This document shows, one piece after another, positions 1 through 64,000 of a DNA stretch of 64,000 bases. Source of the stretch: an uncultured Gemmatimonadales bacterium (GTDB taxonomy: Bacteria; Gemmatimonadota; Gemmatimonadetes; Longimicrobiales; RSA9). Within the stretch, counting starts at the first letter, position 1; every line of letters begins with the position of its first letter. The stretch is from positions 736,001 to 800,000 of the forward strand of contig CAWCRS010000007.1 in the NCBI GenBank assembly GCA_963798085.1. The letters run 5' to 3'. A program made the position numbers and the translations under genes. The notes below the pieces were generated by a model. The model did not search any database. It was given only the letters and a program-made list of their open reading frames with translations, and was not told where the DNA came from.

Positions 1-115
1 AGTGCAAGGTAGGAGCCCTCTGCGGAAGGCCTAGCGCGAAGCTCGACGGGCGGCCGCTGCCGAACCCGGATCGCGCTACGTCACAAGGAGTTGAAGGGCA
101 GGCGACGACCGTGCT
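1..115 (+). ncRNA. Structured non-coding segment resembling an IS110-family 5' non-coding end (bridge-RNA-like), with no transposase following
   Basis: Nested stems tagcgcga(32-39)/tcgcgcta(71-78), cggg/cccg and cggc/gccg with internal loops. The wording 'tgcaagg...gagcc..ctgcgg.aggc.tagcgc...gggcggccgc...aacccgga..cgctacgt...ggagttg' resembles IS110 leaders from memory only. Confidence 0.4.
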
Positions 116-185
116 CCGGTGCGGCGGGTGCGCAGCCGGCGGCGGCCCGGGGGCGCGGGCTGACTACGAAGTGACGTGGATCGGG

Positions 186-223
186 AAAAGCTTCGCCGGC
201 CGGCAGCACCGTGCCGGCGAAGC
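186..223 (-). terminator. Rho-independent terminator of the USP gene
   Basis: Perfect 11-bp stem gcttcgccggc(190-200)/gccggcgaagc(213-223), followed by TTTT on the minus strand, 8 nt after the USP stop. Confidence 0.65.
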
Positions 224-231
224 GGGCGGGC

Positions 232-1206
232 TCAGATTTCGTCGGCGAGTACGTCGAGGTCGTCGCCGGCCAGAGCGCGGTCCCAGGCGAGGGCGCGGGC
301 GGGCAGGACCAGTACGGGCGCTTCCGCGGCGCGGATCACCTTGTCGGCAACGCTGCCGATGACGGCGCGGCGCACCGGTCCGCGGCCGTGCGTGCCGACC
401 ACGATCAGGTCCGCGTTCTGCTCCTGCGCCTGCTGCATGATGGTCTCGGCCGGGCGGTTGGCGCCGATCACGCAGCGGTTCACGTGCGGCCACACGAGAG
501 CGGCGCGGCGCGCCATGCCGTCGAGATAATCGCTGGCCTCATTCATCGAGCGATCCAGCTCCCCGGCCGCGTCCACCATGGCGTCCGGCACATACGCCGA
601 CAGCATGGGCACGGGCGGGAACGCGATGCGCAGCAGCGTGCACGTCGCTTCGGGCGCGCGCGGCATGGCGGCGAGCGCATCGATGGCCGCTTCCAATGTC
701 GCGGACCCGTCGAGTGCTACCAGCACGTTAGCAAAGGCATGAAAGTCGGGCACGGGCGTGGTCGAGCTGCGCGGCCGCACCACCAGCATGGGCATGTGCA
801 GGCGGCGCAGCAGACGGTCTGCGACACTGCCGATCCAGGCCCGCCTGATGCCGCCGTGGCCATGGGTGCTCATGACCACCAGCTCAATGTCGCTTTCATG
901 CGCATACGTGGCGAGCAGGGGCGCGACCCCGCCCTGCAGCAGCGTCGTCACCGTGTGCAGTCCCTGATCCGCTTCCAGCGTTCTTGCCAGGGCCTCCAGG
1001 TAGGTACGTTCACGCGCCACAATGAGCGAATCGAAGCCGGTCTCGAATACGGCTGGCGCCGGCCGCACCGCTTCCGGCCGAATCGCGTTGTGCACGGAAA
1101 CCAGGTGCAGTGTGGCGCCTGTGTGCCGTGCGATGGCCATGGCGAACGGCAGGGCCTGTTCGCTGAAGGGCGAGCCATCGAGTGGCAGCATGATCCTGTT
1201 GAACAT
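232..1206 (-). CDS. Universal stress protein, tandem USP domains
   Basis: Two repeats: 'RIMLPLDGS...LVVMSTHGHGG..RAWIGSVADRLL' and 'NVLVALDGS...LIVVGTHGRG..RAVIGSVADKVI'. Start taken at MFNRI. Confidence 0.9.
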   Translation of the reverse strand: MFNRIMLPLDGSPFSEQALPFAMAIARHTGATLHLVSVHNAIRPEAVRPAPAVFETGFDSLIVARERTYLEALARTLEADQGLHTVTTLLQGGVAPLLATYAHESDIELVVMSTHGHGGIRRAWIGSVADRLLRRLHMPMLVVRPRSSTTPVPDFHAFANVLVALDGSATLEAAIDALAAMPRAPEATCTLLRIAFPPVPMLSAYVPDAMVDAAGELDRSMNEASDYLDGMARRAALVWPHVNRCVIGANRPAETIMQQAQEQNADLIVVGTHGRGPVRRAVIGSVADKVIRAAEAPVLVLPARALAWDRALAGDDLDVLADEI

Positions 1207-1438
1207 TGCGCACCTCCTCGCACGGGCATCCGATCCTCGCTCCATCATGGCCGGATGCTGCGCGTGCGTCTGCCGGAGCAATACCTCAGGAGTGTCGGGC
1301 GGAAGTGGATGTTCTGTAGGGAAAGTGTCCAGGCAGGAGAGCGCGGCTCTTGACCCGGGCCGGCACGGCCTGATCCATTACCGCCGTTCCCCCGGGTCCG
1401 AGCGACTCGGGCGACTCCCTTGCCAGGAGGCAGGCTCA

Positions 1439-3049
1439 ATGCGCACACGCGCAGGCATCCCGCAGCGCGGTCCACGATACTTCGTCGCCTGCAGCATGAT
1501 GCTGGGCCTGCTGTGCGGCGCGCAGGCCGCGCGCGCGCAGGGACGTGGTGTGGCTCCGCCGTTCCACGTCGTGGAAGCGACCATCGCGCAGATCCACGCC
1601 GCCATGCGTGCGCACCAGCTGACGGCGCACCAGCTGGTACAGCTCTACCTTGACCGTATCGCCGCGTACGACAAGCGCGGTCCCTCGATCAACGCCATCA
1701 CCCGCGTGCATCCGCGCGCGCTCGCCATTGCCGATTCACTCGATGCCATCTTTGCGAAGACAGGTCAGTTCGCAGGCGCGCTGCATGGCATTCCCGTGAT
1801 CGTGAAGGAGAATTACGACGCGTACGACCTGCCCACGACCGCGGGTGCGCGGGCACTGGCTAACAGTGTGCCACCGGATGACGCCTTCATGATTCGCAGG
1901 ATCCGCGAGGCGGGCGCCATCATCATTGCCCGGTCGAACATGGCCGAGTGGGCGTTCAGCCCGGTGGAAACGATCGGCTCGCTGCTGCCCGGCTACACGT
2001 TCAATCCGTACGCATTGAATCGCGTGACCGCCGGCTCGAGCGGTGGCACCGCGGCCGCGGTGGCCGCCAGTTTCGGCACGGTGGGCCTGGGCACGGACAC
2101 GGGCAATTCCATCCGCGGTCCGTCCTCGCATCAGGCGCTGGTCGGCATTCGCCCGACCATCGGTCTGACCAGCCGCAATGGCATCATCCCGCTCTATCTG
2201 GAGCGTGATGTGGGCGGGCCCATGACGCGCACGGTCGAGGATGTGGCGCGCATGCTGGATGTACTGGCGGGTCAGGACGCGGCGGACTCCGCCACGGCCG
2301 CGAGCCAGGGCAGGATCCCGCCCACCTACACCGCGTTCCTCGACCGCAACGCGCTGCGCGGTGCCCGGCTGGGCGTGGTGCGCCGCCTCTCCAACCGCGC
2401 GGATGGTGACAGCGAAGTCATCGCGCGCTTCGATCAGGACATTGCCCAGCTGCGCCGGCTGGGCGCCACGGTGGTGGATTCCGTGGATGTCTGGGTGCTG
2501 GATTCCGTGCGTGTAACACTGTGTTCGAGCTTCCGCCGCGACCTCGAGGCCTACCTGGCCACACTGGGCCCGGCCGCGCCGTATCACACGCTCGAGGCGA
2601 TCATCGCATCGCGTGAATACCATCCGTCAGTGGAGACGCGGCTGCGCAATGCCATGCGCGACAGCACGGCGGGCGATCCCGAGCGCTGCCGCCAGGCGGC
2701 GGAGAGCAAGGCGAGATTCCAGGAGGGACTGCACCGCATCCTCAGCGGGAATCATTTCAATGCGCTGATCTATCCCACGTGGGACAACCCGCCGCGGCTG
2801 GTGGGTGACCTCACGACACCGGCCGGCGACAACAGCCAGAATCTCGCGCCGCCTTCCGGCTTCCCGGCCATCACGGTGCCCGCGGGCTGGGTGCGCGAGG
2901 GCACACTGCCCATCGGGCTGCAGCTGCTGGGTGATGCCTGGACCGAAGGCCGTCTGATCGCACTGGCGTACGCCTGGGAGCAGGCGACGCACTACCGCAA
3001 GCCGCCGCCGTCCACGCCACCACTTCCGCAGGTTCCTCGCCGTCGCTGA
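1439..3049 (+). CDS. Amidase signature family protein, probably secreted
   Basis: LHGIPVIVKEN, GSSGG and GTDTGNSIRGP amidase motifs; N-terminal signal-like segment ending AQAARA. Confidence 0.9.
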   Translation: MRTRAGIPQRGPRYFVACSMMLGLLCGAQAARAQGRGVAPPFHVVEATIAQIHAAMRAHQLTAHQLVQLYLDRIAAYDKRGPSINAITRVHPRALAIADSLDAIFAKTGQFAGALHGIPVIVKENYDAYDLPTTAGARALANSVPPDDAFMIRRIREAGAIIIARSNMAEWAFSPVETIGSLLPGYTFNPYALNRVTAGSSGGTAAAVAASFGTVGLGTDTGNSIRGPSSHQALVGIRPTIGLTSRNGIIPLYLERDVGGPMTRTVEDVARMLDVLAGQDAADSATAASQGRIPPTYTAFLDRNALRGARLGVVRRLSNRADGDSEVIARFDQDIAQLRRLGATVVDSVDVWVLDSVRVTLCSSFRRDLEAYLATLGPAAPYHTLEAIIASREYHPSVETRLRNAMRDSTAGDPERCRQAAESKARFQEGLHRILSGNHFNALIYPTWDNPPRLVGDLTTPAGDNSQNLAPPSGFPAITVPAGWVREGTLPIGLQLLGDAWTEGRLIALAYAWEQATHYRKPPPSTPPLPQVPRRR

Positions 3050-3197
3050 TCGCGGACCCTCGCCACTGCACATGAGCGGCGGCTCGCGCCGGCGGGTCGC
3101 CCTTCTGGGTAGTACCACGCCTGCCGCCGCTCCACGCATGTTTGTCGAGAGCCCGTGTGAAGAAACGGGCGCGACATCCCGCGATGAAGGAGAGCGC

Positions 3198-4139
3198 ATG
3201 AGTACGAACCCTGTGGCCGGGGTACTGGCCGCCGCGTCGGATGAGCTGGCGGCGGCCGTCGAGAAGGCGGCGCGATCACTGGTGGCGATCCACGCGCGTC
3301 GTCGCATACCCTCGAGTGGTGTGCACTGGACGCCGGGCGTCATTGTCACCGCGCACCACACGCTGGAACGGGATCGCGACATCGAAGTTGCGCTGCCCGA
3401 CGGGACGCATGCGGCCGCGCAGATCGCGGGCCGCGACCCGGGCACCGACCTGGCGGTGCTGCGCGTGGATAACACCGAGTTCGAGACGGCGCCGCCGGCC
3501 GACGCGAACCGCCTGCGGCCGGGCAGCCTCGTGCTCGCGGTGGGCAAGCCGTCCGATGAAGGCGTGAGCGCGAGCCTGGGCATCATCAGTGCGGTGGGCG
3601 GCGAGTTCCGCACGTGGCACGGCGGCCGCATCGACCGGCTCGTGCGCCTCGACATCAGCATCCACGATGGCTTCTCCGGCGGTCCGCTGATCGACGCGAC
3701 GGGCGCCGTGCTCGGCATCAACACATCCGCGCTGGCCCGGCGGGGCGGCGGACTGACGCTGCCCGTGACGACGGTCGAGCGCGTGGTGGCGCAGCTGCTG
3801 GCGAAAGGACGCATTGCGCGCGGCTACCTGGGCGCCGGGCTGCAGCCGGTCCGCCTGCCGCCTGCGCTGCAGCAGGCGGGCGGTCGCGGTGCCAGCACGG
3901 GATTGCTGGTGACGCTCGTGAGTCCGGGCGGGCCGGCCGAGCGGGCGGGCCTCATGCTGGGCGACATCATCGTCGGATTCAATGGCTGGCCCATCCGCGA
4001 TCTGCGTGACCTGGCCGCACTGCTGGGTCCCGAGACCGTGGGCAAGCGCACGAAGCTGGAGCTGATCCGCGCAGGCCAGGCGCTGACCCTGGAGGTCGAA
4101 GTGGTCGAGCGCTCCGCGCGGGAGGACGAATGGTCATGA
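3198..4139 (+). CDS. HtrA-like S1C serine protease with C-terminal PDZ domain
   Basis: TAHH, DLAVL and GFSGGPL triad motifs; RGYLG...GPAERAGL..GDII PDZ; RBS gaaggag. Confidence 0.88.
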   Translation: MSTNPVAGVLAAASDELAAAVEKAARSLVAIHARRRIPSSGVHWTPGVIVTAHHTLERDRDIEVALPDGTHAAAQIAGRDPGTDLAVLRVDNTEFETAPPADANRLRPGSLVLAVGKPSDEGVSASLGIISAVGGEFRTWHGGRIDRLVRLDISIHDGFSGGPLIDATGAVLGINTSALARRGGGLTLPVTTVERVVAQLLAKGRIARGYLGAGLQPVRLPPALQQAGGRGASTGLLVTLVSPGGPAERAGLMLGDIIVGFNGWPIRDLRDLAALLGPETVGKRTKLELIRAGQALTLEVEVVERSAREDEWS

Positions 4140-4861
4140 ACCCGCCTAACGGGAAGTTTGGCGCGCATCCCGGCAGTACCGGCGACGACGGGTGGCGCAG
4201 AGTGACCGGCGCGACGCCGGCACTGGGCGAGGCGCTGGATCACGTGGCCCGGCTGCTGCGCGCCAGCACCGTGCAGATCACGGTTGCCGGTGGCTCCGGC
4301 GGTGCGGGTGTGGTATGGAGCGCCAATGGCGGCATCATCACGAATGCGCACGTCGCCAGACGAGATACCGTGACGGTCACGACGCCCGACGGGCGGGCGC
4401 TGCACGGGCGTGTCGAGCGACGCGACGCGCGGCGTGACCTGGCCCTGCTGCGCGTCAATGCGCAGGACCTGGTGCCCGCAGCACCGGGCGATGACAGCGC
4501 CCTGCGACCGGGTCAGCTGGTGCTCGCGTGCGGGCATCCGCTGGGCTGGACCAATGCGCTCGCGGTGGGCGTCGTGCACCGCGTCGAAGCGGGCGAACCG
4601 CCGGGCCATGCGCGCTGGATCCACGCGGATGTGCGACTGGCGCCGGGCAACTCGGGCGGCCCGCTGGCCAATGCGGCGGGACGCGTCGTCGGCATTAACA
4701 CCATGGTAGCATGGGGGCTCGGCCTGGCCATCCCGGTGTCCGCCGTGCAGCGCTTCCTGCAGGGCGCGCCCCCGCTTCGACGGAGCGCGCTCGTTCCCGC
4801 GGGCATGCGGCTGAGCCGCAACGCGCGTACGCCGCGGACGGGAGGCGAGAGAGCCAGGTGA
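4136..4861 (+). CDS. Trypsin-like serine protease without PDZ domain
   Basis: ITNAHV, DLALL and PGNSGGPL motifs; ATGA overlap with the upstream protease stop. Confidence 0.85.
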   Translation: MNPPNGKFGAHPGSTGDDGWRRVTGATPALGEALDHVARLLRASTVQITVAGGSGGAGVVWSANGGIITNAHVARRDTVTVTTPDGRALHGRVERRDARRDLALLRVNAQDLVPAAPGDDSALRPGQLVLACGHPLGWTNALAVGVVHRVEAGEPPGHARWIHADVRLAPGNSGGPLANAAGRVVGINTMVAWGLGLAIPVSAVQRFLQGAPPLRRSALVPAGMRLSRNARTPRTGGERAR

Positions 4862-5451
4862 TCCGTGTGCTCGTCGCGACAGCGCTCGAGCTGCGCTCCG
4901 CCATCGAGGCGCTGCTCGAACGGGCGCCGGACATCTTGCTCGTGCGCCAGCGGTCTGATGTGCGCCACGTGACCAGCAATGGTGGCGCGGATGTGGTGAT
5001 CGTCGACGCTGATGGGAATGCGCCGTGGCCGGGTGCGGCTGCCGTCGTCCTGCTCGCGGACCGTCCGGGCAATGTGTGGGTGGATGCGCTGCGTGCGGGC
5101 GCACGCGCCGTGGTGTCCACGCGGGCCAATGCGGAGCAGCTGCTGGCTGCCGTGCGCGCGGCCAATGCCGGGCTGGCCGTGCTGCCGGCCAGCCTTGCGC
5201 GCGGACTGACAGACGGCACACCGCACCGGGCAGGGATGACAGGTGAACCCGCGGAGCCGCTGTCACCGCGCGAAGAACAGATCCTGCGCATGCTGGCGGA
5301 GGGTCTGGGCAACAAGAGCATTGCCGGGCGCCTGGGCATTTCGCGGAACACCGTGAAGGCGCACGTTTCCTCGATCTTCGCCAAGCTGGGTGCGGGCTCG
5401 CGTGCGGAAGCAGTCGCCATCGGTGCGCGCACCGGCCTCATCATACTCTGA
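4858..5451 (+). CDS. NarL/LuxR-family regulator with degenerate receiver domain
   Basis: LSPREEQILRMLAEGLGNKSIAGRLGISRNTVKAHVSSIFAKLG LuxR HTH; GTGA overlap with the upstream gene. Confidence 0.88.
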   Translation: MIRVLVATALELRSAIEALLERAPDILLVRQRSDVRHVTSNGGADVVIVDADGNAPWPGAAAVVLLADRPGNVWVDALRAGARAVVSTRANAEQLLAAVRAANAGLAVLPASLARGLTDGTPHRAGMTGEPAEPLSPREEQILRMLAEGLGNKSIAGRLGISRNTVKAHVSSIFAKLGAGSRAEAVAIGARTGLIIL

Positions 5452-5471
5452 CAACAGGCAGTCGATAACAC

Positions 5472-7361
5472 ATGGCTTCACGCGGCCCGATGCGCACGGC
5501 CCACGGCCCGCCGTCGTTTGCGCGCGGCGAGCGCGTGCCCTGGAAGCAGCGCTTCCGGGCGCTGCGCAACCTGCCGCCGTTCCTGCGCATGATCTGGCAG
5601 ACGCACCGCGGCCTTGCCGTCGCGATCGTGGTGCTGCGCCTGGTGCGCTCGTTCGTGCCTCTGGCGGTGCTCTGGATCGGCAAGCTGATCATCGATGGCG
5701 TAGTGGGTGCGATGGCCGACCATGCGGCGAGCCGGCCCGTGCCCTGGCTGCACCTGGGCGAGCTGGTGCTGCTGGAGCTGGGCATCGCGCTCCTCGGCAA
5801 TGCCATCGCACGCACCAACAGCCTGTTCGAGGGGCTGCTGGGCGATCTGTTCAGCAACCGTGTAAGCGTACGCCTGATGGAGCATGCCGCCACACTGGAC
5901 CTGGCGCAATTCGAAGACCCCGAGTTCTACAATCACCTGGAGCGGGCCCGCCGGCAGACGGTCGGGCGCATCGGTCTGCTGAGCAGCGTGCTGGGCATGG
6001 TGCAGAGCATCATCACGCTGGCATCGCTCACGGCCGCGCTCGTGCTGTACGTGCCCTGGCTGCTCGTGCTGCTGGTCATTGCCGTGCTGCCATCGTTCAT
6101 TGGCGAGACCCACTTCGCGGCGCGCACGTACTCGCTGCTGTTCAAGTGGACGCCCGAGCGCCGCATGCTGGACTACCTGCGCTACACGGGCGCCAGCGAT
6201 GAGACGGCGAAGGAAGTCAAGCTGTTCGGCATCTCGAACTGGCTGATCCGCCGCTACGAGAAGCTGGCCAACGAGTATTTCCTCGCCAACGCGAAGCTCA
6301 CCATCCGGCACTCCCTTGTGGCGTGGCTGCTGGGTGCGGTGGGCGTGCTGGGTTACTACGGCGCCTACGCGTGGATCATCAGGCTCACGGTGCAGGGCTA
6401 CCGTTCACCGGCAGGCCTGTTCACGCTGGGCGTGCTCACGTTCCTGGCGGCATCGTTCCGGCAGAGCCGCGACCTCATTCAGGGCGTGCTGCTGGGCACA
6501 TCGCAGTTGTACGAGCAGGCGCTCTACCTGAGCGACCTGTTTACCTTCTTCGAGATGCGCCCGCGCATCGCATCGCTGCCCGGTGCGCCACCAGTGCCGC
6601 AGGTGATCCGGCGCGGGTTCGAGTTCCGCAATGTGGGCTTCCGTTATCCGGGCAGTGAGCGCTGGGCCGTGCGCCATCTCTCCTTCGTGCTGCGGCCCGG
6701 CGAGCGCCTCGCGCTGGTGGGTGAGAACGGCGCGGGCAAGACGACGCTCGCCAAGCTGCTGGCGCGTCTCTACGATCCCGACGAAGGCGAGATCCTGCTC
6801 GATGGCCAGGACCTGCGCAGCTACGACCTGGCCAGCGTGCACGCCGCGATCGGCGTGATCTTCCAGGATTTCGTGCACTACGACTTCCTGTTCCGCGAGA
6901 ACATCGGTGTCGGCGAGATCAATGCCATGGAGGATCACCCGCGCGTCCAGGAAGCAGCGCGCCGCAGCCTGGCCGCTGACGTGGTCAGTCGACTGCAGGC
7001 AGGCTACGAGCAGATGCTGGGACGGCGCTTCAATGGCGGCGTGGAGCTGTCGGGCGGCGAGTGGCAGAAGGTGGCGCTGGCCCGTGCCTACCTGCGCGAC
7101 GCACAGGTGCTGATCCTGGATGAACCCACTGCGTCGCTCGACGCACGCGCCGAGTTCGAGGTGTTCCAGCGCTTCTCCGAGCTGACACGCGGCAAGATGT
7201 CCGTCCTCATATCGCACCGCTTCTCCACCGTGCGCATGGCGGACCGCATCCTGGTGCTCGAGGGCGGGCAGATCATCGAGCAGGGCACGCACGAGGCGCT
7301 GGTCGCCCGGCGAGGCACGTACTCGGAGCTGTTCGAGCTGCAGGCCGCAGCCTACAAGTAG
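5472..7361 (+). CDS. ABC transporter, fused permease/ATP-binding protein
   Basis: N-terminal TM helices; Walker A GENGAGKT, signature LSGGEWQ, Walker B LILDEPT, ISHR. Confidence 0.92.
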   Translation: MASRGPMRTAHGPPSFARGERVPWKQRFRALRNLPPFLRMIWQTHRGLAVAIVVLRLVRSFVPLAVLWIGKLIIDGVVGAMADHAASRPVPWLHLGELVLLELGIALLGNAIARTNSLFEGLLGDLFSNRVSVRLMEHAATLDLAQFEDPEFYNHLERARRQTVGRIGLLSSVLGMVQSIITLASLTAALVLYVPWLLVLLVIAVLPSFIGETHFAARTYSLLFKWTPERRMLDYLRYTGASDETAKEVKLFGISNWLIRRYEKLANEYFLANAKLTIRHSLVAWLLGAVGVLGYYGAYAWIIRLTVQGYRSPAGLFTLGVLTFLAASFRQSRDLIQGVLLGTSQLYEQALYLSDLFTFFEMRPRIASLPGAPPVPQVIRRGFEFRNVGFRYPGSERWAVRHLSFVLRPGERLALVGENGAGKTTLAKLLARLYDPDEGEILLDGQDLRSYDLASVHAAIGVIFQDFVHYDFLFRENIGVGEINAMEDHPRVQEAARRSLAADVVSRLQAGYEQMLGRRFNGGVELSGGEWQKVALARAYLRDAQVLILDEPTASLDARAEFEVFQRFSELTRGKMSVLISHRFSTVRMADRILVLEGGQIIEQGTHEALVARRGTYSELFELQAAAYK

Positions 7362-7369
7362 CCGCCGCC

Positions 7370-9898
7370 TCAGTGCGTGCGGAAGAAGACGCGCTTGGCC
7401 GCCTCCGAAGCGAGCACGTACAACGCCACAATGAGCAGGAGCAGGCCCAGCAGCCGGGGCGAGAGTCCGGTGAGGCCAAACAGCGTGTTCGAGGGCAGGT
7501 AGATCAGCGCCAGTGTGACCGCAGTGACCACCGCCGTGGCCAGCAGCAGCGGGCGGCCGGGCCGGCTGCGGAAGAACGGGCGGCGGGTGCGGATCACCAG
7601 CAGAATGAGCAGCTCGGAGAGCACGGACTCGAGGAACCAGCCGGTTCGGAACTGCGCCACCGCCAGCGGCAGCCAGAGCAGGACGCCGAAGGTGATGTAG
7701 TCGAAGGTCGAGCTGACCAGCCCGAACGTCAGCATGAAGTTGCGGATGAAGCGCATGTCCCAGCGCCGCGGCTGCTCCACCATCTCCGGATCCAGGCTGT
7801 CCGTGGCAATGGCCATGGCCGGCAGGTCCGTGAGCACGTTGATCAGCAGGATCTGTTTGGGCAGCAGCGGCAGGAACGTCGCGAAGAGTGAGGCGCCCGC
7901 CATGCTGAACATGTTGCCGAAGCTGGCGCTGGTGGTGATGAAGATGTACTTGAGGGTGTTGGCGAAGGCGCGGCGTCCCTCGCGCACGCCGTCCGCGAGC
8001 ACGCCCAGGTCCTTCTCGAGCAGCACGATGTCCGCCGCCAGACGGGTCACGTCGACCGCGCTCTCCACGGATATGCCGACATCGGCCGCGTGCAGCGCGG
8101 GCGCGTCATTGATGCCGTCGCCGAGAAACCCCACCGCGTGGCCGTTCTTCTTGAGCGCCAGAATGATGCGCTCCTTCTGGTTGGGCTCGACCTCGGCGAA
8201 CACATCGGCCACATCGACCAGATGGCGCAGCGCCGCGTCCGTGGCCTCGCGCAGATCCTCACCGGTGACCACCGTGTCCGTGGGAATGCCGGCCTGCGCC
8301 GCCACGCGCGTCGCTACCAGCCTGTTATCACCGGTCACGACCTTGAGGCGGATGCCCAGCCGGGCGATCTCCTGGAGGTCTTCGCGGACACCTTCCTTCA
8401 GCGGATCCACCAGCGTGAGCATGCCCAGGAACGTCATGCCCTGCTCGTCCTGCTGCTGAATCGCAGCACCGGCCGGCAGCGCACGCGAAGCGACGCCCAG
8501 GCAGCGCAGGCCCGCGGAGGAGGCCTCGCGGGCACGCTGCTCGATCGCTGCGCGCAGCTCGGCGAGCGGCCGTGTGGCGCCGCCCGCCGTCACGTGATCA
8601 CAGACGTCGAGCACGTTAGCCAGAGCGCCCTTCGTCACCATGAGGGTTTCCGTCGCGGGCAAGGCGGCGCGCTCGACCAGCACGCTCAGGCGCTTGCGCA
8701 CGAAGTCGTACGGCACCTCGTCCAGCTTGCGCCAGCCTGCCGCGTCTTCGCCTGCGAGCGCGCGAATCGTGCGGTCTACCGGATTCGCGTAGCCGGACTG
8801 GAAGCTCGCGTTGAGGAACGCGGCCTGCCGGGCCTGCGCGCAGGGCGCACCCAGCGCATCGACCACGGCATCGACGCGGCTCACGCCCAGCGTGAGTGTG
8901 CCGGTCTTGTCCGTGCACAGCACGTTCATGCTGCCGAAGCTCTCGATCGAGGCCAGTCGCCGCACGATCACGCGCAGCTTCGCCAGCCGGCGCGCGCCGC
9001 TGGCCAGCGTGATGCTCACGATGGCGGGCAGCAGCTGCGGCGTGAGCCCCACGGCGAGGGCGAGTGAGAAGAGCAGGGAATCGAGCGGCGGGCGGTGCAG
9101 CCAGACGTTCACCGTGAAGATGAACAGGACGAGCACCAGCGTGATCTCGAGCAGCATGAAGCCGAAGCGTCGTATACCGTGCTCGAAATCCGTTTCCGGC
9201 GGGCGTTGCTGCAGGTGCTGGGCGATGCCGCCGTAAACCGTGCCATGCCCGGTCGCCACCACCAGGGCCCGTCCTGTGCCGCTCACCACCTGCGTGCCCA
9301 TGAACAGTGCGTTAGTACGGTCCGCGAGGGGCGCGCTCGCGGAAACCTGGCCCGGTGCCTTGTCGGCAGGGAAGGACTCGCCCGTGAGCGCCGCCTGGTC
9401 GACGAACAGATCCTTGGCTTCGAGCAGCCTGCAATCCGCGGGTACGCTGTCCCCCGCCGCCAGCTGCACGACATCGCCGGGCACCACCTCATCCGCCGGC
9501 AGCTCGTTCGCCTGCGCATCACGCAGCACCGTGGCGTGCAGGCGCACCAGCGCCAGCAGGCGCTGCAGGGCGCCCGCTGCGCCACGCTCCTGCCAGAAGC
9601 CGAGCAGGCCGCTGATGATGAGGATCGCGAGGATGATGAGGCCGTCGGTGGTCTCGCCGACGATCAATGACAGGATGGCGGCGGCGAGCAGGAGCAGCGT
9701 GATGGGGCTGCGGAACTGCGCGAGCAGCAGCGACCAGGTCGTCGATACGGCGCGTTCGCGCAGCCGGTTCGGTCCATACTGTTCGAGGCGTTGCGCGGCC
9801 GCCGCCGCGGTCAGCCCGTCCGCGGTCGCCTGCAGGCGGGCGAAGAGCTGGTCGGTCGATTCACTCCAGAACGTGGCGCTGGAAGCGTCGCCTGTCAC
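7370..9898 (-). CDS. mgtA: Magnesium-translocating P-type ATPase
   Basis: TGES, VGLTPQLLP, DKTGTLT, YDFVRKRLSV, GDGINDAP and 'NFGNMFS'-like motif typical of P3B ATPases. Confidence 0.88.
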   Translation of the reverse strand: MTGDASSATFWSESTDQLFARLQATADGLTAAAAAQRLEQYGPNRLRERAVSTTWSLLLAQFRSPITLLLLAAAILSLIVGETTDGLIILAILIISGLLGFWQERGAAGALQRLLALVRLHATVLRDAQANELPADEVVPGDVVQLAAGDSVPADCRLLEAKDLFVDQAALTGESFPADKAPGQVSASAPLADRTNALFMGTQVVSGTGRALVVATGHGTVYGGIAQHLQQRPPETDFEHGIRRFGFMLLEITLVLVLFIFTVNVWLHRPPLDSLLFSLALAVGLTPQLLPAIVSITLASGARRLAKLRVIVRRLASIESFGSMNVLCTDKTGTLTLGVSRVDAVVDALGAPCAQARQAAFLNASFQSGYANPVDRTIRALAGEDAAGWRKLDEVPYDFVRKRLSVLVERAALPATETLMVTKGALANVLDVCDHVTAGGATRPLAELRAAIEQRAREASSAGLRCLGVASRALPAGAAIQQQDEQGMTFLGMLTLVDPLKEGVREDLQEIARLGIRLKVVTGDNRLVATRVAAQAGIPTDTVVTGEDLREATDAALRHLVDVADVFAEVEPNQKERIILALKKNGHAVGFLGDGINDAPALHAADVGISVESAVDVTRLAADIVLLEKDLGVLADGVREGRRAFANTLKYIFITTSASFGNMFSMAGASLFATFLPLLPKQILLINVLTDLPAMAIATDSLDPEMVEQPRRWDMRFIRNFMLTFGLVSSTFDYITFGVLLWLPLAVAQFRTGWFLESVLSELLILLVIRTRRPFFRSRPGRPLLLATAVVTAVTLALIYLPSNTLFGLTGLSPRLLGLLLLIVALYVLASEAAKRVFFRTH

Positions 9899-9904
9899 CC
9901 CGCC

Positions 9905-12607
9905 TCAGTTCTCCATGCGCAATGCCCGCACCGGGTCCACGCGCGTGGCACGCCTCGCCGTCAGCACGGCCGCGAACAGCACGGTCAGCGCGAGCAGCAG
10001 CACGGCGGCAGCCAGCAAGGGGACATTCGTCGGACTCACCTCGAAAAGCAGGCGACGCAGCGCCCGCGTGGCCAGCAGCGCACCCGCCAGCCCCGCGGCC
10101 AGGCCGGCGAGGGCGACGCGCATCCCGCCGCCCACCACTTCGCGCGCCACGACCAGCGGCGAAGCACCCAGTGACACGCGCACGCCGATCTCGCGCGTGC
10201 GCTGCGCCACACTCCAGGACATGAGTCCCCACGCGCCCGCGCTGCTGAGCACGAGCGCGAGCAGCGCAAAGAAGCCTACTAACAGCGTGTTGACGCGCGC
10301 CGGCGCCAGTGCCGCAGCCTTGAGCTGGTCCATGATCGCGACGCGGCCGATCACCAGTTCCGGGCGGAACGCGTGAATCGCGGCACGCACGGCCTCCACC
10401 TGCGCCCGCGCGTTGCCCTGCGTGCGCACCACGACCTGCGGGACCTCCAGCGGCGATTGCAGCGTGTGCAGGTACACCTCCGGATCAGGCGCATCCTTGA
10501 GGCTGGCGTAGCGCGTGCCACCCACAACGCCAGTGATGGTAATCCAGGTGTCGCCGCCCAGGCGGATGCGCTGGCCCACTGGATTCTGGCCGGGGAAGAA
10601 GCGATCCGCCAGCGGCCCGTTGATCAGGACCACCGGATCCGCGCCCGCCCGGTCATCCGGAGTGAACATGCGGCCGCTCAGCAAAGGGATGCGCATGGCC
10701 GCGAAATAGCCCGCACTCGCCCTGCGCAGGTTGATCTCGGGCAGCTCGGCCGGCGCGTGCGGTTGCCCCTCGATCTCGAGCTTCGTTGTGATGTTGCTGG
10801 CACCACCGAGCGGCAGGCGTGAAATCTCGCCCGCCGCGATCACGCCGGGCAACGCGGTCAGCCGCGCATGGAGCTGCGGCATGAGGGCAATGCGCTCGGC
10901 CGGATCGCGCGGCAGGCCCGAGATATCGAACGCCAGCGCCTGCGAAGTATCGAACCCCGGATTCACGGCTTGCAGGTTGGCGAAGCTCTTCGCCAGCAGC
11001 AGCGCGCCCGCGGCCACCATGACGGCCAGTGCCACCTCGAACGCGACCAGCGCATTGCGCAGCGACGCCCGCCCCGCGCTCGTCCGACCGGCCGCGCGCA
11101 GCACGGCGGCCGGCGCCGTCCGCAGGGACTGCAGCAGGGGCGCCAGCCCCGCGAACAGGCCTGTCAGCAGCGCGAGCAGCAGTGCGAAGCCGAACACCAC
11201 GGTATCCACGCGGATCTCGTTCCGGCGAGGCAGGTCGGCGGGGAGGAGTGCGACGAGCGCCCGCACGCCCCACCACGCCAGCAGCGCGCCCAGCGCGCCG
11301 CCCAGCAGCGCGAGCAGCAGGCTCTCCGCCAGCGAGGCGCGCGCCAGCCGCGTGCGCGAAGCGCCCAGCGCCGCGCACACCGCCATGTCGCCGCGGCGGG
11401 CGTCGCCGCGCAGCAACAGCAGGTTAGCGACATTGGCGCAGGCAATGAGCAGCACCAGCCCGACCGCGCCGAAGAGCACGCTCAGTGCGGGCCGCACCGG
11501 GCCGACCCTGTCGTCGCGCAGTGGCACGACACGCACGCCGATCCCTTTCATCCGATCAGGATACGCCTGCGCCAGCCTTGCCGCGATCGCGCTCGCCTGC
11601 GCCCTCGCCTCGGTCAGCGTGCGGCCGGGCGCGATGTGCGCGACCAGCTCGAACAGCCGCACCTGCCTGTGCCCCGTCAGGTAGTAGCTGTTCCGCGCCA
11701 GCGGCAACCACACTTCCGCGTCCTCCTCCCAGCGGAACCCCGCGGGCAATACGCCGATCACCGTGACCGCACCTTCTTCGTCCAGCTGCATGGTGCTGCC
11801 GATGACGGCCGGCGAAGCACCGAACCGCCGCTGCCAGAGCGCCGTGCTGATCAGCACGACCGGCGGTGCGTCGGGTTTGTCATCGGCTGCCGTGAAGCTC
11901 CGGCCGATGACAGGCTTCGCGCCCAGCATGGGCAGGAACCCCGCAGAGGCGTAATTGCCGTGCACACGCTCCGGCTCCTGGTCGCCGCGGATCGTCAGGT
12001 TCCAGCGCGGAGTGACGCCGCCCGCCGCGTCCATGGTGGTGAGGTCGTGCACGTAGTCGGCGTACGTGTCGGGCGAGTGCGGGTCGCGCGGGCTGCCGCT
12101 CATCGTGTTGTCGCCCCACACCACCACCAGCCGGTCCGCATCCGCGTAGGGCAGCGAGCGCAGTAACACGGAGTTCACCACACTGAAGATCGCCGTGCTG
12201 GCGCCCAGCCCCAGCATCAGTGTGAGCAGTGCCAGCAGAGTGAAGCCGGGCCGCCTGCGCAGGCCCCGCCATGCGAACCGGAAATCACGGGCCACGTCGT
12301 TCACGCGCCACACTCCTTTCACGAAGGCCATCGACCCCCACAGCGCGCCGCGCAGGGCGGCGGCCGCATGGCGAACACGCGGCGCGAAACGGATGCGGGC
12401 ACACTCAATGACGAGCCCCATGGCACGAAGGGAAAAGCCCGCGGCCGCCAGCAGGCGAGCGGGCCATGCCGGGCGCGCCGCGCGCTGGGCGAGATGGGCC
12501 GCCAGCGCATCCTGGAACGCGGGCTCGAACCACGCTTCGCGCTGCTCCGCGGGCAGCAGTCGGGCCAGCCGTCGCGCCAGTGCGCCCGGCGCGCGTCCGC
12601 TCACCAC
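9905..12607 (-). CDS. ADOP-type duplicated orphan ABC permease (MacB_PCD/FtsX x2)
   Basis: DFRFAWRGLRRRPGF, LVLLIACANVANLLL and QRTREIGVRVSLGA. Start uncertain: GTG 12607/12604 or ATG 12736. Confidence 0.88.
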   Translation of the reverse strand: MVSGRAPGALARRLARLLPAEQREAWFEPAFQDALAAHLAQRAARPAWPARLLAAAGFSLRAMGLVIECARIRFAPRVRHAAAALRGALWGSMAFVKGVWRVNDVARDFRFAWRGLRRRPGFTLLALLTLMLGLGASTAIFSVVNSVLLRSLPYADADRLVVVWGDNTMSGSPRDPHSPDTYADYVHDLTTMDAAGGVTPRWNLTIRGDQEPERVHGNYASAGFLPMLGAKPVIGRSFTAADDKPDAPPVVLISTALWQRRFGASPAVIGSTMQLDEEGAVTVIGVLPAGFRWEEDAEVWLPLARNSYYLTGHRQVRLFELVAHIAPGRTLTEARAQASAIAARLAQAYPDRMKGIGVRVVPLRDDRVGPVRPALSVLFGAVGLVLLIACANVANLLLLRGDARRGDMAVCAALGASRTRLARASLAESLLLALLGGALGALLAWWGVRALVALLPADLPRRNEIRVDTVVFGFALLLALLTGLFAGLAPLLQSLRTAPAAVLRAAGRTSAGRASLRNALVAFEVALAVMVAAGALLLAKSFANLQAVNPGFDTSQALAFDISGLPRDPAERIALMPQLHARLTALPGVIAAGEISRLPLGGASNITTKLEIEGQPHAPAELPEINLRRASAGYFAAMRIPLLSGRMFTPDDRAGADPVVLINGPLADRFFPGQNPVGQRIRLGGDTWITITGVVGGTRYASLKDAPDPEVYLHTLQSPLEVPQVVVRTQGNARAQVEAVRAAIHAFRPELVIGRVAIMDQLKAAALAPARVNTLLVGFFALLALVLSSAGAWGLMSWSVAQRTREIGVRVSLGASPLVVAREVVGGGMRVALAGLAAGLAGALLATRALRRLLFEVSPTNVPLLAAAVLLLALTVLFAAVLTARRATRVDPVRALRMEN

Positions 12608-12732
12608 GTACCCGCCCCAGCGCCAGAATGCGCTTCGCCATGGACCGGTTGACGAGCACGACAGGCGTGCGTAAAACACGAGTCCGCACGGGCACGGTTG
12701 CGGGCGGCAACAGCTCACGACACGACAGCCGT

Positions 12733-13059
12733 TCATGCGGGCGCCAGCCCTTCATCGCCTTCCGCGGCGGTGATGGCGCTCACATAGAACTCGCGGCACG
12801 CCCGCCATGCGCGGCCGCCGTCCGCCGTGAGATGGTAGTTGCGCTCCTTGATGATCTGGCCGTCCACCACGTCCTGTGTGTACCAGCCTTTCACCAGGCC
12901 GGCACTCTCCAGTCGCGACATCATCTGGTAGAACGCCGGCCCCGACTGGCGCACGCGGTAGCGTTTCAGCCCGGCGCGCAGTTCTCTGCCGGCGCGGTCG
13001 CCCGCCAGCAGCGCGCCCAGCACCACGAACTGCAGATGACTCAGTTCCGGCAGCTTCAT
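12733..13059 (-). CDS. PadR-like winged-helix regulator
   Basis: GPAFYQMMSRLESAGLV...ERNYHLTADG; RBS ggag; lies directly upstream of an ADOP permease. Confidence 0.8.
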   Translation of the reverse strand: MKLPELSHLQFVVLGALLAGDRAGRELRAGLKRYRVRQSGPAFYQMMSRLESAGLVKGWYTQDVVDGQIIKERNYHLTADGGRAWRACREFYVSAITAAEGDEGLAPA

Positions 13060-13105
13060 GTCCGGCTCCAGGAAAGCGGCAGCGTGGGGCATGCGGCCCG
13101 ACACA

Positions 13106-13137
13106 CATAATGCGACGTTACGTCACTGCGCGCTATG
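13106..13137. promoter_or_regulatory. Candidate PadR operator (imperfect palindrome)
   Basis: cataatgcgacgttacgtcactgcgcgctatg, with cata/tatg ends and a central gacgt-t-acgtc palindrome, 47 nt upstream of the padR start. Confidence 0.4.
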
Positions 13138-13370
13138 CTAGTCGGCCGGTGCGCGACCCGCACACAGCCGCGGGATGGAAGCGGACGGACGCGGGCCGGA
13201 GGGAACGAAAACGGGGACGGCAGCACCGCCCCCGTTGCACCGCCGGAGTCTGCGTGGGCCGGTGAAGGGTGACCCAGCTACCGGGTGTAATCGGCCGCAG
13301 CGGCAGCCGCCCAATGGCGTTGCACTGCCTCGAAAGAGCGCTGCGGTTCTGCGTCGGCGCGCTTGCCGGA

Positions 13371-16176
13371 TCACTCCTGGCGCAGCGCGAGGACCGGGTC
13401 CAGTCGTGCGGCGCGCAGGGCCGGGAGCAGCGAGGCCAGACCCGCGACCAGCAGGAAGAGGATCGTGATCGCGCTGTACGTGAGCGGGTCGGTGGCGCTC
13501 ACACCCACCAGCAGGCTGCGCATGACACGCGTGAGTGCCACGGCCCCCAGCAGACCCACGCCGGTGCCCAGCAGACTCAGCGTCAGGCCCTGTCCGACAA
13601 TGAGCCGCAGGATGCTCGACTCGGGCGCGCCGAAGGCCATGCGCACGCCGATCTCCGAGGTGCGCTGCTTCACCACGTAGGCCAGCACGCCATACAGGCC
13701 AATGGCGGCCAGCACCAGCGCCAGCACGGCGAACGTGGCAATGAGCGTGAGCGCGAAGCGCGTGGGCGCCATGGCGAGATTCACCAGGTCCGTGAGCGGC
13801 GCGACATCGGCGATAGGCAGCAGCGGGTCGACTTCCCTGACCTGCTGTTTGGCCGCCTGCACGAGACGCAGCGGATCGCCTGTGGTGCGCACGATCCAGC
13901 GCAGGGCGCCGAAGCTGCCCGCGTAGCCCGGGGTGAAGTAGATGGCCTCCGGCCCTTCGCTGGTGAGCGAGCGCTGCAGCTGGTGCCGCACCACGCCAAT
14001 GATCTGTACGGGCACAGCCTCCGGCGTAGTGACGCGGATGAGGATCTGCTGGCCCACGGCGGATTGTCCGTGAAACGCGATCTTTGCCAGCTTCTCATCC
14101 ACCACCACGACCGCCGCCGCCGTCTGCTCATCCGCTTCCGTGAAGGTGCGTCCTTCCACCAGCGGCGTGCGCAGCGCCTCGAAATAGCCCGGCTTCACGG
14201 CGCGGTAGTCCGCCTGGTGGAAGGCCTGCGGATCGGTGGCTGCCTCGAGCGTGCCCCAGCGGCCATTGAAGTACTGGCCATCGAGCGGCAGCGGGTTGGC
14301 GGCGGTGACTGCCGTGACGCCGGGCAGGCCGGCCAGCCGGTCGTGCACCCGGGTGAAGAAGGCGGCGCGTACAGCGGGATCGCGATACCGCGGGCCCGCC
14401 GGCGCGGCGTTCAACGTGAGTACGCCCTGCGCATCGAAACCCGGGTCGACCCGCTGCAACGCCACGAACGTGCGCATCATGAGACCGGCGCCAATCAGCA
14501 GCACGAGCGAGAGCGCGACCTCAGCCACGATCACGCTGCTGCGCAGCAGGCGGTTGGCGGAGAGGCCGGGCGTGCGCCCGCCTTCGCGCAGCACACCCGC
14601 CACATCCGCCCGGGAAGCGCGCAGCGCGGGCGCCGCGCCGAACAGTGCTGCGCAGGCGAGCGCCGCTAACCCGGTGTATGCAAGTACCCAGCCGTCCAGG
14701 CCGATCGCGCCCACGCGCGGCAGCTGCTCCGGCTGCAGCACGCGCAGCAGCTTCACGCCGGCCAGCGCCAGCCCGATGCCCAGCAGGGAACCCGCAGCGC
14801 TGAGCAGCACGCTTTCCACGAGCATCTGCCGGATCAGGCGCCAGCGGCGCCCGCCCACCGCCGCGCGCACCGCCAGCTCGCGCTCCCGCGCGCTGGAACG
14901 CACCAGCAGGAGATTGGCCACGTTGGCGCACGCAATGAGCAGCACGAACACCACCGAGCCCATGAGCGCCCAGAGGATGGGCCGGACGGGGGCCACCAGG
15001 TCCTCGTGCATGGGAATCACATCCAGCGCCAGCCCCGCCGTTTCCTTGATGGTGAAACGCTGGCGCAGGTCGGCGGCAATGCGATCCATGTCCTGCTGCG
15101 CACGCGGCACGGTGGCGCCGGGCCGGAGCCGCCCGATCACGCGCAAGAACACGTTGTTACGGTTGGCGTTCACGTAGTCGATGCGAGCCGCCGTCCACAT
15201 GTCGACGTGCGACTGCATCCCGGCGGCTGCGGGCATGAGCAGCTCGAAGTCGGGCGGCGCCACGCCCACTACCTCGGCAGGACCGCTGCCCAGGTCGACG
15301 ATCCTGCCGATCACGTCGCTGCGCCCGCCAAAGCGCGAGCGCCAGAACCCATTGTCCAGGATCACCGCCGTGTTGAGCCGCGCCGGCGCAGACGCTGGGG
15401 CAGCGGCAGCGCCCTGGGTCGGCCGCGGCGGCACCACGCCGTCCGCGTCGTTGAAGGCGCGGCCCAGCACCGGGCGCACGCCCAGCACCGAGAAGAAGTT
15501 GGTGGTGACACCACCTGCGCGGATCTGTGCCGGCTCGCCGTCACTCGTCAGCGCGTCCGCGTACGTCCACGCACCCGCGAAATCCTGGAACTGCGTGGAC
15601 ATTTGCCGATAGTCCAGGAAGTCGGGGGGCGACGTGGGGAAGTACTTCACGCCCCGTCGAGTCAGCTCGGCCCACACCAGGGTCAGCTGCTGCGGATCCG
15701 CGTACGGCAGCGGCCGCAGCAGCACGGCGCGCACCACACTGAAGATGGCCGCGTTGGCGCCAATGCCCAGGCCGATGGTGAGCACGGCCGCAATCGTGAA
15801 ACCCGGCGCGCGCAGCAGCGAGCGCAGACCGTGTCGCACATCTCTCGCCAGCCCATTCATGATCATCATTCCGCGAAACGAGGATCCGCTTGCATCGTCC
15901 GCAAAGCGCGGGTGATGCCCCGATCTGCCCTGCCATCGCTCCACCACGACGCCGCGCAGCAGGTCCAGCAGCGTGCCCGCCCAGAGGACCGTCAGCGCAC
16001 GCACGCCGTTGCGCTCCATGGCATCCTGTGCGCGCTGCCCGAACACGTGCGTCATTCTCGCGGCCGTAGCGCTCGCGCAGCGCGGCCGGATACACGCGGA
16101 GCAGCATTGCGTACACGCGCTCCGAAAACCGCACCGCGCGCGTGCGACTGGGCATGCGACCCGGCCGTCCGCTCAT
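13371..16176 (-). CDS. ADOP-type duplicated orphan ABC permease, with a +1 frameshift near 16056
   Basis: N-terminal prefix LLRVYPAALRERYGRE(M) (ORF from 16176) joins MTHVF... (ORF 16055-13371) if one base of 'gagaatg' is removed; two MacB/FtsX halves. Confidence 0.85.
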
Positions 16177-16180
16177 TGCC

Positions 16181-16582
16181 TCACACCGCCCGCGCCCGGC
16201 CCGCGAGCAGCTTGCGCGACCTCGCCGTCGCCACTCTCGCCGCCAGCCGCGACGCCTCCGCTTCCGCTACCGTGCGACCGAGCGGCGTCAGCGCGTAGTA
16301 ACGCCGGCGCGCATCGTCGGCTTCATCCGGCCGCTCGTCCCGCTCCTCGATGAGTCCCTGGTCCACCATGCGGAAAATTGCGCGATACAACGTGCCCGCG
16401 TGCAGCGTGACCGCGCCATCCGTGCGCTCTTCAATGTCGCGCAGGATCGCGTAGCCATGGCGAGGCCCATCGGCCAGGCTGAGCAGCAGCTCGAACCCGG
16501 CTTCCGTCAGCGGCAGGAACGAATCAATGGGCGGCGTCGTCGCCTTCTTCGTAGCAGTGCGTGCGTTCTTTCTCGGTGTCAT
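16181..16582 (-). CDS. PadR-family regulator
   Basis: LLLSLADGPRHGYAILRDIEERT...GTLYRAI...RRRYYALTPLG; RBS ggag. Confidence 0.9.
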   Translation of the reverse strand: MTPRKNARTATKKATTPPIDSFLPLTEAGFELLLSLADGPRHGYAILRDIEERTDGAVTLHAGTLYRAIFRMVDQGLIEERDERPDEADDARRRYYALTPLGRTVAEAEASRLAARVATARSRKLLAGRARAV

Positions 16583-16599
16583 GGGCGCGTCTCCCGGGT

Positions 16600-16642
16600 C
16601 TATGTTCCCGGTACCTATACGCCCTGGGCACATAGTGGACAA
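16600..16642 (-). promoter_or_regulatory. Sigma70-type promoter of padR overlapped by a palindromic operator
   Basis: Minus strand TTGTCC-17 nt-TATAGG (16642-16614); imperfect inverted repeat ctatgttcccgg/ctgggcacatag (10 of 12 match) over 16600-16635. Confidence 0.6.
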
Positions 16643-16711
16643 GCGTGCGGGGACGAGTGCGAGGGGCAGTGTGATGACCGGCGCGCGACTGCGCGCCGGC
16701 GTTGGCGAGGA

Positions 16712-17143
16712 TCAGGCTGCGGCGGGTTCCCGGTAGAGCCAGGCGCCCAGCATGCCGGCGACGATCAGCTCACCCAGCGCCCAGAAAAGCCCCACAGTGA
16801 GCGCGTGGATGGGGAACGCGCCCATGGCCAGGAAGTTGAGTGCGCCAAGCCCGCTCCAGAGCAGCCACGTGACGAGGGCCGCTGTGAAAGCGGTCTTGGG
16901 TCCCGGTCCGAAGCGCGGGCGGAAGGCGGCGTACAGCCAGACCACGAGGATGCCGATGGCGAAGCCCATGAGGAGATACAACGTCAAGGCGACGGTCATG
17001 TCGGGGTGCAGGTTGAGACGCTGCATGGCGGCGTCGAAGTCGGCATCGATGACGTAGCCGTTGAGGATGAACTCGCTGACGTTGATAAGCACGCCGGCCG
17101 CGATACCACCGAGCAGGACTCTCCCGACGTTCACGCGCGACAT
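16712..17143 (-). CDS. Hypothetical four-TM membrane protein
   Basis: Hydrophobic segments with motif YAAFRPRFGPGPKTA; RBS ggagg. Confidence 0.75.
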   Translation of the reverse strand: MSRVNVGRVLLGGIAAGVLINVSEFILNGYVIDADFDAAMQRLNLHPDMTVALTLYLLMGFAIGILVVWLYAAFRPRFGPGPKTAFTAALVTWLLWSGLGALNFLAMGAFPIHALTVGLFWALGELIVAGMLGAWLYREPAAA

Positions 17144-17250
17144 GTACACCCTCCGTCAGGTGGGGCGGCGCGGCCAGGGGGCGCACGTCGCCTTGGCTTG
17201 CCGACCGCGAAATTGGTGGGGTGCGCAAAGAAAGCGCGTAGCGGCGCCAC

Positions 17251-17345
17251 TGTCAACAACGGCGTCTATTGGCGGGTGCCTGCCAGTGCTCCAGCTGGTG
17301 TCTACAACGGCGTTAGAGGCGGGTGCCTGCCAGCGCTCCGGCGGT
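17251..17345 (+). repeat. Two-unit imperfect tandem repeat (48 and 47 nt)
   Basis: tgtcaacaacggcgtctattggcgggtgcctgccagtgctccagctgg / tgtctacaacggcgttagaggcgggtgcctgccagcgctccggcggt. Confidence 0.8.
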
Positions 17346-17419
17346 TCCGTGTCTGTGCGGCGAGCGGTGAAATCGGGCAGAATGCCCGATCGCGGTTGCG
17401 ATAGCGGACCGGGCGTGCG

Positions 17420-17443
17420 ACTGTCACAGCCGGCCGGCATCAT
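17420..17443 (+). promoter_or_regulatory. Candidate PafBC-type (RecA-NDp-like) promoter of the addB-addA-pafB-pafC operon
   Basis: ACTGTCAC-agccggccgg-CATCAT, i.e. TGTCAC-N10-CA-N3-T; a second copy occurs at 36414-36437 on the minus strand. Confidence 0.5.
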
Positions 17444-17526
17444 TACTCCCGGATCACGCATGTGGACCGTACGCGCCACTCCGGTCAGGGTCCACAGGCC
17501 GGCATCGGCAACCGCCCTCAAATGGC

Positions 17527-20500
17527 ATGGCTCGACTTCGTCTGGTTCTGGCAACGGACCCGTGGCTCCTTCTGGAAGACGCGGCGGATGCATTCCTTTC
17601 GCCTGCGCCCGCCTCGCCTGCAGTTCCCTTTCCTTCGCCACCCTTTCTGCTGGCGCTGCGTCAGGGCGGTCTGCGTGACGACCTGATCGCAATGGCGGCT
17701 GCACGCGGGGTGCGCGGCTGGTTCGATCCGCCTCTCTGTCTTTTTTCGCAGCTGCCTGAACTCCTGGGTGTGACGCGCGCCGCGTGCGGCGATTACGAGC
17801 GCCTGGTGCTGCTGGCGAGCGTGCTGCGCAGCGCTGCGCCGCGCGTGTTCTCGCGTCTGTCCCGACCGGACGCGTTCGTGGACGCGCTGGACCGTCTGTT
17901 TGGCGAGCTGGCAGGCGAGGGCGTGACGGCGGACGCGTTGCCGGGCGCACTCGCGCGCGCCGGGCGCGATGCGTTCGAGATCAACCGTGATGCCGACCTC
18001 GCCGCCGCGTACGACGCCTACCTTGCCGCGCTCGCTGCACAGGGTCTCCGTGATGATCGTGCGCGCTGGATCGACGCCGCTGCCGCGGTGCGCAACGATG
18101 CGCCGGGGCTGGCGCGACGACTCGGCCAGCGGCGCGAGCTGCGGCTCTTCGGACTGCAGGATCTGCGCGCCGGCTGGCGCACGCTGCTCGAGGCATTGCG
18201 CGCTTCGCCCGCGCTCGATGCCATCACCGTGCACACGTCCGCGCCGCTGCACACCGACGAAGCGCTGGATGCGGACGTGGTGACGGTGCTGGACGACACG
18301 TCGTCGCTTGCCCGCCGCTTGTTCACTGTTCGTGATGCACCATTTCAGGCGACGACGCCGCGTCTGGAAATCTTCTCCTCGCCGGATGCGGAGCGTGAGG
18401 CGGAGCAGGTGGCCGTGCGCGTGCGCGCGCTGCTCGATGGCGGCGCGCCGCCCGAGCGCATTGCCGTGGTGGCGCGCAGCGCGCGGCCCTGGGTGGACCT
18501 GGTGCTGGACGCGCTGGCCCACTGCGGTGTGTCTGCCACGGCCAGGCGAAGGCACAGCTTCGCCAGCATTCCGGTGGTGCGCTCGGTGCTCTCGCTGTTT
18601 GCCGTGGCCAGAGACGGCTGGCCTCGGCATGGCCTGGTCGAGCTGGCCGAGCAGCCCTACCTCGGCATCGATCTCGACGCGACCGTGCTCAACTACATCG
18701 GCTACCGGCGCCGCGTCGAAGGGCTGGATGACTGGATGGCCGCGCACGAGCGGCTGCTCGCGGAGGTGGAAGCGCGGGAGCGCAAGCATGCAGACGACGA
18801 TGCGGAGCCGGATCGCCGTCGCATGTCACTGCCTCCCGGGTGGCGCGTGCGCCGCGCGGTGGAAGCGTTCCGCCGCTTCGCCGGTTTCGCGCGGCCACTC
18901 GATTCGGCGCGGCCGCTGCACGCGTGGCTGGACTGGCTGCTCGCATTGCTCGGTGCCGATACGCGCGTGGAAGACGATGCGTCGTTGCCCGCGCAGGCGT
19001 GGGATGTGGCGCGCCACGTGTACGACGCGCCCGATGGTTGCGAGGATGTGGTGCGTCTGGACGCTGCCGGATTGCGTGGCGCACAGAGCGTCATTGCCGA
19101 GTGGCGTCGCGCGCTGGAGCGCTGGCGTGACGTGGCCCCACTGAGCGTCGCCGGGTTCGCGGGGCGGCTGCAGTCGATGCTCTCCGGTGATGCGGCGCTG
19201 TGGACGCGGGCGCGGCGCAGCGTGCAGGTGCTGGAGGGACTGGCCGCGGCGCACCGCGCCTTCGATCACGTCTTCCTTGTGGGCATGGCGGGCGGTCGCT
19301 TCCCGCTGCCCATGCCGCGCTCACCGATTCTCGGCGAGATCGAGCGAGCGCGGCTGGCGTCGGTCCTGCCGCTGGACACGAGCGAGCGGTGGGACACGCG
19401 CGAGCGCGAGCTGTTCCGTGTGCTCGTCGCGGGTGCGCGCGCCTCGCTGACCGTGAGCTGGCCACGCCTGGACGAGCGCGGCGGCGAGACCGTGCCATCC
19501 GCATTCCTGGAAGAGCTGCTCGATGTGGCCGGCGCCCTGCCGCTCGATCTTCCCACGCACGAGGTGCGCACGATGGGCGTGCCGCTGATCGCGGACGCGG
19601 CCGCGGTGCCGCTGGCGCTGCACGCGGCGACCATCGAGGGCGAGCGCGCGACCGGGCGGCTCTCGCCCTGGAACGGCCTGATCACAAACACGGCATTACG
19701 GGCGGCGCTGGGCGAGCGGCTGGGACCGGAATACGTGTGGAGTCCCACGCAGCTGGAGAGCTACGCGAAATGTCCGTGGGCCTGGTTTTCCGCCCGCCTG
19801 CTGCACCTGGAGAAGCTGTCGGATCCCGATGTCGACATCGATCCACGCGCCCGCGGCAGCCTTCTGCACGACGCGCTGCGGCGCTTCTTCGACAGCGCCC
19901 GCGAACGCTTCGGCCGGCCGGTGTTCCTGCTGCCCGGGGACCTCGATGCCTGGGCGCGCACACTGCTGCACGAATCGCTGGAAACGGCGCTCGCCGCTGT
20001 GGCCGATGAGGTGTGGCTCGGCCAGCCCGCGCTGCGCCTGACCAAGCGCGCCGAGCTGCGGCGCATGCTCGACCGCTTCCTCGAAGGTGAAGCCGAGTAC
20101 AACGAAAAGCTGCTCGATCGCCCGCACTGGACGTACACGCGCACGTTGCGCATGGCCGCGGCGGCGCACGAGCTGGCCTTCGATGAACTGCGCATCCGGG
20201 CAGGCGGCGAGATGCTCCGTCTGCGCGGCACCATCGATCGCGTGGATGTCAGCTGCGACGACCGGGTCGCGGCGGCCGACTGCGTGGCAGCGATCGACTA
20301 CAAGACGACGAAGTGGTCCACGCCCGGGTCAGGCGAGGGCCTGGCGTGGAGCGACGGTGTCGTGCTCCAGGTGCCACTCTATGCGGAAGCGCTGCTGCAG
20401 CTGCGTCCCGGCTCGCGCGTGGCGAGGGTCGCCTATCGCGCGATCCGCTCGCGCGACCTCGTGCACAAGCTCGATCTGCTCGAAGTCAAAGGCAGCAGGG

Positions 20501-20694
20501 GGCACCTCGAGCTGACGCGGAACACGGAGGGCGAGCAGAAGCTGGAGCGCGCGCTGGACGCGGTGGCGCAGCACGTACGGGCCGCGCGTGCCGGTGAGTT
20601 CCCCGCTGATCCGGCGCCCTCGTGCAAGTGTCCGACGTTCTGTCATGCGTGGGAGATCTGTCGCGTGCGCGGTGGGCCGCAGGCGAAATGGTGA
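17527..20694 (+). CDS. addB: AddB-like subunit: inactive helicase scaffold plus RecB-family PD-(D/E)xK nuclease with Fe-S cysteines
   Basis: ERIAVVAR, FDHVFLVGM, WSPTQLESYAKCP, RGSLLHDAL, LRGTIDRVD, IDYKT, LQVPLY, C-terminal CKCPTFCHAWEIC; no Walker A seen. Confidence 0.8.
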   Translation: MARLRLVLATDPWLLLEDAADAFLSPAPASPAVPFPSPPFLLALRQGGLRDDLIAMAAARGVRGWFDPPLCLFSQLPELLGVTRAACGDYERLVLLASVLRSAAPRVFSRLSRPDAFVDALDRLFGELAGEGVTADALPGALARAGRDAFEINRDADLAAAYDAYLAALAAQGLRDDRARWIDAAAAVRNDAPGLARRLGQRRELRLFGLQDLRAGWRTLLEALRASPALDAITVHTSAPLHTDEALDADVVTVLDDTSSLARRLFTVRDAPFQATTPRLEIFSSPDAEREAEQVAVRVRALLDGGAPPERIAVVARSARPWVDLVLDALAHCGVSATARRRHSFASIPVVRSVLSLFAVARDGWPRHGLVELAEQPYLGIDLDATVLNYIGYRRRVEGLDDWMAAHERLLAEVEARERKHADDDAEPDRRRMSLPPGWRVRRAVEAFRRFAGFARPLDSARPLHAWLDWLLALLGADTRVEDDASLPAQAWDVARHVYDAPDGCEDVVRLDAAGLRGAQSVIAEWRRALERWRDVAPLSVAGFAGRLQSMLSGDAALWTRARRSVQVLEGLAAAHRAFDHVFLVGMAGGRFPLPMPRSPILGEIERARLASVLPLDTSERWDTRERELFRVLVAGARASLTVSWPRLDERGGETVPSAFLEELLDVAGALPLDLPTHEVRTMGVPLIADAAAVPLALHAATIEGERATGRLSPWNGLITNTALRAALGERLGPEYVWSPTQLESYAKCPWAWFSARLLHLEKLSDPDVDIDPRARGSLLHDALRRFFDSARERFGRPVFLLPGDLDAWARTLLHESLETALAAVADEVWLGQPALRLTKRAELRRMLDRFLEGEAEYNEKLLDRPHWTYTRTLRMAAAAHELAFDELRIRAGGEMLRLRGTIDRVDVSCDDRVAAADCVAAIDYKTTKWSTPGSGEGLAWSDGVVLQVPLYAEALLQLRPGSRVARVAYRAIRSRDLVHKLDLLEVKGSRGHLELTRNTEGEQKLERALDAVAQHVRAARAGEFPADPAPSCKCPTFCHAWEICRVRGGPQAKW

Positions 20695-23600
20695 GCGGAA
20701 CGTCCGCGCGCACCGGTGCGGCTGGCGGGTTCCGGCCGCCCACGCCATCGCAATGGGAGGCGATCGCGGCGACCGACGACCACCTGCTGGTCGTCGCCGG
20801 CGCGGGCACTGGCAAGACGCACACGGTCGTCGGTCGCGTGCTCTATCTGCTGGGCGTACCGATCAACGAGCAGACGTACGCGCGGCCTGTCGGCCTGCCG
20901 CAGATCGCGGCCATCACCTACACGAAGGAAGCGGCACGCGACCTGAAGCAGCAGCTGCGCGACGATCTGCGCGCCGCGGGCCGGCGCGAGCTGGCCTGGC
21001 AGGTGGACCTCGCCCGTATCGGCACCATCCATTCGTTCTGCGCCGAGCTGCTGCGCGAGCATGCGCTGCGCGCGGGCGTGGCGCCGGCTGACACCGTACT
21101 GGAAGAGGGCGAAGCACTGGAGCTGGCCACACAAGCAGCGCGCGACGCGCTGGTCGCTGCGCTCGGGCAGGGCGGCATTGCCGGACTGGACGCACTGCTG
21201 GGCGACCGGCGTACCAGTGATATCGACCGCTGGGTGGTCGACCTGATGCGGAAGCGCGATCTGCTGCGCGCGCTGCACGACCGCTGGCGCGACGCCGACG
21301 TCGGCAGTGAAGCCGACGCGCCCACCACCGAGGAGCGCGCGCTGATTCTGCTGGCGAGCGCCGCAGCCGAGCGCTACGACCGCGTGCTGGCCGACAGCGG
21401 CCGCATCGACTACGACCACATGATCCACTGGACCCGCGACCTGCTGCACCGCGACGCGCACGTGCGGGCCGCTCTGCGGCAGCGGCTGCACACGCTGATC
21501 GTGGACGAATTCCAGGACGTGGACCCGATGCAGAAGGAGATCGCCTACGCCATCGGCGCCGTGGGCGAGGCCCGCGCGGACACGCCTCGCCTGATGCTCG
21601 TCGGCGATCCCAAACAGAGCATTTACAGATTCCGCGGCGCGGACGTCAGCTCGTGGAACAGCGTGCAGCGCGATTTCGAGGAGCAGGGCCTGGGCCGGGT
21701 GCTGCCGCTGCGCGAGAATTTCCGCAGCCTGCCACCCATTCTTGCCATGGTGGAAGCGTCGGTAGGCGCCGCCCTCGATCAGCCGATCGATGGCCAGGCA
21801 CTGCGTGACTACGAGGTGCCATTCCTGCCGGTTGCTGCACAGCGTGCGTCAGCGGAAGCGACCGCGGTCGAGTTCCTGCTGGTCCCGGCCAATGCGGCCG
21901 GCAAGAGCCGCCGGGCGGACGACGTACGCGTGGTCGAAGCCCAAGCGATCGCGGAGCGCATGCGGCAGCTGCACGCGGATCGCGTTCGTTTTTCCGACAT
22001 GGCGCTGCTCTTCGCCACGTGGACATCGGTGCAGATCTATCAGGATGCGCTGCGGCGCGTGGGCATTCCCTTCTACACGCTGCGTCGCGACGGCTTCCTC
22101 GACACCCGCGAAGTCCACGATCTGGTGCTGGCCCTGGAAGTCGTGCGCGACCCGACCGACGAGCGCGCGTTGTTCGGCTTCCTGCGCAGCCCGTTCATCG
22201 GTGTCAGCGACGAGACACTGCTGCGCGTGGCCGATCGCAAGCGCCGGCCTTCGTGGCGACACCTGTGCGACGTTGATGCCGACGCCGCCGGCGAGAGCGG
22301 CGCGATGGAAAGCGCGGAAATGGAGCGGCTTGCCTTCGCGCAGCAGCTGCTGGACCGCTACACGCGGTTGCGCGACCGGCTGTCCAGCGCGGAACTGCTC
22401 GACGCGCTGCTGCGCGAGACGGGCTTCCTTGCGCATCTCCAGCTGCGAGGCGAGGCGGGCAGTCAGGCGCTGGCCAACGTGCGGCAATTCATCGGACTGG
22501 CGAGGGCCACGCCCGACGTGAGTGTGGGCGATTTCATCCGCATCCTGCGCGAGCAGCGGGAGCGCGGCGATCGCGTGCCGGAAGCCATACTGTACGCCCG
22601 CGACGACGAGGTCGTCACAATCACGTCGATCCACGTGGCGAAGGGTCTGGAATGGCCGGTCGTGTTCTGGGCGGATCTGTCGCGCGGGCCAGTCACATTC
22701 TCCAGCAAACTCGTGGTTGGTCGCAGCGAAATACGACTGGGCGAGCCCGACATCGACGCGGATGACCAGCCGGATCCGCGCTGGGGCGCGCTGCGCATGA
22801 GCGTGATCGACGAGGAGTACGCAGAACACAAACGCCTGGCTTACGTGGCGGCTACGCGGGCGCGCGACCGCCTCATCCTGTGTGGCATACCGATGGGAGG
22901 CACCGGTAGCGGCAGGGACAAGCCGCCGAGCGACAGACGGCGCGAACCGATCGCGAAGCTGTTCCTGTCGCGTTTCCCGCAGCTGGCGAACGCGCGGTCC
23001 GGTGACCTGGTGGAATTCGCGGGCCGCGATACGGAAGGCGAAGCGCGTGCCCGGAGGCACGCGGCCCTCGTGCACGTGGCGACGCCATCCGAGCCGGCGC
23101 CGGCGTACCGGCCACCCAACCGCCTGTTTGGCCAGACCACGGAGGAAGCGCCGCAGCCCTGGCCCACGCTCGATCCGGCAGCCATCGAATTGCCGCTCGA
23201 ACCCGTCGCGGCCGCTGCGGGTCCGCCCCGCCATTCGGCCACCGAGTTCCTCACCTACACGCGCTGCCCTCGGCGGCACTGGTTCAAGTACGTGGTCGGC
23301 ATTCGTGAGCCGCCGCTGGCCGCTGCCGAGCGAGATGCGCTGATCTCGGCCGTGCAGCGCGGGCAGATCGTGCACGATGTGCTGGAGCGTTTGCGCGAGG
23401 AGGCGGACCTCGACAGCCTGCTCGAGGATGCCATCGGCCGCTGGGACGAGAACGCGCCAGCGCCCGAGTCGGACCGCGGGTCCGCGTATCGGGCGCACCT
23501 GCGGGACGAAGTCAGCCGGGTGGTCGAGCACCCTGACTACATTGAGTTAGCCAGCCGCCCGGGGGCGCGCCACGAGCTGCCCTTTCTGTACGTCGCCGCG

Positions 23601-24446
23601 GATGGCGTGGCGGGGCAGGGCAGCATCGACCTGGCGGTCCCGGACACGGACGCCGCCGGGGCGCCGGGCATGACGCTCCTCGATGTGAAGACCACGCAAT
23701 GCGACGCGGCGGGCGCGCGCCTGAAGGCAGAGCAGTACGCGCCGCAGCGCGACGTGTACGTGACTGCCGCGACGGCAATCGCGGGTCTGCCCGTGCACCG
23801 CTTTGCGTTCCAGTTCACGCGCGCCGCCGTGCAGCTCACGCAGGACATCGACGCGTCGGGCCGCGCCGCCGCCGCAGGGCGCTTCGCGGAAAGCGCGCGT
23901 CAGATTGCAGAAGAGCACGCGCCCTTGACGCGCTTTCCGCAGGAATGCCGCTTCTGCGGTTATCGCAAAGTGCGCCTGTGTCCCGGCGCGCGCTTCGATC
24001 CACCCGGCCTGGATGATCTGTTCGCACGCCTGGCGCGCGATCGCTTCCGTTCCGGCTTCAGCCTGCAGGCCAGGGAGCGCGCGTATCTGCAGACGCATGG
24101 CATCGACAGCGTGCTGGAGCAGGCGAGGCGTTTCGTGCAGCAGCGGCTGGCGCCCGCGTCGCCGGCGCGCGATGGCCGGCAGACGCCCTGGCGAGGGCAC
24201 CCCGTGTTCGTGGCGCAGCACGGAACCGCGACCTGCTGCCGCTCGTGCGTGGAGCGCTGGCACGGGATCAGTCGCGGCGTGGCGCTCACCACGGAACAGC
24301 AGGAGTACGTGCTGCGCGTCATCGAACGCTGGCTGCGCGCGCAGGCGGAGACATCGGCGGGGACTGCCGACGACTCCGCCACGGCAGGCGATGATGCCAC
24401 GCGCGGCAGACGAGCACGCGACGGCTCACAGCTCGAGCTGCTCTAG
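20688..24446 (+). CDS. addA: AddA-like UvrD/SF1 helicase-nuclease with C-terminal DUF4186-like domain
   Basis: AGAGTGKT, VDEFQD, VGDPKQSIYRFRGAD, ENFRS, SIHVAKGLEW, YVAATRARD; nuclease GSIDL..DVKT..QRDVY; CPRRHW...CRFC...C; tail GRQTPWRGHPVFVAQHGTATCCRSC. Start overlaps the addB stop. Confidence 0.85.
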   Translation: MVSGTSARTGAAGGFRPPTPSQWEAIAATDDHLLVVAGAGTGKTHTVVGRVLYLLGVPINEQTYARPVGLPQIAAITYTKEAARDLKQQLRDDLRAAGRRELAWQVDLARIGTIHSFCAELLREHALRAGVAPADTVLEEGEALELATQAARDALVAALGQGGIAGLDALLGDRRTSDIDRWVVDLMRKRDLLRALHDRWRDADVGSEADAPTTEERALILLASAAAERYDRVLADSGRIDYDHMIHWTRDLLHRDAHVRAALRQRLHTLIVDEFQDVDPMQKEIAYAIGAVGEARADTPRLMLVGDPKQSIYRFRGADVSSWNSVQRDFEEQGLGRVLPLRENFRSLPPILAMVEASVGAALDQPIDGQALRDYEVPFLPVAAQRASAEATAVEFLLVPANAAGKSRRADDVRVVEAQAIAERMRQLHADRVRFSDMALLFATWTSVQIYQDALRRVGIPFYTLRRDGFLDTREVHDLVLALEVVRDPTDERALFGFLRSPFIGVSDETLLRVADRKRRPSWRHLCDVDADAAGESGAMESAEMERLAFAQQLLDRYTRLRDRLSSAELLDALLRETGFLAHLQLRGEAGSQALANVRQFIGLARATPDVSVGDFIRILREQRERGDRVPEAILYARDDEVVTITSIHVAKGLEWPVVFWADLSRGPVTFSSKLVVGRSEIRLGEPDIDADDQPDPRWGALRMSVIDEEYAEHKRLAYVAATRARDRLILCGIPMGGTGSGRDKPPSDRRREPIAKLFLSRFPQLANARSGDLVEFAGRDTEGEARARRHAALVHVATPSEPAPAYRPPNRLFGQTTEEAPQPWPTLDPAAIELPLEPVAAAAGPPRHSATEFLTYTRCPRRHWFKYVVGIREPPLAAAERDALISAVQRGQIVHDVLERLREEADLDSLLEDAIGRWDENAPAPESDRGSAYRAHLRDEVSRVVEHPDYIELASRPGARHELPFLYVAADGVAGQGSIDLAVPDTDAAGAPGMTLLDVKTTQCDAAGARLKAEQYAPQRDVYVTAATAIAGLPVHRFAFQFTRAAVQLTQDIDASGRAAAAGRFAESARQIAEEHAPLTRFPQECRFCGYRKVRLCPGARFDPPGLDDLFARLARDRFRSGFSLQARERAYLQTHGIDSVLEQARRFVQQRLAPASPARDGRQTPWRGHPVFVAQHGTATCCRSCVERWHGISRGVALTTEQQEYVLRVIERWLRAQAETSAGTADDSATAGDDATRGRRARDGSQLELL

Positions 24447-24459
24447 TCCGGAGGCAGAC

Positions 24460-25572
24460 ATGGCAATCACGAAACTGCAGCGCTGGCTCGATCTGGTCGC
24501 ATTTCTCGTGAGCCGGCGCATGCCCGCCACATTCGAGGAGATCATTGAGCACGTGCCGGCGTACAGCGGCGCAGGCTCCGGCGACATGCGCGCCGGCGAG
24601 TCGGTGCGGCGCATGTTCGAGCGTGATAAGGACGAGTTGCGCGCAATGGGCATACCGCTGCAGACAGTGCCGTTCAGCATCGGCTTCGGCAGTGAGGCGA
24701 TCGAAGGCTACGCCATCGACAATCGCGACTTCTACCTGCCGTGGCTGCGTCTGGTCGAGCAGCTCTCGCCCGGAGGTCAGTACGCGGATCGCAACCGTAC
24801 AGGCGAGGTCGAGATCACACCGGCGGAGGCGCCGCTCGTCCTGGAAGCGCTGCGCCGCGTGTCGCAGCTGCCGGCGTCACCGCTGGCCAGAGAGGCGAGG
24901 TCGGCGTTCCGCAAGCTGGCTTTCGATCTCGATCCGGATGCGTTCGCCGCCGACTCGCCGGTGCTGTTCGTCGAGCGACCGGAAGCAGAGGAGCTGGTCG
25001 AACGCCTGCGCATGCTTTCCGATGCGCTGCTCACGCGCAAGCGTGTGGCCTTCACCTATCACGGCATTTACAGAGGCGAAGACACCGATCGCAGCGTGCA
25101 GCCGTACGGCCTGCTGTTCCAGGAAGGCCACTGGTACCTGGTGGCGCACGACGCCGAGCGCGAGGCGGTGCGCGTGTTCCGCGTCGGCCGCATGGACGCA
25201 CTGCGCGTGAATCCGCGCGCTCCACACACGCCCGACTACGAGATACCGGCCGGGTTCAAGCTGGATCCATGGGTGGGCCGCAAGGCATGGGAGCTGGGCG
25301 ATCTCGAGGAGAAGCCGATCGAAGCCGATGTGCGCTTCCGCTTCCCGCGCTCGCTCTGGGCGGAGCGCAACGGACACGGCGCGCTGGTACGCGAGCTGGA
25401 GGGCGGCGACACGGTGCGACGATTCCGTGTCTATCAGGTAGGCGCGTTCCTGCGCTGGCTGCTGGGACTCGGTGGTGAAGCCGATGTGCTCGAGCCGGCC
25501 GAACTGGCGCAGCAGTTCCGCGAGCTGGCTGCGGATGTGGCCCGCATTCACGGTGGAGGCGATGATGCCTGA
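24460..25572 (+). CDS. pafB: PafB-like HTH-WYL-WCX transcriptional regulator
   Basis: RRMFERDKDELRAMGIPL (PafB-type wHTH), VQPYGL, GHWYLVAHD, RVFRVGRM, VLEPAEL; RBS ggagg. Confidence 0.85.
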   Translation: MAITKLQRWLDLVAFLVSRRMPATFEEIIEHVPAYSGAGSGDMRAGESVRRMFERDKDELRAMGIPLQTVPFSIGFGSEAIEGYAIDNRDFYLPWLRLVEQLSPGGQYADRNRTGEVEITPAEAPLVLEALRRVSQLPASPLAREARSAFRKLAFDLDPDAFAADSPVLFVERPEAEELVERLRMLSDALLTRKRVAFTYHGIYRGEDTDRSVQPYGLLFQEGHWYLVAHDAEREAVRVFRVGRMDALRVNPRAPHTPDYEIPAGFKLDPWVGRKAWELGDLEEKPIEADVRFRFPRSLWAERNGHGALVRELEGGDTVRRFRVYQVGAFLRWLLGLGGEADVLEPAELAQQFRELAADVARIHGGGDDA

Positions 25573-26728
25573 GCCGGCACAGGTTCGCCTCGAACGCCTG
25601 CTGTATCTGCTGCCCGCCGCGGCGCGCGACGGCGGCGCCCGCCTCGATGAGCTGGCGCGCGCGCTGGACGCATCCCCAGCCGATCTGCTGCGCGACATCC
25701 AGGAAGCCACGGCCCGCGCTTTCTACTTGCCGCCCGGCCAGGCCGATTCCATCCAGATCACCATCGAAAAGGATCGCGTGCAGGTCTTTGCCGGGCGCCA
25801 GTTCCAGCGGCCTGTCCGGCTCTCGCAGCGGGAAGCGCTCGCGCTCGGCCTCGGCCTGCGCATCATGGCCGCCGAGCGCGAAGACGCGGCCGGTCGCAAC
25901 ACACTGTTGGCGCTGGCCTCGCGCATGGAGCAGTCGCTGGCCGTGCCCATGGTGCGCGAGGCGCCACGCGCCATGCCCGGCGCCCCCGTCCCGGCCGAAG
26001 AAGCCGCGCCGTACGGCGCAGCCGAAGATCTGGCACCGCCGCCGTCTTTGCAGGCGCCGCGCTTTCCATTTTTCGCCCGTCCCTCGCCGCCGGCCCGCGA
26101 GCGCCAGTCCGCAGCGGCAGGTGGCATCGGCACGCCGCCGCCCATTGTGCTGCACATCGAGCAGGAGCGCGGTCCGGTCAAGGTGGAGCTGGGTGAGGAC
26201 GCGTTCCGCGGCATCATGGCCGACGGCGTGCGCGAGCACCGCCGGGTAACACTGAGTTATCTGAGGCCCGGCGCCCGTGCGCCGGAACCGCGTACGGTCG
26301 AACCGCTGCGCCTGGTCTACGCCAACGGTCGCTGGTACCTTGCGGCGCAACCGGTACCGGGAGACGAGCCGCGCATCTACCGCCTCGACCGCGTGCTCGG
26401 CGCGCGTCTCGAGGCCGAACATTTCGAGCCCGGCCCGATCGACATCAGCAGCTTCATTGATGAGGCCGGCCGCGCGTACAGCGCGCGCGACGCGGTGGTC
26501 GCACAGGTTCGCTACTCGCCTCGCGTCGCCCGCTGGGTCAGCGAGCGCACGCGCCAGGCGGCCTCGCCCGACGGCAGCATCACCGTCGAGCACAGCGTGG
26601 CTGACCCGGACTGGCTGGCGCGCCACGTGCTGCAGTACGGCGCCGACGCCGAAGTTGTCGGGCCGCCGTCACTCCGCGAACACGTCGCATCCATTGCACG
26701 GTCACTCGCATCTCACCGCGGAGATTGA
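25565..26728 (+). CDS. pafC: PafC-like HTH-WYL-WCX transcriptional regulator
   Basis: RLERLLYLLP, RPVRLSQREA, VEPLRL, GRWYL, RIYRLDRV, VLQYGADAEVVGPPSLR; ATGCCTGA overlap with pafB. Confidence 0.85.
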   Translation: MPEPAQVRLERLLYLLPAAARDGGARLDELARALDASPADLLRDIQEATARAFYLPPGQADSIQITIEKDRVQVFAGRQFQRPVRLSQREALALGLGLRIMAAEREDAAGRNTLLALASRMEQSLAVPMVREAPRAMPGAPVPAEEAAPYGAAEDLAPPPSLQAPRFPFFARPSPPARERQSAAAGGIGTPPPIVLHIEQERGPVKVELGEDAFRGIMADGVREHRRVTLSYLRPGARAPEPRTVEPLRLVYANGRWYLAAQPVPGDEPRIYRLDRVLGARLEAEHFEPGPIDISSFIDEAGRAYSARDAVVAQVRYSPRVARWVSERTRQAASPDGSITVEHSVADPDWLARHVLQYGADAEVVGPPSLREHVASIARSLASHRGD

Positions 26729-26783
26729 GAAGGGCTCGGAGAACGGAGTTCTTGTTTTGTTGCTTACCGCGGAGAACGGGGAG
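26712..26783 (+). repeat. 72-bp REP-like repeat (two ACCGCGGAG cores), left copy
   Basis: Ungapped match of about 48/72 nt to the reverse complement of 35035-35106 (counted by hand). Confidence 0.7.
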
Positions 26784-26792
26784 TTGAAATGC

Positions 26793-26891
26793 GAAGGCCA
26801 ACCTCCTGATCGGTCGCGGCGTAGCGGCAGGCGCTCGCCAGAAGAGTTGACCGTGACGGACCCGGAGGTCCCGAAACCAGGAGGTTGGCCG
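26793..26891 (+). ncRNA. IS110 left-end structured leader (bridge-RNA-like region)
   Basis: Perfect 13-bp inverted repeat ggccaacctcctg(26796-26808)/caggaggttggcc(26878-26890) occluding the transposase RBS; inner stem gtcgcgg/ccgtgac; directly upstream of the IS110 ATG. Confidence 0.65.
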
Positions 26892-27320
26892 ATGTTGATC
26901 ATCAATTTAACGATTGGGCTGGATGTGGGCGATCGGAAGAGCGTGACGTGCGAAGTGGATGGCGCGGGGTGCGTGGTGAAGCGGGCGACGGTGGCGACGA
27001 CGGAGGTGGGGTTGCGGGCGTATCTTGGCGAGCGTGCGCCGTGTCGTGTGGTGATGGAAGCGGGGACGCATTGGCCCTGGGTGTCACTGGAGTTGAGCGC
27101 GCTGGGGCATGCGGTGGTGGTGGCGAATCCGAGCGCGGTGTGTGGGCGGGCAGCGACGCAAGAAGCGCATTGACGCGCTGGATGCGGAGTATCTGCGAGG
27201 CAGGGCCGTGTGGCCGTGGCGTTGTTGCACCCGATCTGCCATCGGGGGCCGGAAGCGCAGGCGCATTCTGGGGGTGGTACGCACGCGGGATCGCTGGTGC
27301 GGGCACGCACGAAGCAGCAT
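26892..27320 (+). pseudogene. Truncated, frameshifted IS110-family transposase (N-terminal DEDD/RuvC part)
   Basis: TIGLDVGDRKS, VVMEAGTHWPWVS, VVVANP, then KKRIDALDAEYL and LLHPICHRGPEAQA...LVRARTK in other frames; C-terminal domain absent. Confidence 0.85.
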
Positions 27321-27392
27321 AGCTTGCCGTATCTGAGGAAGAAGGAGCACGACTCGCCGCGTGAGCAGCTGCAGGCAGGGAGGGAGAACACG

Positions 27393-27839
27393 ATGCCGTG
27401 TGAATCGCAGGGCTACCAGGTCAACGGCGGTCAACGGAAGGCAAACAAGAAGGCGGCTGGCTCCGTCACCAAGACTGGCGGCACTGATAGCGATCATGCG
27501 GAAAGGGTAGCATACAGGGGGTTCGGCAGCACGACCGACGTCCTCTTCTTGATCGTCCAGGATGCATTCCCCTGCTTTGATCGGGTGCCATCAGTACTTC
27601 CTCCAGCAGTCGACGAAGGGTTACAGCATCATTATCAAGGTGACGGCCGACAGCACCTACGACCGTGGTTCCTATTTTCCCAGGGGAACGCCCATAACCC
27701 TACCGTACTACATCTTCTCTCACGGCGGCCAAGCCACGCTTTCGCCGCACCCGCCGGTGCCACCTGTCGGTTTCCCGCGCACCCGGCCAGCTATCGGATT
27801 GATCACGATCGCGCTGCGCCCTTCGAAGGAGGCGAGTGA
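27393..27839 (+). pseudogene. Putative zinc-dependent nucleic acid/nucleotide deaminase, frameshifted
   Basis: DHAE...QDAFPCFD. Removing one G of ggg (27583-27585) gives PCFDRCHQYF and an HAE...PCxxxC motif. RBS gggaggga. 3' end uncertain (27839 or 27891). Confidence 0.6.
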
Positions 27840-27842
27840 GGA

Positions 27843-28526
27843 ATGGACAGGCATTACGTGCTGGTGGTGTCCGGCTTGCGTGACCAGGTGACCGAGGCGG
27901 AAATGTGGGTGGACGTAATGAACCGAGCCGGAAAAAGGTATCGGCGGATCACGTGGGCCGGGGTGCGCGACCTAAGTAGGCGTCGGAACGGCTTCGAAGA
28001 CGGGGATGTGATCTACATTCTGACGCACGGTAATTACAATGCCGAGACAGATATTGCGACCGGCACCATCGAGATGGACGGCGATAAGGGACAGGCAGAC
28101 AAGCTCGCGAAAAAGATCGCGGCCTGTCAGGTGCCAAAGGACGCAGCGATCAAGCTGAAGATCTTCGCCTGTTTGTCCGCCGACGAGCCGGAGCTCAACT
28201 CGAAGAGCTATGCCCAGCAGCTCCGGGTCGAGCTATGCAAACGCGGCTACCATCGAATGATCGTGTACGGCTACAGAGGTGAGACGAAGGCCCTGGCCTG
28301 GGGACAGCACAAGGCAGCCGGCGTGGCGTTGCATTCACCCATGGGAACCGAGCAGCCGGAGCCGGACGACACGCTCGAGACGTGGCGGTATCACGCGAGC
28401 CACCCGGACAATCGAACCGAACACCGGTGCGGCAATGACCGTCAATGCCCGCACACAGGCGACAAGATGGGCGGCCTCAGCAAAGCACCGCGGCGACAAA
28501 AGTCCGTGGGGTTCAATCCTTACTGA
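27843..28526 (+). CDS. Putative C80/caspase-hemoglobinase-fold cysteine protease
   Basis: IYILTHG (His62), IKLKIFACLSA (Cys110), then SYAQQL...VYGYRGE, matching the CPD/C80 layout. Confidence 0.6.
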   Translation: MDRHYVLVVSGLRDQVTEAEMWVDVMNRAGKRYRRITWAGVRDLSRRRNGFEDGDVIYILTHGNYNAETDIATGTIEMDGDKGQADKLAKKIAACQVPKDAAIKLKIFACLSADEPELNSKSYAQQLRVELCKRGYHRMIVYGYRGETKALAWGQHKAAGVALHSPMGTEQPEPDDTLETWRYHASHPDNRTEHRCGNDRQCPHTGDKMGGLSKAPRRQKSVGFNPY

Positions 28527-28967
28527 AGTGATCGCATTGGAGCCGCTCGTTGGCATGAATTCGTCCGACCATTGGCAACGACGACGACCTCGCGCACGAG
28601 GTGGCGGCTCCCGGTTCAGAGTGCCAAGGCACCCACGTGCGCTTGGCGAGGGCGCGGCCGCAACGGGAAGCGGTCGCCGACGCGGTGGACCGAGGTCTCG
28701 GTCTACCTCACGACGGGCGGTAACCTGGTGCTGCACGTCGGCGGCTACTCGAGCATCTAGGGCGAGCGAAGCCGCAACGCGGCGGCCGTCCATGATAATG
28801 CGGCGAGCGCGCTGATCTGGCTGCTCGAGCAGTCTGGCGGCGAGCTCGGCCGCGTGTCGAAGGATGCTTGACAGCAGGCCTGCTCCATCTATCCACCGCT
28901 CGGACAAGAAGCAACGGAGCGAGTACAATGAGTCTGGCGCGCTTGCGATCCAAAGGGAGCCCAACCA

Positions 28968-30641
28968 GTGACCATTCCGCCTGAAGAAGCGTTCAAGGAA
29001 CGACTGGGCTTGCACGAGCTACTTGGCTTTTGGCCATCCTGGGAATTCGTCGACGCTCGCTTGGCACGGTTACCACTCGGATTTGTGCTCGACATCCTCG
29101 GCCGCATTAGCATGCTCCTGTATCACAGACCACAACAAGCAAATGCAGGAGTGCTAACGGCGTTGTTTGGCGACGGCAGTCCAGTTCTGAAGGCCCTCCA
29201 CAAAGCAGGGCCGGATTCCGTTACGGTATTCGACGAGATTCTGACAATCAACGCCACTAAGCGTGCGCTAATGGTGTGCCCCCGCGGCCGACCGCTTGAG
29301 TTGGACGCGCCGAAGATCTTAGGTACGGCTCTCCTGGCAGTGGGTGGGCTTATTGACAGGGAATTTGTAGTCGCGCCAGCGATCGCAAGGAAACCGGCTG
29401 GTCGAAGCAGGAGCAATGCACATCTCTTGGCCAACGGCTTGTTCAATCGACCGAGCGTGGAAAGACACGAGGAGGCGCGCGCCTACTTGCTTTATCTGCG
29501 GGACCACGACGACCCGCGACACAGTCCATTTTACATGAACCTCCCGCAGCGCCTGCAGAACATTTCCGGACTGGATTCGATCACTTTTCTGTCGATCCTG
29601 CACTCGGTTTCGTCCTTGTGGCGAGGACGGCAGCAAATCGCTCTAATTAACACGGGGTCGGTTTTCGATAGATCTCACTTTCAGCGAAGTCTCTCGCTAT
29701 CGGATGATGACCTTCAACAGTACCTAGGCGTAGTCAGTCAGTCGCTGGACAGTGCAGTTGCAACGGCACACGCCCTCCATGGTGCGGCTGAATGGTCGAC
29801 ATATGATCGCATTTATCTAGCGAAGCATCCCGTGTTAGATGATGGACAACGGATCTATTGTCCCTCGGTGAAGTTGTTGTCAGAAAAACTCACTACTGGT
29901 CTTCATCACGTATTCTTGGCACCGGACAACGGTCTAACAGAGGACCAGCGGAAGCAATTTCTCGATTTCATGGGCGCTGTTTTCGAGAAGTATGTTGTCG
30001 ATGCTCTACCGGGCGCCTTCCAAGGAACCGTTATGATGGAAAGGGATCTTCAAATCAGACAGTCGGATCGCGTGTGCGATGCCGCGATTCTGAGTGGCTC
30101 CGGTCTGATTCTTCTTGAGGTAAAAGCTGGGTTGCTTCCGGCTGATGCGGTGGCTGGGCGCTCCTGGGATGTCTTTCGGCGAAAGGCGACGCAGACGGTT
30201 GTCGAAGCGGCCGCTCAGATATCGGCTACAGTTGACTCCGTGCAATCGGGCGCATTGGAAGGACGCGGCATCGCTCGGGACGTAGCTCCTATCATTCCAC
30301 TTGTCGTTACGTTAGAGCACTTCCCGATTACGCCGGCAATGTATGATGAACTCGACGCCGATATTCGGGGTCAAGGAATGCTCAGGCAAACAAACGTATT
30401 GCCATGGCAGCTCATGAATGTCTCGGACCTTGAGGTTTGCGAGGGGTGGCGAGCAATCAATGAAGATCCCGTGCAGGTGGTGCTGAAGCGAGCGTTGCAT
30501 AGGACCGGTCCGAAATACCCATTCTCTAATTATCGCTGGGCTCACCATCCGGAAGTCGGTGAAGCATTTAGTCCGCGACTGAACGTCGCGTGGAATGAAA
30601 TCGTCAGACTCATTTCCGGGTACAATTCCGGGAGGCCATAA
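28968..30641 (+). CDS. Hypothetical 557-aa protein with C-terminal PD-(D/E)xK (NERD-like) nuclease
   Basis: MGAVFEKYV...VCDAAI...ILLEVKAG; long uninterrupted ORF in DNA visibly more AT-rich than its flanks. Confidence 0.7.
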   Translation: MTIPPEEAFKERLGLHELLGFWPSWEFVDARLARLPLGFVLDILGRISMLLYHRPQQANAGVLTALFGDGSPVLKALHKAGPDSVTVFDEILTINATKRALMVCPRGRPLELDAPKILGTALLAVGGLIDREFVVAPAIARKPAGRSRSNAHLLANGLFNRPSVERHEEARAYLLYLRDHDDPRHSPFYMNLPQRLQNISGLDSITFLSILHSVSSLWRGRQQIALINTGSVFDRSHFQRSLSLSDDDLQQYLGVVSQSLDSAVATAHALHGAAEWSTYDRIYLAKHPVLDDGQRIYCPSVKLLSEKLTTGLHHVFLAPDNGLTEDQRKQFLDFMGAVFEKYVVDALPGAFQGTVMMERDLQIRQSDRVCDAAILSGSGLILLEVKAGLLPADAVAGRSWDVFRRKATQTVVEAAAQISATVDSVQSGALEGRGIARDVAPIIPLVVTLEHFPITPAMYDELDADIRGQGMLRQTNVLPWQLMNVSDLEVCEGWRAINEDPVQVVLKRALHRTGPKYPFSNYRWAHHPEVGEAFSPRLNVAWNEIVRLISGYNSGRP

Positions 30642-30876
30642 GAGAGCAGACAATTGAGCGGTCGGCCTGACGGTGGCTGGAAGATCCCGACTACGCGGGA
30701 TCGCTCCATCCACGGCGATAGGAACACTTTGATTTCCGCCAAGCGAATTCTGCTATGGCTCCTACGGCCGCGGGCATCATTGTCCGAGTTGCCTCTTCTG
30801 ATCGCTCGACAACAAGGGTCGGTGTCGGCGTGGCCCCCCGCGGATCCGACAACGTGGCCGATCTGCTGCAGAGTGT

Positions 30877-32031
30877 CTGGTACTAACTTGCCCAAGATCG
30901 CGTTATCATGTAGATAGGGGTCCACAGTATTCACTCCTCGCGGAGCGAGCACCATGGGCCGGGCGACCGAGATCGTATTGACGGTGCAGCAGCGGCAGAC
31001 GCTGGAAGCGTGGAGCCGCAGCAAGGTCATGGAGTTTCGCTATGTGGAGCGCGCTCGCATCATCCTCAATGCGGCGCGCGGGGACAGCACGAGCGCGATT
31101 GCGCGACGGCATCAGGTGCGCCCCGCGACCGTGAGCAAGTGGCGGCTTCGTTTCGCGGCGCAGGGTGTGAAGGGCCTGGACGACGCGGCGCGGACGGGGG
31201 CGCCAGCCGCCTACGACGAGGACACCGAGCGGCGCATCCTGGCGCAACTGGATGAACCGGCGCCGCGCGGTTTTGCGCAGTGGAACGGGCGGTTGGTGGC
31301 GGAAACGCTGGGCAATGTGTCGCAGGCCCACGTCTGGCGGGTACTGCGCAAGCACCAGATCCAACTGCAACGGCGCCGGAGCTGGTGCATCAGCACGGAC
31401 CCCGAGTTCGGTCCCAAGGCGGCCGATATCATTGCGCTGTACCTGAACCCACCCGAAAACGCGATCGTGCTGAGTATCAATGAAAAGCCGCACATCCAGG
31501 CTCTGGAGCGGGCTCAGGGCTACCTGCGGCTGCCGAATGGCCGCGCGATCAGCGGCTTCAGCCACGACTACCAGCGTCACGGAACCACCACGTTGTTCGC
31601 TGCCCTCAATGTGTTCACGGGTCAGATCAGGGCCGGGCACTACCAGCGCCGCCGCCGCCGGGAATTCCTCCACTTCATGAACGAGGTTGTCGCGGACTAT
31701 CCGGCCGACGTGGAGATCCATGTGATCCTGGACAACCTGAGTACGCACAAGCCCAGGCACGACCACTGGCTCGCACGGCACAAGAACGTCCACTTCCACT
31801 ACACTCCCACCCACGCCAGTTGGATCAACCAGGTGGAATTCTGGTTCAGCATCATGGCGCGCGCGGCACTTCGGGGCGCCAGCTTCACATCACCGGAGCA
31901 GGTCCGCGAAGCCATCAATGCATTCGTCGCCGTCTACAACCCCCGGGCCACGCCCTTCGAATGGCGCAAGGAAGTCGTACACCCGGTGCCGCTCAAGCAC
32001 CGTTACGCTGACTTGTGCAAGTAAGAACTAG
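30877..32031 (+). mobile_element. IS630-family insertion sequence
   Basis: Imperfect terminal IRs CTGGTACTAACTTGCCCAAG and reverse complement CTAGTTCTTACTTGCACAAG, flanking the transposase. Confidence 0.85.
30954..32024 (+). CDS. IS630-family transposase with first catalytic Asp replaced by Asn
   Basis: STDPEFGPKAADIIALYLNPPENAIVLSINEKP, YQRHGTTTLFAAL, ILDNLSTHK, HYTPTHASWINQVE. Confidence 0.92.
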   Translation: MGRATEIVLTVQQRQTLEAWSRSKVMEFRYVERARIILNAARGDSTSAIARRHQVRPATVSKWRLRFAAQGVKGLDDAARTGAPAAYDEDTERRILAQLDEPAPRGFAQWNGRLVAETLGNVSQAHVWRVLRKHQIQLQRRRSWCISTDPEFGPKAADIIALYLNPPENAIVLSINEKPHIQALERAQGYLRLPNGRAISGFSHDYQRHGTTTLFAALNVFTGQIRAGHYQRRRRREFLHFMNEVVADYPADVEIHVILDNLSTHKPRHDHWLARHKNVHFHYTPTHASWINQVEFWFSIMARAALRGASFTSPEQVREAINAFVAVYNPRATPFEWRKEVVHPVPLKHRYADLCK

Positions 32032-32159
32032 GGCGCGGCTTGAGATCATTGTTCCCTGGCAACATGGGCGGCGAGCGCCGAAGCGGCTGAGCTAGTCGAA
32101 GAGATACTGATTGTGCAACCGCAATGAACGGTCTGGCCAGCCGTTTCGTAACCGCAGCC

Positions 32160-32510
32160 ATGAACATTCTCAGTGACCATCAGCTAGCATATCTGCTCGA
32201 GTCGGCGTTCCTTGTATTCTTCGCAGTGGGGTTGCTGAAAGATCTGCGCGATCGACGTCGGGCACGAGCCTCGAGCATAAAGGCGGTGGTAACGCGCGGT
32301 GAAAGGAGCTTTGGTCACATCGCGTCCGCTTTCGCAGCGGGAGTGTTCCTAATCAACTTTATCGTCACGCAGACAGACGCGTTCGGGAGCTACAGACTTG
32401 CAGTGGCCACGTTTGACTTCGCCGCTTGGGCCTGGGCCAGCTTCCTCTTTGGATGGTGGCGGAACAGGGTCGTCAGCTTCATGGACGGCCTCCACCGAGA
32501 CAACCACTGA
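32160..32510 (+). CDS. Hypothetical small membrane protein
   Basis: Three hydrophobic segments; alternative start at 32124. Confidence 0.5.
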   Translation: MNILSDHQLAYLLESAFLVFFAVGLLKDLRDRRRARASSIKAVVTRGERSFGHIASAFAAGVFLINFIVTQTDAFGSYRLAVATFDFAAWAWASFLFGWWRNRVVSFMDGLHRDNH

Positions 32511-32562
32511 GGATTGACACAGAAGGGCTTTTGGCGTGAGATGTCCGAGCAACTCCGCGCGA

Positions 32563-32673
32563 CTGGATTTACCGCGCACATTCGTTGGCTTCAGTAGTAC
32601 AGACATCCGAAGCTAGAGATTGATGCTGGCTTGGAAGGCCAACGAAAAGATCGATTTCAACTTCTGCGACTGC
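32563..32673 (+). pseudogene. Relic of the N-terminus of a ThsB/MTH538-like TIR-domain gene
   Basis: LPRTFVGFSSTDIRS*RLMLAWKANEKIDFNFCDC with internal TAG at 32614-32616; similarity ends abruptly. Confidence 0.6.
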
Positions 32674-32740
32674 GATCCGCGCCCTGACCCGACCCTGAGG
32701 TCGCCGCGGGAGTTGGCAACGTACAATGCGCGGAACGGAC

Positions 32741-32876
32741 ATCCGCTTGCACCGGCGCCGTTGAGAGCGCCTTCGAAGAGTGCGGATAGAAGAGTGGTCC
32801 GGGGGCGCGTGCCGACCTTGGTCGGCTGGAGTCCACCACGTTGGACCCTTCACACCGAGTGCCTTCTCATAGACGG
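32741..32876 (+). mobile_element. Putative IS110 right-end non-coding region
   Basis: Stems atccgc/gcggat with inner ggcgc/gcgcc and internal loops, plus hairpin gccgacc/ggtcggc. Ends gccttctcataGACGG versus left-end GAAGG. Resemblance to IS110 right ends is from memory. Confidence 0.45.
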
Positions 32877-33096
32877 GCGCTGAGGACGTCGGAATCCTTA
32901 CCCGGAAGCGGGGAGCGAGTGGGGGGCTGGTGGCGTGGATTGTGGCGGGGACTTTCGTGACGCATTGTACGGACGTGGAAGGGTCGGGGCGCCGCGTGTT
33001 GATCCGGCCACTGTGTCCGTGGCGGCCCCTGTGTTGAAGGATGCGTTCCCATGCTGGACATCCGATCCAGAGCTGCGACGCGGGAGGAGTGCGACA

Positions 33097-33492
33097 ATGG
33101 CGGTGAAGGCGGCGACACATCTCATGTTCGAAGGCGATGCGACGGCGGCGCTCGAGCTGTATGGGGCGGTGTTCCCGGCGTTCCGGGTGGAACATGTGGA
33201 GCGTTACGCGGCGGGTGAAGCCGGTGCGGAAGGGACCGTGAGGCTGGCTTCGGCTTCGCTGGGCGGGCACGCGCTCATCGTCATCGACAGTCCGGTGAAG
33301 CACGGTTTCACGTTCACGCCGGCAATGTCGCTGTTCGTCGAGTGCGAAAGTGCCGAGGAACTGGACGCGGCCTTCGCCACGCTTTCTGCGGGCGGCCAGG
33401 TCTTCATGCCGCTGGACAACTACGGCTTCAGCCGTCGCTTCGGCTGGTGCAGCGATCGCTTTGGCGTGTCGTGGCAGCTCAACCTCGCCTGA
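33097..33492 (+). CDS. VOC/PhnB-like (3-demethylubiquinone methyltransferase-like) protein
   Basis: THLMFEGDA, FTFTPAMSLFVEC, MPLDNYGFSRRFGWCSDRFGVSWQL. Confidence 0.9.
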   Translation: MAVKAATHLMFEGDATAALELYGAVFPAFRVEHVERYAAGEAGAEGTVRLASASLGGHALIVIDSPVKHGFTFTPAMSLFVECESAEELDAAFATLSAGGQVFMPLDNYGFSRRFGWCSDRFGVSWQLNLA

Positions 33493-33600
33493 GCGGCGGT
33501 GGCGCCTGTCCGAATGCACAGTCGTGTCCGTCCGGCGTGACCTGCGTCCTGTGCTGCGGCCAGCCATGAGGCGGGCAGGCCGGCAACGAGCATCAGGCGC

Positions 33601-34344
33601 GTGATCAAACGCCCTCGCGGCCTGCTCTTCGACTACGGTGGCACGCTGGTCGAGGAGGTTGCGTTCGACAGGCGGGCGGGCATCGAGCTGCTGCTCGCGC
33701 ACAGCGTGGAGCGGCGCGCGGGCGTCAGCCCCGACGAGATCATCGAGCGCGCCGAGCGCGTGACGCGGGAGGTGGCCGATCGTCGCGATCAGCTCGGCAT
33801 CGAGACGCCGTGGGCTTCCCTGACGCGGCTGATTCACGACTATTTCGGGACCCGGTTCGATGCTCCACTGGCCGAGCTGGAACTCGCGTTCTGGAACGCG
33901 GCCGTGCAGACCCGGCCAATGCCGGGTGTGCGCGAGGCGCTCGACGCATTCCAGCGCTCCGGCATCGCCATGGGTGTGGTGAGTAACACCCTGTTCGGGC
34001 ACAACGTCATACGACACGAGCTCGCGAAACACGATCTTGCCGACTACATGGCTTTTGTCATTGCCTCCGCCGATTACGCGGTACGCAAACCGGATCCGCT
34101 GCTGCTCGAGGTCGCCGCGGCGCGACTGGGTGTGCCACGCAGTGAAGTGTGGTTCGTCGGCGACCGGCTGGACACCGATGTCAGAGGCGCGCGCGCCGCC
34201 GGCATGACGGCCGTCTGGTTCGGACCGGACGCCGGGACGCAGCACCCGGACGCAGACCTGCACGCTGCCACGTGGGGCGACGTCGCCGGCATGGTCCGCG
34301 CAGCCGCAGCCGCGGTGAGCCCGACCGTGGCACCCGTGCCGTGA
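33601..34344 (+). CDS. HAD-superfamily hydrolase
   Basis: LLFDYGGTL, VVSN, RKPDP and FVGDRLDTDVRGA. Confidence 0.88.
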   Translation: MIKRPRGLLFDYGGTLVEEVAFDRRAGIELLLAHSVERRAGVSPDEIIERAERVTREVADRRDQLGIETPWASLTRLIHDYFGTRFDAPLAELELAFWNAAVQTRPMPGVREALDAFQRSGIAMGVVSNTLFGHNVIRHELAKHDLADYMAFVIASADYAVRKPDPLLLEVAAARLGVPRSEVWFVGDRLDTDVRGARAAGMTAVWFGPDAGTQHPDADLHAATWGDVAGMVRAAAAAVSPTVAPVP

Positions 34345-34439
34345 GCCGGCTGCCACTCGACTCGCGAACCCGCCAGCGTGCAGCCGGCGCCGCACTTGGC
34401 GTGACTTCACGCTGGCTGACATGACAACGAGTCGGTCGC

Positions 34440-34967
34440 ATGGCGTTCGATCCATCCTCTGATTTCGACATTGCGGCACTCCATGCTGCGCTCAATGCGC
34501 AACGCCGCGCTCTGGGCATGAGCTGGCCACAGGCAGCACTCGCCATCAGTGCCGCATTCGGTCGCGCACGCAATCGACCGCTCAGTCCATCCACACTGAC
34601 CGGCATGACCCGGAGAACAGTGCTGGAAGGCGATGGCGTCCTGCAGATGCTGCGCTGGCTGAATCGAACACCCGAGAGCTTCACACGCGGTGGCCCCGCC
34701 GCGAGAGCGGACGGCGCCGCGTTGCCGGCTGTGGGCCGCGAAGAAATATTGCGTTTTGACGCGGCCGCCTTGTACGCGGCGCTGGATGCGCAGCGACTCG
34801 AACGCGCACTTACCTGGAAACAGGTCGCGAGCGAAATCGGCGGCATCAGCGCGGCCACGCTGACACAACTGGCAAAAGGCGGAAGAACGGGGTTTCCGCA
34901 CGTCATGCGCATGACCCGCTGGCTGGGCCGGCCAGCCGCGCATTTCACGCGCGGTTTCGATCGCTGA
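34440..34967 (+). CDS. Hypothetical protein made of two tandem XRE/HTH-like repeats
   Basis: FDIAALHAALNAQRRALGMSW...WLNRTPESF and FDAAALYAALDAQRLERALTW...WLGRPAAHF. Confidence 0.7.
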   Translation: MAFDPSSDFDIAALHAALNAQRRALGMSWPQAALAISAAFGRARNRPLSPSTLTGMTRRTVLEGDGVLQMLRWLNRTPESFTRGGPAARADGAALPAVGREEILRFDAAALYAALDAQRLERALTWKQVASEIGGISAATLTQLAKGGRTGFPHVMRMTRWLGRPAAHFTRGFDR

Positions 34968-35034
34968 AGCCTGCCTGCGATCGCGAGAGCAGCGGCCCCG
35001 CACCAGAAGACGACCGCCCGACCGCCCCACTGCC

Positions 35035-35106
35035 CTCCCACCACTCCGCGGTGAATCAACCCCCCAAAACGCCGTACTCCGCGCCCTCCTCCCACTCAGC
35101 GGTCAG
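35035..35106 (-). repeat. 72-bp REP-like repeat, right (inverted) copy
   Basis: Reverse complement ctgaccgctgag...gggcgcggagtacggcgtt...ttcaccgcggag...gggag aligns with 26712-26783. Confidence 0.7.
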
Positions 35107-36375
35107 CGTTGTTTCCGGAGAACGCGTGAGATGAGACTGCTCTTCGCGGACTGTGCGACGCGGGCATTGTGCGCGCGCTGGTACAGGTACTTCGCATCCC
35201 GCTCGCCGACTTCGAGCGATGCGAACTGCTGCGCCATTTCCTGCAGGTCCTGCTGCTCTTCTTCCAGCCCCGCGTCCGTATAGGGAGATGCGGCGAAGCA
35301 CGCGAAGCTCGCGTGCAGCGCGCTGGCGGCCGCGGGCGCGTCGCCGGCACGGTAGTGCTCGATCGCCTGCTCCCGTGCCCGTGCCGCGTCGAGATAGAGC
35401 ATCTCCTTGCGCACCTCCGGATCAATGCGCGGACCGTCGGCCAGCGAGATGCTGAGCGGCAGGCGGATGTCGGATTGCGCGATGCCGGCTGCGGCTACCA
35501 CCTGTGCACTCACGACAATGTCCGCGAGCAGCACGGCATCCCGGGTATCGCCGGTCGACTGCAGTCTGAATTCGATCAGCAGACTGCGGGGCTCACGCAC
35601 GTAGAGATCGCCAATGTCGAGCCGCAGCACGCGTCCCTGCGTGGTGCGCGGATAGCCGTGGTGCACGGCAACGAGCTGCGCCGCAGGCGAGGGATCGATG
35701 GTGACGGCGAGGTTCTGGGCGCAGAGAATGGAGCAGGCCTTCGGCTTCGTCGGCAAAGATGCCCGCCGCCTGATCGGGCTTCTCGATGTAGTAGAGATTG
35801 CCGCCACCAGCCTCGGCCATGGCGCGCAGCAGCGACTCGTCGTAATCCTCGCCGAAGCCGATTGCCGTAGTCGAGATGCCGTTCTCCCGCGCGCTCGCGC
35901 ACATCCCCACGAGTGAGGGGGCATCCGTGATGCCGACGTTCGCCAGGCCGTCGGTCAGCAGCAGGATGCGGTGTGCGCCGGACTGGCCGCGCGCACGCGC
36001 CACCAGCTCGCGGCCCCGCAGCCAGCCGCCGCTCAGGTTCGTGGACCCGCCGGACTCAATGCGTTCGATGCGCTGCGCCAGATCCTGCTGCGCAGTGCCC
36101 GTGGCCGGCTCGGCTACCGTCGCAACGTCCTGATCGTAGGCGACGACACTAACCACGTCTTCGGAGCGCAGCCTGCGCACCAGCATGGCCGCCGCCTGCC
36201 GCGCCGCCTCCAGCTTGGGGCCCGCCATGGAGCCGGAGCGGTCGAGCACGATCGCCAGGTTGACCGGCGCGCGACCGCCGGCGGGTGGTGCTTCGCCTTC
36301 AATGCGCAGCAGCGCGCGGATGGTGTGCTGGCCGGGGGCGGGGACTTCGTCGTCCAGGAGAATCGTGGTCTTCAT
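35103..36375 (-). CDS. vWA-domain protein, with a +1 frameshift near 35730
   Basis: VLDRSGSM MIDAS, GGSTNL, LLTDG, GFGEDYDE; continues as LCAQNLAV... in ORF 35103-35924; RBS ggagg. Confidence 0.85.
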
Positions 36376-36413
36376 CTGCGCAGCCTCCGTTGTCTGGGAA
36401 CCGAGCCCAACAG

Positions 36414-36437
36414 AAGATGGCAGGGGGGTGTGACAGT
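36414..36437 (-). promoter_or_regulatory. Second candidate PafBC-type promoter motif, upstream of the vWA gene
   Basis: Minus strand ACTGTCAC-acccccctgc-CATCTT (TGTCAC-N10-CA-N3-T), ending 38 nt before the vWA ATG. Confidence 0.5.
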
Positions 36438-36456
36438 GACGCGCCGTGAACGCGGG

Positions 36457-39177
36457 TCAGCCGGTGAGCAGACTCCGGACCAGGTTCGAGCGAACCACGC
36501 GCCGCGCGGGCAGCACCGTGGCCACTGCGGCCGCCGCGGCGAGTGTGAGCACGGCGACTGCGTACGTGATGGGATCGCCCGTGCCGATGCCGAACACGAA
36601 ACGCTGGAGACTGATGCTCAGCAGTCGAGCCGCCAGCAGGCCGGCACCGAGACCCAGCAGCACGGGTGCGATCATGCCCCGCGTGACCAACCGCATGACA
36701 TCGCCACGCTGCGCACCCAGTACCATGCGCAGTGACAGATCACGCCGCCGCTGGGCCACGAGATAGCCGATGACGCCGTAGATGCCGACAACGGCAAGCA
36801 CCATAGCCACCACACCGAACGTGCCGAGCAGCCACGCGGCAGCGCGCAGTGGCGCAAGGGCCGCAGAGTACCTGTGGCGCAGTGTGCGCGCTGACGATAC
36901 GGCAACCGCCGGATCCAGTTCACGCATCAGCGCGCGCAGCGGGGCCAGCAGCGCGACCGCGCGACCGCGCGTGCGCACCAGCACGGTGACAGGTGGCGCA
37001 AAGCCCTGTTCCCGGCCCGGCAGGATCGTCTCGGGAAGCAGCGCGAACGGCCGCGTACCCACATCGATGCCGTGCCACGCGGTGCGCCGGATGACGCCCG
37101 TCACACGCAATGGCGCATCGCCTGTCCCCCCGAAGCGCACGGTGCCGCCGACCGGATCACGGCCCTGCCACCAGCGCGCGGCCATGGTCTCGTCGATGAT
37201 CACGACGTGCGCGCCGCTTGTGATCTCGGCGTCCGTGAAATCGCGGCCCGCCACCAGCGGCAGACCAAGCGCGCGCAGATAGCCTGGACCCACCGCCGCA
37301 TAGTCGACGCGCACCTCCTCGTCCGGCGCGGGCTGGTAGCCGTCAATGCTGGCGAATGTCGCGGTGCCGCCTGCCTGCAGCGGGACCTGCGCACCGCTGC
37401 CAACCGCCTGTACGCCGGGAAGCGCACGAGCGCGCTCCGACAGCTGCGCCAGCAGAGCCGCTGTGCGTACCTGCGAATAACGGTTCATTGCGGGGTCGAT
37501 CGTGAGCAGGGCCAGTCCATCAATGTCGAATCCGATGTCCACATCCAGGCGGTTGCGCAGACTGCGCAGGAACAGGCCTGCGCCCGTGATCAGCACCACA
37601 CCGGCTGCCAGCTGCACAGCGACCAGCACGGAGCGCATCCGCACATTGCGCCGCGTGTCTCCGCTGCGACCTTCGCGCAGCACGCCCGCCAGATCCGCAC
37701 GGGCCGCCAGCAGCGCCGGCACCGAGCCGAAAAGCAGGCCGGTCAGCACGGACAGCCCCACTGTGACCAGGACCACGCGCACATTGAGCGTGGCGCCGGC
37801 ACTGCTCACGACGAAGCCGGAGGGCAGCTCGAAGCCGCTGATCAGCCGGAGCACCAGGCGCGCCAGGCCCAGCGCCACCAGACCACCCAGCAGAGACAGC
37901 AGCAGGCTCTCGGTGAGCTGCTGGCGCAGCAGCCGGACCCGCCCCGCGCCCAGAGCCAGACGTACACCGGTTTCCTGGCGCCGGGTCGTGGTCCGTGCCA
38001 ACAGCAGGTTAGCCAGATTGGCGCAGGCCAGCAGCAGTGTCAGACCCACCACACCCTGGAGCACGGCCAGGAAGGCGCTGATCGCCACCCCGCCACCCGG
38101 CAGGATGCGCCGTTCGAGAGGTTCGACCGTGACACGGCGGGAGCCGCGCGCCGCGGAATCCTCCACCAGCAGCTGGTCCGAGACGCGCAGCAGATCCGTG
38201 CCCGCCTGCTCCACCGTTGCGCCCGGACGCAGGCGGCCGACCAGCCCGGGGATCCAGCGCATGGCACGCTCCTCGAACGTGCTCGCGTCGAACCCGTCCG
38301 GCATGAGCTGCGGCAGACCCTGCAGCGGCAGCCACACATCCGGCACCTGTCCCAGCATCAGACCATCGAAGCCGGAGGGCGCCACGCCCACCACCTGGTA
38401 CGCCACGCCGTCCAGATGCACCGTGCGCCCGACCACGTTCGGGTCGGCGCCGAAGCGCGTGCGCCAGTACGCGTGCGAAAGGACCGCCACCGCGTGGTCC
38501 GCCCCTTGCCCATCATCATCGGGCTGCAGCAGCCGCCCCAGTACGGGGCGCAGCCGCAGGACCGGGAAGTAATTGCCTGTTACCATCTCAGCCACGGCCA
38601 TTTCGGTCCCTGCGCCATCGCCCACCGCCACTTCGTACGCCGTGTACGCGGCCAGATCGCCGAGGCGGGTGGAGCGGGCGCGGTACTCCTGATAGTCCGG
38701 CCACGAGGACGCCGAGTGCGGATCGCCCCGCCGCGAGGTGGTCCAGACCGCAACCAGACTGGCAGGATCGGGAACCGCCGGCGAGCGCAGCAGCGCCGCT
38801 TCCACCAGGCTGAAGATCAGCGCGTTCGCGCCAATGCCCAGGGCCAGCGTGAGCACCGCGATCATTGCGAACACGGGAGTTCGCCGCAGGCCTCGCCAGG
38901 CGTAACGCATGTCCTGCCGCACGGACTCCAGGAACCAGATCAGGCGACGACGCCGCGCCACGTGTTCGTCAATGCGCAGACAGGCATCGCGAATGGCCTG
39001 CGCATCGCCGAATGCCGCGATGGCCAGCCGCCTGGCCTCTTCCGCGCTCAGGCCCCCGGCGCGCAGCTCACGCTCTCGCATCGCCAGGTGAAACGCGATC
39101 TCCTCCGTGACGTCACGCTGCGCATCCGGCTGCTGCCGTGTGATGCGGAATCCCGGGCGGAATCGACGCTTCGTCAT
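36457..39177 (-). CDS. ADOP-type duplicated orphan ABC permease with permease-prefix domain
   Basis: EEIAFHLAMRERELRAGGLSAEEARRLA..FG prefix; QDMRYAWRGLRR; LACANLANLLL. Confidence 0.9.
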   Translation of the reverse strand: MTKRRFRPGFRITRQQPDAQRDVTEEIAFHLAMRERELRAGGLSAEEARRLAIAAFGDAQAIRDACLRIDEHVARRRRLIWFLESVRQDMRYAWRGLRRTPVFAMIAVLTLALGIGANALIFSLVEAALLRSPAVPDPASLVAVWTTSRRGDPHSASSWPDYQEYRARSTRLGDLAAYTAYEVAVGDGAGTEMAVAEMVTGNYFPVLRLRPVLGRLLQPDDDGQGADHAVAVLSHAYWRTRFGADPNVVGRTVHLDGVAYQVVGVAPSGFDGLMLGQVPDVWLPLQGLPQLMPDGFDASTFEERAMRWIPGLVGRLRPGATVEQAGTDLLRVSDQLLVEDSAARGSRRVTVEPLERRILPGGGVAISAFLAVLQGVVGLTLLLACANLANLLLARTTTRRQETGVRLALGAGRVRLLRQQLTESLLLSLLGGLVALGLARLVLRLISGFELPSGFVVSSAGATLNVRVVLVTVGLSVLTGLLFGSVPALLAARADLAGVLREGRSGDTRRNVRMRSVLVAVQLAAGVVLITGAGLFLRSLRNRLDVDIGFDIDGLALLTIDPAMNRYSQVRTAALLAQLSERARALPGVQAVGSGAQVPLQAGGTATFASIDGYQPAPDEEVRVDYAAVGPGYLRALGLPLVAGRDFTDAEITSGAHVVIIDETMAARWWQGRDPVGGTVRFGGTGDAPLRVTGVIRRTAWHGIDVGTRPFALLPETILPGREQGFAPPVTVLVRTRGRAVALLAPLRALMRELDPAVAVSSARTLRHRYSAALAPLRAAAWLLGTFGVVAMVLAVVGIYGVIGYLVAQRRRDLSLRMVLGAQRGDVMRLVTRGMIAPVLLGLGAGLLAARLLSISLQRFVFGIGTGDPITYAVAVLTLAAAAAVATVLPARRVVRSNLVRSLLTG

Positions 39178-39512
39178 GCCCGGCTTCGCTGCGCGCCCAG
39201 CACCGCCTCCACCGCCGTCGCGTGCTCACGCCAGCGATCGCGCTCGGCCGCCAGCCGGCGCCGGCCCGCAGCCGTCAGCCGATAGAACTTCGCCTGCCGC
39301 CCCAGCTCCGAGGCACCCCAGCGCGCAGCCACCAGCCGTTGCCGCTCCAGGCGGTGCAGCGCCGGATACAGCGCGCCTTCCTCAATGCGCAAAACATCAC
39401 GGCTCTGCTGCCGCAGCCAGCGCCCGATCGCGTAGCCGTGCAGCGGTTCGCTCTCCAGCGCCTGCAGCATCAGCAGGTCCAGCGTTCCCGTAAAGACATT
39501 GCTTCCCGACAC
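39174..39512 (-). CDS. PadR-family regulator (acidobacterial type)
   Basis: GTLDLLML...LHGYAI...IEEGALYPALHRLE...AKFYRLTAAG; ATGA overlap with the permease. Confidence 0.9.
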   Translation of the reverse strand: MSGSNVFTGTLDLLMLQALESEPLHGYAIGRWLRQQSRDVLRIEEGALYPALHRLERQRLVAARWGASELGRQAKFYRLTAAGRRRLAAERDRWREHATAVEAVLGAQRSRA

Positions 39513-39537
39513 GCGTCGCCTCGCTCCGGTTGCCTGA

Positions 39538-39588
39538 TACCTTGGTGACTGAGGTAATCTGGCGCGGGATACCTCAGTGAGCAAGGGG
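39538..39588 (-). promoter_or_regulatory. Paired PadR operator sites overlapping a sigma70-type promoter
   Basis: TACCT-N9-AGGTA (39538-39556) and TACCT-N9-AGGGG (39570-39588), forming a 15/17 inverted repeat; minus strand TTGCTC-17 nt-CAGATT. Confidence 0.65.
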
Positions 39589-39713
39589 AGGGGCCGACGG
39601 CCGCCGCGGCGCGCGGCTGCGCACGCCTGGCGATCCGGCGGCGCTGCTACCGGCGGTCGCGCGCCGTCGTCCACAACATGAATGCATCCGCCCCGGTCCG
39701 GACCGCGGGTACG

Positions 39714-39890
39714 ATGCGCGCAGCCGTGGACCGCTCGCTCGCGGTGCGCAGCTTCACGCTGGACCTGCTGCAGGCGTTCGGATTGCTGGCGCTGTTCCTG
39801 GCGTGCGTCGGCGTCTACGGCGTGACGTCGCTGTCGGTGACCGAGCGCAATCGCGAGATCGGCCTGCGCAAGGCGCTCGGTGCGCGCTCA
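39714..39890 (+). pseudogene. Fragment of an ADOP permease C-terminal FtsX domain
   Basis: AFGLLALFLACVGVYGVTSLSVTERNREIGLRKALGA, with no upstream or downstream permease sequence. Confidence 0.65.
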
Positions 39891-39892
39891 CC

Positions 39893-40651
39893 TCAGCGGC
39901 CGCCCGCCACGCGAATGACTTCGCCCGTGATGTAGGAGGCAGCGCCGGACGCGAGGAACAGCACGGCGTGCCCAATGTCCTCGGCGGTGCCGAGTCGGCG
40001 CAGCGGGATCGACTCGACCAGTCTGCGCTGGCCTTCCTCGCCGTAGGACTGCCATTGCCGCTCGGTGTTCGGGTTGGAGCGCACGAAGCCGGGCGCAATG
40101 CTGTTCACCGTAATGCCGAACGGCCCCAGTTCGTGCGCCAGCTGACGCGTGAGCGAGAGGAGTGCGGCCTTGGCCGCGGCATACGCCTGGATGCCAGTGA
40201 GACTGACGGTGATGCCGGCGCCACTGGAGATGTTGACGATGCGTCCCGTCTGCAGACGCTTCATGTGCGGCACGACGGCCTGCGCGAGAAAGAACGCACC
40301 GTTCAGGTTCACATCGATGATGGCGCGCCAGTCGGCTTCGCTGACGTCTTCGACCGGGCGCCCCACCTGACCCAGCACACCGCCCGCGTTGTTGACCAGG
40401 ATGTGGACGCCAGTTCCCGCCGCTGCGGCTTCCTCGACGACTGCGCGGCAGGCACTGCGATCCGTAACATCGAGTTGCCGGGCGGTACAGGATGCGCCGC
40501 ACAGTGCGGCGGTCTCGCGCACCTCTTCGGCGAGGATGTCGCAGCACCAGACGCGGGCGCCCGCCTCTGCCAGCTGCCGGCTGATCTCGCGGCCGAAGCC
40601 GTGCGCGGCACCGGTCACGATGGCGGTCTGTCCGTCGAGTCGAGCGTCCAT
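39893..40651 (-). CDS. SDR-family oxidoreductase
   Basis: TGAAHGFG, LVNNAG, YAAAK and VNSIAPG. Confidence 0.92.
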   Translation of the reverse strand: MDARLDGQTAIVTGAAHGFGREISRQLAEAGARVWCCDILAEEVRETAALCGASCTARQLDVTDRSACRAVVEEAAAAGTGVHILVNNAGGVLGQVGRPVEDVSEADWRAIIDVNLNGAFFLAQAVVPHMKRLQTGRIVNISSGAGITVSLTGIQAYAAAKAALLSLTRQLAHELGPFGITVNSIAPGFVRSNPNTERQWQSYGEEGQRRLVESIPLRRLGTAEDIGHAVLFLASGAASYITGEVIRVAGGR

Positions 40652-40966
40652 GCCGTTCTCCCTGAGCGTGCTCTGTCGTCCCGGAGGTTGCCGGTGTTCC
40701 CGAGCAGCCCGCAAGGGGCGGCAGGCATGTCCGCGAACTCGCCTCAGCGCCCGTTCCGGTCAGGCGCGGCAGCCGCGCGTCCAGCCTGCATCCGCAATCT
40801 CGCGTTAACGGTGCGCTTTGCCGGATTGCCCTGCGCGGTCCGCCGCAGCATGATGCTGCCAATGGCCAGGAAGATCACGGCGCGGGGCAGGTTCCTGCTG
40901 GAGAGTATGGACAGCCGGCCGGCCCGTCCGGGCTGCGCATGCTTTCGTCGAAGATCGGGAGACATC

Positions 40967-42364
40967 ATGGGCAAGAGACTCTGGTGCATCGTCGCGCTGT
41001 TCGCCGGCACATGGCTCGGCTGCCGGGGCGCGGCCTCGCCTGCGGCCAGCGTCGCCATCACGCACGTCACGGTGATCGACGTCGCTGGCGCTGCCCCATC
41101 CCCGGATATGACCGTGCTGATCGCGGGCAATCGCATCCAGTCGATCGGGCACGAAGCGGCGCCCGCGGGCGCCACGGTGGTGGATGGGTCGGGCAAGTAT
41201 CTGATCCCGGGCCTCTGGGACATGCACATGCACGTTTCCCTGCTGCGCGGACCCGCGATTCTTCCCCTCTTCCTGGCCTGGGGCATCACGGGCGTGCGCG
41301 ACATGGGCTCGCCGGATTCGATCTTCGTCTGGCGCGACGAGATTGCGGCCGGCAGCCGCGTCGGACCCCGCATCGTTGCGGCCGGCCTGGCGTTCGTGAA
41401 CCATGCGACCGGTGCGATCACGCCCAGCACCTGGGGTCAGGGGATCACCAATGCGGCGGACGCGCCGCAGGCTGTGGCGCGCGTTGCGGAACACGCCGAC
41501 TACGTGAAGATCCAGGATTCGTTCATGCGCAGGGACGTGTGGCTCGCGCTCGCCCGCGAGGCCAGGGCACGGCGCATGCCGATTGCCGGCCACGTGCCGT
41601 TCGGCCTCACCCTCGAGGAAGCGATCGACAGCGGCCTGACCAGCATCGAGCACTCGCTCGGCCTCGCGCCCGCCTTCACAAACCACGAGAGGGAGCTGCG
41701 CAATCGCGTGCTGGCACAGAAAGACGATGCACAACGCTATAACGCGCTGTATGCCGCGGACGCGGAGGCCGTGGGGCACATCGACAGCACGCGCGTCCGC
41801 GCGCTGGCTGCGCTCATGGTGCAGCGGGGTGTGGCGCTGGATGCCACGCTCAAGGATCTGGAATCAGAAGCCTTCGCCGCGTCCGGCCGCTGGAACGATG
41901 ATCCGCGTCTCGAGGACCTGGCGCCGGACCTCGTGAACGACTGGCGCAATCAGGGCGCCCACGATTTCAATGCGACGAGCACCGCGAATCTGCGTGTGAC
42001 GTTCGCCGCCATGCCGGCACTCGTTGCACGGCTGGAGCACCTCGGCGTCATGATTCTCGCCGGTACGGATGCGGGCGCGATGTTCGATTTCCCCGCGACC
42101 GATCTGCACCGCGAGCTGGAGCTCCTGGTCGAAGGCGGGCTCACGCCCGTGGAGGCGTTGCGATCGGCCACGCTCGATCCGGCCCGTTACCTGGGACTCG
42201 CGGACTCGCTCGGGGTCATCCGCGCCGGCTACGTGGCCGATCTCGTACTCCTCAATGCCGATCCCCTGCAGGACATCCACAACACCCGGCGCATCGCTGC
42301 GGTCATCCGCAACGGCCAGGTGCTGGACCGCGCTGCGTTGGCTGGCATGCGCGAGCGCCGGTGA
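40967..42364 (+). CDS. Amidohydrolase-family lipoprotein
   Basis: Lipobox WLGC; LIPGLWDMHMH, AGH, SIEH, LAGTDAG, ADLVLLNADP. Confidence 0.88.
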   Translation: MGKRLWCIVALFAGTWLGCRGAASPAASVAITHVTVIDVAGAAPSPDMTVLIAGNRIQSIGHEAAPAGATVVDGSGKYLIPGLWDMHMHVSLLRGPAILPLFLAWGITGVRDMGSPDSIFVWRDEIAAGSRVGPRIVAAGLAFVNHATGAITPSTWGQGITNAADAPQAVARVAEHADYVKIQDSFMRRDVWLALAREARARRMPIAGHVPFGLTLEEAIDSGLTSIEHSLGLAPAFTNHERELRNRVLAQKDDAQRYNALYAADAEAVGHIDSTRVRALAALMVQRGVALDATLKDLESEAFAASGRWNDDPRLEDLAPDLVNDWRNQGAHDFNATSTANLRVTFAAMPALVARLEHLGVMILAGTDAGAMFDFPATDLHRELELLVEGGLTPVEALRSATLDPARYLGLADSLGVIRAGYVADLVLLNADPLQDIHNTRRIAAVIRNGQVLDRAALAGMRERR

Positions 42365-42405
42365 TGCCGTGACCGGCAGCCCGCGACGGGTCTAACCGTA
42401 TACTA

Positions 42406-43548
42406 TCAACGCGCCAGCAGGCGGACGGACAATCCGCCGTTCGAGGTCGCGAACAGCTCGAGCAGTGCCGGATCGGGAGGCAGTCGCTCGGGCTGGAGCA
42501 GGGCGAGCCGCCATTCGCGCAGGGGTCCGCGCGCCAGCGCGTTCAGCTCAGCGAGCACGGCGAGGGCCGTGTTGCGCTCGCCCGTGCGCACGCCGTAGGG
42601 AGGGTTGGTGACCAGCCAGCCGGGCTCTGCGGGCGCCACGAGGGCGGAAAGCGGTCGCACCGCGAACTCGATGTCATCGAGCACACCGGCGCGGGCGGCA
42701 TTCTCCTTCGCCGCCCGGATGGCCCCGCCGTTCCGATCAGAGGCGACAATGCGCGTTCCGCTCCGTTCCCGCACCTGCGCTCTCGCATCGTCCACCACCT
42801 GTCGCCAGAGCGCAAGATCGAAGCCCGGCCATTGCGTGAAGGCGAACGCGCGCGGCTGCCGCTCGGCGCCGGCAATGCCGGGCGCAATGTTGCGGGCCAG
42901 CAGCGCGGCCTCAATGGCGATCGTGCCGGAGCCGCAGAGCGGGTCGAGCAGCGGCGCGCGCGGATCCCACGCCGAGGCCAGCAGCATCGCGGCGGCCAGC
43001 GTCTCACGCAGAGGCGCTTTCGCGAGTGCCTGACGGTACCCGCGCTGGTGCAGCAGCGCGCCCGACGCATCCGCGCGCACGAGGCAGCGGTCGCGCAGGA
43101 AACGAACGACGAAGAGCTGACCCGTGTCGTCGCCTGCATCCTGATCTTCCGCCGCATGCGCGACACCGCGTGCGCCTGTGCTCGCTTCGATGGCTTCGAG
43201 GAAACGCTCGGCGACCGCGCCTTCGTGGTAGAGTCGGGATTTCCGGCAGGTGACACGCAGTGCCACGGGGCGGCCGGCATTGAGGAAGCCGGACCAGGGC
43301 AGTGCGCGGGCGTGTCGTTCCAGCTCGAAGAATGTGCGTGCGCGGAAGTCGCCGATACCGGCTGTTATGCGGCTGGCAGTGCGCGACCACAGATTCGCGA
43401 TGCACAGGTCGCGCGCGCCCCCGTCCCACGACACGCCGCCCTGCTCGATCGTGCCGTGGATGTTCAGGGCAGCGAGTTCGGTCGCGAGCACGCGCTCGAG
43501 ACCGGGCGTGCTGACCGCGAACAGCGGCAATTTCGCCGCGCCGCTCAC
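42406..43548 (-). CDS. THUMP-domain class I SAM-dependent RNA methyltransferase (RlmL-like)
   Basis: PGLE, LHQRGYR, APLRETLAAAML, DPLCGSGT, TNPPYG; GTGA overlap with the upstream permease. Confidence 0.88.
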   Translation of the reverse strand: MSGAAKLPLFAVSTPGLERVLATELAALNIHGTIEQGGVSWDGGARDLCIANLWSRTASRITAGIGDFRARTFFELERHARALPWSGFLNAGRPVALRVTCRKSRLYHEGAVAERFLEAIEASTGARGVAHAAEDQDAGDDTGQLFVVRFLRDRCLVRADASGALLHQRGYRQALAKAPLRETLAAAMLLASAWDPRAPLLDPLCGSGTIAIEAALLARNIAPGIAGAERQPRAFAFTQWPGFDLALWRQVVDDARAQVRERSGTRIVASDRNGGAIRAAKENAARAGVLDDIEFAVRPLSALVAPAEPGWLVTNPPYGVRTGERNTALAVLAELNALARGPLREWRLALLQPERLPPDPALLELFATSNGGLSVRLLAR

Positions 43549-46001
43549 TCCGTGCGCAGTGCGTGCATTGGATCGACGTGCGCCGCCCGCCTGGCCGGTA
43601 CCCACGAGGCGAGGACCCCGACGCCGCCCAGCAGTGCGGGCACGGCGAGGAACGTGAGCGCGTCGGTCGCATGCACGCCGTAGAGGAATCCCGATAACAG
43701 CCATGTCAGCGCGGCCGCGAGCGCCAGGCCGATGGCACAGCCCACCCCGATGAGCTTCACGCCGCCGCCCGTGAGCAGACCCACGACGTCGCGCTGGCTG
43801 GCGCCCAGCGCCGCACGGATGCCCACCTCGCGCGTGCGCCGCGCCACCGCGTAGCTGACCATGCCGTACAGTCCCACGGCCGCTAACAGCAGTGCCAGCC
43901 CGCCGAATACGGAGAGCAGCAGGGCCGCCATGCGCGGCGGATAGAGCAGCAGTGCCAGGTGCTGCTCCATGGTCTTCGCTTCCATGATCACGATGCGAGG
44001 GTTGATGGCGAGCGCGGTCCGCTGCGCCGCCGCCACCAGCTGCGGCGCGGGCAGTGAGCCGTGCAGCACGAACATCATGGATGGAATGTACGTCTGCGCA
44101 CTGTTCAGATAGAAGTAGGGCCGCGGCGCCTCGCCCAGTGTCCGCACTTTGGTGTCGCGCACCACGCCCACGACGCGCACCGGCGTATCGCGGGTGCGGC
44201 CGAGGTAGAAGATCTGGCCGACGGCATCGCCGCCCGGCCAGAACTGCCTCGCCGCCGCTTCGCTGATCACCGCGACGCGCGCGGTGCCCGCGCCGTCCGC
44301 GTCGGTGAACACGCGCCCCGCCATCAACGGAATGTGCAGCAGATCGAAGTAGGCGCCGTCGACGTGCGTGAAATCGACGTCCCATGTCTTCTGGCCGGGC
44401 GGCGGCTGCACGCCGTCGACGGAGATGTTCTCGGTCTGGATGGCGGCGCCCAGCGGCAGCCGGTCCGCGAGCGCGACCCCCGTCACGCCGGGCAGCGCGC
44501 GCAGCGCGTCCACCAGCTGGCGCTGCACGGGCGGGCCCGACTTGTCGTCGAAACCGCTCATGTCGAGCTGCGGCCAGAGAATCGCGGCCGGTCCGATGTC
44601 GAAGCCCGGGTCAATGCGCTGCGCCTTGTCCAGACTGCGCAGGAACAGGCCGGCGCCCACGAGCAGCAGCACGGAAACGGCCATCTGGGCGACGACGAGT
44701 GCGCCGCGCAGCGTGACCCTGCGCCGGCCGCCGATCACGCCGCCGGCTTCATCGCGCAACACCGATGACATGTCGGCGCGCGTGGCCTGCAGCCCCGGCG
44801 CCAGTCCGAACGCGATGCCGGCGACGATCGAGATGGCCAGCGTGAAGAGCAGCACGTGGCTGTCGATGCCCACGTTCAGGTGCACGGGAATCGGCAGTGG
44901 CGGCTGGAAGCTCGTGAGCAGACGCAGCGCCCACTGCGCGAGCAGCACCGCCGCCACACCACCGAGCAGTGATAACAGGATGCTCTCGACGACGAGCTGG
45001 CGCACCAGCTGCCAGCGATGCGCGCCCAGCGAAAGCCGTACGGCGATCTCGCGGCGGCGGTCCGTGGCGCGCGCCAGCAGGAAGCTCGCCAGGTTGGCGC
45101 ACGCGATCAGCAGCACCAGACCGACCACCGCGAGCAGCAGTCCCGCGACCGGGTACAGTGCGCGATCGACTGCCGGATGGATCGCGACGCTGCTCGAGGG
45201 CACCAGCGACATGCGCCTGGCGGTATTGGATTCCGGGTACTGCTTCTCGAGGCGCGCGCTGATGGCGCCCACGGCGACGCCGGCCTGCGCCAGACTCACG
45301 CCCGGCTTGAGCCGGCCAACCAGGAAGAGGCTGCGGCTGCCGCGCGTGGTGAGCCTGTCGCTGCCTGCCGGGTTCAGGTCGTTCGCCATCATCATGGGCA
45401 GATACATGTCCGTGTCGACCATCGGGTACATGCCCTTGAACTGCGGCGCCAGAACGCCGATCACGGTGTAGGCGCGCCGGTTGAGCTGCACGGTGCGGCC
45501 GATGACGCCGGGATCCGCGTTGAAGGCGCGGCGCCAGTAGGCGTCGCCCAGCACGGCCACCGGATTGCGTCCCGGCACGGCTGTTTCCTCGGGCGCGAAG
45601 GTACGCCCTAACACCGCGTTGAGCCCGAGGACGGAGAAGAAGTTGCCCGACACCAGCTCGCCCATGACCATGCTGGTGGTTTCGTCGCGCTCGGCCTGGG
45701 CCAGGAACAGCTCGTGCGCCAGTACGCCGTCGAACACGGTGGCCGACTGCCTCAGGTCTTCGTAATCCGGATACGATGACGTGGCGTAGACGATGCCGTT
45801 GTCGTCGCTGGTGTAGATGTTCACCAGGTTCTGCGGCGAGGCGACGGCGAGGTCGCGCAGCAGCAGGGAATTGACCACGCTGAAGATGGCGGTGTTGGCG
45901 CCAATGCCGAGCGCCAGCGAGAGCACCGCCACCGTAGTGAAAAGGGGACTGCCGATGAGCCGGCGCAGGCCGTAGCGCACGTCGCGCAGCACGAGTTCCA
46001 T
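43545..46001 (-). CDS. ADOP-type duplicated orphan ABC permease
   Basis: RDVRYGLRRL, LVLLIACANLASFLL and RRTREVGIRAALGA. Confidence 0.9.
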   Translation of the reverse strand: MELVLRDVRYGLRRLIGSPLFTTVAVLSLALGIGANTAIFSVVNSLLLRDLAVASPQNLVNIYTSDDNGIVYATSSYPDYEDLRQSATVFDGVLAHELFLAQAERDETTSMVMGELVSGNFFSVLGLNAVLGRTFAPEETAVPGRNPVAVLGDAYWRRAFNADPGVIGRTVQLNRRAYTVIGVLAPQFKGMYPMVDTDMYLPMMMANDLNPAGSDRLTTRGSRSLFLVGRLKPGVSLAQAGVAVGAISARLEKQYPESNTARRMSLVPSSSVAIHPAVDRALYPVAGLLLAVVGLVLLIACANLASFLLARATDRRREIAVRLSLGAHRWQLVRQLVVESILLSLLGGVAAVLLAQWALRLLTSFQPPLPIPVHLNVGIDSHVLLFTLAISIVAGIAFGLAPGLQATRADMSSVLRDEAGGVIGGRRRVTLRGALVVAQMAVSVLLLVGAGLFLRSLDKAQRIDPGFDIGPAAILWPQLDMSGFDDKSGPPVQRQLVDALRALPGVTGVALADRLPLGAAIQTENISVDGVQPPPGQKTWDVDFTHVDGAYFDLLHIPLMAGRVFTDADGAGTARVAVISEAAARQFWPGGDAVGQIFYLGRTRDTPVRVVGVVRDTKVRTLGEAPRPYFYLNSAQTYIPSMMFVLHGSLPAPQLVAAAQRTALAINPRIVIMEAKTMEQHLALLLYPPRMAALLLSVFGGLALLLAAVGLYGMVSYAVARRTREVGIRAALGASQRDVVGLLTGGGVKLIGVGCAIGLALAAALTWLLSGFLYGVHATDALTFLAVPALLGGVGVLASWVPARRAAHVDPMHALRTE

Positions 46002-46106
46002 GAGGTACCTCGGTCGGAGGCAGAGGGCCTGGGGCCCGCCGCGCACGACGTCCGCACGGTCGTGGCGACGAGCCCCGTACGCACTGCGCGAGATGCCGGT
46101 TTCGCG

Positions 46107-47318
46107 CTACTTGTACTTCTCGTAATCCTTGAGCAGCGACGTCTCGCCGCCGTGCAGGTACTTCGCCTTGCCCAGCTCTGTCGTGTAGCGCCCCGCGAGC
46201 ATGGTGCTGGCGGTGAGGTCGTTGTTCTGCCAGCCGCTGCTGGCGTAGTACGACGCGACCGTCCAGTCGTAATTGATGTAGTGGAACCACTCGATCTCCG
46301 GGCGCTGCTCGATGAGCTGGAAGTACGGCGTGAACCATTCGTCCCATGCCGCCTGAGCGGCGGCCGGGCTGCCGAAGTCGTACTTCGAGGGCGAGCTTTC
46401 CGCGATCATGACGGGTCGCGCACTCGCCACCGCCATGTCGAGGAAGGCGAGCGTGCGGCCGAACTGCGTGAGATCGTTGCGGCCCGCCACCGTGGTCGGT
46501 CCGGATACGTCGGCTTTGGCAAACAGATCGATCGAGAACCAGTCGACGACGTCGTTGCCCGGGAACCAGCGATGCTCTCCCGCACTGTTCGTGTCCGCGA
46601 AATCGCCGGGCGCTGCCGGCTCGTAGCACCACACAAACGCAATGTTGGAGACACCCGCCTGGCGGAACACGCCCACGATCTTGCGGAATGCCTGCGGAAA
46701 CGCGAACGGGTGATAGCCGTTCCACGAGCCGTTGAACTCGCCGCCAATGCGGGCCAGCACGGGCCTGTGGAAGTCGCGGATCACGTTGACGAGGTCATTG
46801 ATGCGGCCGTCATAGACGGAACCGCCGGCAACATCATCGTCGATGCCGAACAGCTTGTCCTGCATGGTGTCCAGCTCGGCGGGCGTGGGCTGATTGCCCC
46901 GCAGCCCGATGTCGAGCACGGGAATGAGCCCGGCCTGATCGAGGGACTGCAGCTGCTGCGCGATCAGCTGCGGCCGCCAGCCGCGGGGCGTGTCACCGAT
47001 TTCGATGAAGACCAGCTGCGACGCCGGGTGCAGGCCGGCCGGCAGGAGTGACAGGTACCTGGTGTTGTAGTCCTCCCACTGGCCCATCCCGTGAACCACC
47101 CGGCCCAGCGGCGGCTCGAACTTCGCGCCATAGCGGTAGACCGGCGTCGTCGCGGTGCTCCCCGAGTCACCATGGTCGGGCGCTACCGGCTCGATGGCCG
47201 AACAGGCGGAGAGCAGGGCAAGGCCCATGGTGATGGCCAGGGTCATGGTGGCTTGCGATGCCAGCACGAGCCTGTGCAGCATACGCGAACCGGTTGCGAT
47301 TACTCCGTGGCGTCTCAT
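46107..47318 (-). CDS. GH26-like glycoside hydrolase lipoprotein
   Basis: Lipobox LSAC; RIGGEFNGSW, FVWC, WFPGNDVVDW and PVMIAES. Start uncertain (47318, 47282 or 47246). Confidence 0.7.
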   Translation of the reverse strand: MRRHGVIATGSRMLHRLVLASQATMTLAITMGLALLSACSAIEPVAPDHGDSGSTATTPVYRYGAKFEPPLGRVVHGMGQWEDYNTRYLSLLPAGLHPASQLVFIEIGDTPRGWRPQLIAQQLQSLDQAGLIPVLDIGLRGNQPTPAELDTMQDKLFGIDDDVAGGSVYDGRINDLVNVIRDFHRPVLARIGGEFNGSWNGYHPFAFPQAFRKIVGVFRQAGVSNIAFVWCYEPAAPGDFADTNSAGEHRWFPGNDVVDWFSIDLFAKADVSGPTTVAGRNDLTQFGRTLAFLDMAVASARPVMIAESSPSKYDFGSPAAAQAAWDEWFTPYFQLIEQRPEIEWFHYINYDWTVASYYASSGWQNNDLTASTMLAGRYTTELGKAKYLHGGETSLLKDYEKYK

Positions 47319-47492
47319 TGTCCGTTCCGGGAGCCTGGGCCGGTGCGGGAATGCCCGACCCGTTTCTTCGACCATGGAATCGCTGAGCGGTCCCGGTTCT
47401 GACACGCGGTGTATCAGACCGTATGCGTCCGCTGGCACCAGCCAGGCGCTGCGCACGTATGGAACAGACGCACAAAGCATTTGGAGGCCTGC

Positions 47493-47705
47493 ATGCATTG
47501 CCTGGGAATTCGACCGCCACCCGCCTGTCCCCGCTGCGGCTCGCGCGACACCATACGTGTCGTCCTGCACCAGCCTCGCCCCGACCTGCCGCGGCGCACG
47601 GGACCGGCGCCACCACTGCTCCGGCGCCTCGGCCTGAGTGTGGACGAAACGGACCGCGTCTGCAAACGCTGCGGTTATCAGTGGCGCTCCGCGCTGGCGC
47701 TCTGA
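47493..47705 (+). CDS. Small zinc-ribbon protein (CPRC...CKRC)
   Basis: 70-aa ORF with ACPRCGS and VCKRCGYQW; RBS ggagg. Confidence 0.55.
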   Translation: MHCLGIRPPPACPRCGSRDTIRVVLHQPRPDLPRRTGPAPPLLRRLGLSVDETDRVCKRCGYQWRSALAL

Positions 47706-47893
47706 GCGGCTCGCGCGCGACGTCGTTACGCACGTGTCCGGCAGCCCGCCACCCTCGTTGCCGCTGAACGGTTGCGGCGATCGTGTGTAGCATTGAGCGC
47801 GAAAGGCACCGGACGCGCTGACGGGGGCTTGGGCCGGAAGGGACGCGGATTCGCCACGAGTCCGCGCCGGATCGCGAGTGCGGAGTTCCCTAC

Positions 47894-49097
47894 ATGAGCA
47901 GTCAGCGTGGAACGATTGCGATACTGACGGGCGGCGGCGATGTGCCCGGCCTCAATCCCGCCATACGTGCTCTCACGATCCGCGCGTCGCGCGAAGGTTA
48001 TCGCGTGCTGGGCATCCGTCGCGGCTGGGCCGGCCTGGTGGACCTGGTGCCGCGAGCCGGCGCGGACAACAGCGAATGCGTGCAGGAGCTGACCGAACCG
48101 ATGGTGAATCGCGCCGGTCGCACGGGCGGCACTTTCCTGCACACGTCGCGCACCCGACCCAGCGCGCTGCCGCTCAGCGATGTGCCGCCCCACCTGAAAG
48201 ACCGTTACCAGCCGGAAGTCAACGACGTCACTCCTGACGTCCTGCACAACCTCGAATTCCTGGGCGTCGATGTGCTGATTCCCATCGGTGGTGACGACAC
48301 GCTGAGTTACGCGGAGCGACTGCACAGGGACGGGCTGAACGTCGTCGCCATCCCCAAGACGATGGACAACGATGTGCCCGGGCACCGACTACTGCATCGG
48401 CTTCAGTACCTGCGTCACGCGCACCATCGAGCTGGCGCACAAGCTGCGCACATCGGCCGGCTCGCACGAACGCATCCTGGTCGTCGAGGTGTTCGGCCGC
48501 TACGCCGGGTTCACCGCGCTGCTGCCGACCATGGCGGGCGCCGCCGATCGCTGTGTGATCCCGGAATACCCTTTCGATGCCGAGCGCCTGACGGAATTGC
48601 TGGTCTACGATCGCAATCGCAATCCCAGCCGCTACTCGGTGGTGCTGGTCTCGGAGGGCGCAACCATGGCGCACGCGGGCGGCGCGATGTCGTTCGAAGG
48701 CGAGGAGGCGGACCAGTACGGGCACCGCAAGCTGGGCGGCATTGGCGACGTGGTGGGGGCGGCCCTGCAGAGCGCCAGCCCGCGCTACAACAACGGCCGG
48801 CGCATCAACGTGGTGAATCAGCGCCTGGGATACCTCGTGCGTTCCGGCGATCCTGATGCGCTCGATTCCATCGTGCCCATGGCCTTCGGCAACCTTGCGC
48901 TCGACCTGGTGCTGGCGCGGCGCTACGGCCTGCTGGTGAGCGTGCACCGGGGCCGCTACGACACGGTCCCGCTGGAACGGCTGTCGGCCGAGAAGAAGAT
49001 GGTCGACATAACCAAGTATTACAACGTGGACCGCCTGCGCCCCAATTACGCGACCTTCGAAGGCAGTCCCCTGTTCATCATGACCAGCGACGCGTAG
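47894..49097 (+). CDS. pfkA: 6-phosphofructokinase, PPi-dependent signature, with a +1 frameshift near 48381
   Basis: [35 protein letters not shown], then [25 protein letters not shown] in the next frame. Confidence 0.9.
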
Positions 49098-49165
49098 CGG
49101 CCCGACCACCGCGCCGATCCCATTGACACGGTGTCCGGCGCAGCCGTTCGCAGCGCTGTGCGCTC

Positions 49166-49924
49166 ATGCACACCGCAGATTGCGCTCAACCTGACACGGA
49201 ACAGCGGAGAAAGAGCGTGGCCGGAGCGGAAGGAAAACATCAGCGCACATTGCAGTTCCTGCTCGCGGGATTCGAGCGACGCGTGCTGCCGAAACTCGCG
49301 GCCGCTCTGCCGGGCTGGGTCCTGCCCGACCATCTCACCCTGCTGGGACTGCTCGCTTCCACCGGCATTGCGGCCTCGTACGTCGCCACCAACCGCAGCG
49401 AGCAGTGGCTGTGGGCAGCAAGCGCACTGCTCGTGGTGCAGTGGTTCGGCGACAGTCTCGACGGCACCCTCGCGCGCTTCCGCCGGATCGAGCGGCCGCG
49501 CTACGGCTACTACCTCGATCACCTGACGGACGCGTGGTCCACCTTCGTGATCGGCCTGGGTCTCGGCCTCTCGCCCTACATGCTGCTCTCCGTCGGCCTC
49601 GCCATTGTCATTGCATATCTCGTGTTATCCATCAACGTGTACCTCGAGACGCACGTGTTCGGCGAGTTCGGCTTCGGCTACGGCATGCTGGGACCGACCG
49701 AGGTGCGCGTGCTGCTGCTGCTGCTCAACATGATGGCGCTCTTCGGTCGGCCTTTGCGTTTCCATGTGCTGGGCGTGGGCATGACCGCGTTCGACATTGG
49801 CGGCATCCTTGCCGCTGGTGGCATGTTCGGCCTGCTGCTGGTGCGGGCGCTGGGCAATCTGCGTCGGCTGGCGCAGCTCGAGCCTGCCCGGCGCGACAAC
49901 CGGCCGCCCACGGGTGGGGCGTAA
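49166..49924 (+). CDS. CDP-alcohol phosphatidyltransferase family protein
   Basis: PDHLT and GDSLDGTLAR...RYGYYLDHLTD. Start uncertain. Confidence 0.88.
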   Translation: MHTADCAQPDTEQRRKSVAGAEGKHQRTLQFLLAGFERRVLPKLAAALPGWVLPDHLTLLGLLASTGIAASYVATNRSEQWLWAASALLVVQWFGDSLDGTLARFRRIERPRYGYYLDHLTDAWSTFVIGLGLGLSPYMLLSVGLAIVIAYLVLSINVYLETHVFGEFGFGYGMLGPTEVRVLLLLLNMMALFGRPLRFHVLGVGMTAFDIGGILAAGGMFGLLLVRALGNLRRLAQLEPARRDNRPPTGGA

Positions 49925-50087
49925 GAAGACACCAGGGAAGGCGCCCCGCCGGCGGCACCTGAGAGGCTCCAAGACCGCGCACCCGCGGCGCACCGATCGT
50001 CAGCCGTCACCACGCCCGCGTCTGATCTCGCATTTTCCGCACTGCTGCGGACGCATTCCGTTGCGCCACTCGAGAGCCTCGCATTCT

Positions 50088-50132
50088 GTAACCATCTTGA
50101 CAGTTTTATCAGGTTACGATACGTTCGCGTCG
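50088..50132 (+). promoter_or_regulatory. Probable leaderless sigma70 promoter with GTAACC/GGTTAC operator
   Basis: TTGACA(50097-50102)-17 nt-TACGTT(50120-50125)-6 nt-GTG(50132); inverted repeat gtaacc(50088)/ggttac(50112). Confidence 0.65.
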
Positions 50133-50723
50133 TGCAAACCGATTGGCACGCACTGGAATTCACCAGGACACGGGGCTGGGAGGCGCGCGACCGTCACACG
50201 GATGACCTGGCGGCGTTCGACGGTCTGGTCGCGTGGTGCGAGCGGCGCGGGATGCTCTCGACCGGCCTCGCGCGCCGCTACCGCGGGCTGGGGCGGGAGC
50301 GGCCGGCAGCAGCGCGCGTGGCCGCCAGACGAGCGCGCGACCTGCGGCAGCTGATCTACGACGTCCTGCGTCAGGCCGGCACCGGAAAGGCGGTGACGCC
50401 CGCGCAGCTGCGCGAGGTCACCGAGTGGACGCGGCGGTACTCGGCTGTGCGCCATCTCCGTCGCCACGTCCGGCGGCTACGCGTGGGAGTGGCAGTTCGA
50501 CGAGGAGCGCCTGGACCACCCGTTGGCGCCGATCGCGTGGTCCATGGCGGAGCTGCTCGTGGCCCCGGAACTGGCGCGCGTGCGGCTCTGCGAAGGGGAC
50601 GACTGCGGCTGGCTGTTCGTGGACGGTAGCCGTGCGGGGTCACGCCGCTGGTGCGACATGTCGGACTGCGGCAACCTCGCCAAGGTGCGGGCCTTTCGCG
50701 CACGGAACCGCTCTGACCCATGA
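50132..50723 (+). CDS. ABATE/CGNR zinc-finger regulator, with a +1 frameshift near 50458
   Basis: ALEFTRT.GW...DDL....LVAW; C-terminal CEGDDCGWLFVDGS...RRWCDMSDCGNLAK. Confidence 0.85.
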
Positions 50724-50823
50724 CGTCCGCTGCCCTGCGACCGCGGCCAGGCACGGTAAACGGCGTGCGCGGGTTCTCGCGCTTCCTTCAACGGCTCGGA
50801 GACAATCCAGGAGGGTGACTGCA

Positions 50824-51447
50824 ATGATCGCAAGGTACTGGCGTGGTCGTGTGCGTGCGCGCGACGCCGCGTCCTACGTCGATTACGTTCGCCGCACGGG
50901 TATCGCCGGTCAACGCGGCACACCAGGCAACGTCGGCTCGATGATGCTGGTGCGCGGCGAGGGTGACGAGACGGAGGTCGCGGTGCTGTCGCTGTGGGAA
51001 TCGTTCGAGGCCATCAGGCGATTCGCCGGCGAGGACCCGGAGGTCGCGGTCTTCTACCCGGAGGACGATCAATACCTCACGGGCAGGGACCTTTTCGCGC
51101 AGCATTTCGATGTCCCGGCGTTCGCCGTGGCCGGCGCGACCAGCGATCCCGGCGCAGCGCAGGCGGCGATCCCGCACGCGAGCTATTCAGACGGCCGGAT
51201 CCAGAGCCTCCGATTCAGCACGGATGGTGGTGCTGCGACGGTGGGCGTGATCACACCCGGAACCTACGAATTCACTCCGACGGCGGAGGCGCGCGTCACG
51301 CTGCTGTCCGGCACGCTCGAAGTGCGGCAGGCGGACGCGTCCAGGCAGTACGCCGCGGGTGAGACGTACGCAGTGCCTTCAGGCGTCGCCTGCACGGTCC
51401 GCGCGAGCGTTCCAGTGGCGTATCTCTGCCGCTTCGTCTCGCCGTAG
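50824..51447 (+). CDS. ABM-like dimeric alpha-beta barrel fused to a PpnP/DUF1255 cupin domain
   Basis: MIARYWRG...GTPGNVG...LWESFEAIRRFAGED, then SYSDGRIQSL..ATVGVITPGTYEF...YLCRF. Confidence 0.75.
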   Translation: MIARYWRGRVRARDAASYVDYVRRTGIAGQRGTPGNVGSMMLVRGEGDETEVAVLSLWESFEAIRRFAGEDPEVAVFYPEDDQYLTGRDLFAQHFDVPAFAVAGATSDPGAAQAAIPHASYSDGRIQSLRFSTDGGAATVGVITPGTYEFTPTAEARVTLLSGTLEVRQADASRQYAAGETYAVPSGVACTVRASVPVAYLCRFVSP

Positions 51448-51737
51448 CGACAGTATCGTGAGCCGTCGTCGCGTTCCAGGCCTTGACCAGGCCGCGGTGA
51501 CCGTCGTCGCGTATCGCAGAACTATAACCATGTGTTACAGGGCGCCGCCCGCCTGTGCGGATCACCTTCTCATCCACGGAGCCATGGACGGCACCGCCGG
51601 CGGGCGCGCTGGCGCGCTGCCGGTGGTCGTTCTTGGGATTGGGCAGCTCGGTCCAATGTGTTACCATAGGCGCGGCGGGACACGCAGCAGCGCGCAGCTG
51701 CCCGGAAACTTCAACCGTGAACGCGAACGGAGCGGGG

Positions 51738-52082
51738 ATGGCCGGCGAACGGATCAGTTATGCGGATTTCGAGAAGGTGGAAATTCGCGTGGGCACGGTG
51801 GTGCGCGTGGAATCGTTCCCGGAGGCGAGGAAGCCATCACTGAAACTGTGGATCGACTTCGGCGAGGAGATCGGCCAGCGCAAGTCGTCGGCAGGCATCG
51901 CGCCCAATTACGCGCCGGAAGCGTTGCTGGGCCGACAGGTCTGCGCCGTGGTCAACTTTCCGCCGCGACAGATTGGCAAGTTCATGTCGGAATGCCTGAC
52001 ACTGGGTTTCCCGGATGCGCAGGGCGAAACGGTGCTGATCCGGCCGGACGGCTCCGTGCCGAACGGCGGCCGGTTGTTCTGA
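51738..52082 (+). CDS. csaA: CsaA tRNA-binding/export chaperone
   Basis: DFEKVEIRVG, FPEARKP, KSSA, VVNFPPRQIG and VPNGGRLF. Confidence 0.92.
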   Translation: MAGERISYADFEKVEIRVGTVVRVESFPEARKPSLKLWIDFGEEIGQRKSSAGIAPNYAPEALLGRQVCAVVNFPPRQIGKFMSECLTLGFPDAQGETVLIRPDGSVPNGGRLF

Positions 52083-52110
52083 GGGGAATCGTCATTCCTC
52101 GCGACCGGCG

Positions 52111-52902
52111 ATGACGGAATCGCTGTGGGCCGAGGGCTCTGCCTACGAGAGATTCATGGGCCGCTGGAGCCGGCTCGTCGCGCGCGATTTCCTGGCGTGG
52201 CTGCAACCCGCGAGCGACAGGGTCTGGCTCGATGCCGGGTGTGGCTCCGGTGCGTTGGCTGCGGCGGTGCTCGCACACGCACAGCCACGCGCACTCGTGG
52301 GCATCGACCGGTCGGCGTCATTCATTGCTGAAGCCGACGGACACAGCACAGACGCGCGCGCTCATTTCGCCGTCGCCGATGCGCTTGCGCTGCCGCTGCG
52401 CGCCCGGCAACTGGACTATGCGGTCAGCGGCCTCGCCCTGAATTTTGTGCCATCGCCGGAGCGCGCGCTGGCCGAATGGATGCGAGCACTGCGGCCCGGC
52501 GGTACACTGGCTGTGTACGTGTGGGATTATGCGGACGGCATGGAGTTCCTGCGTGTGTTCTGGGATGAAGCACAGGCACTCGATGCAGGGGCGCAGGCGC
52601 TGGATGAAGGCAACCGCTTTCCCCTCTGCAGGCTGGATCCACTGAGCGCGCTCTTCCAGCAGGCCGGTCTGACGGATGTTCGCACGACGGCACTTCGGAT
52701 CGACACGCGATTCGCAAGCTTCGCAGACTTCTGGCAGCCGTTCCTTGCGGGCCAGGGTCCGGCGCCGGCGTACGTGGTGAGCCTTGCCGAGGCGCAGCGT
52801 GCCCGCCTGCGCGCCCGCCTCGAGCGGAGACTCGAATCAGCAGGCGACGGCAGCCTGCACCTGCGCGCGCGTGCCTGGGCGGTGGCCGGCACTGTCCCCT
52901 GA
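52111..52902 (+). CDS. Class I SAM-dependent methyltransferase
   Basis: YERFMGRWS, WLDAGCGSG, GLALNFVP and LRPGG. Confidence 0.9.
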   Translation: MTESLWAEGSAYERFMGRWSRLVARDFLAWLQPASDRVWLDAGCGSGALAAAVLAHAQPRALVGIDRSASFIAEADGHSTDARAHFAVADALALPLRARQLDYAVSGLALNFVPSPERALAEWMRALRPGGTLAVYVWDYADGMEFLRVFWDEAQALDAGAQALDEGNRFPLCRLDPLSALFQQAGLTDVRTTALRIDTRFASFADFWQPFLAGQGPAPAYVVSLAEAQRARLRARLERRLESAGDGSLHLRARAWAVAGTVP

Positions 52903-52954
52903 CTCGATGCCGCGCGTACTCCCGCGAATACGGGCAGACGATCGGGAGCCGTTC

Positions 52955-54134
52955 ATGGGTAAACGATGGTCAGGGCTCATGGCTGTTGCCGCGGTCGCGA
53001 GCTGTGGCAGGGATGCCGTGCCGCGCGCAGTCACGCATACGGACAGCGCGGGCGTGCAGATCGTCGCGTCCACCGCTCCGCAATGGGCAGCCGGCCATGG
53101 CTGGACAGTGGATTCGGTGCCTCGCCTCGATCTGTCGCGCACCGGGTCGGGTGCGGAGTTCGAGTTCTTTCGCGTGCGCAACGCAGTCCGTCTGGGCGAT
53201 GGCTCCATCGCGGTTGCCAACAGCGGCACGTCGGAGGTCCGGCTCTACTCCGCAGCGGGCAAGTACCTCGCGACGTTCGGCCGCGACGGCGATGGTCCGG
53301 GCGAGTTCCGCAGGCTGACCAGCGTTCGGGTTGCACGCGGTGATTCGCTGCTCGCCTTCGACTACTGGCAGCGGCGGGTCACCTTCTTCAGCCGCGATGG
53401 GAGCGGCCATCGCACCGTTGCCGTGGGCAGCACGAACATGCTGCTCAGGGACCTCGCGCCGCTGTCCGACGGCACGCTCGTGGTTACCGGCGAACTGCTC
53501 GGCGATACTCCTGACGGGCTCTATCGATTGCCCAAGGCCCTGCTGCTTGTCGCTGCAACCGGTGAGTTACGCGACACCGTCGCTGTGATTCCCGGCTACG
53601 AAGGCTTTCAATTCGCCACCGGCGATGCGGCCGCGATCTTTCACAAGGACGCGTACATGGCCGTACACGGCGAGCACATCTACCTGGGCGATGGCGACAG
53701 CATGCAGGTCTCCGTGTACAGCAACGAGCCCCGGCTTGCCATGATCATGCGCGTCCCCGGCTATGACCTGAACCTCACGGCTGAACAACTGAAGGCGGAA
53801 CGTGCAATCGTGGAACCCGGCCCGCGTTATCCCGCCGCGATTCGCGAGGCGCTGCGCGCGCGGCCCAACCCTGAGACCCGCCCCGCGTATTCGGCCTTGT
53901 TCGTCGACACGGATGGCTTCCTCTGGGCGCCGCAGTACCGAGGTTTCTCCGAAGCCGACCAGGCGCCGGTCTGTACCATTCTTCAGTCCACAGGGAGAAT
54001 GGCTTGGTTCCGTGCGCCTGCCGACACACTTCACGCCATACGAAGCAGGCAGCGACTATGTGCTGGGCGTGCTGACAGATCAGGATGGCGTGCAGCACGT
54101 GGAGCTGCTGGACCTGCATCGCCGGAGCGAATAG
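52955..54134 (+). CDS. 6-bladed beta-propeller lipoprotein, with a +1 frameshift near 53980
   Basis: Lipobox VASC, DSAGVQIV, FGRDGDGPGEF; resumes FSPQGEWLGSVRLP...DQDGVQHV. Confidence 0.78.
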
Positions 54135-54385
54135 AGCATGTTCCCGAAAGAACCGGTGCGACCCGGCGGACCGGAGCCGGCCGAACCGCCCGCGCCACCC
54201 GTAAGAGGAAACCTGGCCGGCCGGGCCGCCACCGCCGCGGCCACCGGGTCCCCCCGGCGCGCCGCCCGCGCTGGAGCCGGAGCCGGAACCGCGGCGCAGC
54301 CGGCGTCGTCGACACCGACGCCCATCCGCGCGCGCCCTGCGCGCGCCGGCCGGCGCAGCACCGCCCGCAGTCTTCTAACGACACG

Positions 54386-56806
54386 TTAGTCCATCCGCAG
54401 TGCGATCACCGGATCCACGCGCAGCGCCCGCCTTGCCGGGAGCATCGTGGCGGCGAGTGCGATCACGAGCATCAGCAAAGCGGCGCCGGCCAGGACCCAG
54501 GGATTGGTAGTACTGGTTCCGGTCACGAGTGAACCGAGCACGCGTGTCAGCACGAAGGCGCCGGCCAGCCCGCCGGCCACGCCGGCAAGCGCCAGGACCA
54601 CGCCCCGCCGTGCGACCAGATCGAGCACGCTCTGCCGCTCGGCGCCCAGCGCCATGCGGATGCCGATCTCGCGCGTGCGCTGCGACACGGCGTACGCGAT
54701 GCTGCCATAGATGCCCATGGCCGCGAGCAGCAGCCCGAACCCGGCGAAGAAGTCGAGCACGAGGGCATTGAACCGTTGCGGCAGCAGCCGGTCGCCCAGA
54801 CGCTGTTCCTCGGACCGGAAAGGATCGGCCGGTTGGTCCATGGCCTGACGGACGGCCGTTTCCGCTGCGGCGAACAGCTCGGGCCGCGGCACTGACACGC
54901 GCATTTCCAGTGTCGCAGCCGTGTGATAGAGTTTCGCCTGCGCAAAGGGGCGGTAGATCGTTGGCGAAGGTCGGCTCGTCTGGCTGCGACGTTCCGCATT
55001 CGCCACCACACCGATCACGGTCAGCAGTTCGCCGGCGGCGCCGCTATCGCCCACGAGCAGGGTCCGGCCGAGCCCATCCTGTCCCGGCCAGAAGGCGGCG
55101 GCCGTGGCCTGATTCACGAGCGCAACGAGCGGTTCGCCGCGGCCGTCCTGATCCGTGAAGGTGCGGCCGCGCAGGAGCGTGATGCGGCGCGTGGCGAAGT
55201 AGGCCGGATCGACGGCCTTCACGTCCGGTACTAACAGATCTGTTTGGGAACTCGCGGGCTCGGCCGGCCGCACGATCGTGGGATGAACGGCCGACTGATA
55301 GACCAGAATCGCCGACTCGACGCCGGGAACCATGGCCAGCCGCGTACGTGCCGCTTCCGCGGCCGGCTTCCACGCCGCCGCATTCGACGCCTGACCCGGT
55401 GCCCCGAACAGGTAGGTGTCGTACAGGCCGTGCGGATCGTAGCCGAGATCGAGATAGCGCAGCGCCAGGAAATTCGCGCTCAGCAGGCCCGCAGCGGTCA
55501 GCAGCACGAGGCCCAGCGCGATCTGTGCCGCAATCAGCACCTGCAATGTGCGCGCCGCGCGTACGCCGCCACCCGCCGAGGCGCGCTCGCGCAGGCTCCC
55601 GATCAGGTTCGCGTGCCCGCCGCGCAATGCCGGTAACAGCGCGGCGCCAATGCCGGCGAGCAGCGAGACGGTGGCGGCAAACGCGAGCACGCGAGGATCG
55701 ACCGCGACCCGAAATCCCGCGCTCTCGGTCGCGAACCAGCGCGCCGCGAAGCGCACGCCCCAGAGCGAAAGCAGCACACCCGCGCCGCCGCCGGCAAGGC
55801 CGATGCAGCTGCCTTCCACAATGCGCTGGCGCAGCAGCCGCATGCGACTCGCGCCGAGCGCGCTGCGCGTCGCGAATTCGTGCTGGCGTGCGGCCGCCCG
55901 CGCCAGCAGCAGCCCGGCCACGTTGAACAGGGCAATGAACAGCACGAGGGTGGTGATGGCGAACAGCACGAAGCGTCCGCTGCCGGCGCCCCAGCCCAGC
56001 ACTTCGCGCAGTGGCTTCACGCTCGCGTGCCAGCCCCGGTACGCATCGGGCCAGGCGACGGCCAGGCGCGCTTCGATGCCCGCGAGCTCCGTGTTAGCCA
56101 GAGCGCTGGACACGCCCGGTCGCAGCCGACCGACTGCAGTCAGCAGCCGGCTGGCGCGCGCCGATGCGGCATCCAGCCGGCGAGGCATCCAGAACGGCCG
56201 GTCTGCCATGAACCGGAACTCCCGGGGCAGAACGCCGGTAACGGTCACCGGCTGCGCGTGGGCGCCGCCGGCCCCGGCCGTGAGTAGCTGGCTGCCCACG
56301 ACGTTCCGATCGCCACCGAAGCGTGTCTGCCAGAAATTCCAGGACAACAGCACCACCGGCGCGGCGCCCGGCATGGTATCCGCGGCAACGAACTCGCGAC
56401 CCAGCAGCGGGCGCACGCCGAGCATGCGGAAGAAGCCGGGCGTGACCTCGTACGCACTCTGCGCTTCGATCACATCATCGTGGGCCCAGGAGAATCCGCC
56501 GCTCACGACCGCGCCTGTCGCTTCATAGGATCGCGCATTCGCGAACCAGTCGGCCGCGGTGGCCGCGGAGGTCAGGAAGCCACAGCGTGAGCAGATCGGG
56601 TGGTCGGGTGGCGTGACTTCCGCGAGCCAGACCAGGCGACTCGCATCAGCGTAGGGCAGGGGCCGGAAATCAAGCGCGTCGATCACACTGAACACGGTGG
56701 TCGTGGAACCAATGCCGAATCCCAGCGACAGCACCGCAACCGCCGTGAATCCCGGATTCCGTCGCAGCGCGCGCAGTGCGAAGCGCACGTCCTGATGCAG
56801 TCTCAT
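54386..56806 (-). CDS. ADOP-type duplicated orphan ABC permease
   Basis: QDVRFALRALRRNPGF, QRTREIGIRMALGA and VDPVIALR. Confidence 0.9.
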   Translation of the reverse strand: MRLHQDVRFALRALRRNPGFTAVAVLSLGFGIGSTTTVFSVIDALDFRPLPYADASRLVWLAEVTPPDHPICSRCGFLTSAATAADWFANARSYEATGAVVSGGFSWAHDDVIEAQSAYEVTPGFFRMLGVRPLLGREFVAADTMPGAAPVVLLSWNFWQTRFGGDRNVVGSQLLTAGAGGAHAQPVTVTGVLPREFRFMADRPFWMPRRLDAASARASRLLTAVGRLRPGVSSALANTELAGIEARLAVAWPDAYRGWHASVKPLREVLGWGAGSGRFVLFAITTLVLFIALFNVAGLLLARAAARQHEFATRSALGASRMRLLRQRIVEGSCIGLAGGGAGVLLSLWGVRFAARWFATESAGFRVAVDPRVLAFAATVSLLAGIGAALLPALRGGHANLIGSLRERASAGGGVRAARTLQVLIAAQIALGLVLLTAAGLLSANFLALRYLDLGYDPHGLYDTYLFGAPGQASNAAAWKPAAEAARTRLAMVPGVESAILVYQSAVHPTIVRPAEPASSQTDLLVPDVKAVDPAYFATRRITLLRGRTFTDQDGRGEPLVALVNQATAAAFWPGQDGLGRTLLVGDSGAAGELLTVIGVVANAERRSQTSRPSPTIYRPFAQAKLYHTAATLEMRVSVPRPELFAAAETAVRQAMDQPADPFRSEEQRLGDRLLPQRFNALVLDFFAGFGLLLAAMGIYGSIAYAVSQRTREIGIRMALGAERQSVLDLVARRGVVLALAGVAGGLAGAFVLTRVLGSLVTGTSTTNPWVLAGAALLMLVIALAATMLPARRALRVDPVIALRMD

Positions 56807-57014
56807 GGCCAGAGTTCCTCGATGGGGTGATGCGTACGGAGTCGGGTCGCGCCCGCAGGGACCGATATTGCGTTGCGCCGCGGGGCCTGTCAAAATCGGC
56901 GATCGCGCGCGGCCGGATCGCCGGTCTCACGCCTGCGCGCAGCCATCCGGAGCCGCAGGCCGCGATAGTGTCACCGTGTTAGTCGAGCGGACCCCGGAGC
57001 TACGAGGAGGCCAT

Positions 57015-58286
57015 GTGACGGGACGCATTGAAACGCGGCTCCTGCTGCTGGCGTCAATCGCCTGTGCGCCCGCGTGCGGCCGTGCGGATTCCACCGGCAC
57101 CTGGCGCGGCACCATCGAAACGCTGCCCAATCAAGTGGTGCGCGTGACCAATCCGCGCGAGGGTCTGTGGACGGCGCAGTCGCACTGGCAGCTGCAGCCG
57201 GAACTCACGCTGGGCAGCACCGAGGGCGCCGGCGCGGACGTCTTCGCATCCATCTCCGGGCTGCAGGTGGGCGCTGATGGGCACATTTACGTGCTCGACC
57301 GCCAGGCCGACGAGCTCCGCATCTTCAATGGTGAGGGCAAACACATCCGCACGGTGGGGAGGCCCGGTGAAGGGCCGGGCGAATACAAGGCGGCAAACGG
57401 GCTGTTATGGCTGGCGCCGGACACGCTGGTGGTGGTGGACCAGCAGGGTGAGCGCTACAGCATGCTGACGTCCGCAGGTGATTACGTCCGGGCCGTGCCT
57501 CGCCGGCTCGGCTTCTACGGCTGGGTCATGGCCGGCGGCATGGAGCGGAACCGCGTCTACGAAGTATCCAGCCTGGGCGACACTGAAAGCAATTTGCGCT
57601 CCATGCTGCTCGGCACGGCGCTGCGCTCAACGGGCGCGCTCGCGACCGCTCGCGGCGCGGCCGTTGAAGGTGGCGCCGCTGTGCCGCTGGAACGTGCGAG
57701 TGACACCATTTTTCTGGCGAAGCCCGCTGCGCCGATCTACGAATCGTACAGCATCCGCACGGCGCGTGGCGGCATGGTTCTGGGTGTGCCCTTCACCGGC
57801 CAACCGGTATGGTTTCTCGACGGCGCGGGCCACCTCTGGCACGGACACGGCAGCGTGCCGCGCATCTACCGCTTCAGTCTCGGCGGGGACACGCTCACCG
57901 AGATCCGTCTGGACACGGAGCCGTTCCCGGTCACGGCCGCCGAGATCGCGAGCTACGCGGCGAGTCCCATGATCAAACGGTTCAAGGAACTGGGTGGCAA
58001 CTTCGATCCCGACCGCATCCCGAAGACCAGACCGTATTTCAATGACATCATTGTGGGCGACGATGGCTTCATCTGGCTGAGCGTGCCCGCGGCCGGCCAT
58101 AACACGGTATTCAATGTGCTCGACGCGGATGGCCGCTATCTGGGCAGGCTGCAGATCGAGGGTACCACACGCGAGCCCTACATCCACCCCGTCCTGCGCA
58201 ACGACCGCCTCTACTTCGTGGGCCGCGACGAGCTGGACGTGCAGCGCGTCCATGTCGAGAAAATCGTGAAGCCGGCGCGCAGCTGA
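57015..58286 (+). CDS. 6-bladed beta-propeller lipoprotein
   Basis: RBS gaggagg; Cys-containing signal; IYVLDRQ, GRPGEGPGEY, DELDVQRV. Confidence 0.78.
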   Translation: MTGRIETRLLLLASIACAPACGRADSTGTWRGTIETLPNQVVRVTNPREGLWTAQSHWQLQPELTLGSTEGAGADVFASISGLQVGADGHIYVLDRQADELRIFNGEGKHIRTVGRPGEGPGEYKAANGLLWLAPDTLVVVDQQGERYSMLTSAGDYVRAVPRRLGFYGWVMAGGMERNRVYEVSSLGDTESNLRSMLLGTALRSTGALATARGAAVEGGAAVPLERASDTIFLAKPAAPIYESYSIRTARGGMVLGVPFTGQPVWFLDGAGHLWHGHGSVPRIYRFSLGGDTLTEIRLDTEPFPVTAAEIASYAASPMIKRFKELGGNFDPDRIPKTRPYFNDIIVGDDGFIWLSVPAAGHNTVFNVLDADGRYLGRLQIEGTTREPYIHPVLRNDRLYFVGRDELDVQRVHVEKIVKPARS

Positions 58287-58323
58287 GCGTGCGCCGGCCC
58301 CAGTCCTTTGCAGGCCTCGGGAA

Positions 58324-60720
58324 TCAGGGGCGTTCCAGACGAGACCGCAGCAGGTCCTGCACCAGGGCGGGGTTGGCGCGGCCGCCCGTACGGCTCATCA
58401 CCTGGCCCACGAAGAATCCCAGCAGGCCGCTGCGGCCGCCGCGGTAATCCGCGGCTTTGCCGGGATTCGCCGACACCACTTCCTCGACCAGCGGTGCCAG
58501 TGCGCCTGCATCGCTGATCTGCCGCAGCCCCATGCGCTCGACCAGCGCGGCGGGCGAGCCGCCGTGCTTCGCCATTTCCGCGAGCACATCGCGGCCCGCG
58601 CTCCCGGACAGTGTGCCATCCTCGACCAGGGCGACCAGTGCAGCCAGGGCTTCGCCGCCGAACGGCAGCTCTTCCAGCGTGCGGCCCTTCAGCTCGCGGG
58701 GCAGCTCGTTGATGATCCAGCGCGCCAGCGCGCCCGGCCCGGCGGCCGGCCCTTTCCACGCGCTCACGGCACGGTCGTAGAAGGCGGACGTTGCGGCGTC
58801 GCGTGACAACAGATCCGCTTCCCCGGCGCTCAGGCCGGCGCGCTCCACATAATCGCGATAACGGGCCATTAGCGCGGGCGACTTGTCACGCACCGTTGCC
58901 GGCGTTTTCTCGAGCGTCGCCGCGGATGCGCTGCGCGCCGCCGCGGTCTCGTGTGGCTTGGCGCGCCGCGGCCGTCCCGGCGACTCCGCACCCCGGCCGG
59001 CCACCCGCTTCTTCCAGGTGTCGCGCAGAGTCACCGTGCGATTGAAGACCAGCGAGCCCCGCTTCGAGTCGAGCGCGTCGCTGACGAAGTAGCCCAGGCG
59101 CTCGAACTGGTAATGACTGCCGGGCGCATCGCGGGCCACGCCTGGCTCAATGCGCGCATCCGACACGGTCACCAGGGACGCGGGATTCAGCTTCTCAATG
59201 AAGTCGCCATCGGCTTCGGGATCGGGCGCCGTGAACAGGCGGTCGTAGAGGCGAACTTCGCAGGGCAGCGAATGCTCGGCGGAGACCCAGTGGAGCGTGC
59301 CCTTGATGATGCGTCCGTCCGGCGTCGCGCCGCCGCGCGTGTCCAGGTCACACGTGCAGCGCAGCTCGACCACTGTGCCTGCGGCATCCTTCACGACTTC
59401 ATCGCAGCGAATCACGTAGGCATAGCGCAGTCGCACTTCGCGGCCCGGCGCGAGGCGGTAGAAGTCGCGCGGCGGATCCTCCATGAAGTCGTCGCGTTCA
59501 ATGTACAGCACACGCGAGAACGGCAGCGGCCGCGACCCGGTGTGTGGCACATCGTGCGGCCAGCTGGGCGCGTCCAGCAGCTCGGTACGGTCTTCGGGCC
59601 AGTTGCTCAGCACCACGCGCAGCGGGCGCAGCACGCACAGGACGCGCGGCGCCCGCCCGTTCAGGTCCTCGCGCATGGCGAACTCGAGCTTGGCAATGTC
59701 TACACGGCTGTTCGTCTTGGCCACGCCGATCAGGTCGCAGAAGGCGCGAATGGATTCCGGTGTCACGCCCCGCCGGCGCAGTCCCGCAATGGTGGGCAGG
59801 CGAGGATCGTCCCAGCCGCTCACCAGGCCGCGCTCCACCAGCTGCAGCAGCTTGCGCTTGCTCATGATCGTGTAATCCAGCTCGAGGCGCGCGAACTCGG
59901 TCTGGTACGGGCGACACTTCACGTCCGTGTTCTCGACCACCCAGTCGTACAGCTCGCGGTTGTTCTCGAACTCGAGTGTACACAGGGAGTGGGTCACGCA
60001 CTCAATGGCGTCTTCCAGCGGGTGAGCGTAGTCGTACAGCGGGTAGATGCACCAGGCATCGCCGCGGCGGTAGTGGCTGGCGTGGCGGATGCGGTAGAGG
60101 ATGGGATCACGCATCAGCATGTTAGGCGAAGCCAGGTCAATGCGGGCACGCAGCACGTGCGCGCCATCGGGAAACTCGCCCGCGCGCATGCGGCGCAGCA
60201 GATCGAGATTCTCGGCCACGGACCGGTCGCGGTACTGCGTCGCCCGGCCCGGCTCGGTCACGGTGCCCCTCGCCGCGCGGATCGCGTCTTCGCTCGAGCT
60301 GTCGACGTAGGCCAGCCCCTTCTGCACCAGGCCCTCGGCCAGGCGATAGAACTCCTCGAAGTAGTCGGAAGCGAAGTAGAGGTGTTCGCCCCAGTCGAAA
60401 CCCAGCCAGCGCACGTCGCGCTCGATGGCCTCGACGTACTCGACATCCTCCGTCTCCGGGTTGGTGTCATCCATGCGCAGATGACAGCGTCCGCCGGACT
60501 CCTGCGCTACGCCGAAATCCAGACAGATGGCCTTGGCGTGACCAATGTGCAGGTAGCCGTTCGGCTCGGGCGGGAAGCGTGTGATCACGCGACCGCCAAA
60601 CTTGCCGGTGGCGTGATCCTGGGCGATCATGGCGCGAACGAAATCCGTGCCCGCACGCTCCGACGCGTGCGCCGTTGCCAATGCCTGACGCGTGCGGCCC
60701 TCGTGATTCCCGTGTGTCAT
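58324..60720 (-). CDS. glnS: Glutaminyl-tRNA synthetase with C-terminal YqeY-like domain
   Basis: TRFPPEPNGYLHIGH, MSKRK, WDDPR, QFERLGYF; tail GFFVGQVMSRTGGRANP. Confidence 0.95.
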   Translation of the reverse strand: MTHGNHEGRTRQALATAHASERAGTDFVRAMIAQDHATGKFGGRVITRFPPEPNGYLHIGHAKAICLDFGVAQESGGRCHLRMDDTNPETEDVEYVEAIERDVRWLGFDWGEHLYFASDYFEEFYRLAEGLVQKGLAYVDSSSEDAIRAARGTVTEPGRATQYRDRSVAENLDLLRRMRAGEFPDGAHVLRARIDLASPNMLMRDPILYRIRHASHYRRGDAWCIYPLYDYAHPLEDAIECVTHSLCTLEFENNRELYDWVVENTDVKCRPYQTEFARLELDYTIMSKRKLLQLVERGLVSGWDDPRLPTIAGLRRRGVTPESIRAFCDLIGVAKTNSRVDIAKLEFAMREDLNGRAPRVLCVLRPLRVVLSNWPEDRTELLDAPSWPHDVPHTGSRPLPFSRVLYIERDDFMEDPPRDFYRLAPGREVRLRYAYVIRCDEVVKDAAGTVVELRCTCDLDTRGGATPDGRIIKGTLHWVSAEHSLPCEVRLYDRLFTAPDPEADGDFIEKLNPASLVTVSDARIEPGVARDAPGSHYQFERLGYFVSDALDSKRGSLVFNRTVTLRDTWKKRVAGRGAESPGRPRRAKPHETAAARSASAATLEKTPATVRDKSPALMARYRDYVERAGLSAGEADLLSRDAATSAFYDRAVSAWKGPAAGPGALARWIINELPRELKGRTLEELPFGGEALAALVALVEDGTLSGSAGRDVLAEMAKHGGSPAALVERMGLRQISDAGALAPLVEEVVSANPGKAADYRGGRSGLLGFFVGQVMSRTGGRANPALVQDLLRSRLERP

Positions 60721-61021
60721 TGCTGACTCGTTGCGCGGAAAGGTTGTGACCGGTCGCGGCCGGCGCCCCTGCCGCCCCTGCGGCGGAAGGTGCAAGGTAG
60801 CATGCCGCGCGCGCGGGCCGCGAGGCGTCCCTGCCGTGGAGATACCCGCGAGCGACCGGCAGATCCGTTCCCGCGCGCGTCGCCGGGGATGCGATGGCCG
60901 CGGTGTGTAAGGCAGGGTCAGGGATGCGCGACGGCGCGCGCAGCCCCATCTTTCCGGCGCCGGGACCGGCGGCCAGTCGGGCGCGGGGATATCAGGTCAG
61001 GAACTGTCAGGCGAGCGGTGG

Positions 61022-62377
61022 ATGAGCGATAACAGTACGAGCGCGCTGAACCGGACCGGGTTGCAGGTGCTGCTGAGCAAGGTTGTCGACGTACGCCCGC
61101 ACGAGGTGGGCGCGCTGCTGGTCTCCTGCGCCTACTTCTTCTTCATCCTGACCAGCTATTACATCATCCGCCCGATCCGCGACCAGATGGGCGTGGCCGC
61201 GGGCGTGCAGAATCTGCCCTGGCTGTTCACGGGCACGATGCTCTCGATGCTGCTGCTGAACCCGCCGTTCGCGAAGCTGGTCGCGCGCTTTCCCCGCAAG
61301 CGGTTCATTCCCTACACGTACCGCTTCTTCATGCTCAACCTGCTCCTCTTCTTCGTGCTGCTGCGCACCCTGCGCGGGCCGGAGGCGGTGTGGCTGGGGC
61401 GTGCGTTCTACATCTGGGTCAGCGTCTTCAATCTTTTCGTGGTGTCCGTCTTCTGGGCGTTCATGACGGACATCTTCCGCAATGAACAGAGCAAGCGCCT
61501 GTTCGGGTTCATCGGTGTGGGCGGCACGCTGGGCGCCATCTTCGGCGCTTCCATCACCGCATTGCTGGCGCGCATCTTCTCGACGACCAACCTGCTGCTC
61601 GTGGCGGTGGTCTTCATCGAAGTGGCGGTGCAGTGCGTGCGCTGGCTGGGCCGACTGGTGAGCGACGCGGCCGGGCGCACCACACAGGCGGTCCCGGGCG
61701 AGCGGCCCATCGGCGGCAGCGCGCTGGCCGGGCTGACGCACCTGCTCCGTTCGCCCTACCTGATGGGCATCTGCCTGTACATGCTGGTGTTCACCATTGG
61801 CTCGACGTTCCTCTACTTCCAGCAGGCCACCATCGTCTCGCAGGCGGTGCACGGTCGGGATGCGCAGACCGCGCTGTTCGCGAAGATCGACCTGATGGTG
61901 AACGTGCTCACGGCGATCATCCAGGTGCTCTTCACGGCGAGGCTGGTCAAGCGCTTCGGCGTCGGCGTGACGCTGGCGATCGTGCCGCTGCTCTCCGTCT
62001 TCGGCTTTCTCGGTCTCGCCATGGTGCCGACACTGAGCGTCGTCATCGCGTTCCAGGTGGCCAGACGGGCTGGCAACTTTGCCGTGGCCCGCCCCATCCG
62101 CGAGGTGCTCTTCACCGTCATTCCGCGCGAAGACAAGTACAAGGCGAAGAGCTTCATCGACACCTTCGTGTATCGCGCCGGTGATCAGGTGGGCGCCTGG
62201 TCGTATGCGCTGATGGGCTTGCTCGGCCTGGGCGTAGCCGGCATTTCGCTCGTGGCCGCCCCCATCTCCGTAGTCTGGTTCCTGCTCAGCCTGTGGCTGG
62301 GGCGGCGCCAGGCCGAGCTGGCGGAAGGCCAGGACGCGGGACCGACACGGCCTCTGGCCGAGCCGGCTCTGGCATGA
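61022..62377 (+). CDS. NTT/Npt1-like (TLC-family) nucleotide transporter homologue
   Basis: YYIIRPIRD, FWAFMTDIF...KRLFGFI and KYKAKSFIDTFVYRAGD. Confidence 0.85.
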   Translation: MSDNSTSALNRTGLQVLLSKVVDVRPHEVGALLVSCAYFFFILTSYYIIRPIRDQMGVAAGVQNLPWLFTGTMLSMLLLNPPFAKLVARFPRKRFIPYTYRFFMLNLLLFFVLLRTLRGPEAVWLGRAFYIWVSVFNLFVVSVFWAFMTDIFRNEQSKRLFGFIGVGGTLGAIFGASITALLARIFSTTNLLLVAVVFIEVAVQCVRWLGRLVSDAAGRTTQAVPGERPIGGSALAGLTHLLRSPYLMGICLYMLVFTIGSTFLYFQQATIVSQAVHGRDAQTALFAKIDLMVNVLTAIIQVLFTARLVKRFGVGVTLAIVPLLSVFGFLGLAMVPTLSVVIAFQVARRAGNFAVARPIREVLFTVIPREDKYKAKSFIDTFVYRAGDQVGAWSYALMGLLGLGVAGISLVAAPISVVWFLLSLWLGRRQAELAEGQDAGPTRPLAEPALA

Positions 62378-62447
62378 AGAGGCACAATCCGCGACGTTGG
62401 ACGCGTAGTCGACAAACAGCGCGTTTGGTGCGCAAAGGGAACCGATA

Positions 62448-62894
62448 ATGATGAAGGACTCGAATCAGGAGCGCCCCGGGCTCGCCCTCAAGATCGGCAT
62501 TGCCGGCGCGATCGGACTGGGCGCCGTGGTGAGCGGCCTGCTCATCTCACGCCGCGGCCGCCGTCTCGTGCGTGAAGCCTGGGAAGGCCGCCGCCGCACA
62601 CGCATCGAGGATCGCGTGCTGGATGCCCTCTGGGGTGACGACGTGGTGGGCCGGCGCAACTTCGATGTGAAGGAAGCCGAAGGCGGTGTGATCGTGCTCT
62701 CCGGCGTGGTGCGCAGCCGGCGCGAGCTGATGCGGGCCCTGCGCATTGCGGAGAAAGTGAAAGACGTGCAGGGGGTCGAAGACCGCCTGGTGATCGAGCG
62801 CATGCCCCGCCCGGAGCGCAACCGCCTGCGCCCGCTGGCCCGGGCCGCCCGTCGCCGGTTCCGTCATGCCACGGACGAGGAAGGCGACGAGTAG
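62448..62894 (+). CDS. BON-domain membrane-anchored protein
   Basis: N-terminal TM, then FDVKEAEGGVIVLSGVV...AEKVKDVQGVEDRL. Confidence 0.75.
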   Translation: MMKDSNQERPGLALKIGIAGAIGLGAVVSGLLISRRGRRLVREAWEGRRRTRIEDRVLDALWGDDVVGRRNFDVKEAEGGVIVLSGVVRSRRELMRALRIAEKVKDVQGVEDRLVIERMPRPERNRLRPLARAARRRFRHATDEEGDE

Positions 62895-63186
62895 CACTCG
62901 GACCACCTTGGCGTTCTTGGCTTTCGGCCGGTCCGGCTATGCGTAGCGGGTCCGCCTGAGGCCGTAGCGGCCCAGAATCACGGCCGGAGTGGGGCTACAA
63001 TGGTCCTCTGGAGCGCGTACCCACGAACGCCAAGACGGTCCGAAGCGACATATCGTCTCCCACGCGCATGCATTCCCCGCCTTCTGGCCCGACCCGCCAG
63101 CCACCACCCCCACAATGAGACAGCGCGCAGTGCGCATCGGCCATCCCGCGGCCGGCTGGCCTGATCGCTCGACTTGCCGGACGGCG

Positions 63187-64000
63187 TCAGCTCCCCGCTA
63201 ACGCGAAGAGCAGGTCGACGTACGCCTTCTCAATGCCGGCGAGGCCCGCGACCTGCGAACCCGGGGCGGGGCGGATCAGCATGTACTCGTTGGGAGCGTG
63301 CGCGCCCGAGCCGTGGCCCAGGCCGGAGAAGACCAGCGGCAGGCCCAGGCGCTCCGTGAACTGATAGAAGGGAGCGCTGCCCGCCAGCCGGGGCGAGACC
63401 GTGGGCGTGTGGCCATACTTGTTGAACACGCTGATGGCCGCGTGCACGAGTGGTGCGTCGACGGATGTCTGCGCCGCCGGATAACCCGCGAGTTGACGAA
63501 TCACAATGTCGTCGAAGCCGTTGCTGTCGAGATGGCGCCGGATCATCGCGAGTGCGCTGTCAGCGCGCAGACCCGGTGGCAGACGCGAGTCGACCTTGGC
63601 GGTGACCTTGTGCGGCACGATCGTCTTGCTGCCTTCACCGGTGTAGCCGCCCCAGATGCCGTCGAATGTTCAGTGTGGGATCGTAGAGGTACTTCATGAT
63701 GGCGGCGCGGCCGGTCACGCCATCGATCCAGTGGTCCACCGCGAACGACTGCTGCTGCCGCTTGTCGTCCCAGTGATCCACCATGCTGTTGATGAGCCGT
63801 TGCTCCTCGGGTGTGGGCGGGCGCACACCATCGTAGTAGCCGGGCACCGTGATGGTGTTGCCGTCCTTCGATGTGAGCGTCGCGAGGGCCTGCACGAGGC
63901 GCAGCGCGGGTGCATCCACGATGGCCTTGTACGACCCGTGGATCTCCGCGTTGCGCGGTCCGCCCTTCGGTCCGCCCGCCGCTTCCATTTCCATGTACAG
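63187..64000 (-). CDS. M20-family metallopeptidase, partial (5' end outside window), with a +1 frameshift near 63665
   Basis: IHGS, TVPGYYD, PTLN(I)DGIWGGYTGEGSKTIVP, AGSAP and AHAPNE. Confidence 0.85.

Follow-up and report, generated by a model that had tools for sequence, protein, structure and literature searches.

How conserved the PafBC system is has been asked in a review (PMC7617703), and the present locus puts that question in concrete form: can a PafBC-type gene switch work outside Actinobacteria, and is it tied to the DNA-resection genes that stand beside it? In the window (the whole 64-kb stretch of DNA that was analysed), ORF calls place four co-oriented genes in the order addB-addA-pafB-pafC:

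17527-20694, plus strand: addB, 1055 aa, AddB-like subunit
20688-24446, plus strand: addA, 1252 aa, AddA-like SF1 helicase-nuclease
about 24012-24335, plus strand: DUF4186 domain (Pfam) fused at the AddA C-terminus
24460-25572, plus strand: pafB, 370 aa, PafB orthologue, wHTH-WYL-WCX
25562-26728, plus strand: pafC, ATG start at 25562 or 25565, 387 aa from 25565, PafC orthologue, HTH_PafC-WYL-WCX
26730..26763, plus strand: terminator-like hairpin with a T-rich tail, directly 3' of pafC

The coordinates bear out the tight coupling that an earlier note on this DNA had described, with a 7-nt overlap of addB and addA, a 13-nt gap between addA and pafB, and an overlap of 8-11 nt between pafB and pafC. 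For the hairpin, position alone is suggestive, as terminator-like sites number 5 against 3.7 in shuffles. The named homologues belong to Gemmatimonadota/Longimicrobiales, in agreement with the Gemmatimonadota-like host proposed earlier, and the reported lack of pafA and pup in the window extends to the genome, where a search of the 90% complete assembly found no Pup ligase. Within the phylum this ligase occurs in 5/151 genomes, all from two families outside the host's class. Actinobacterial PafBC is associated with a Pup-proteasome locus, whereas the Gemmatimonadota operon is not; this trait belongs to the actinobacterial context and not to the mechanism. A known defence system was also considered for the four genes and rejected, as they gave generic UvrD and WYL matches only and no PADLOC model specifically fits.

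The first two genes encode a divergent AddAB subfamily, as judged from their sequences. AddB harbors a PDDEXK_1 domain (Pfam) and a C-terminal RecB-family nuclease with D904, D924-Y-K926, Q948 and Y952 plus Fe-S-type cysteines, residues that are invariant; Walker A was not seen at its N-terminus. The single AddB sequence gave no PDB match, but its family profile matches Bacillus subtilis AddB (3U44_B, E 1e-32). AddA contains UvrD-helicase, UvrD_C, PDDEXK_1 and C-terminal DUF4186 domains (Pfam), with intact SF1 helicase motifs and, by alignment, a four-cysteine Fe-S-type set of its own in the nuclease (C860, C1087, C1090, C1098). Its best PDB match is AddA 3U44_A (E 1e-45, versus 1e-22 for AdnAB). 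The adjacent genes thus combine a UvrD-type motor and nuclease in AddA with an inactive-helicase subunit and Fe-S nuclease in AddB, and the scores against the NCBIfam equivalogs (addA_Gpos, addB_Gpos, addA_alphas, addB_alphas) fall below cut-off, at 228 vs 708 bits and 35 vs 904 bits. The DUF4186 tail, which the earlier note did not mention, is fused to AddA in the best 10 of 120 listed homologues, host protein counted. Its predicted structure (pLDDT 58) was too poor for a structure search, and an Atlas search with DUF4186 gave DUF4186 clusters only.

The last two genes are true PafB and PafC types, as their N-terminal motifs RMFERDKDELR..GIP and RLERLL, both present in the sequence, had suggested. 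Pfam assigns WYL and WCX domains to PafB, and HTH_PafC (51 bits, cut-off 32), WYL and WCX to PafC, whose best PDB matches are 6SJ9 and 7P5X_AX. Alignment to 7P5X_AY has revealed that PafB keeps equivalents of Mycobacterium smegmatis PafB K5, R8, E42, R46, R50, K52, R56 and Y76, including the helix-3 arginines R46/R50 and all backbone contacts, with residue roles as given in PMC8635444 and PMC11804915. Its recognition helix is nearly identical to that of the mycobacterial activator, and among the relatives' PafB proteins R55 is invariant and R51 is present in at least 90%. The pair of WYL arginines in M. smegmatis PafB is kept as well, and the predicted ssDNA-binding arginines lie in RVFRVGRM in PafB and RIYRLDRV in PafC. 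Less favourably, the position equivalent to PafC D62, a sigma region 4 contact, is Q here (D/E in 1/13 aligned relatives), and the wing residue W70 of PafB is replaced by F and absent in several relatives. In a tree that covers neither DriD, BrxR nor CapW, the two WYL proteins fall in the PafB and PafC clades together with the actinobacterial proteins, the Gemmatimonadota and actinobacterial clades being joined at moderate support (SH-aLRT 90-91, quick search). A PafC match follows PafB in 117/122 loci, and the two are sometimes fused in relatives. Complex prediction for the pair scored 0.59 against 0.00 for the best control, with contacts agreeing at 57% or more and partner pLDDT of at least 61; the mark was reached by 116/157 solved and 2/215 mismatched pairs, of which 18 solved pairs and both mismatches score 0.60 or less. 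This lends weak support to a PafB-PafC heterodimer, as the score may reflect likeness to the solved PafBC.

What would such a heterodimer read? No canonical -35/-10 promoter was found in 17000-27200, but upstream of addB lies an element that the earlier note had missed:

17420..17443, plus strand: predicted PafBC-type promoter, TGTC at 17422-17425 (-28 to -25), 12-nt spacer, -10 CATCAT at 17438-17443

This motif, a -26 GTC element and a -10 without a -35, stands 77 nt upstream of the addB start, with a predicted +1 near 17450. Its score is 21.2 bits, the window having been withheld when the matrix was learned, and it ranks third in the genome, in which altered-spacer controls give 0-1 sites of at least 21 bits. 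Unseeded EM on the upstream regions of 58 relatives, with the window held out, yielded cTGTCacacccc...gcTA..tT. This de novo motif, TGTC-N12-TAnnnT, shares its geometry (-26 plus -10) with mycobacterial PafBC promoters and agrees with the published mycobacterial motif tTGTCRgtg-8 nt-TannnT (PMC5656591). The 12-nt spacer is specific, occurring in 27/59 upstream regions compared with 0-4 for other spacers; pafB upstream sequence was obtained from 59 of 61 regions (60 loci and the window), and two were left out. Sites of at least 15 bits number 75 against 3-13 at altered spacers in the 60 loci (training regions included), none of them inside genes, 63 against 3-6 in 68 new loci, and 19 against 2-3 in 35 metagenome loci taken from among the matches listed, which do not comprise the closest relatives. 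An ATG coincides with the predicted +1 (offset 30-31) in 35/223 sites, any other offset reaching at most 8, and the strict pattern occurs in 37/86 genomes with a strong PafB match versus 13/205 without any. Both boxes of the window carry C instead of T at -12, as do 48/223 sites. Two other readings of the region were discarded: (C/T)TGTCA as a canonical -35 lies only 11 nt from the -10, and for LexA control, a CGAA-N7-CGAA-type repeat precedes recA, lexA and a uvrC-like gene in the host but not addB. This repeat, found in 4/59 pafBC upstream regions and before recA in only 4/30 relatives, is still a lead.

The functional tie between PafBC and resection suggested by the earlier note thus acquires a promoter. 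As the site precedes the regulator's own operon and defence operons, as it does for WYL repressors (PMC11662680 and PMC9122601), the pair could instead act like BrxR/CapW, repressing the promoter until ssDNA binding releases it. This is very improbable, given that the site is non-palindromic, a GTC always separated by 12 nt from a -10 that has no -35, that two different subunits of the PafB and PafC clades are involved, and that the PafB recognition helix is almost that of the mycobacterial activator.

The strongest box of the genome (25.7 bits) is the second one of the window, and it precedes another gene:

36414..36437, minus strand: second predicted PafBC-type promoter, site start 62 nt from the vWA start codon
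35103..36375, minus strand: vWA-domain gene (Pfam VWA), split over two frames near 35650-35700

The frame split may be either a real change or an assembly error. The host gene is 64-68% identical to the relatives' vWA genes, a family that recurs as pafBC neighbour and box target (with a box before it at 8 set-1 loci and 7 set-2 loci). A large regulon in the host was ruled out, as the simple pattern shows no genome-wide enrichment (14 vs 6-14). No box was found there before recA, uvrA, ruvB, recN, recQ, pcrA, mfd, recF, mutS or dnaE, the site upstream of Ku scores 12.4 bits, and recA has a box in 2/30 pafBC genomes.

Gene order itself is poorly conserved. The exact addB-addA-pafB-pafC arrangement occurs in 6/67 fully flanked pafBC loci, and in none of three same-family relatives with pafBC; any resection machine is nearby in 21/67. 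Five AddA/RecB clades (AddAB/RecBCD) have been recruited beside pafBC. A PUA-like family is also found among the neighbours, for which the search gave no family name. These figures favour an incidental neighbourhood, in which pafBC with its own promoter lands by mobile genes and addBA is read through without functional coupling, about 70% of the fully flanked loci having no resection genes nearby. This explanation is nevertheless improbable: five separate clades were recruited, and addB or recC genes have the box upstream although they lie at a distance from pafBC or on a different contig, in many cases precisely at the leaderless position. A box of at least 14 bits precedes the host-type addB in 11/15 pafBC genomes (it is absent in the other four) versus 1/7 without pafBC, and a box precedes unlinked resection operons of all types in 9/16 versus 1/14, counts that are not independent, as the genomes are related, and from which region G178, containing no addB start, was excluded. 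It is absent before 7/16 unlinked resection operons, the host's own second addB among them, and roughly 40% of pafBC operons lack it too. While the exact order is rare, the conserved feature is the regulatory link that joins PafBC to resection machines. The operon is not the self-contained sense-and-resect module that had been imagined, since its order is rare, boxes precede unlinked genes, and in the host genome it is an extra, second addBA, so that the other pair could make ssDNA as well.

This second pair, together with the exclusion of recA, also bears on whether the regulon serves chiefly as an alarm against phages or plasmids, in which PafBC would sense invader ssDNA and induce defence, the extra AddAB degrading foreign linear DNA or supplying CRISPR spacers instead of repairing the chromosome. 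In relatives, boxes stand upstream of genes for HmaA, a DrmD-like protein, a DruE/DrmA-like helicase and Cas4-Cas1 (I-G), a weak one (14.4 bits) precedes cas7g in the host, pafBC is patchy (96/301 genomes) with variable neighbours, and DdaA offers a precedent (PMC12392091). Such a role appears unlikely, though. Defence targets are sporadic, and PADLOC has no system model specific to the four genes. In none of the 22 relatives with the host addB type did a search that misses RecBCD find a second AddAB-type nuclease pair, so that there this addB type looks like a housekeeping resection enzyme. Searches of plasmids, phages and viral contigs gave no close homologue of PafB; carriage by such elements was dismissed, with only distant WYL proteins recovered and no relative among 32 viral-contig pattern matches.

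The model proposed is that of a Gemmatimonadota PafBC regulon operon, probably encoding an ssDNA-activated sigma adaptor that induces itself, a resection machine and accessory genes. PafB and PafC would form an ssDNA-activated heterodimer acting by sigma adaptation, with the PafB HTH reading GTC at -26 so that the housekeeping RNA polymerase could start at -10 promoters without a -35. As one PafBC-type promoter would drive addB-addA-pafB-pafC, ssDNA arising at breaks or stalled forks or from foreign DNA would be expected to switch on helicase-nuclease and sensor together, in positive feedback. Resection would add ssDNA ligand without being its sole source; mycobacterial PafBC has no need of a free ssDNA end (PMC11804915) and responds when forks are perturbed (PMC8682763). 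The targets that recur most in the phylum would be pafBC, the vWA gene and the genome's resection machine (AddAB types or RecBCD), with nuclease and defence genes that vary between genomes in addition and recA mostly omitted.

Literature listings (with subscription papers and supplements outside their scope; the WYL census PMC6789036 may list these proteins) gave no account of any PafBC regulon beyond Actinobacteria, and the papers found describe sigma adaptation only for actinobacterial PafBC. The matching regulator and promoter suggest that this gene switch works in a distant phylum, turning on itself and a break-processing enzyme; found without Pup or RbpA, they offer a direct test of the mechanism's portability, and the feedback loop is testable in vitro with few purified proteins. 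The repeated coupling of sensor, resection machines and the promoter's own regulator, mostly omitting recA, points to a division of labour unlike that of mycobacteria. A bolder and rather doubtful view is that PafBC sigma adaptation is no speciality of Actinobacteria but an older switch with the conserved job of licensing end resection, carried in Gemmatimonadota as a portable self-amplifying cassette whose box is acquired by resection promoters (four AddAB clades or RecBCD) and defence promoters (Hma, DISARM-like, type I-G CRISPR). If so, ssDNA from resection would boost sensor, nuclease and immunity at once, and spacer capture by Cas4-Cas1 might be timed to resection; the double Fe-S AddA with its DUF4186 tail would represent a new subtype of resection enzyme and offer a first clue to what DUF4186 does.

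Among known systems, mycobacterial/actinobacterial PafBC with its RecA-NDp (-26 element) promoters (PDB 7P5X, 9FND, 6SJ9; PMC8635444 and PMC11804915) shares the tandem pafB-pafC genes, the wHTH-WYL-WCX architecture, the DNA-reading and ssDNA-binding arginines, the TGTC-N12-TAnnnT promoter and resection machines as targets, RecBCD and AdnAB being named in PMC8223512. The Gemmatimonadota side differs in having no pafA/Pup locus, in RbpA, which was not found in the genome, and in PafC D62, which is not kept. Its box stands before the pafBC genes themselves, which in mycobacteria are not induced (PMC7617703, PMC8223512); recA and core repair control, a PafBC trait, does not appear, recA being rarely a target; the host regulon is small compared with about 150 genes in mycobacteria; and distribution is patchy, with co-transcription with addBA or recCBD. 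DdaA (Moraxellaceae) and DriD (Caulobacter) are likewise WYL proteins that activate damage genes and, in the case of DdaA, defence genes too, but they are homodimers on palindromic sites (CGWCA-N5-TGWCG and CGAC-N7-GTCG), in contrast to a heterodimer that uses a -26/-10 promoter (PMC12392091). BrxR/CapW, outside the tree, are homodimers that bind an inverted repeat ahead of a defence operon, while the host pair is heterologous and its site non-palindromic. Myxococcus xanthus MXAN_1359/1360, a tandem WYL pair outside Actinobacteria, are called PafB/PafC homologues in the accessible part of PMC12288472, which describes them as LexA-dependent, does not study them further and gives no promoter or regulon. 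On the nuclease side, B. subtilis AddAB (PDB 3U44) shares the gene order addB-addA, the single SF1 motor of AddA, a RecB-family nuclease in both subunits and the Fe-S cysteines of AddB; in contrast, the host AddA has its own four-cysteine set and DUF4186 tail, AddB lacks the N-terminal Walker A, and both score far below the NCBIfam cut-offs. A long insertion that the second AddA of the genome carries in its N-terminal helicase half is also missing from the operon AddA. Mycobacterial AdnAB (PDB 6PPR) is matched less well by AddA, and the AddB-family profile matches AddB and not AdnA, but it resembles the host pair as a PafBC-dependent heterodimeric helicase-nuclease with two nucleases, a dependence that the addB promoter predicts here.

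The operon is organized as four co-oriented genes, and these, together with their junctions, are as first described:

17527-20694, + strand, addB-like gene
20688-24446, + strand, addA-like gene
24460-25572, + strand, WYL1, the PafB orthologue
25562/25565-26728, + strand, WYL2, the PafC orthologue
26730, terminator-like hairpin directly 3' of WYL2

Its G+C content resembles that of the flanks, with lower values in the stretch at 28-34 kb outside it, and its named homologues are from Gemmatimonadota. The host genome (6.2 Mb, 90% complete) has no further WYL genes. Neither Pup ligase nor RbpA was found in this 90% complete genome. The check for another recBCD or addAB turned up a further addB-addA pair, which is not linked to the operon but located on contig C9, with 24-31% identity to the operon pair; RecC was not found. 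Pup-ligase-family genes are present in G003, G006, G009, G015 and G018, genomes of two families that share the window's phylum but not its class.

Several other features lie around the operon. Immediately after the pafC terminator there is a truncated frame (26894-27173) that looks like an IS110 transposase N-terminus, with no Pfam match at E 0.001. A low-G+C stretch (27843-32024) carries an IS630-like transposase and two genes of no clear family, one of 227 aa with a faint Peptidase_C80 match and one of 557 aa without any. Repeated pairs of a PadR regulator and a large ABC-permease gene flank the region (9905-16642 and 36457-39512), and elsewhere in the genome 22 tRNA genes cluster within less than 4 kb (C5:189593-193300).

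WYL1 aligns most closely to M. smegmatis PafB, retaining the equivalents of K5, R8, E42, R46, R50, K52, R56 and Y76, as well as both WYL arginines. According to the accessible parts of the sources, in the cryo-EM complex the former contact the backbone as well as GTC (PMC8635444), and the latter bind ssDNA (PMC11804915). WYL2 scores above the HTH_PafC cut-off and matches PafC. In a quick-search tree of 143 sequences, with SH-aLRT support only and without DriD, BrxR or CapW, the first genes of the Gemmatimonadota pairs make up a single clade (100) nested in the group that contains actinobacterial PafB (90), as do the second genes (98) in the group with PafC (91). The two clades mirror each other in their sub-structure, with single WYL proteins of Myxococcota branching outside. 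Profiles and tree thus agree with the PafB- and PafC-type assignment of the earlier note. Two positions differ from mycobacteria: PafC D62 is Q in the window's protein and D/E in one of 13 relatives, and PafB W70 is F in the window's protein and missing in several relatives. The predicted PafB-PafC dimer is a weak pass (0.59 versus 0.00 for the control), at a mark reached by 116 of 157 solved and two of 215 mismatched pairs, 18 of the solved and both mismatches scoring 0.60 or under; resemblance to solved PafBC may lie behind it. Four relatives (L060, L076, L077, L082) encode PafBC as a single frame of 700-720 aa, candidate fusions resembling the natural one of Arthrobacter.

The PafBC-type box before addB, which the earlier note does not mention, reads CTGTCACAG-CCGGCCGG-CATCAT, with spacing identical to that of the mycobacterial PafBC promoter, whose consensus is given as tTGTCRgtg-8 nt-TannnT in the accessible text of PMC5656591. 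Across 59 regions upstream of pafBC operons (58 relatives and the window), TGTC-N12-[TC]AnnnT occurs 27 times, versus 0-4 at other spacers, and unseeded EM with the window held out returned cTGTCacacccc...gcTA..tT in about 60% of regions. Scored with the motif matrix, 60 loci gave 75 sites of at least 15 bits, 0 of them within genes, against 3-13 when the spacer was altered, in a partly circular count. The corresponding figures were 63 versus 3-6 for 68 loci outside the training set and 19 versus 2-3 for 35 loci from metagenomes. Of the genomes with a strong PafB match, 37 of 86 contain a strict form of the pattern, as do 3/9 of those with a weak match (unpublished G055 among them) and 13/205 of those with none, although these are related genomes and the counts are not independent. 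An ATG stands at offset 30-31 in 35 of 223 unique sites, with at most eight at every other offset, and this is exactly the +1 position expected downstream of a -10. The reading in which the pair is a repressor is highly improbable.

WYL1 matches occur in 96 of 301 genomes of the phylum; linkage was surveyed in wide regions from 60 of these, to which 62 named loci, free of duplicates, were added. In the retrieved flanks, 37 of these 122 loci have a resection machine, of the AddAB or RecBCD kind. Among the 67 loci whose flanks reach at least 7 kb on the upstream and 5 kb on the downstream side, such a machine is nearby in 21, and the exact gene order of the window is rare (6/67). Five clades are represented among the linked machines: one is RecBCD, and the other four are AddAB types, that of the C9 pair among them. 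Among 300 other genomes, 22 carry the addB type of the window, and 15 of the 22 also have pafBC; a box of at least 14 bits is located up to 700 nt upstream in 11 of these 15 versus one of the seven without pafBC. Resection operons that are distant or on another contig carry the box in 9/16 cases in pafBC genomes (the window's type 5/6; C9 type 2/4 and the own genome's 0/1; recC 2/3; another type 0/2) versus 1/14 without pafBC, while chance would give well under 1% per region (77 sites of at least 13 bits in 12.5 million positions). Several such boxes sit at -30 to -33, a leaderless position. These unlinked boxes, together with the rare gene order, indicate at the sequence level that the regulatory tie is conserved and gene order is not; that pafBC and addBA adjoin incidentally is quite unlikely. 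A search to which RecBCD is invisible found no second AddAB-type pair in any of the 22 carriers, unlike the window's genome, which has two. In 20 of the 122 loci there is a member of a family of 360-395 aa proteins whose N-terminus is PUA-like (e.g. L064:13427-14575); it matches no named family, and its genes are frequently coupled to pafB or pafC.

In AddA the SF1 motifs and the nuclease are intact and four cysteines are conserved; it lacks a long insertion of the C9 AddA and finds its best PDB match in B. subtilis AddA. A profile of the AddB family hits B. subtilis AddB, and nuclease and cysteine residues are retained in it. AddB four-cysteine sets bind Fe-S clusters. Both proteins score far under the NCBIfam cut-offs. 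DUF4186 is fused to AddA in the best 10 of the 120 homologues listed, and two metagenome proteins near WYL1 and two near AddA come from contigs of matching length (26,057 and 178,074), a hint that the operon with this fusion recurs.

Built on the observed anatomy, orthology, motif and co-occurrence, the model proposes, by analogy with mycobacterial PafBC, that ssDNA would bind the WYL domains, that PafB would read GTC and PafC bridge to sigma, and that transcription would start at about 17450. The operon would induce its own sensor and resection enzyme, so that breaks would be amplified into a stronger signal. As a whole, we consider this PafBC-driven mechanism probable. Resection need not be the sole source of ligand, since mycobacterial PafBC, in the accessible parts of the sources, has no need for a free end of ssDNA (PMC11804915) and responds when forks are perturbed (PMC8682763).

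The addB site ranks third in the genome (21.2 bits), and the second lies upstream of a 74-aa frame. The strongest (25.7 bits; 36437, minus strand) is upstream of an apparently frameshifted vWA gene, a family directly opposite pafC in two close loci (L033, L177), which suggests that the 8 kb separating them in the window, with its IS630-like transposase, is a later insertion. Recurrent box targets are pafBC, vWA, a DUF2779 nuclease-like gene, ARPP-1, TM0106-like helicases, and Ig-like and PEGA proteins; HmaA, DrmD-like, DruE/DrmA-like and type I-G Cas4-Cas1 genes are sporadic ones, and the cas7g (14.4 bits) and Ku (12.4 bits) sites of this genome are inside the genome-wide chance range. A regulon serving defence first is, on balance, rather unlikely. 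The type I-G locus itself (C7:190000-208400) holds cas7g, cas8g, cas4-cas1, cas2 and a long array broken by an IS-like gene; the weak site is 76 nt upstream of cas7g, apparently split across frames.

The box precedes recA in two of 30 pafBC genomes, and a matrix scan found none before recA in the window's genome. There, a direct repeat, CCGAAR-N5-CCGAAR, lies upstream of recA, at two places upstream of lexA and next to a uvrC-like gene (C7:1216888, C7:1102903, C7:1102929, C7:1201934); it is a candidate LexA box, found upstream of recA in just 4/30 relatives. In a Myxococcota sample (L278, L280, L296, L275), box-like sites of 13-19 bits lie near tandem WYL pairs, suggesting that the promoter type is also present there.

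The Gemmatimonadota pair is a PafBC orthologue as judged by sequence, and it is proposed to work like PafBC. It departs from the actinobacterial context in two respects, the Pup locus and the recA regulon. As far as the accessible parts of the sources go, there is no induction of pafBC in mycobacteria, where it controls RecBCD, AdnAB and recA (PMC8223512, PMC7617703), a tandem pair of M. xanthus is mentioned but not studied (PMC12288472), class A WYL proteins span many phyla with PafBC pairs unassigned (PMC6789036), and DdaA provides a homodimeric precedent for joint control of repair and defence (PMC12392091). Subscription papers and supplements aside, we found no study of a PafBC regulon outside Actinobacteria. 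The observation is real.

Follow-up and report, generated by a model that had tools for sequence, protein, structure and literature searches.

A probable relic of a REP-targeting IS1111-group insertion sequence in a Gemmatimonadales bacterium, with foreign cargo apparently in place of the transposase 3' half

Introduction

Insertion sequences of the IS1111 group (IS110 family), such as ISEc11, ISKpn4 and ISPa11, are described, in the portions of PMC11208160 and PMC11187229 drawn on here, as carrying a DEDD recombinase gene, sub-terminal inverted repeats, a short left end, a long right end with a -35 box, and a 3' bridge (seek) RNA with target and donor guides in that right end. Also in the IS110 family, ISPpu9 of Pseudomonas putida and the transposase-less ssr9 module target REPs; the excerpted text of PMC12288879 presents the transposase as usable in trans and ssr9 as multi-copy, forming circles and having its helper in the genome. 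Larger loci have been reported by Hu et al. (bioRxiv 10.64898/2026.08.14.744561), in which IS110 ends enclose kilobases of foreign cargo, defence genes are about 2-fold enriched in the cargo, growth is stepwise and in place, and donor-like sequence lies at internal boundaries. Loci lacking either transposase domain did not pass their pipeline, and lineages were kept only with 95% or more of the coding sequence.

Here, we analysed a window of 64,000 nucleotides from an uncultured Gemmatimonadales bacterium (assembly GCA_963798085.1, contig CAWCRS010000007.1, positions 736,001 to 800,000) and found a unit that is like the IS1111 group in each of the features above, and like ISPpu9/ssr9 in being an IS110-family element aimed at REPs. 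It differs from the IS1111 group in that its transposase is truncated and frameshifted, its ends are mutated and 5.3 kb of cargo lies inside. Unlike ssr9, it is seen in one copy and has no helper in the assembly. Coordinates are window positions, and features are on the plus strand unless stated otherwise.

Results

We redrew the ends of the unit from alignments of intact kin, whose left end consists of a core AG, 5-6 nt and the sub-terminal repeat, and whose right end consists of the sub-terminal repeat, 3 nt and the core. So bounded, the unit spans 26782-32875 (6,094 bp) and is, by its sequence features, an IS1111-group (IS110 family) element. The left core dinucleotide AG (26782..26783) is positioned as in intact kin, the left sub-terminal inverted repeat (26789..26798) is complementary at 9 of 10 positions to the right one (32861-32870), and the right repeat forms, with a 3-nt extension and the core position (32874-32875), the segment 32861..32875. 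Hence, as expected of the IS1111 group, the inverted repeats are inset from the termini, and a short left end (110 nt) is paired with a long right end (about 210 nt) bearing the bridge RNA. The initial annotation had taken GAAGG and GACGG for the ends; the intact-kin alignments place core and repeats elsewhere and rule out both motifs as core or termini. A repeat finder gave no informative terminal repeats at the locus.

The left end was read correctly from the outset as a hairpin leader followed by the 5' part of an IS110 transposase. In the leader (26796..26890), a 13-bp stem (26796-26808/26878-26890) would sequester the ribosome-binding site of the transposase gene; its folding is stronger than expected (z -4.5, 0 of 200 shuffles), and similar leaders occur in kin. 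The IS1111-type recombinase fragment that follows (26892..27315) covers the 5' 141 codons, with about four single-base indels and a stop at 27171-27173. It matches PF01548 (E 3.2e-7) and NF033542 (E 3.5e-10), which identifies the DEDD recombinase gene of the family, and is 58% identical to residues 5-141 of the intact protein of L213, an IS110-family relative. Homology ends at codon 141 (about 27315), and no match to the C-terminal Transposase_20 domain (PF02371) was found at the locus. The second of the two transposase domains demanded by Hu et al. is therefore missing from the bounded locus.

At the right end, an IS110-family non-coding end had been placed at 32741-32876 and described as structured. 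The family assignment held, with L213 as top match (83% over 208 nt). The right non-coding end begins at about 32663, however, and includes a target-binding loop that had been missed, and 32741-32876 is no more structured than chance (folding energy z -0.18), so the end is identified by homology and not by folding energy. Scoring with bridge-RNA covariance models had also been proposed; a model built from 28 kin, with the window left out, gave 88.6 bits (E 6.6e-22) to the bridge RNA region at 32663..32804, its single match in the assembly (6.2 Mb). This region contains the right-target guide (32676-32685), the left-target guide (32705-32712) and the donor guides (32741-32747, degenerate, and 32785-32792). 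It lacks the two-loop fold adopted by the intact relatives L213 and L225, and an Rfam scan of 26000-34000 gave no match up to E 5. L213 itself matches the IS621 and ISCro4 structures weakly (E 5e-4 and 7e-5).

The unit lies within a REP-like repeat, the left part of which (26714..26781, two CACCGCGGAG-type units) is the left target flank and the right part (32876..32888) the right target flank. When the flanks are joined, a single REP with a 9-bp period results, which reads like the intact copy at G000:C3:114045. This REP lies between two genes, just 3' of pafBC-like WYL genes, and 72 occurrences of its anchor motif were counted across the genome. Complementarity of the right flank to its guide holds at 6 of 7 positions; in the own-flank control for this guide, at least 6 matches were found in 38 of 54 kin, and in 66 of 2970 cross pairs. 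The left flank matches at 3 of 5 positions as written and at 4 of 5 once an additional G that kin lack is left out, and is thus under the usual kin score unless that base is discounted. The ideal 14-nt target has 8 perfect sites in the genome, all in the same REP context.

We found that the two ends share a nearest relative, as L213 also ranks first for the left end taken together with the transposase (75% over 507 nt), and left-part and right-part scores are rank-correlated across kin (rho 0.85; 23 of 26 kin scorable, kin not being independent). The one bridge-RNA match and the one cognate transposase fragment in 6.2 Mb are correctly oriented and 5.3 kb apart. L225, of the same family, is intact at 1,448 bp, with an identical left spacer and a similar right flank. 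A candidate empty-type allele was seen in soil run X2, where one contig (151 nt, depth 2.2, 82% likeness) joins 26739 to 32922 and skips 26740-32921, with about 51 letters between both sides versus about 92 expected. Runs X1-X4 gave zero cover of the cargo, which carries no weight here, and the ends of the element had no cover in the assembled contigs of other samples. In G009, some 3 kb separates pafC from a vWA gene, in the relative orientation seen here, which is weakly indicative of the spacing without the element; VOC and HAD genes beside pafC were not found in regions fetched from 8 relatives.

These results bear on two other readings of the ends. That they are unrelated relics bracketing an island by chance, or that the right end is not IS-derived, would fit the absent Rfam match and the ordinary folding energy. 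Guide-flank complementarity argues against this, and the common nearest relative together with the score from the window-free covariance model has already largely refuted it; we consider it very improbable. Alternatively, two copies of one IS1111 element in neighbouring REPs may have flanked the cargo, and separate deletions may then have spared the 5' part in the first copy and the 3' part in the second. Since the targeted REP is dispersed through the genome, guide matches on both sides and correct-looking junctions would equally be expected from copies in two separate REPs, and tandem or repeated copies do exist in kin (L088, L107, L113). Yet two deletions would have to remove complementary parts plus both inner REP halves, the cargo contains no REP half or second end (two bare 7-mers only), the outer flanks lie within about 50 nt of each other in the X2 contig, and the pafC-vWA spacing in G009 points, weakly, the same way. 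Hence, we regard two copies as unlikely. Given the same nearest relative, the guide-flank matches, the REP continuity and the candidate empty-type allele, the evidence supports the reading, already put forward in the initial annotation, that both ends belong to one element, in which about 700 bp, the transposase 3' half, would have been swapped for 5.3 kb of cargo.

The cargo consists of two open orphan ORFs, a GapS1/NERD-like nuclease, three pseudogenes including a ThsB-TIR stub, and an independent IS630. The first gene (27393..27839) is a frameshifted orphan with an HAE...PCxxC zinc-deaminase-like motif; it had no Pfam match, and its predicted fold was not informative (single-sequence folds were poor, with pLDDT 39 and 46). 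An intact 54% paralogue lies at G000:C2:346696, outside any such IS ends; with the query used, this paralogue was not found in 300 genomes of the phylum. Next, an open 227-aa orphan ORF (27843..28526) gives a weak Peptidase_C80-like lead (Pfam E 0.021, below cut-off; top Atlas cluster 13% PF11713), and the homologue search returned nothing besides itself. A probable small pseudogene with two in-frame stops and no family (28572..28931) precedes an open, low-GC (55%) nuclease-like ORF of 557 aa (28968..30641), which is GapS1/NERD-related below cut-offs (NF047931 E 1.3e-12, 47 versus 320 bits; NERD E 0.21) and had one homologue besides itself. The IS630 copy (30878..32032) is an independent arrival with three 98-99% siblings elsewhere in the genome; both of its ends and the DE-motif Asp (31479) are changed here. 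An open 128-aa hydrophobic orphan ORF, a putative membrane protein (32124..32510), had no homologue besides itself.

The last cargo gene is a ThsB-type TIR stub (32563..32673) without a start codon, with one stop, and cut after about 37 of about 170 codons. It resembles the ThsB TIR proteins of Thoeris (PF08937; PADLOC ThsB1/ThsB2) and is 70-78% identical to its closest matches, of which those scanned carry the ThsB TIR domain. It was the sole PADLOC match, with none for the six other cargo ORFs scanned, and no ThsA was recognised nearby; in contrast to Thoeris, with intact ThsB and ThsA, there is a ThsB stub only. Among the labels first given to the cargo, those of IS630 and TIR stand firmly, that of the nuclease comes from a weak match to its family, and those of the protease and the deaminase amount to a lead and a motif, respectively; 'defence-like' holds for at most two genes, one of them broken. 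A DNA search with 9 kb against 40 relatives gave WYL, IS630, VOC and HAD pieces only, and the cargo genes had no match in the other loci compared. The three open cargo ORFs may be kept by selection or be later arrivals. An integron-cassette origin was considered and rejected, the target here being a REP and a crude motif listing having no cassette pattern; some kin apparently lie at what we take, from an attC motif, to be attC-like sites.

At the right cargo joint, about 13 nt could derive from either parent, and this zone overlaps an exact 12-nt match to the reconstituted donor (circle) junction (32654..32665, minus strand), at the joint of cargo and bridge RNA. This match, unique in the genome, is in inverted orientation and extends across the core to either side (3+2+7 nt). 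A recombinase signature was rejected for the left boundary of the cargo, where the match is 4 nt long and at chance level. The donor mimic hints that the recombinase made the right joint, and microhomology fits too; between a joint made by the cognate recombinase on cryptic donor half-sites and one made by microhomology, we see an even balance. Specifically, the element's own bridge recombinase might have fused two cryptic half-sites, one of right-donor type within the foreign TIR gene and one of left-donor type at the 5' beginning of the element's RNA gene, leaving the perfect 12-nt donor junction in the chromosome and deleting the transposase 3' half; we offer this version tentatively and lean slightly against it.

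The unit is changed at kin-conserved positions in the recombination core, one sub-terminal repeat and the -35 box, and its guides are mutated too. The right core is CG versus AG in 52 of 54 kin, the left repeat has C at position 4 where 20 of 20 other left ends have A (the search pattern admitted only A or C), and the decayed -35 box (32849..32854) reads TTCACA where 43 of 54 kin right ends have TTGAC. Hence, the intact core at both junctions and the -35 box of the IS1111 group are lacking. No further copies were found, the unit having one match in G000 and none in the relatives searched, and the 90%-complete assembly holds no cognate transposase. Three other IS110 copies, considered as helpers, belong to different subgroups. 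Assembly indels were also seen elsewhere, in a split vWA gene and in the IS630 siblings; given a 90%-complete assembly with indels, sequencing error could account for part of the apparent decay, and a helper could lie outside the assembled sequence.

The initial annotation had proposed a non-autonomous element mobilised in trans, i.e. that the 6.1-kb unit, or a 4.9-kb unit before IS630, moves or moved whole when a recombinase and a bridge RNA are provided from elsewhere. In favour, the two termini are both retained in register, the right-donor guide motif recurs in two further IS110-family copies of this genome, and the candidate empty-type allele fits arrival of the whole unit as well as stepwise growth; moreover, ISEc11 with a cargo-replaced centre moves when transposase and RNA act in trans, according to PMC11187229. 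Against this, the unit is single-copy, with cargo genes unmatched in the other loci; the nearest IS110 transposases are 28-30% identical, and a matching left-end repeat was looked for beside them and not found; the core and left repeat are altered; truncated-recombinase elements were inactive in Hu et al. (10.64898/2026.08.14.744561); and the split-transposase-plus-cargo layout occurred in 0 of 80 genome loci with long flanks. We therefore consider movement of the whole unit quite unlikely and give little credence to its moving in trans today; most likely, the unit is now decayed and immobile.

Discussion

With the ends, guides and target identified by these comparisons, we infer an insertion event and regard the following history as probable. 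Guided by its bridge RNA, an ordinary IS1111-group element of 1.4-1.5 kb would have recombined once into a REP with a 9-bp period. Without leaving this site, it would later have lost about 700 bp, between recombinase codon 142 and the first bases of the bridge RNA, to replacement by foreign DNA. Most likely, a longer stretch of foreign DNA first entered the transposase gene, and a deletion then took away the 3' half of that gene along with the 3' part of the TIR gene. IS630 would have been added separately, and decay of the ends would have left the 6.1-kb unit as an immobile relic acting as a small accessory island.

This history is like that of the loci of Hu et al. in its kilobases of foreign cargo within IS110 ends, its in-place stepwise growth, the defence genes in its cargo and donor-like sequence at an internal boundary (12 nt at the right one; none at the left, with 4 nt). 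It differs in that the cargo replaces part of the transposase rather than being added, the donor-like match is inverted, and mobility is without support here. Most likely, the process is the one already described for cargo-expanded IS110 loci in that 2026 preprint, and the unit is its fossil, not a new mobile system. The survey's criteria (both domains, at least 95% of the coding sequence) would exclude such a relic, so loci like this one are a class that it filtered out.

Should the element just be dead, the likeliest case, it carries little biological weight. If the donor mimic is causal, it would mean that bridge recombinases naturally carry out off-target recombination at half-sites, a point of relevance to the specificity of bridge editing; if the full recombinase version is true, the joint would record, in nature, RNA-guided 'self-disarming' cargo capture by an IS1111-group element, and inverted donor junctions are predicted at the boundaries of other transposase-truncated cargo relics. 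As a side product, the analysis yielded intact REP-targeting IS1111 elements (L225, L115, L221, L216 and others) with readable guide-target pairs. The unit itself would be a natural example of an RNA-guided insertion sequence turning into a small accessory-gene island and then dying.

Two ends of one IS1111-type element

We found that the feature is a decayed, cargo-filled IS1111-group (IS110 family) element, with two ends of one IS1111 type, guides fitting its flanks, a REP (9-bp-period repeat) target and about 700 bp lost. The initial annotation, whose observations were partly confirmed, had read both ends as parts of one element that might be mobilised in trans; the first part of that reading is supported, the mobility is not.

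At the left end, the proposed 13-bp stem was confirmed and covers the ribosome-binding site (z -4.5); also confirmed was the 5' part of an IS110 transposase, whose frame from 26892 matches PF01548 and NF033542. Aligned to intact relatives, the fragment covers residues 5-141 and ends at about 27315, with about four single-base indels and a stop at 27171-27173. A protein search with it gave matches in 41 of 401 genomes of the phylum (the source genome, G000, included). In its best relatives, a gene of about 345 codons follows a short leader and is succeeded by a long 3' non-coding end, the same arrangement as the IS1111 layout outlined in PMC11208160.

Searching the same 401 genomes with the DNA of the right end gave one clear outside match (97% over 34 nt), which falls within the 3' non-coding end of L029, the locus ranked second in the transposase search. 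Motif scanning of GTDB genomes yielded at least 120 loci, 80 of these with long flanks, and a tighter scan of metagenomes yielded 13. Among the matches listed, a homologous transposase lies upstream in 72 of the 80 long-flank loci; three have too little upstream sequence, and five have 6.6-8 kb yet no transposase match. Among all loci compared, the intact locus L213 ranked first for each end, with 75% over 507 nt of the left part and 83% over 208 nt of the right end, where the likeness begins at about 32666. Left-part and right-end scores were rank-correlated (rho 0.85, 23 of 26 kin, the three without the motif being left out), among kin that are not independent of one another.

Using a bridge-RNA covariance model built from 28 kin with the window left out, we found that 32653-32804 scores 88.6 bits; of 150 candidates scored in G000, no other matched, and an unfiltered nhmmer run concurs (E 2.5e-19, next 0.42). 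Among 60 genomes of the family, the RNA had one strong match, L225, and three marginal ones. The structured stretch that had been proposed at 32741-32876 is of ordinary stability (z -0.18).

Boundaries, guides and REP target

At the left junction of kin, the order is flank, AG, 5-6 nt and a ATGAGAAGG-type repeat; at the right one, it is the same type of repeat, 3 nt, AG and flank. This layout gives 26782-32875 as the boundaries of the unit, replacing the 26793..32876 of the initial annotation, and a length of 6,094 bp versus 1,419-1,507 bp in nine intact kin.

The flanks are predicted by two variable loops of the bridge RNA. In these mutually related, motif-picked kin, the right flank agrees with its own guide at six or more of 7 positions in 38/54 (cross pairs, 66/2970), and the left flank at four or more of 5 in 18/19 (cross pairs, 48/380). 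The right flank in the window reaches 6/7 and the left flank 3/5, or 4/5 on discounting one extra G found in no other aligned sequence. The guide-defined 14-mer has eight perfect sites in G000, every one within a CACCGCGGAG-type repeat; the joined window flanks are two positions off, as close as 1042 genomic sites, and resemble an intact repeat at G000:C3:114045. L225 (genome G426 of the same family, contig C5, about 339930-341380) is an intact relative of 1,448 bp; its left spacer is the same as in the window, and its right flank is similar.

A soil sequencing run, X2, contained short stretches with full identity to the window, as well as a single contig of 151 nt and depth 2.2 that links 26739 to 32922, with a 60-nt right piece bearing one difference. 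With about 51 letters unread between the sides versus about 92 expected, and a likeness threshold of 82%, the contig supports adjacent flanks without amounting to an exact empty site.

The source genome (6.2 Mb, 12 contigs, 90%-complete), of which the window is C7:736001-800000, has about 68% GC around the feature, falling to 54-63% across it. A pafBC-like pair of WYL genes flanks one side, and a VOC gene and a HAD hydrolase the other. In genome G009, about 3 kb separates pafC from a vWA gene, with orientation conserved, and VOC and HAD were not found beside pafC in eight regions fetched from relatives, so gene order is weak evidence for flank adjacency. The window vWA gene is split by a frameshift at 35103-36375 (-), either a real lesion or an assembly indel; its G009 equivalent is a single 418-aa gene. 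At 17527-26728, AddB/AddA-like helicase-nuclease genes lead directly into the pafBC-like genes, and pafBC adjoins an addB-like gene also in G001 and G003.

Cargo and its right joint

The cargo (27316-32662) lies between the transposase fragment and the bridge RNA. Its IS630 has three siblings elsewhere in G000 (98-99%). Compared with the nearest of them, it has 11 changed positions, one of which affects the catalytic Asp of the DE motif; both ends are altered. Hence, the IS630 is a separate, ageing insertion. A ThsB-type TIR stub has no start, one stop and a cut at about codon 37, and a small ORF has two stops. A frameshifted gene, which we call deaminase-like solely from a HAE...PCxxC motif, has an intact 54% paralogue (139 aa, G000:C2:346696-347115), which with this query was not found in 300 phylum genomes. 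Three ORFs are open: 227 aa (a weak C80 lead), 557 aa (GapS1/NERD-like, score far below cut-off) and 128 aa (orphan). Together they keep 912 codons open next to a transposase fragment whose 141 codons hold about four indels, which suggests selection or later arrival. The cargo genes had no match in the other loci available for that comparison.

At 32654-32665 (-), we spotted post hoc a 12-nt match to the reconstituted donor junction (3 + core + 7). Across 12.5 million strand positions, this 12-mer is found a single time; 12 or more is reached by 3/151,974 41-nt bins, which should include the right-joint site and the left end itself, and by 1/7,139 low-GC bins. At the left cargo joint, the donor match is 4 nt only. 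That the element's recombinase made the right joint is plausible, at slightly under even odds. In favour of this reading, Hu et al. describe an enrichment of donor matches where cargo meets element inside expanded IS110 loci, at their internal boundaries (10.64898/2026.08.14.744561), and in assays outlined by Sun et al. excision rejoins the donor site, once with swapped junction order (10.1101/2025.10.25.684509). However, zone 32661-32673 fits both parents, because the three closest TIR homologues carry on F-C-D-C across the joint site and the same letters fit the RNA start. Microhomology accounts for the joint without a recombinase, and L152, a deletion derivative among the kin, has such a 6-nt overlap.

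Decay and mobility

The right core is CG in the window versus AG in 52/54 kin, the left repeat has C at a position that is A in 20/20, TTCACA stands at the -35 box versus TTGAC in 43/54, and the target-loop stem has GCAAC versus GCAGC in 83/94. The left-donor guide also diverges, and the predicted RNA fold collapses where L213 and L225 form two-loop folds (energies not significant in any). Assembly error may account for some of these differences, as the assembly has indels at other places.

G000 has three other IS110-family genes. Two have 28-30% identity to the L213 protein and share the right-donor guide motif, with no matching left-end repeat found at them; the third had no match to that protein. 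With decayed ends and no cognate transposase match among these genes, the proposed mobilisation in trans is not supported. The pair with the shared guide motif (C2:393000-394400 and C3:698100-699500) are copies of one other IS110-family element whose 3' end is long, and one of them abuts an apparent mrr-type gene; the third IS110, right at a contig end (C2:1-1400), is low-GC with a long 5' leader and a 462-aa open frame, and looks foreign.

We propose that an IS1111-group element would have inserted once, that cargo would then have replaced its interior in place, probably in that order, and that the unit is now most likely immobile. Engineered trans-movement of cargo between IS1111 ends works (PMC11187229), and ISPpu9 targets REPs and has a transposase-less module (PMC12288879). 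Natural cargo-expanded IS110 loci are on record; as outlined by Hu et al., truncated recombinases were inactive in that study and single-domain insertions were left out (10.64898/2026.08.14.744561). A partial literature search found no title on a natural IS1111 in which cargo takes the place of the transposase.

Related elements

L107 (8001-8800) and L028 carry the right non-coding end in tandem repeats joined just past the terminal repeat, like the repeat units outlined by Hu et al. L103 (493 bp core to core, both ends present), L152, L093 and L094 are internal-deletion derivatives of the same family, MITE-like candidates without cargo. For L087, L096, L105, L135 and L136, which are right ends or pieces of bridge RNA, the 6.6-8 kb of upstream sequence gave no transposase match. 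In L116, an inserted IS630-like element separates an intact IS1111 transposase from its bridge RNA. The more distant L030, L039 and L045 apparently lie just after attC-like sequences. L225, L115, L102, L122, L211, L216, L218, L221 and L222 are intact IS1111 elements of 1.42-1.51 kb that form one clade, and their guides follow the variants of REP-like repeats with a 9-bp period. This L225-type clade is a natural guide-target covariation set.
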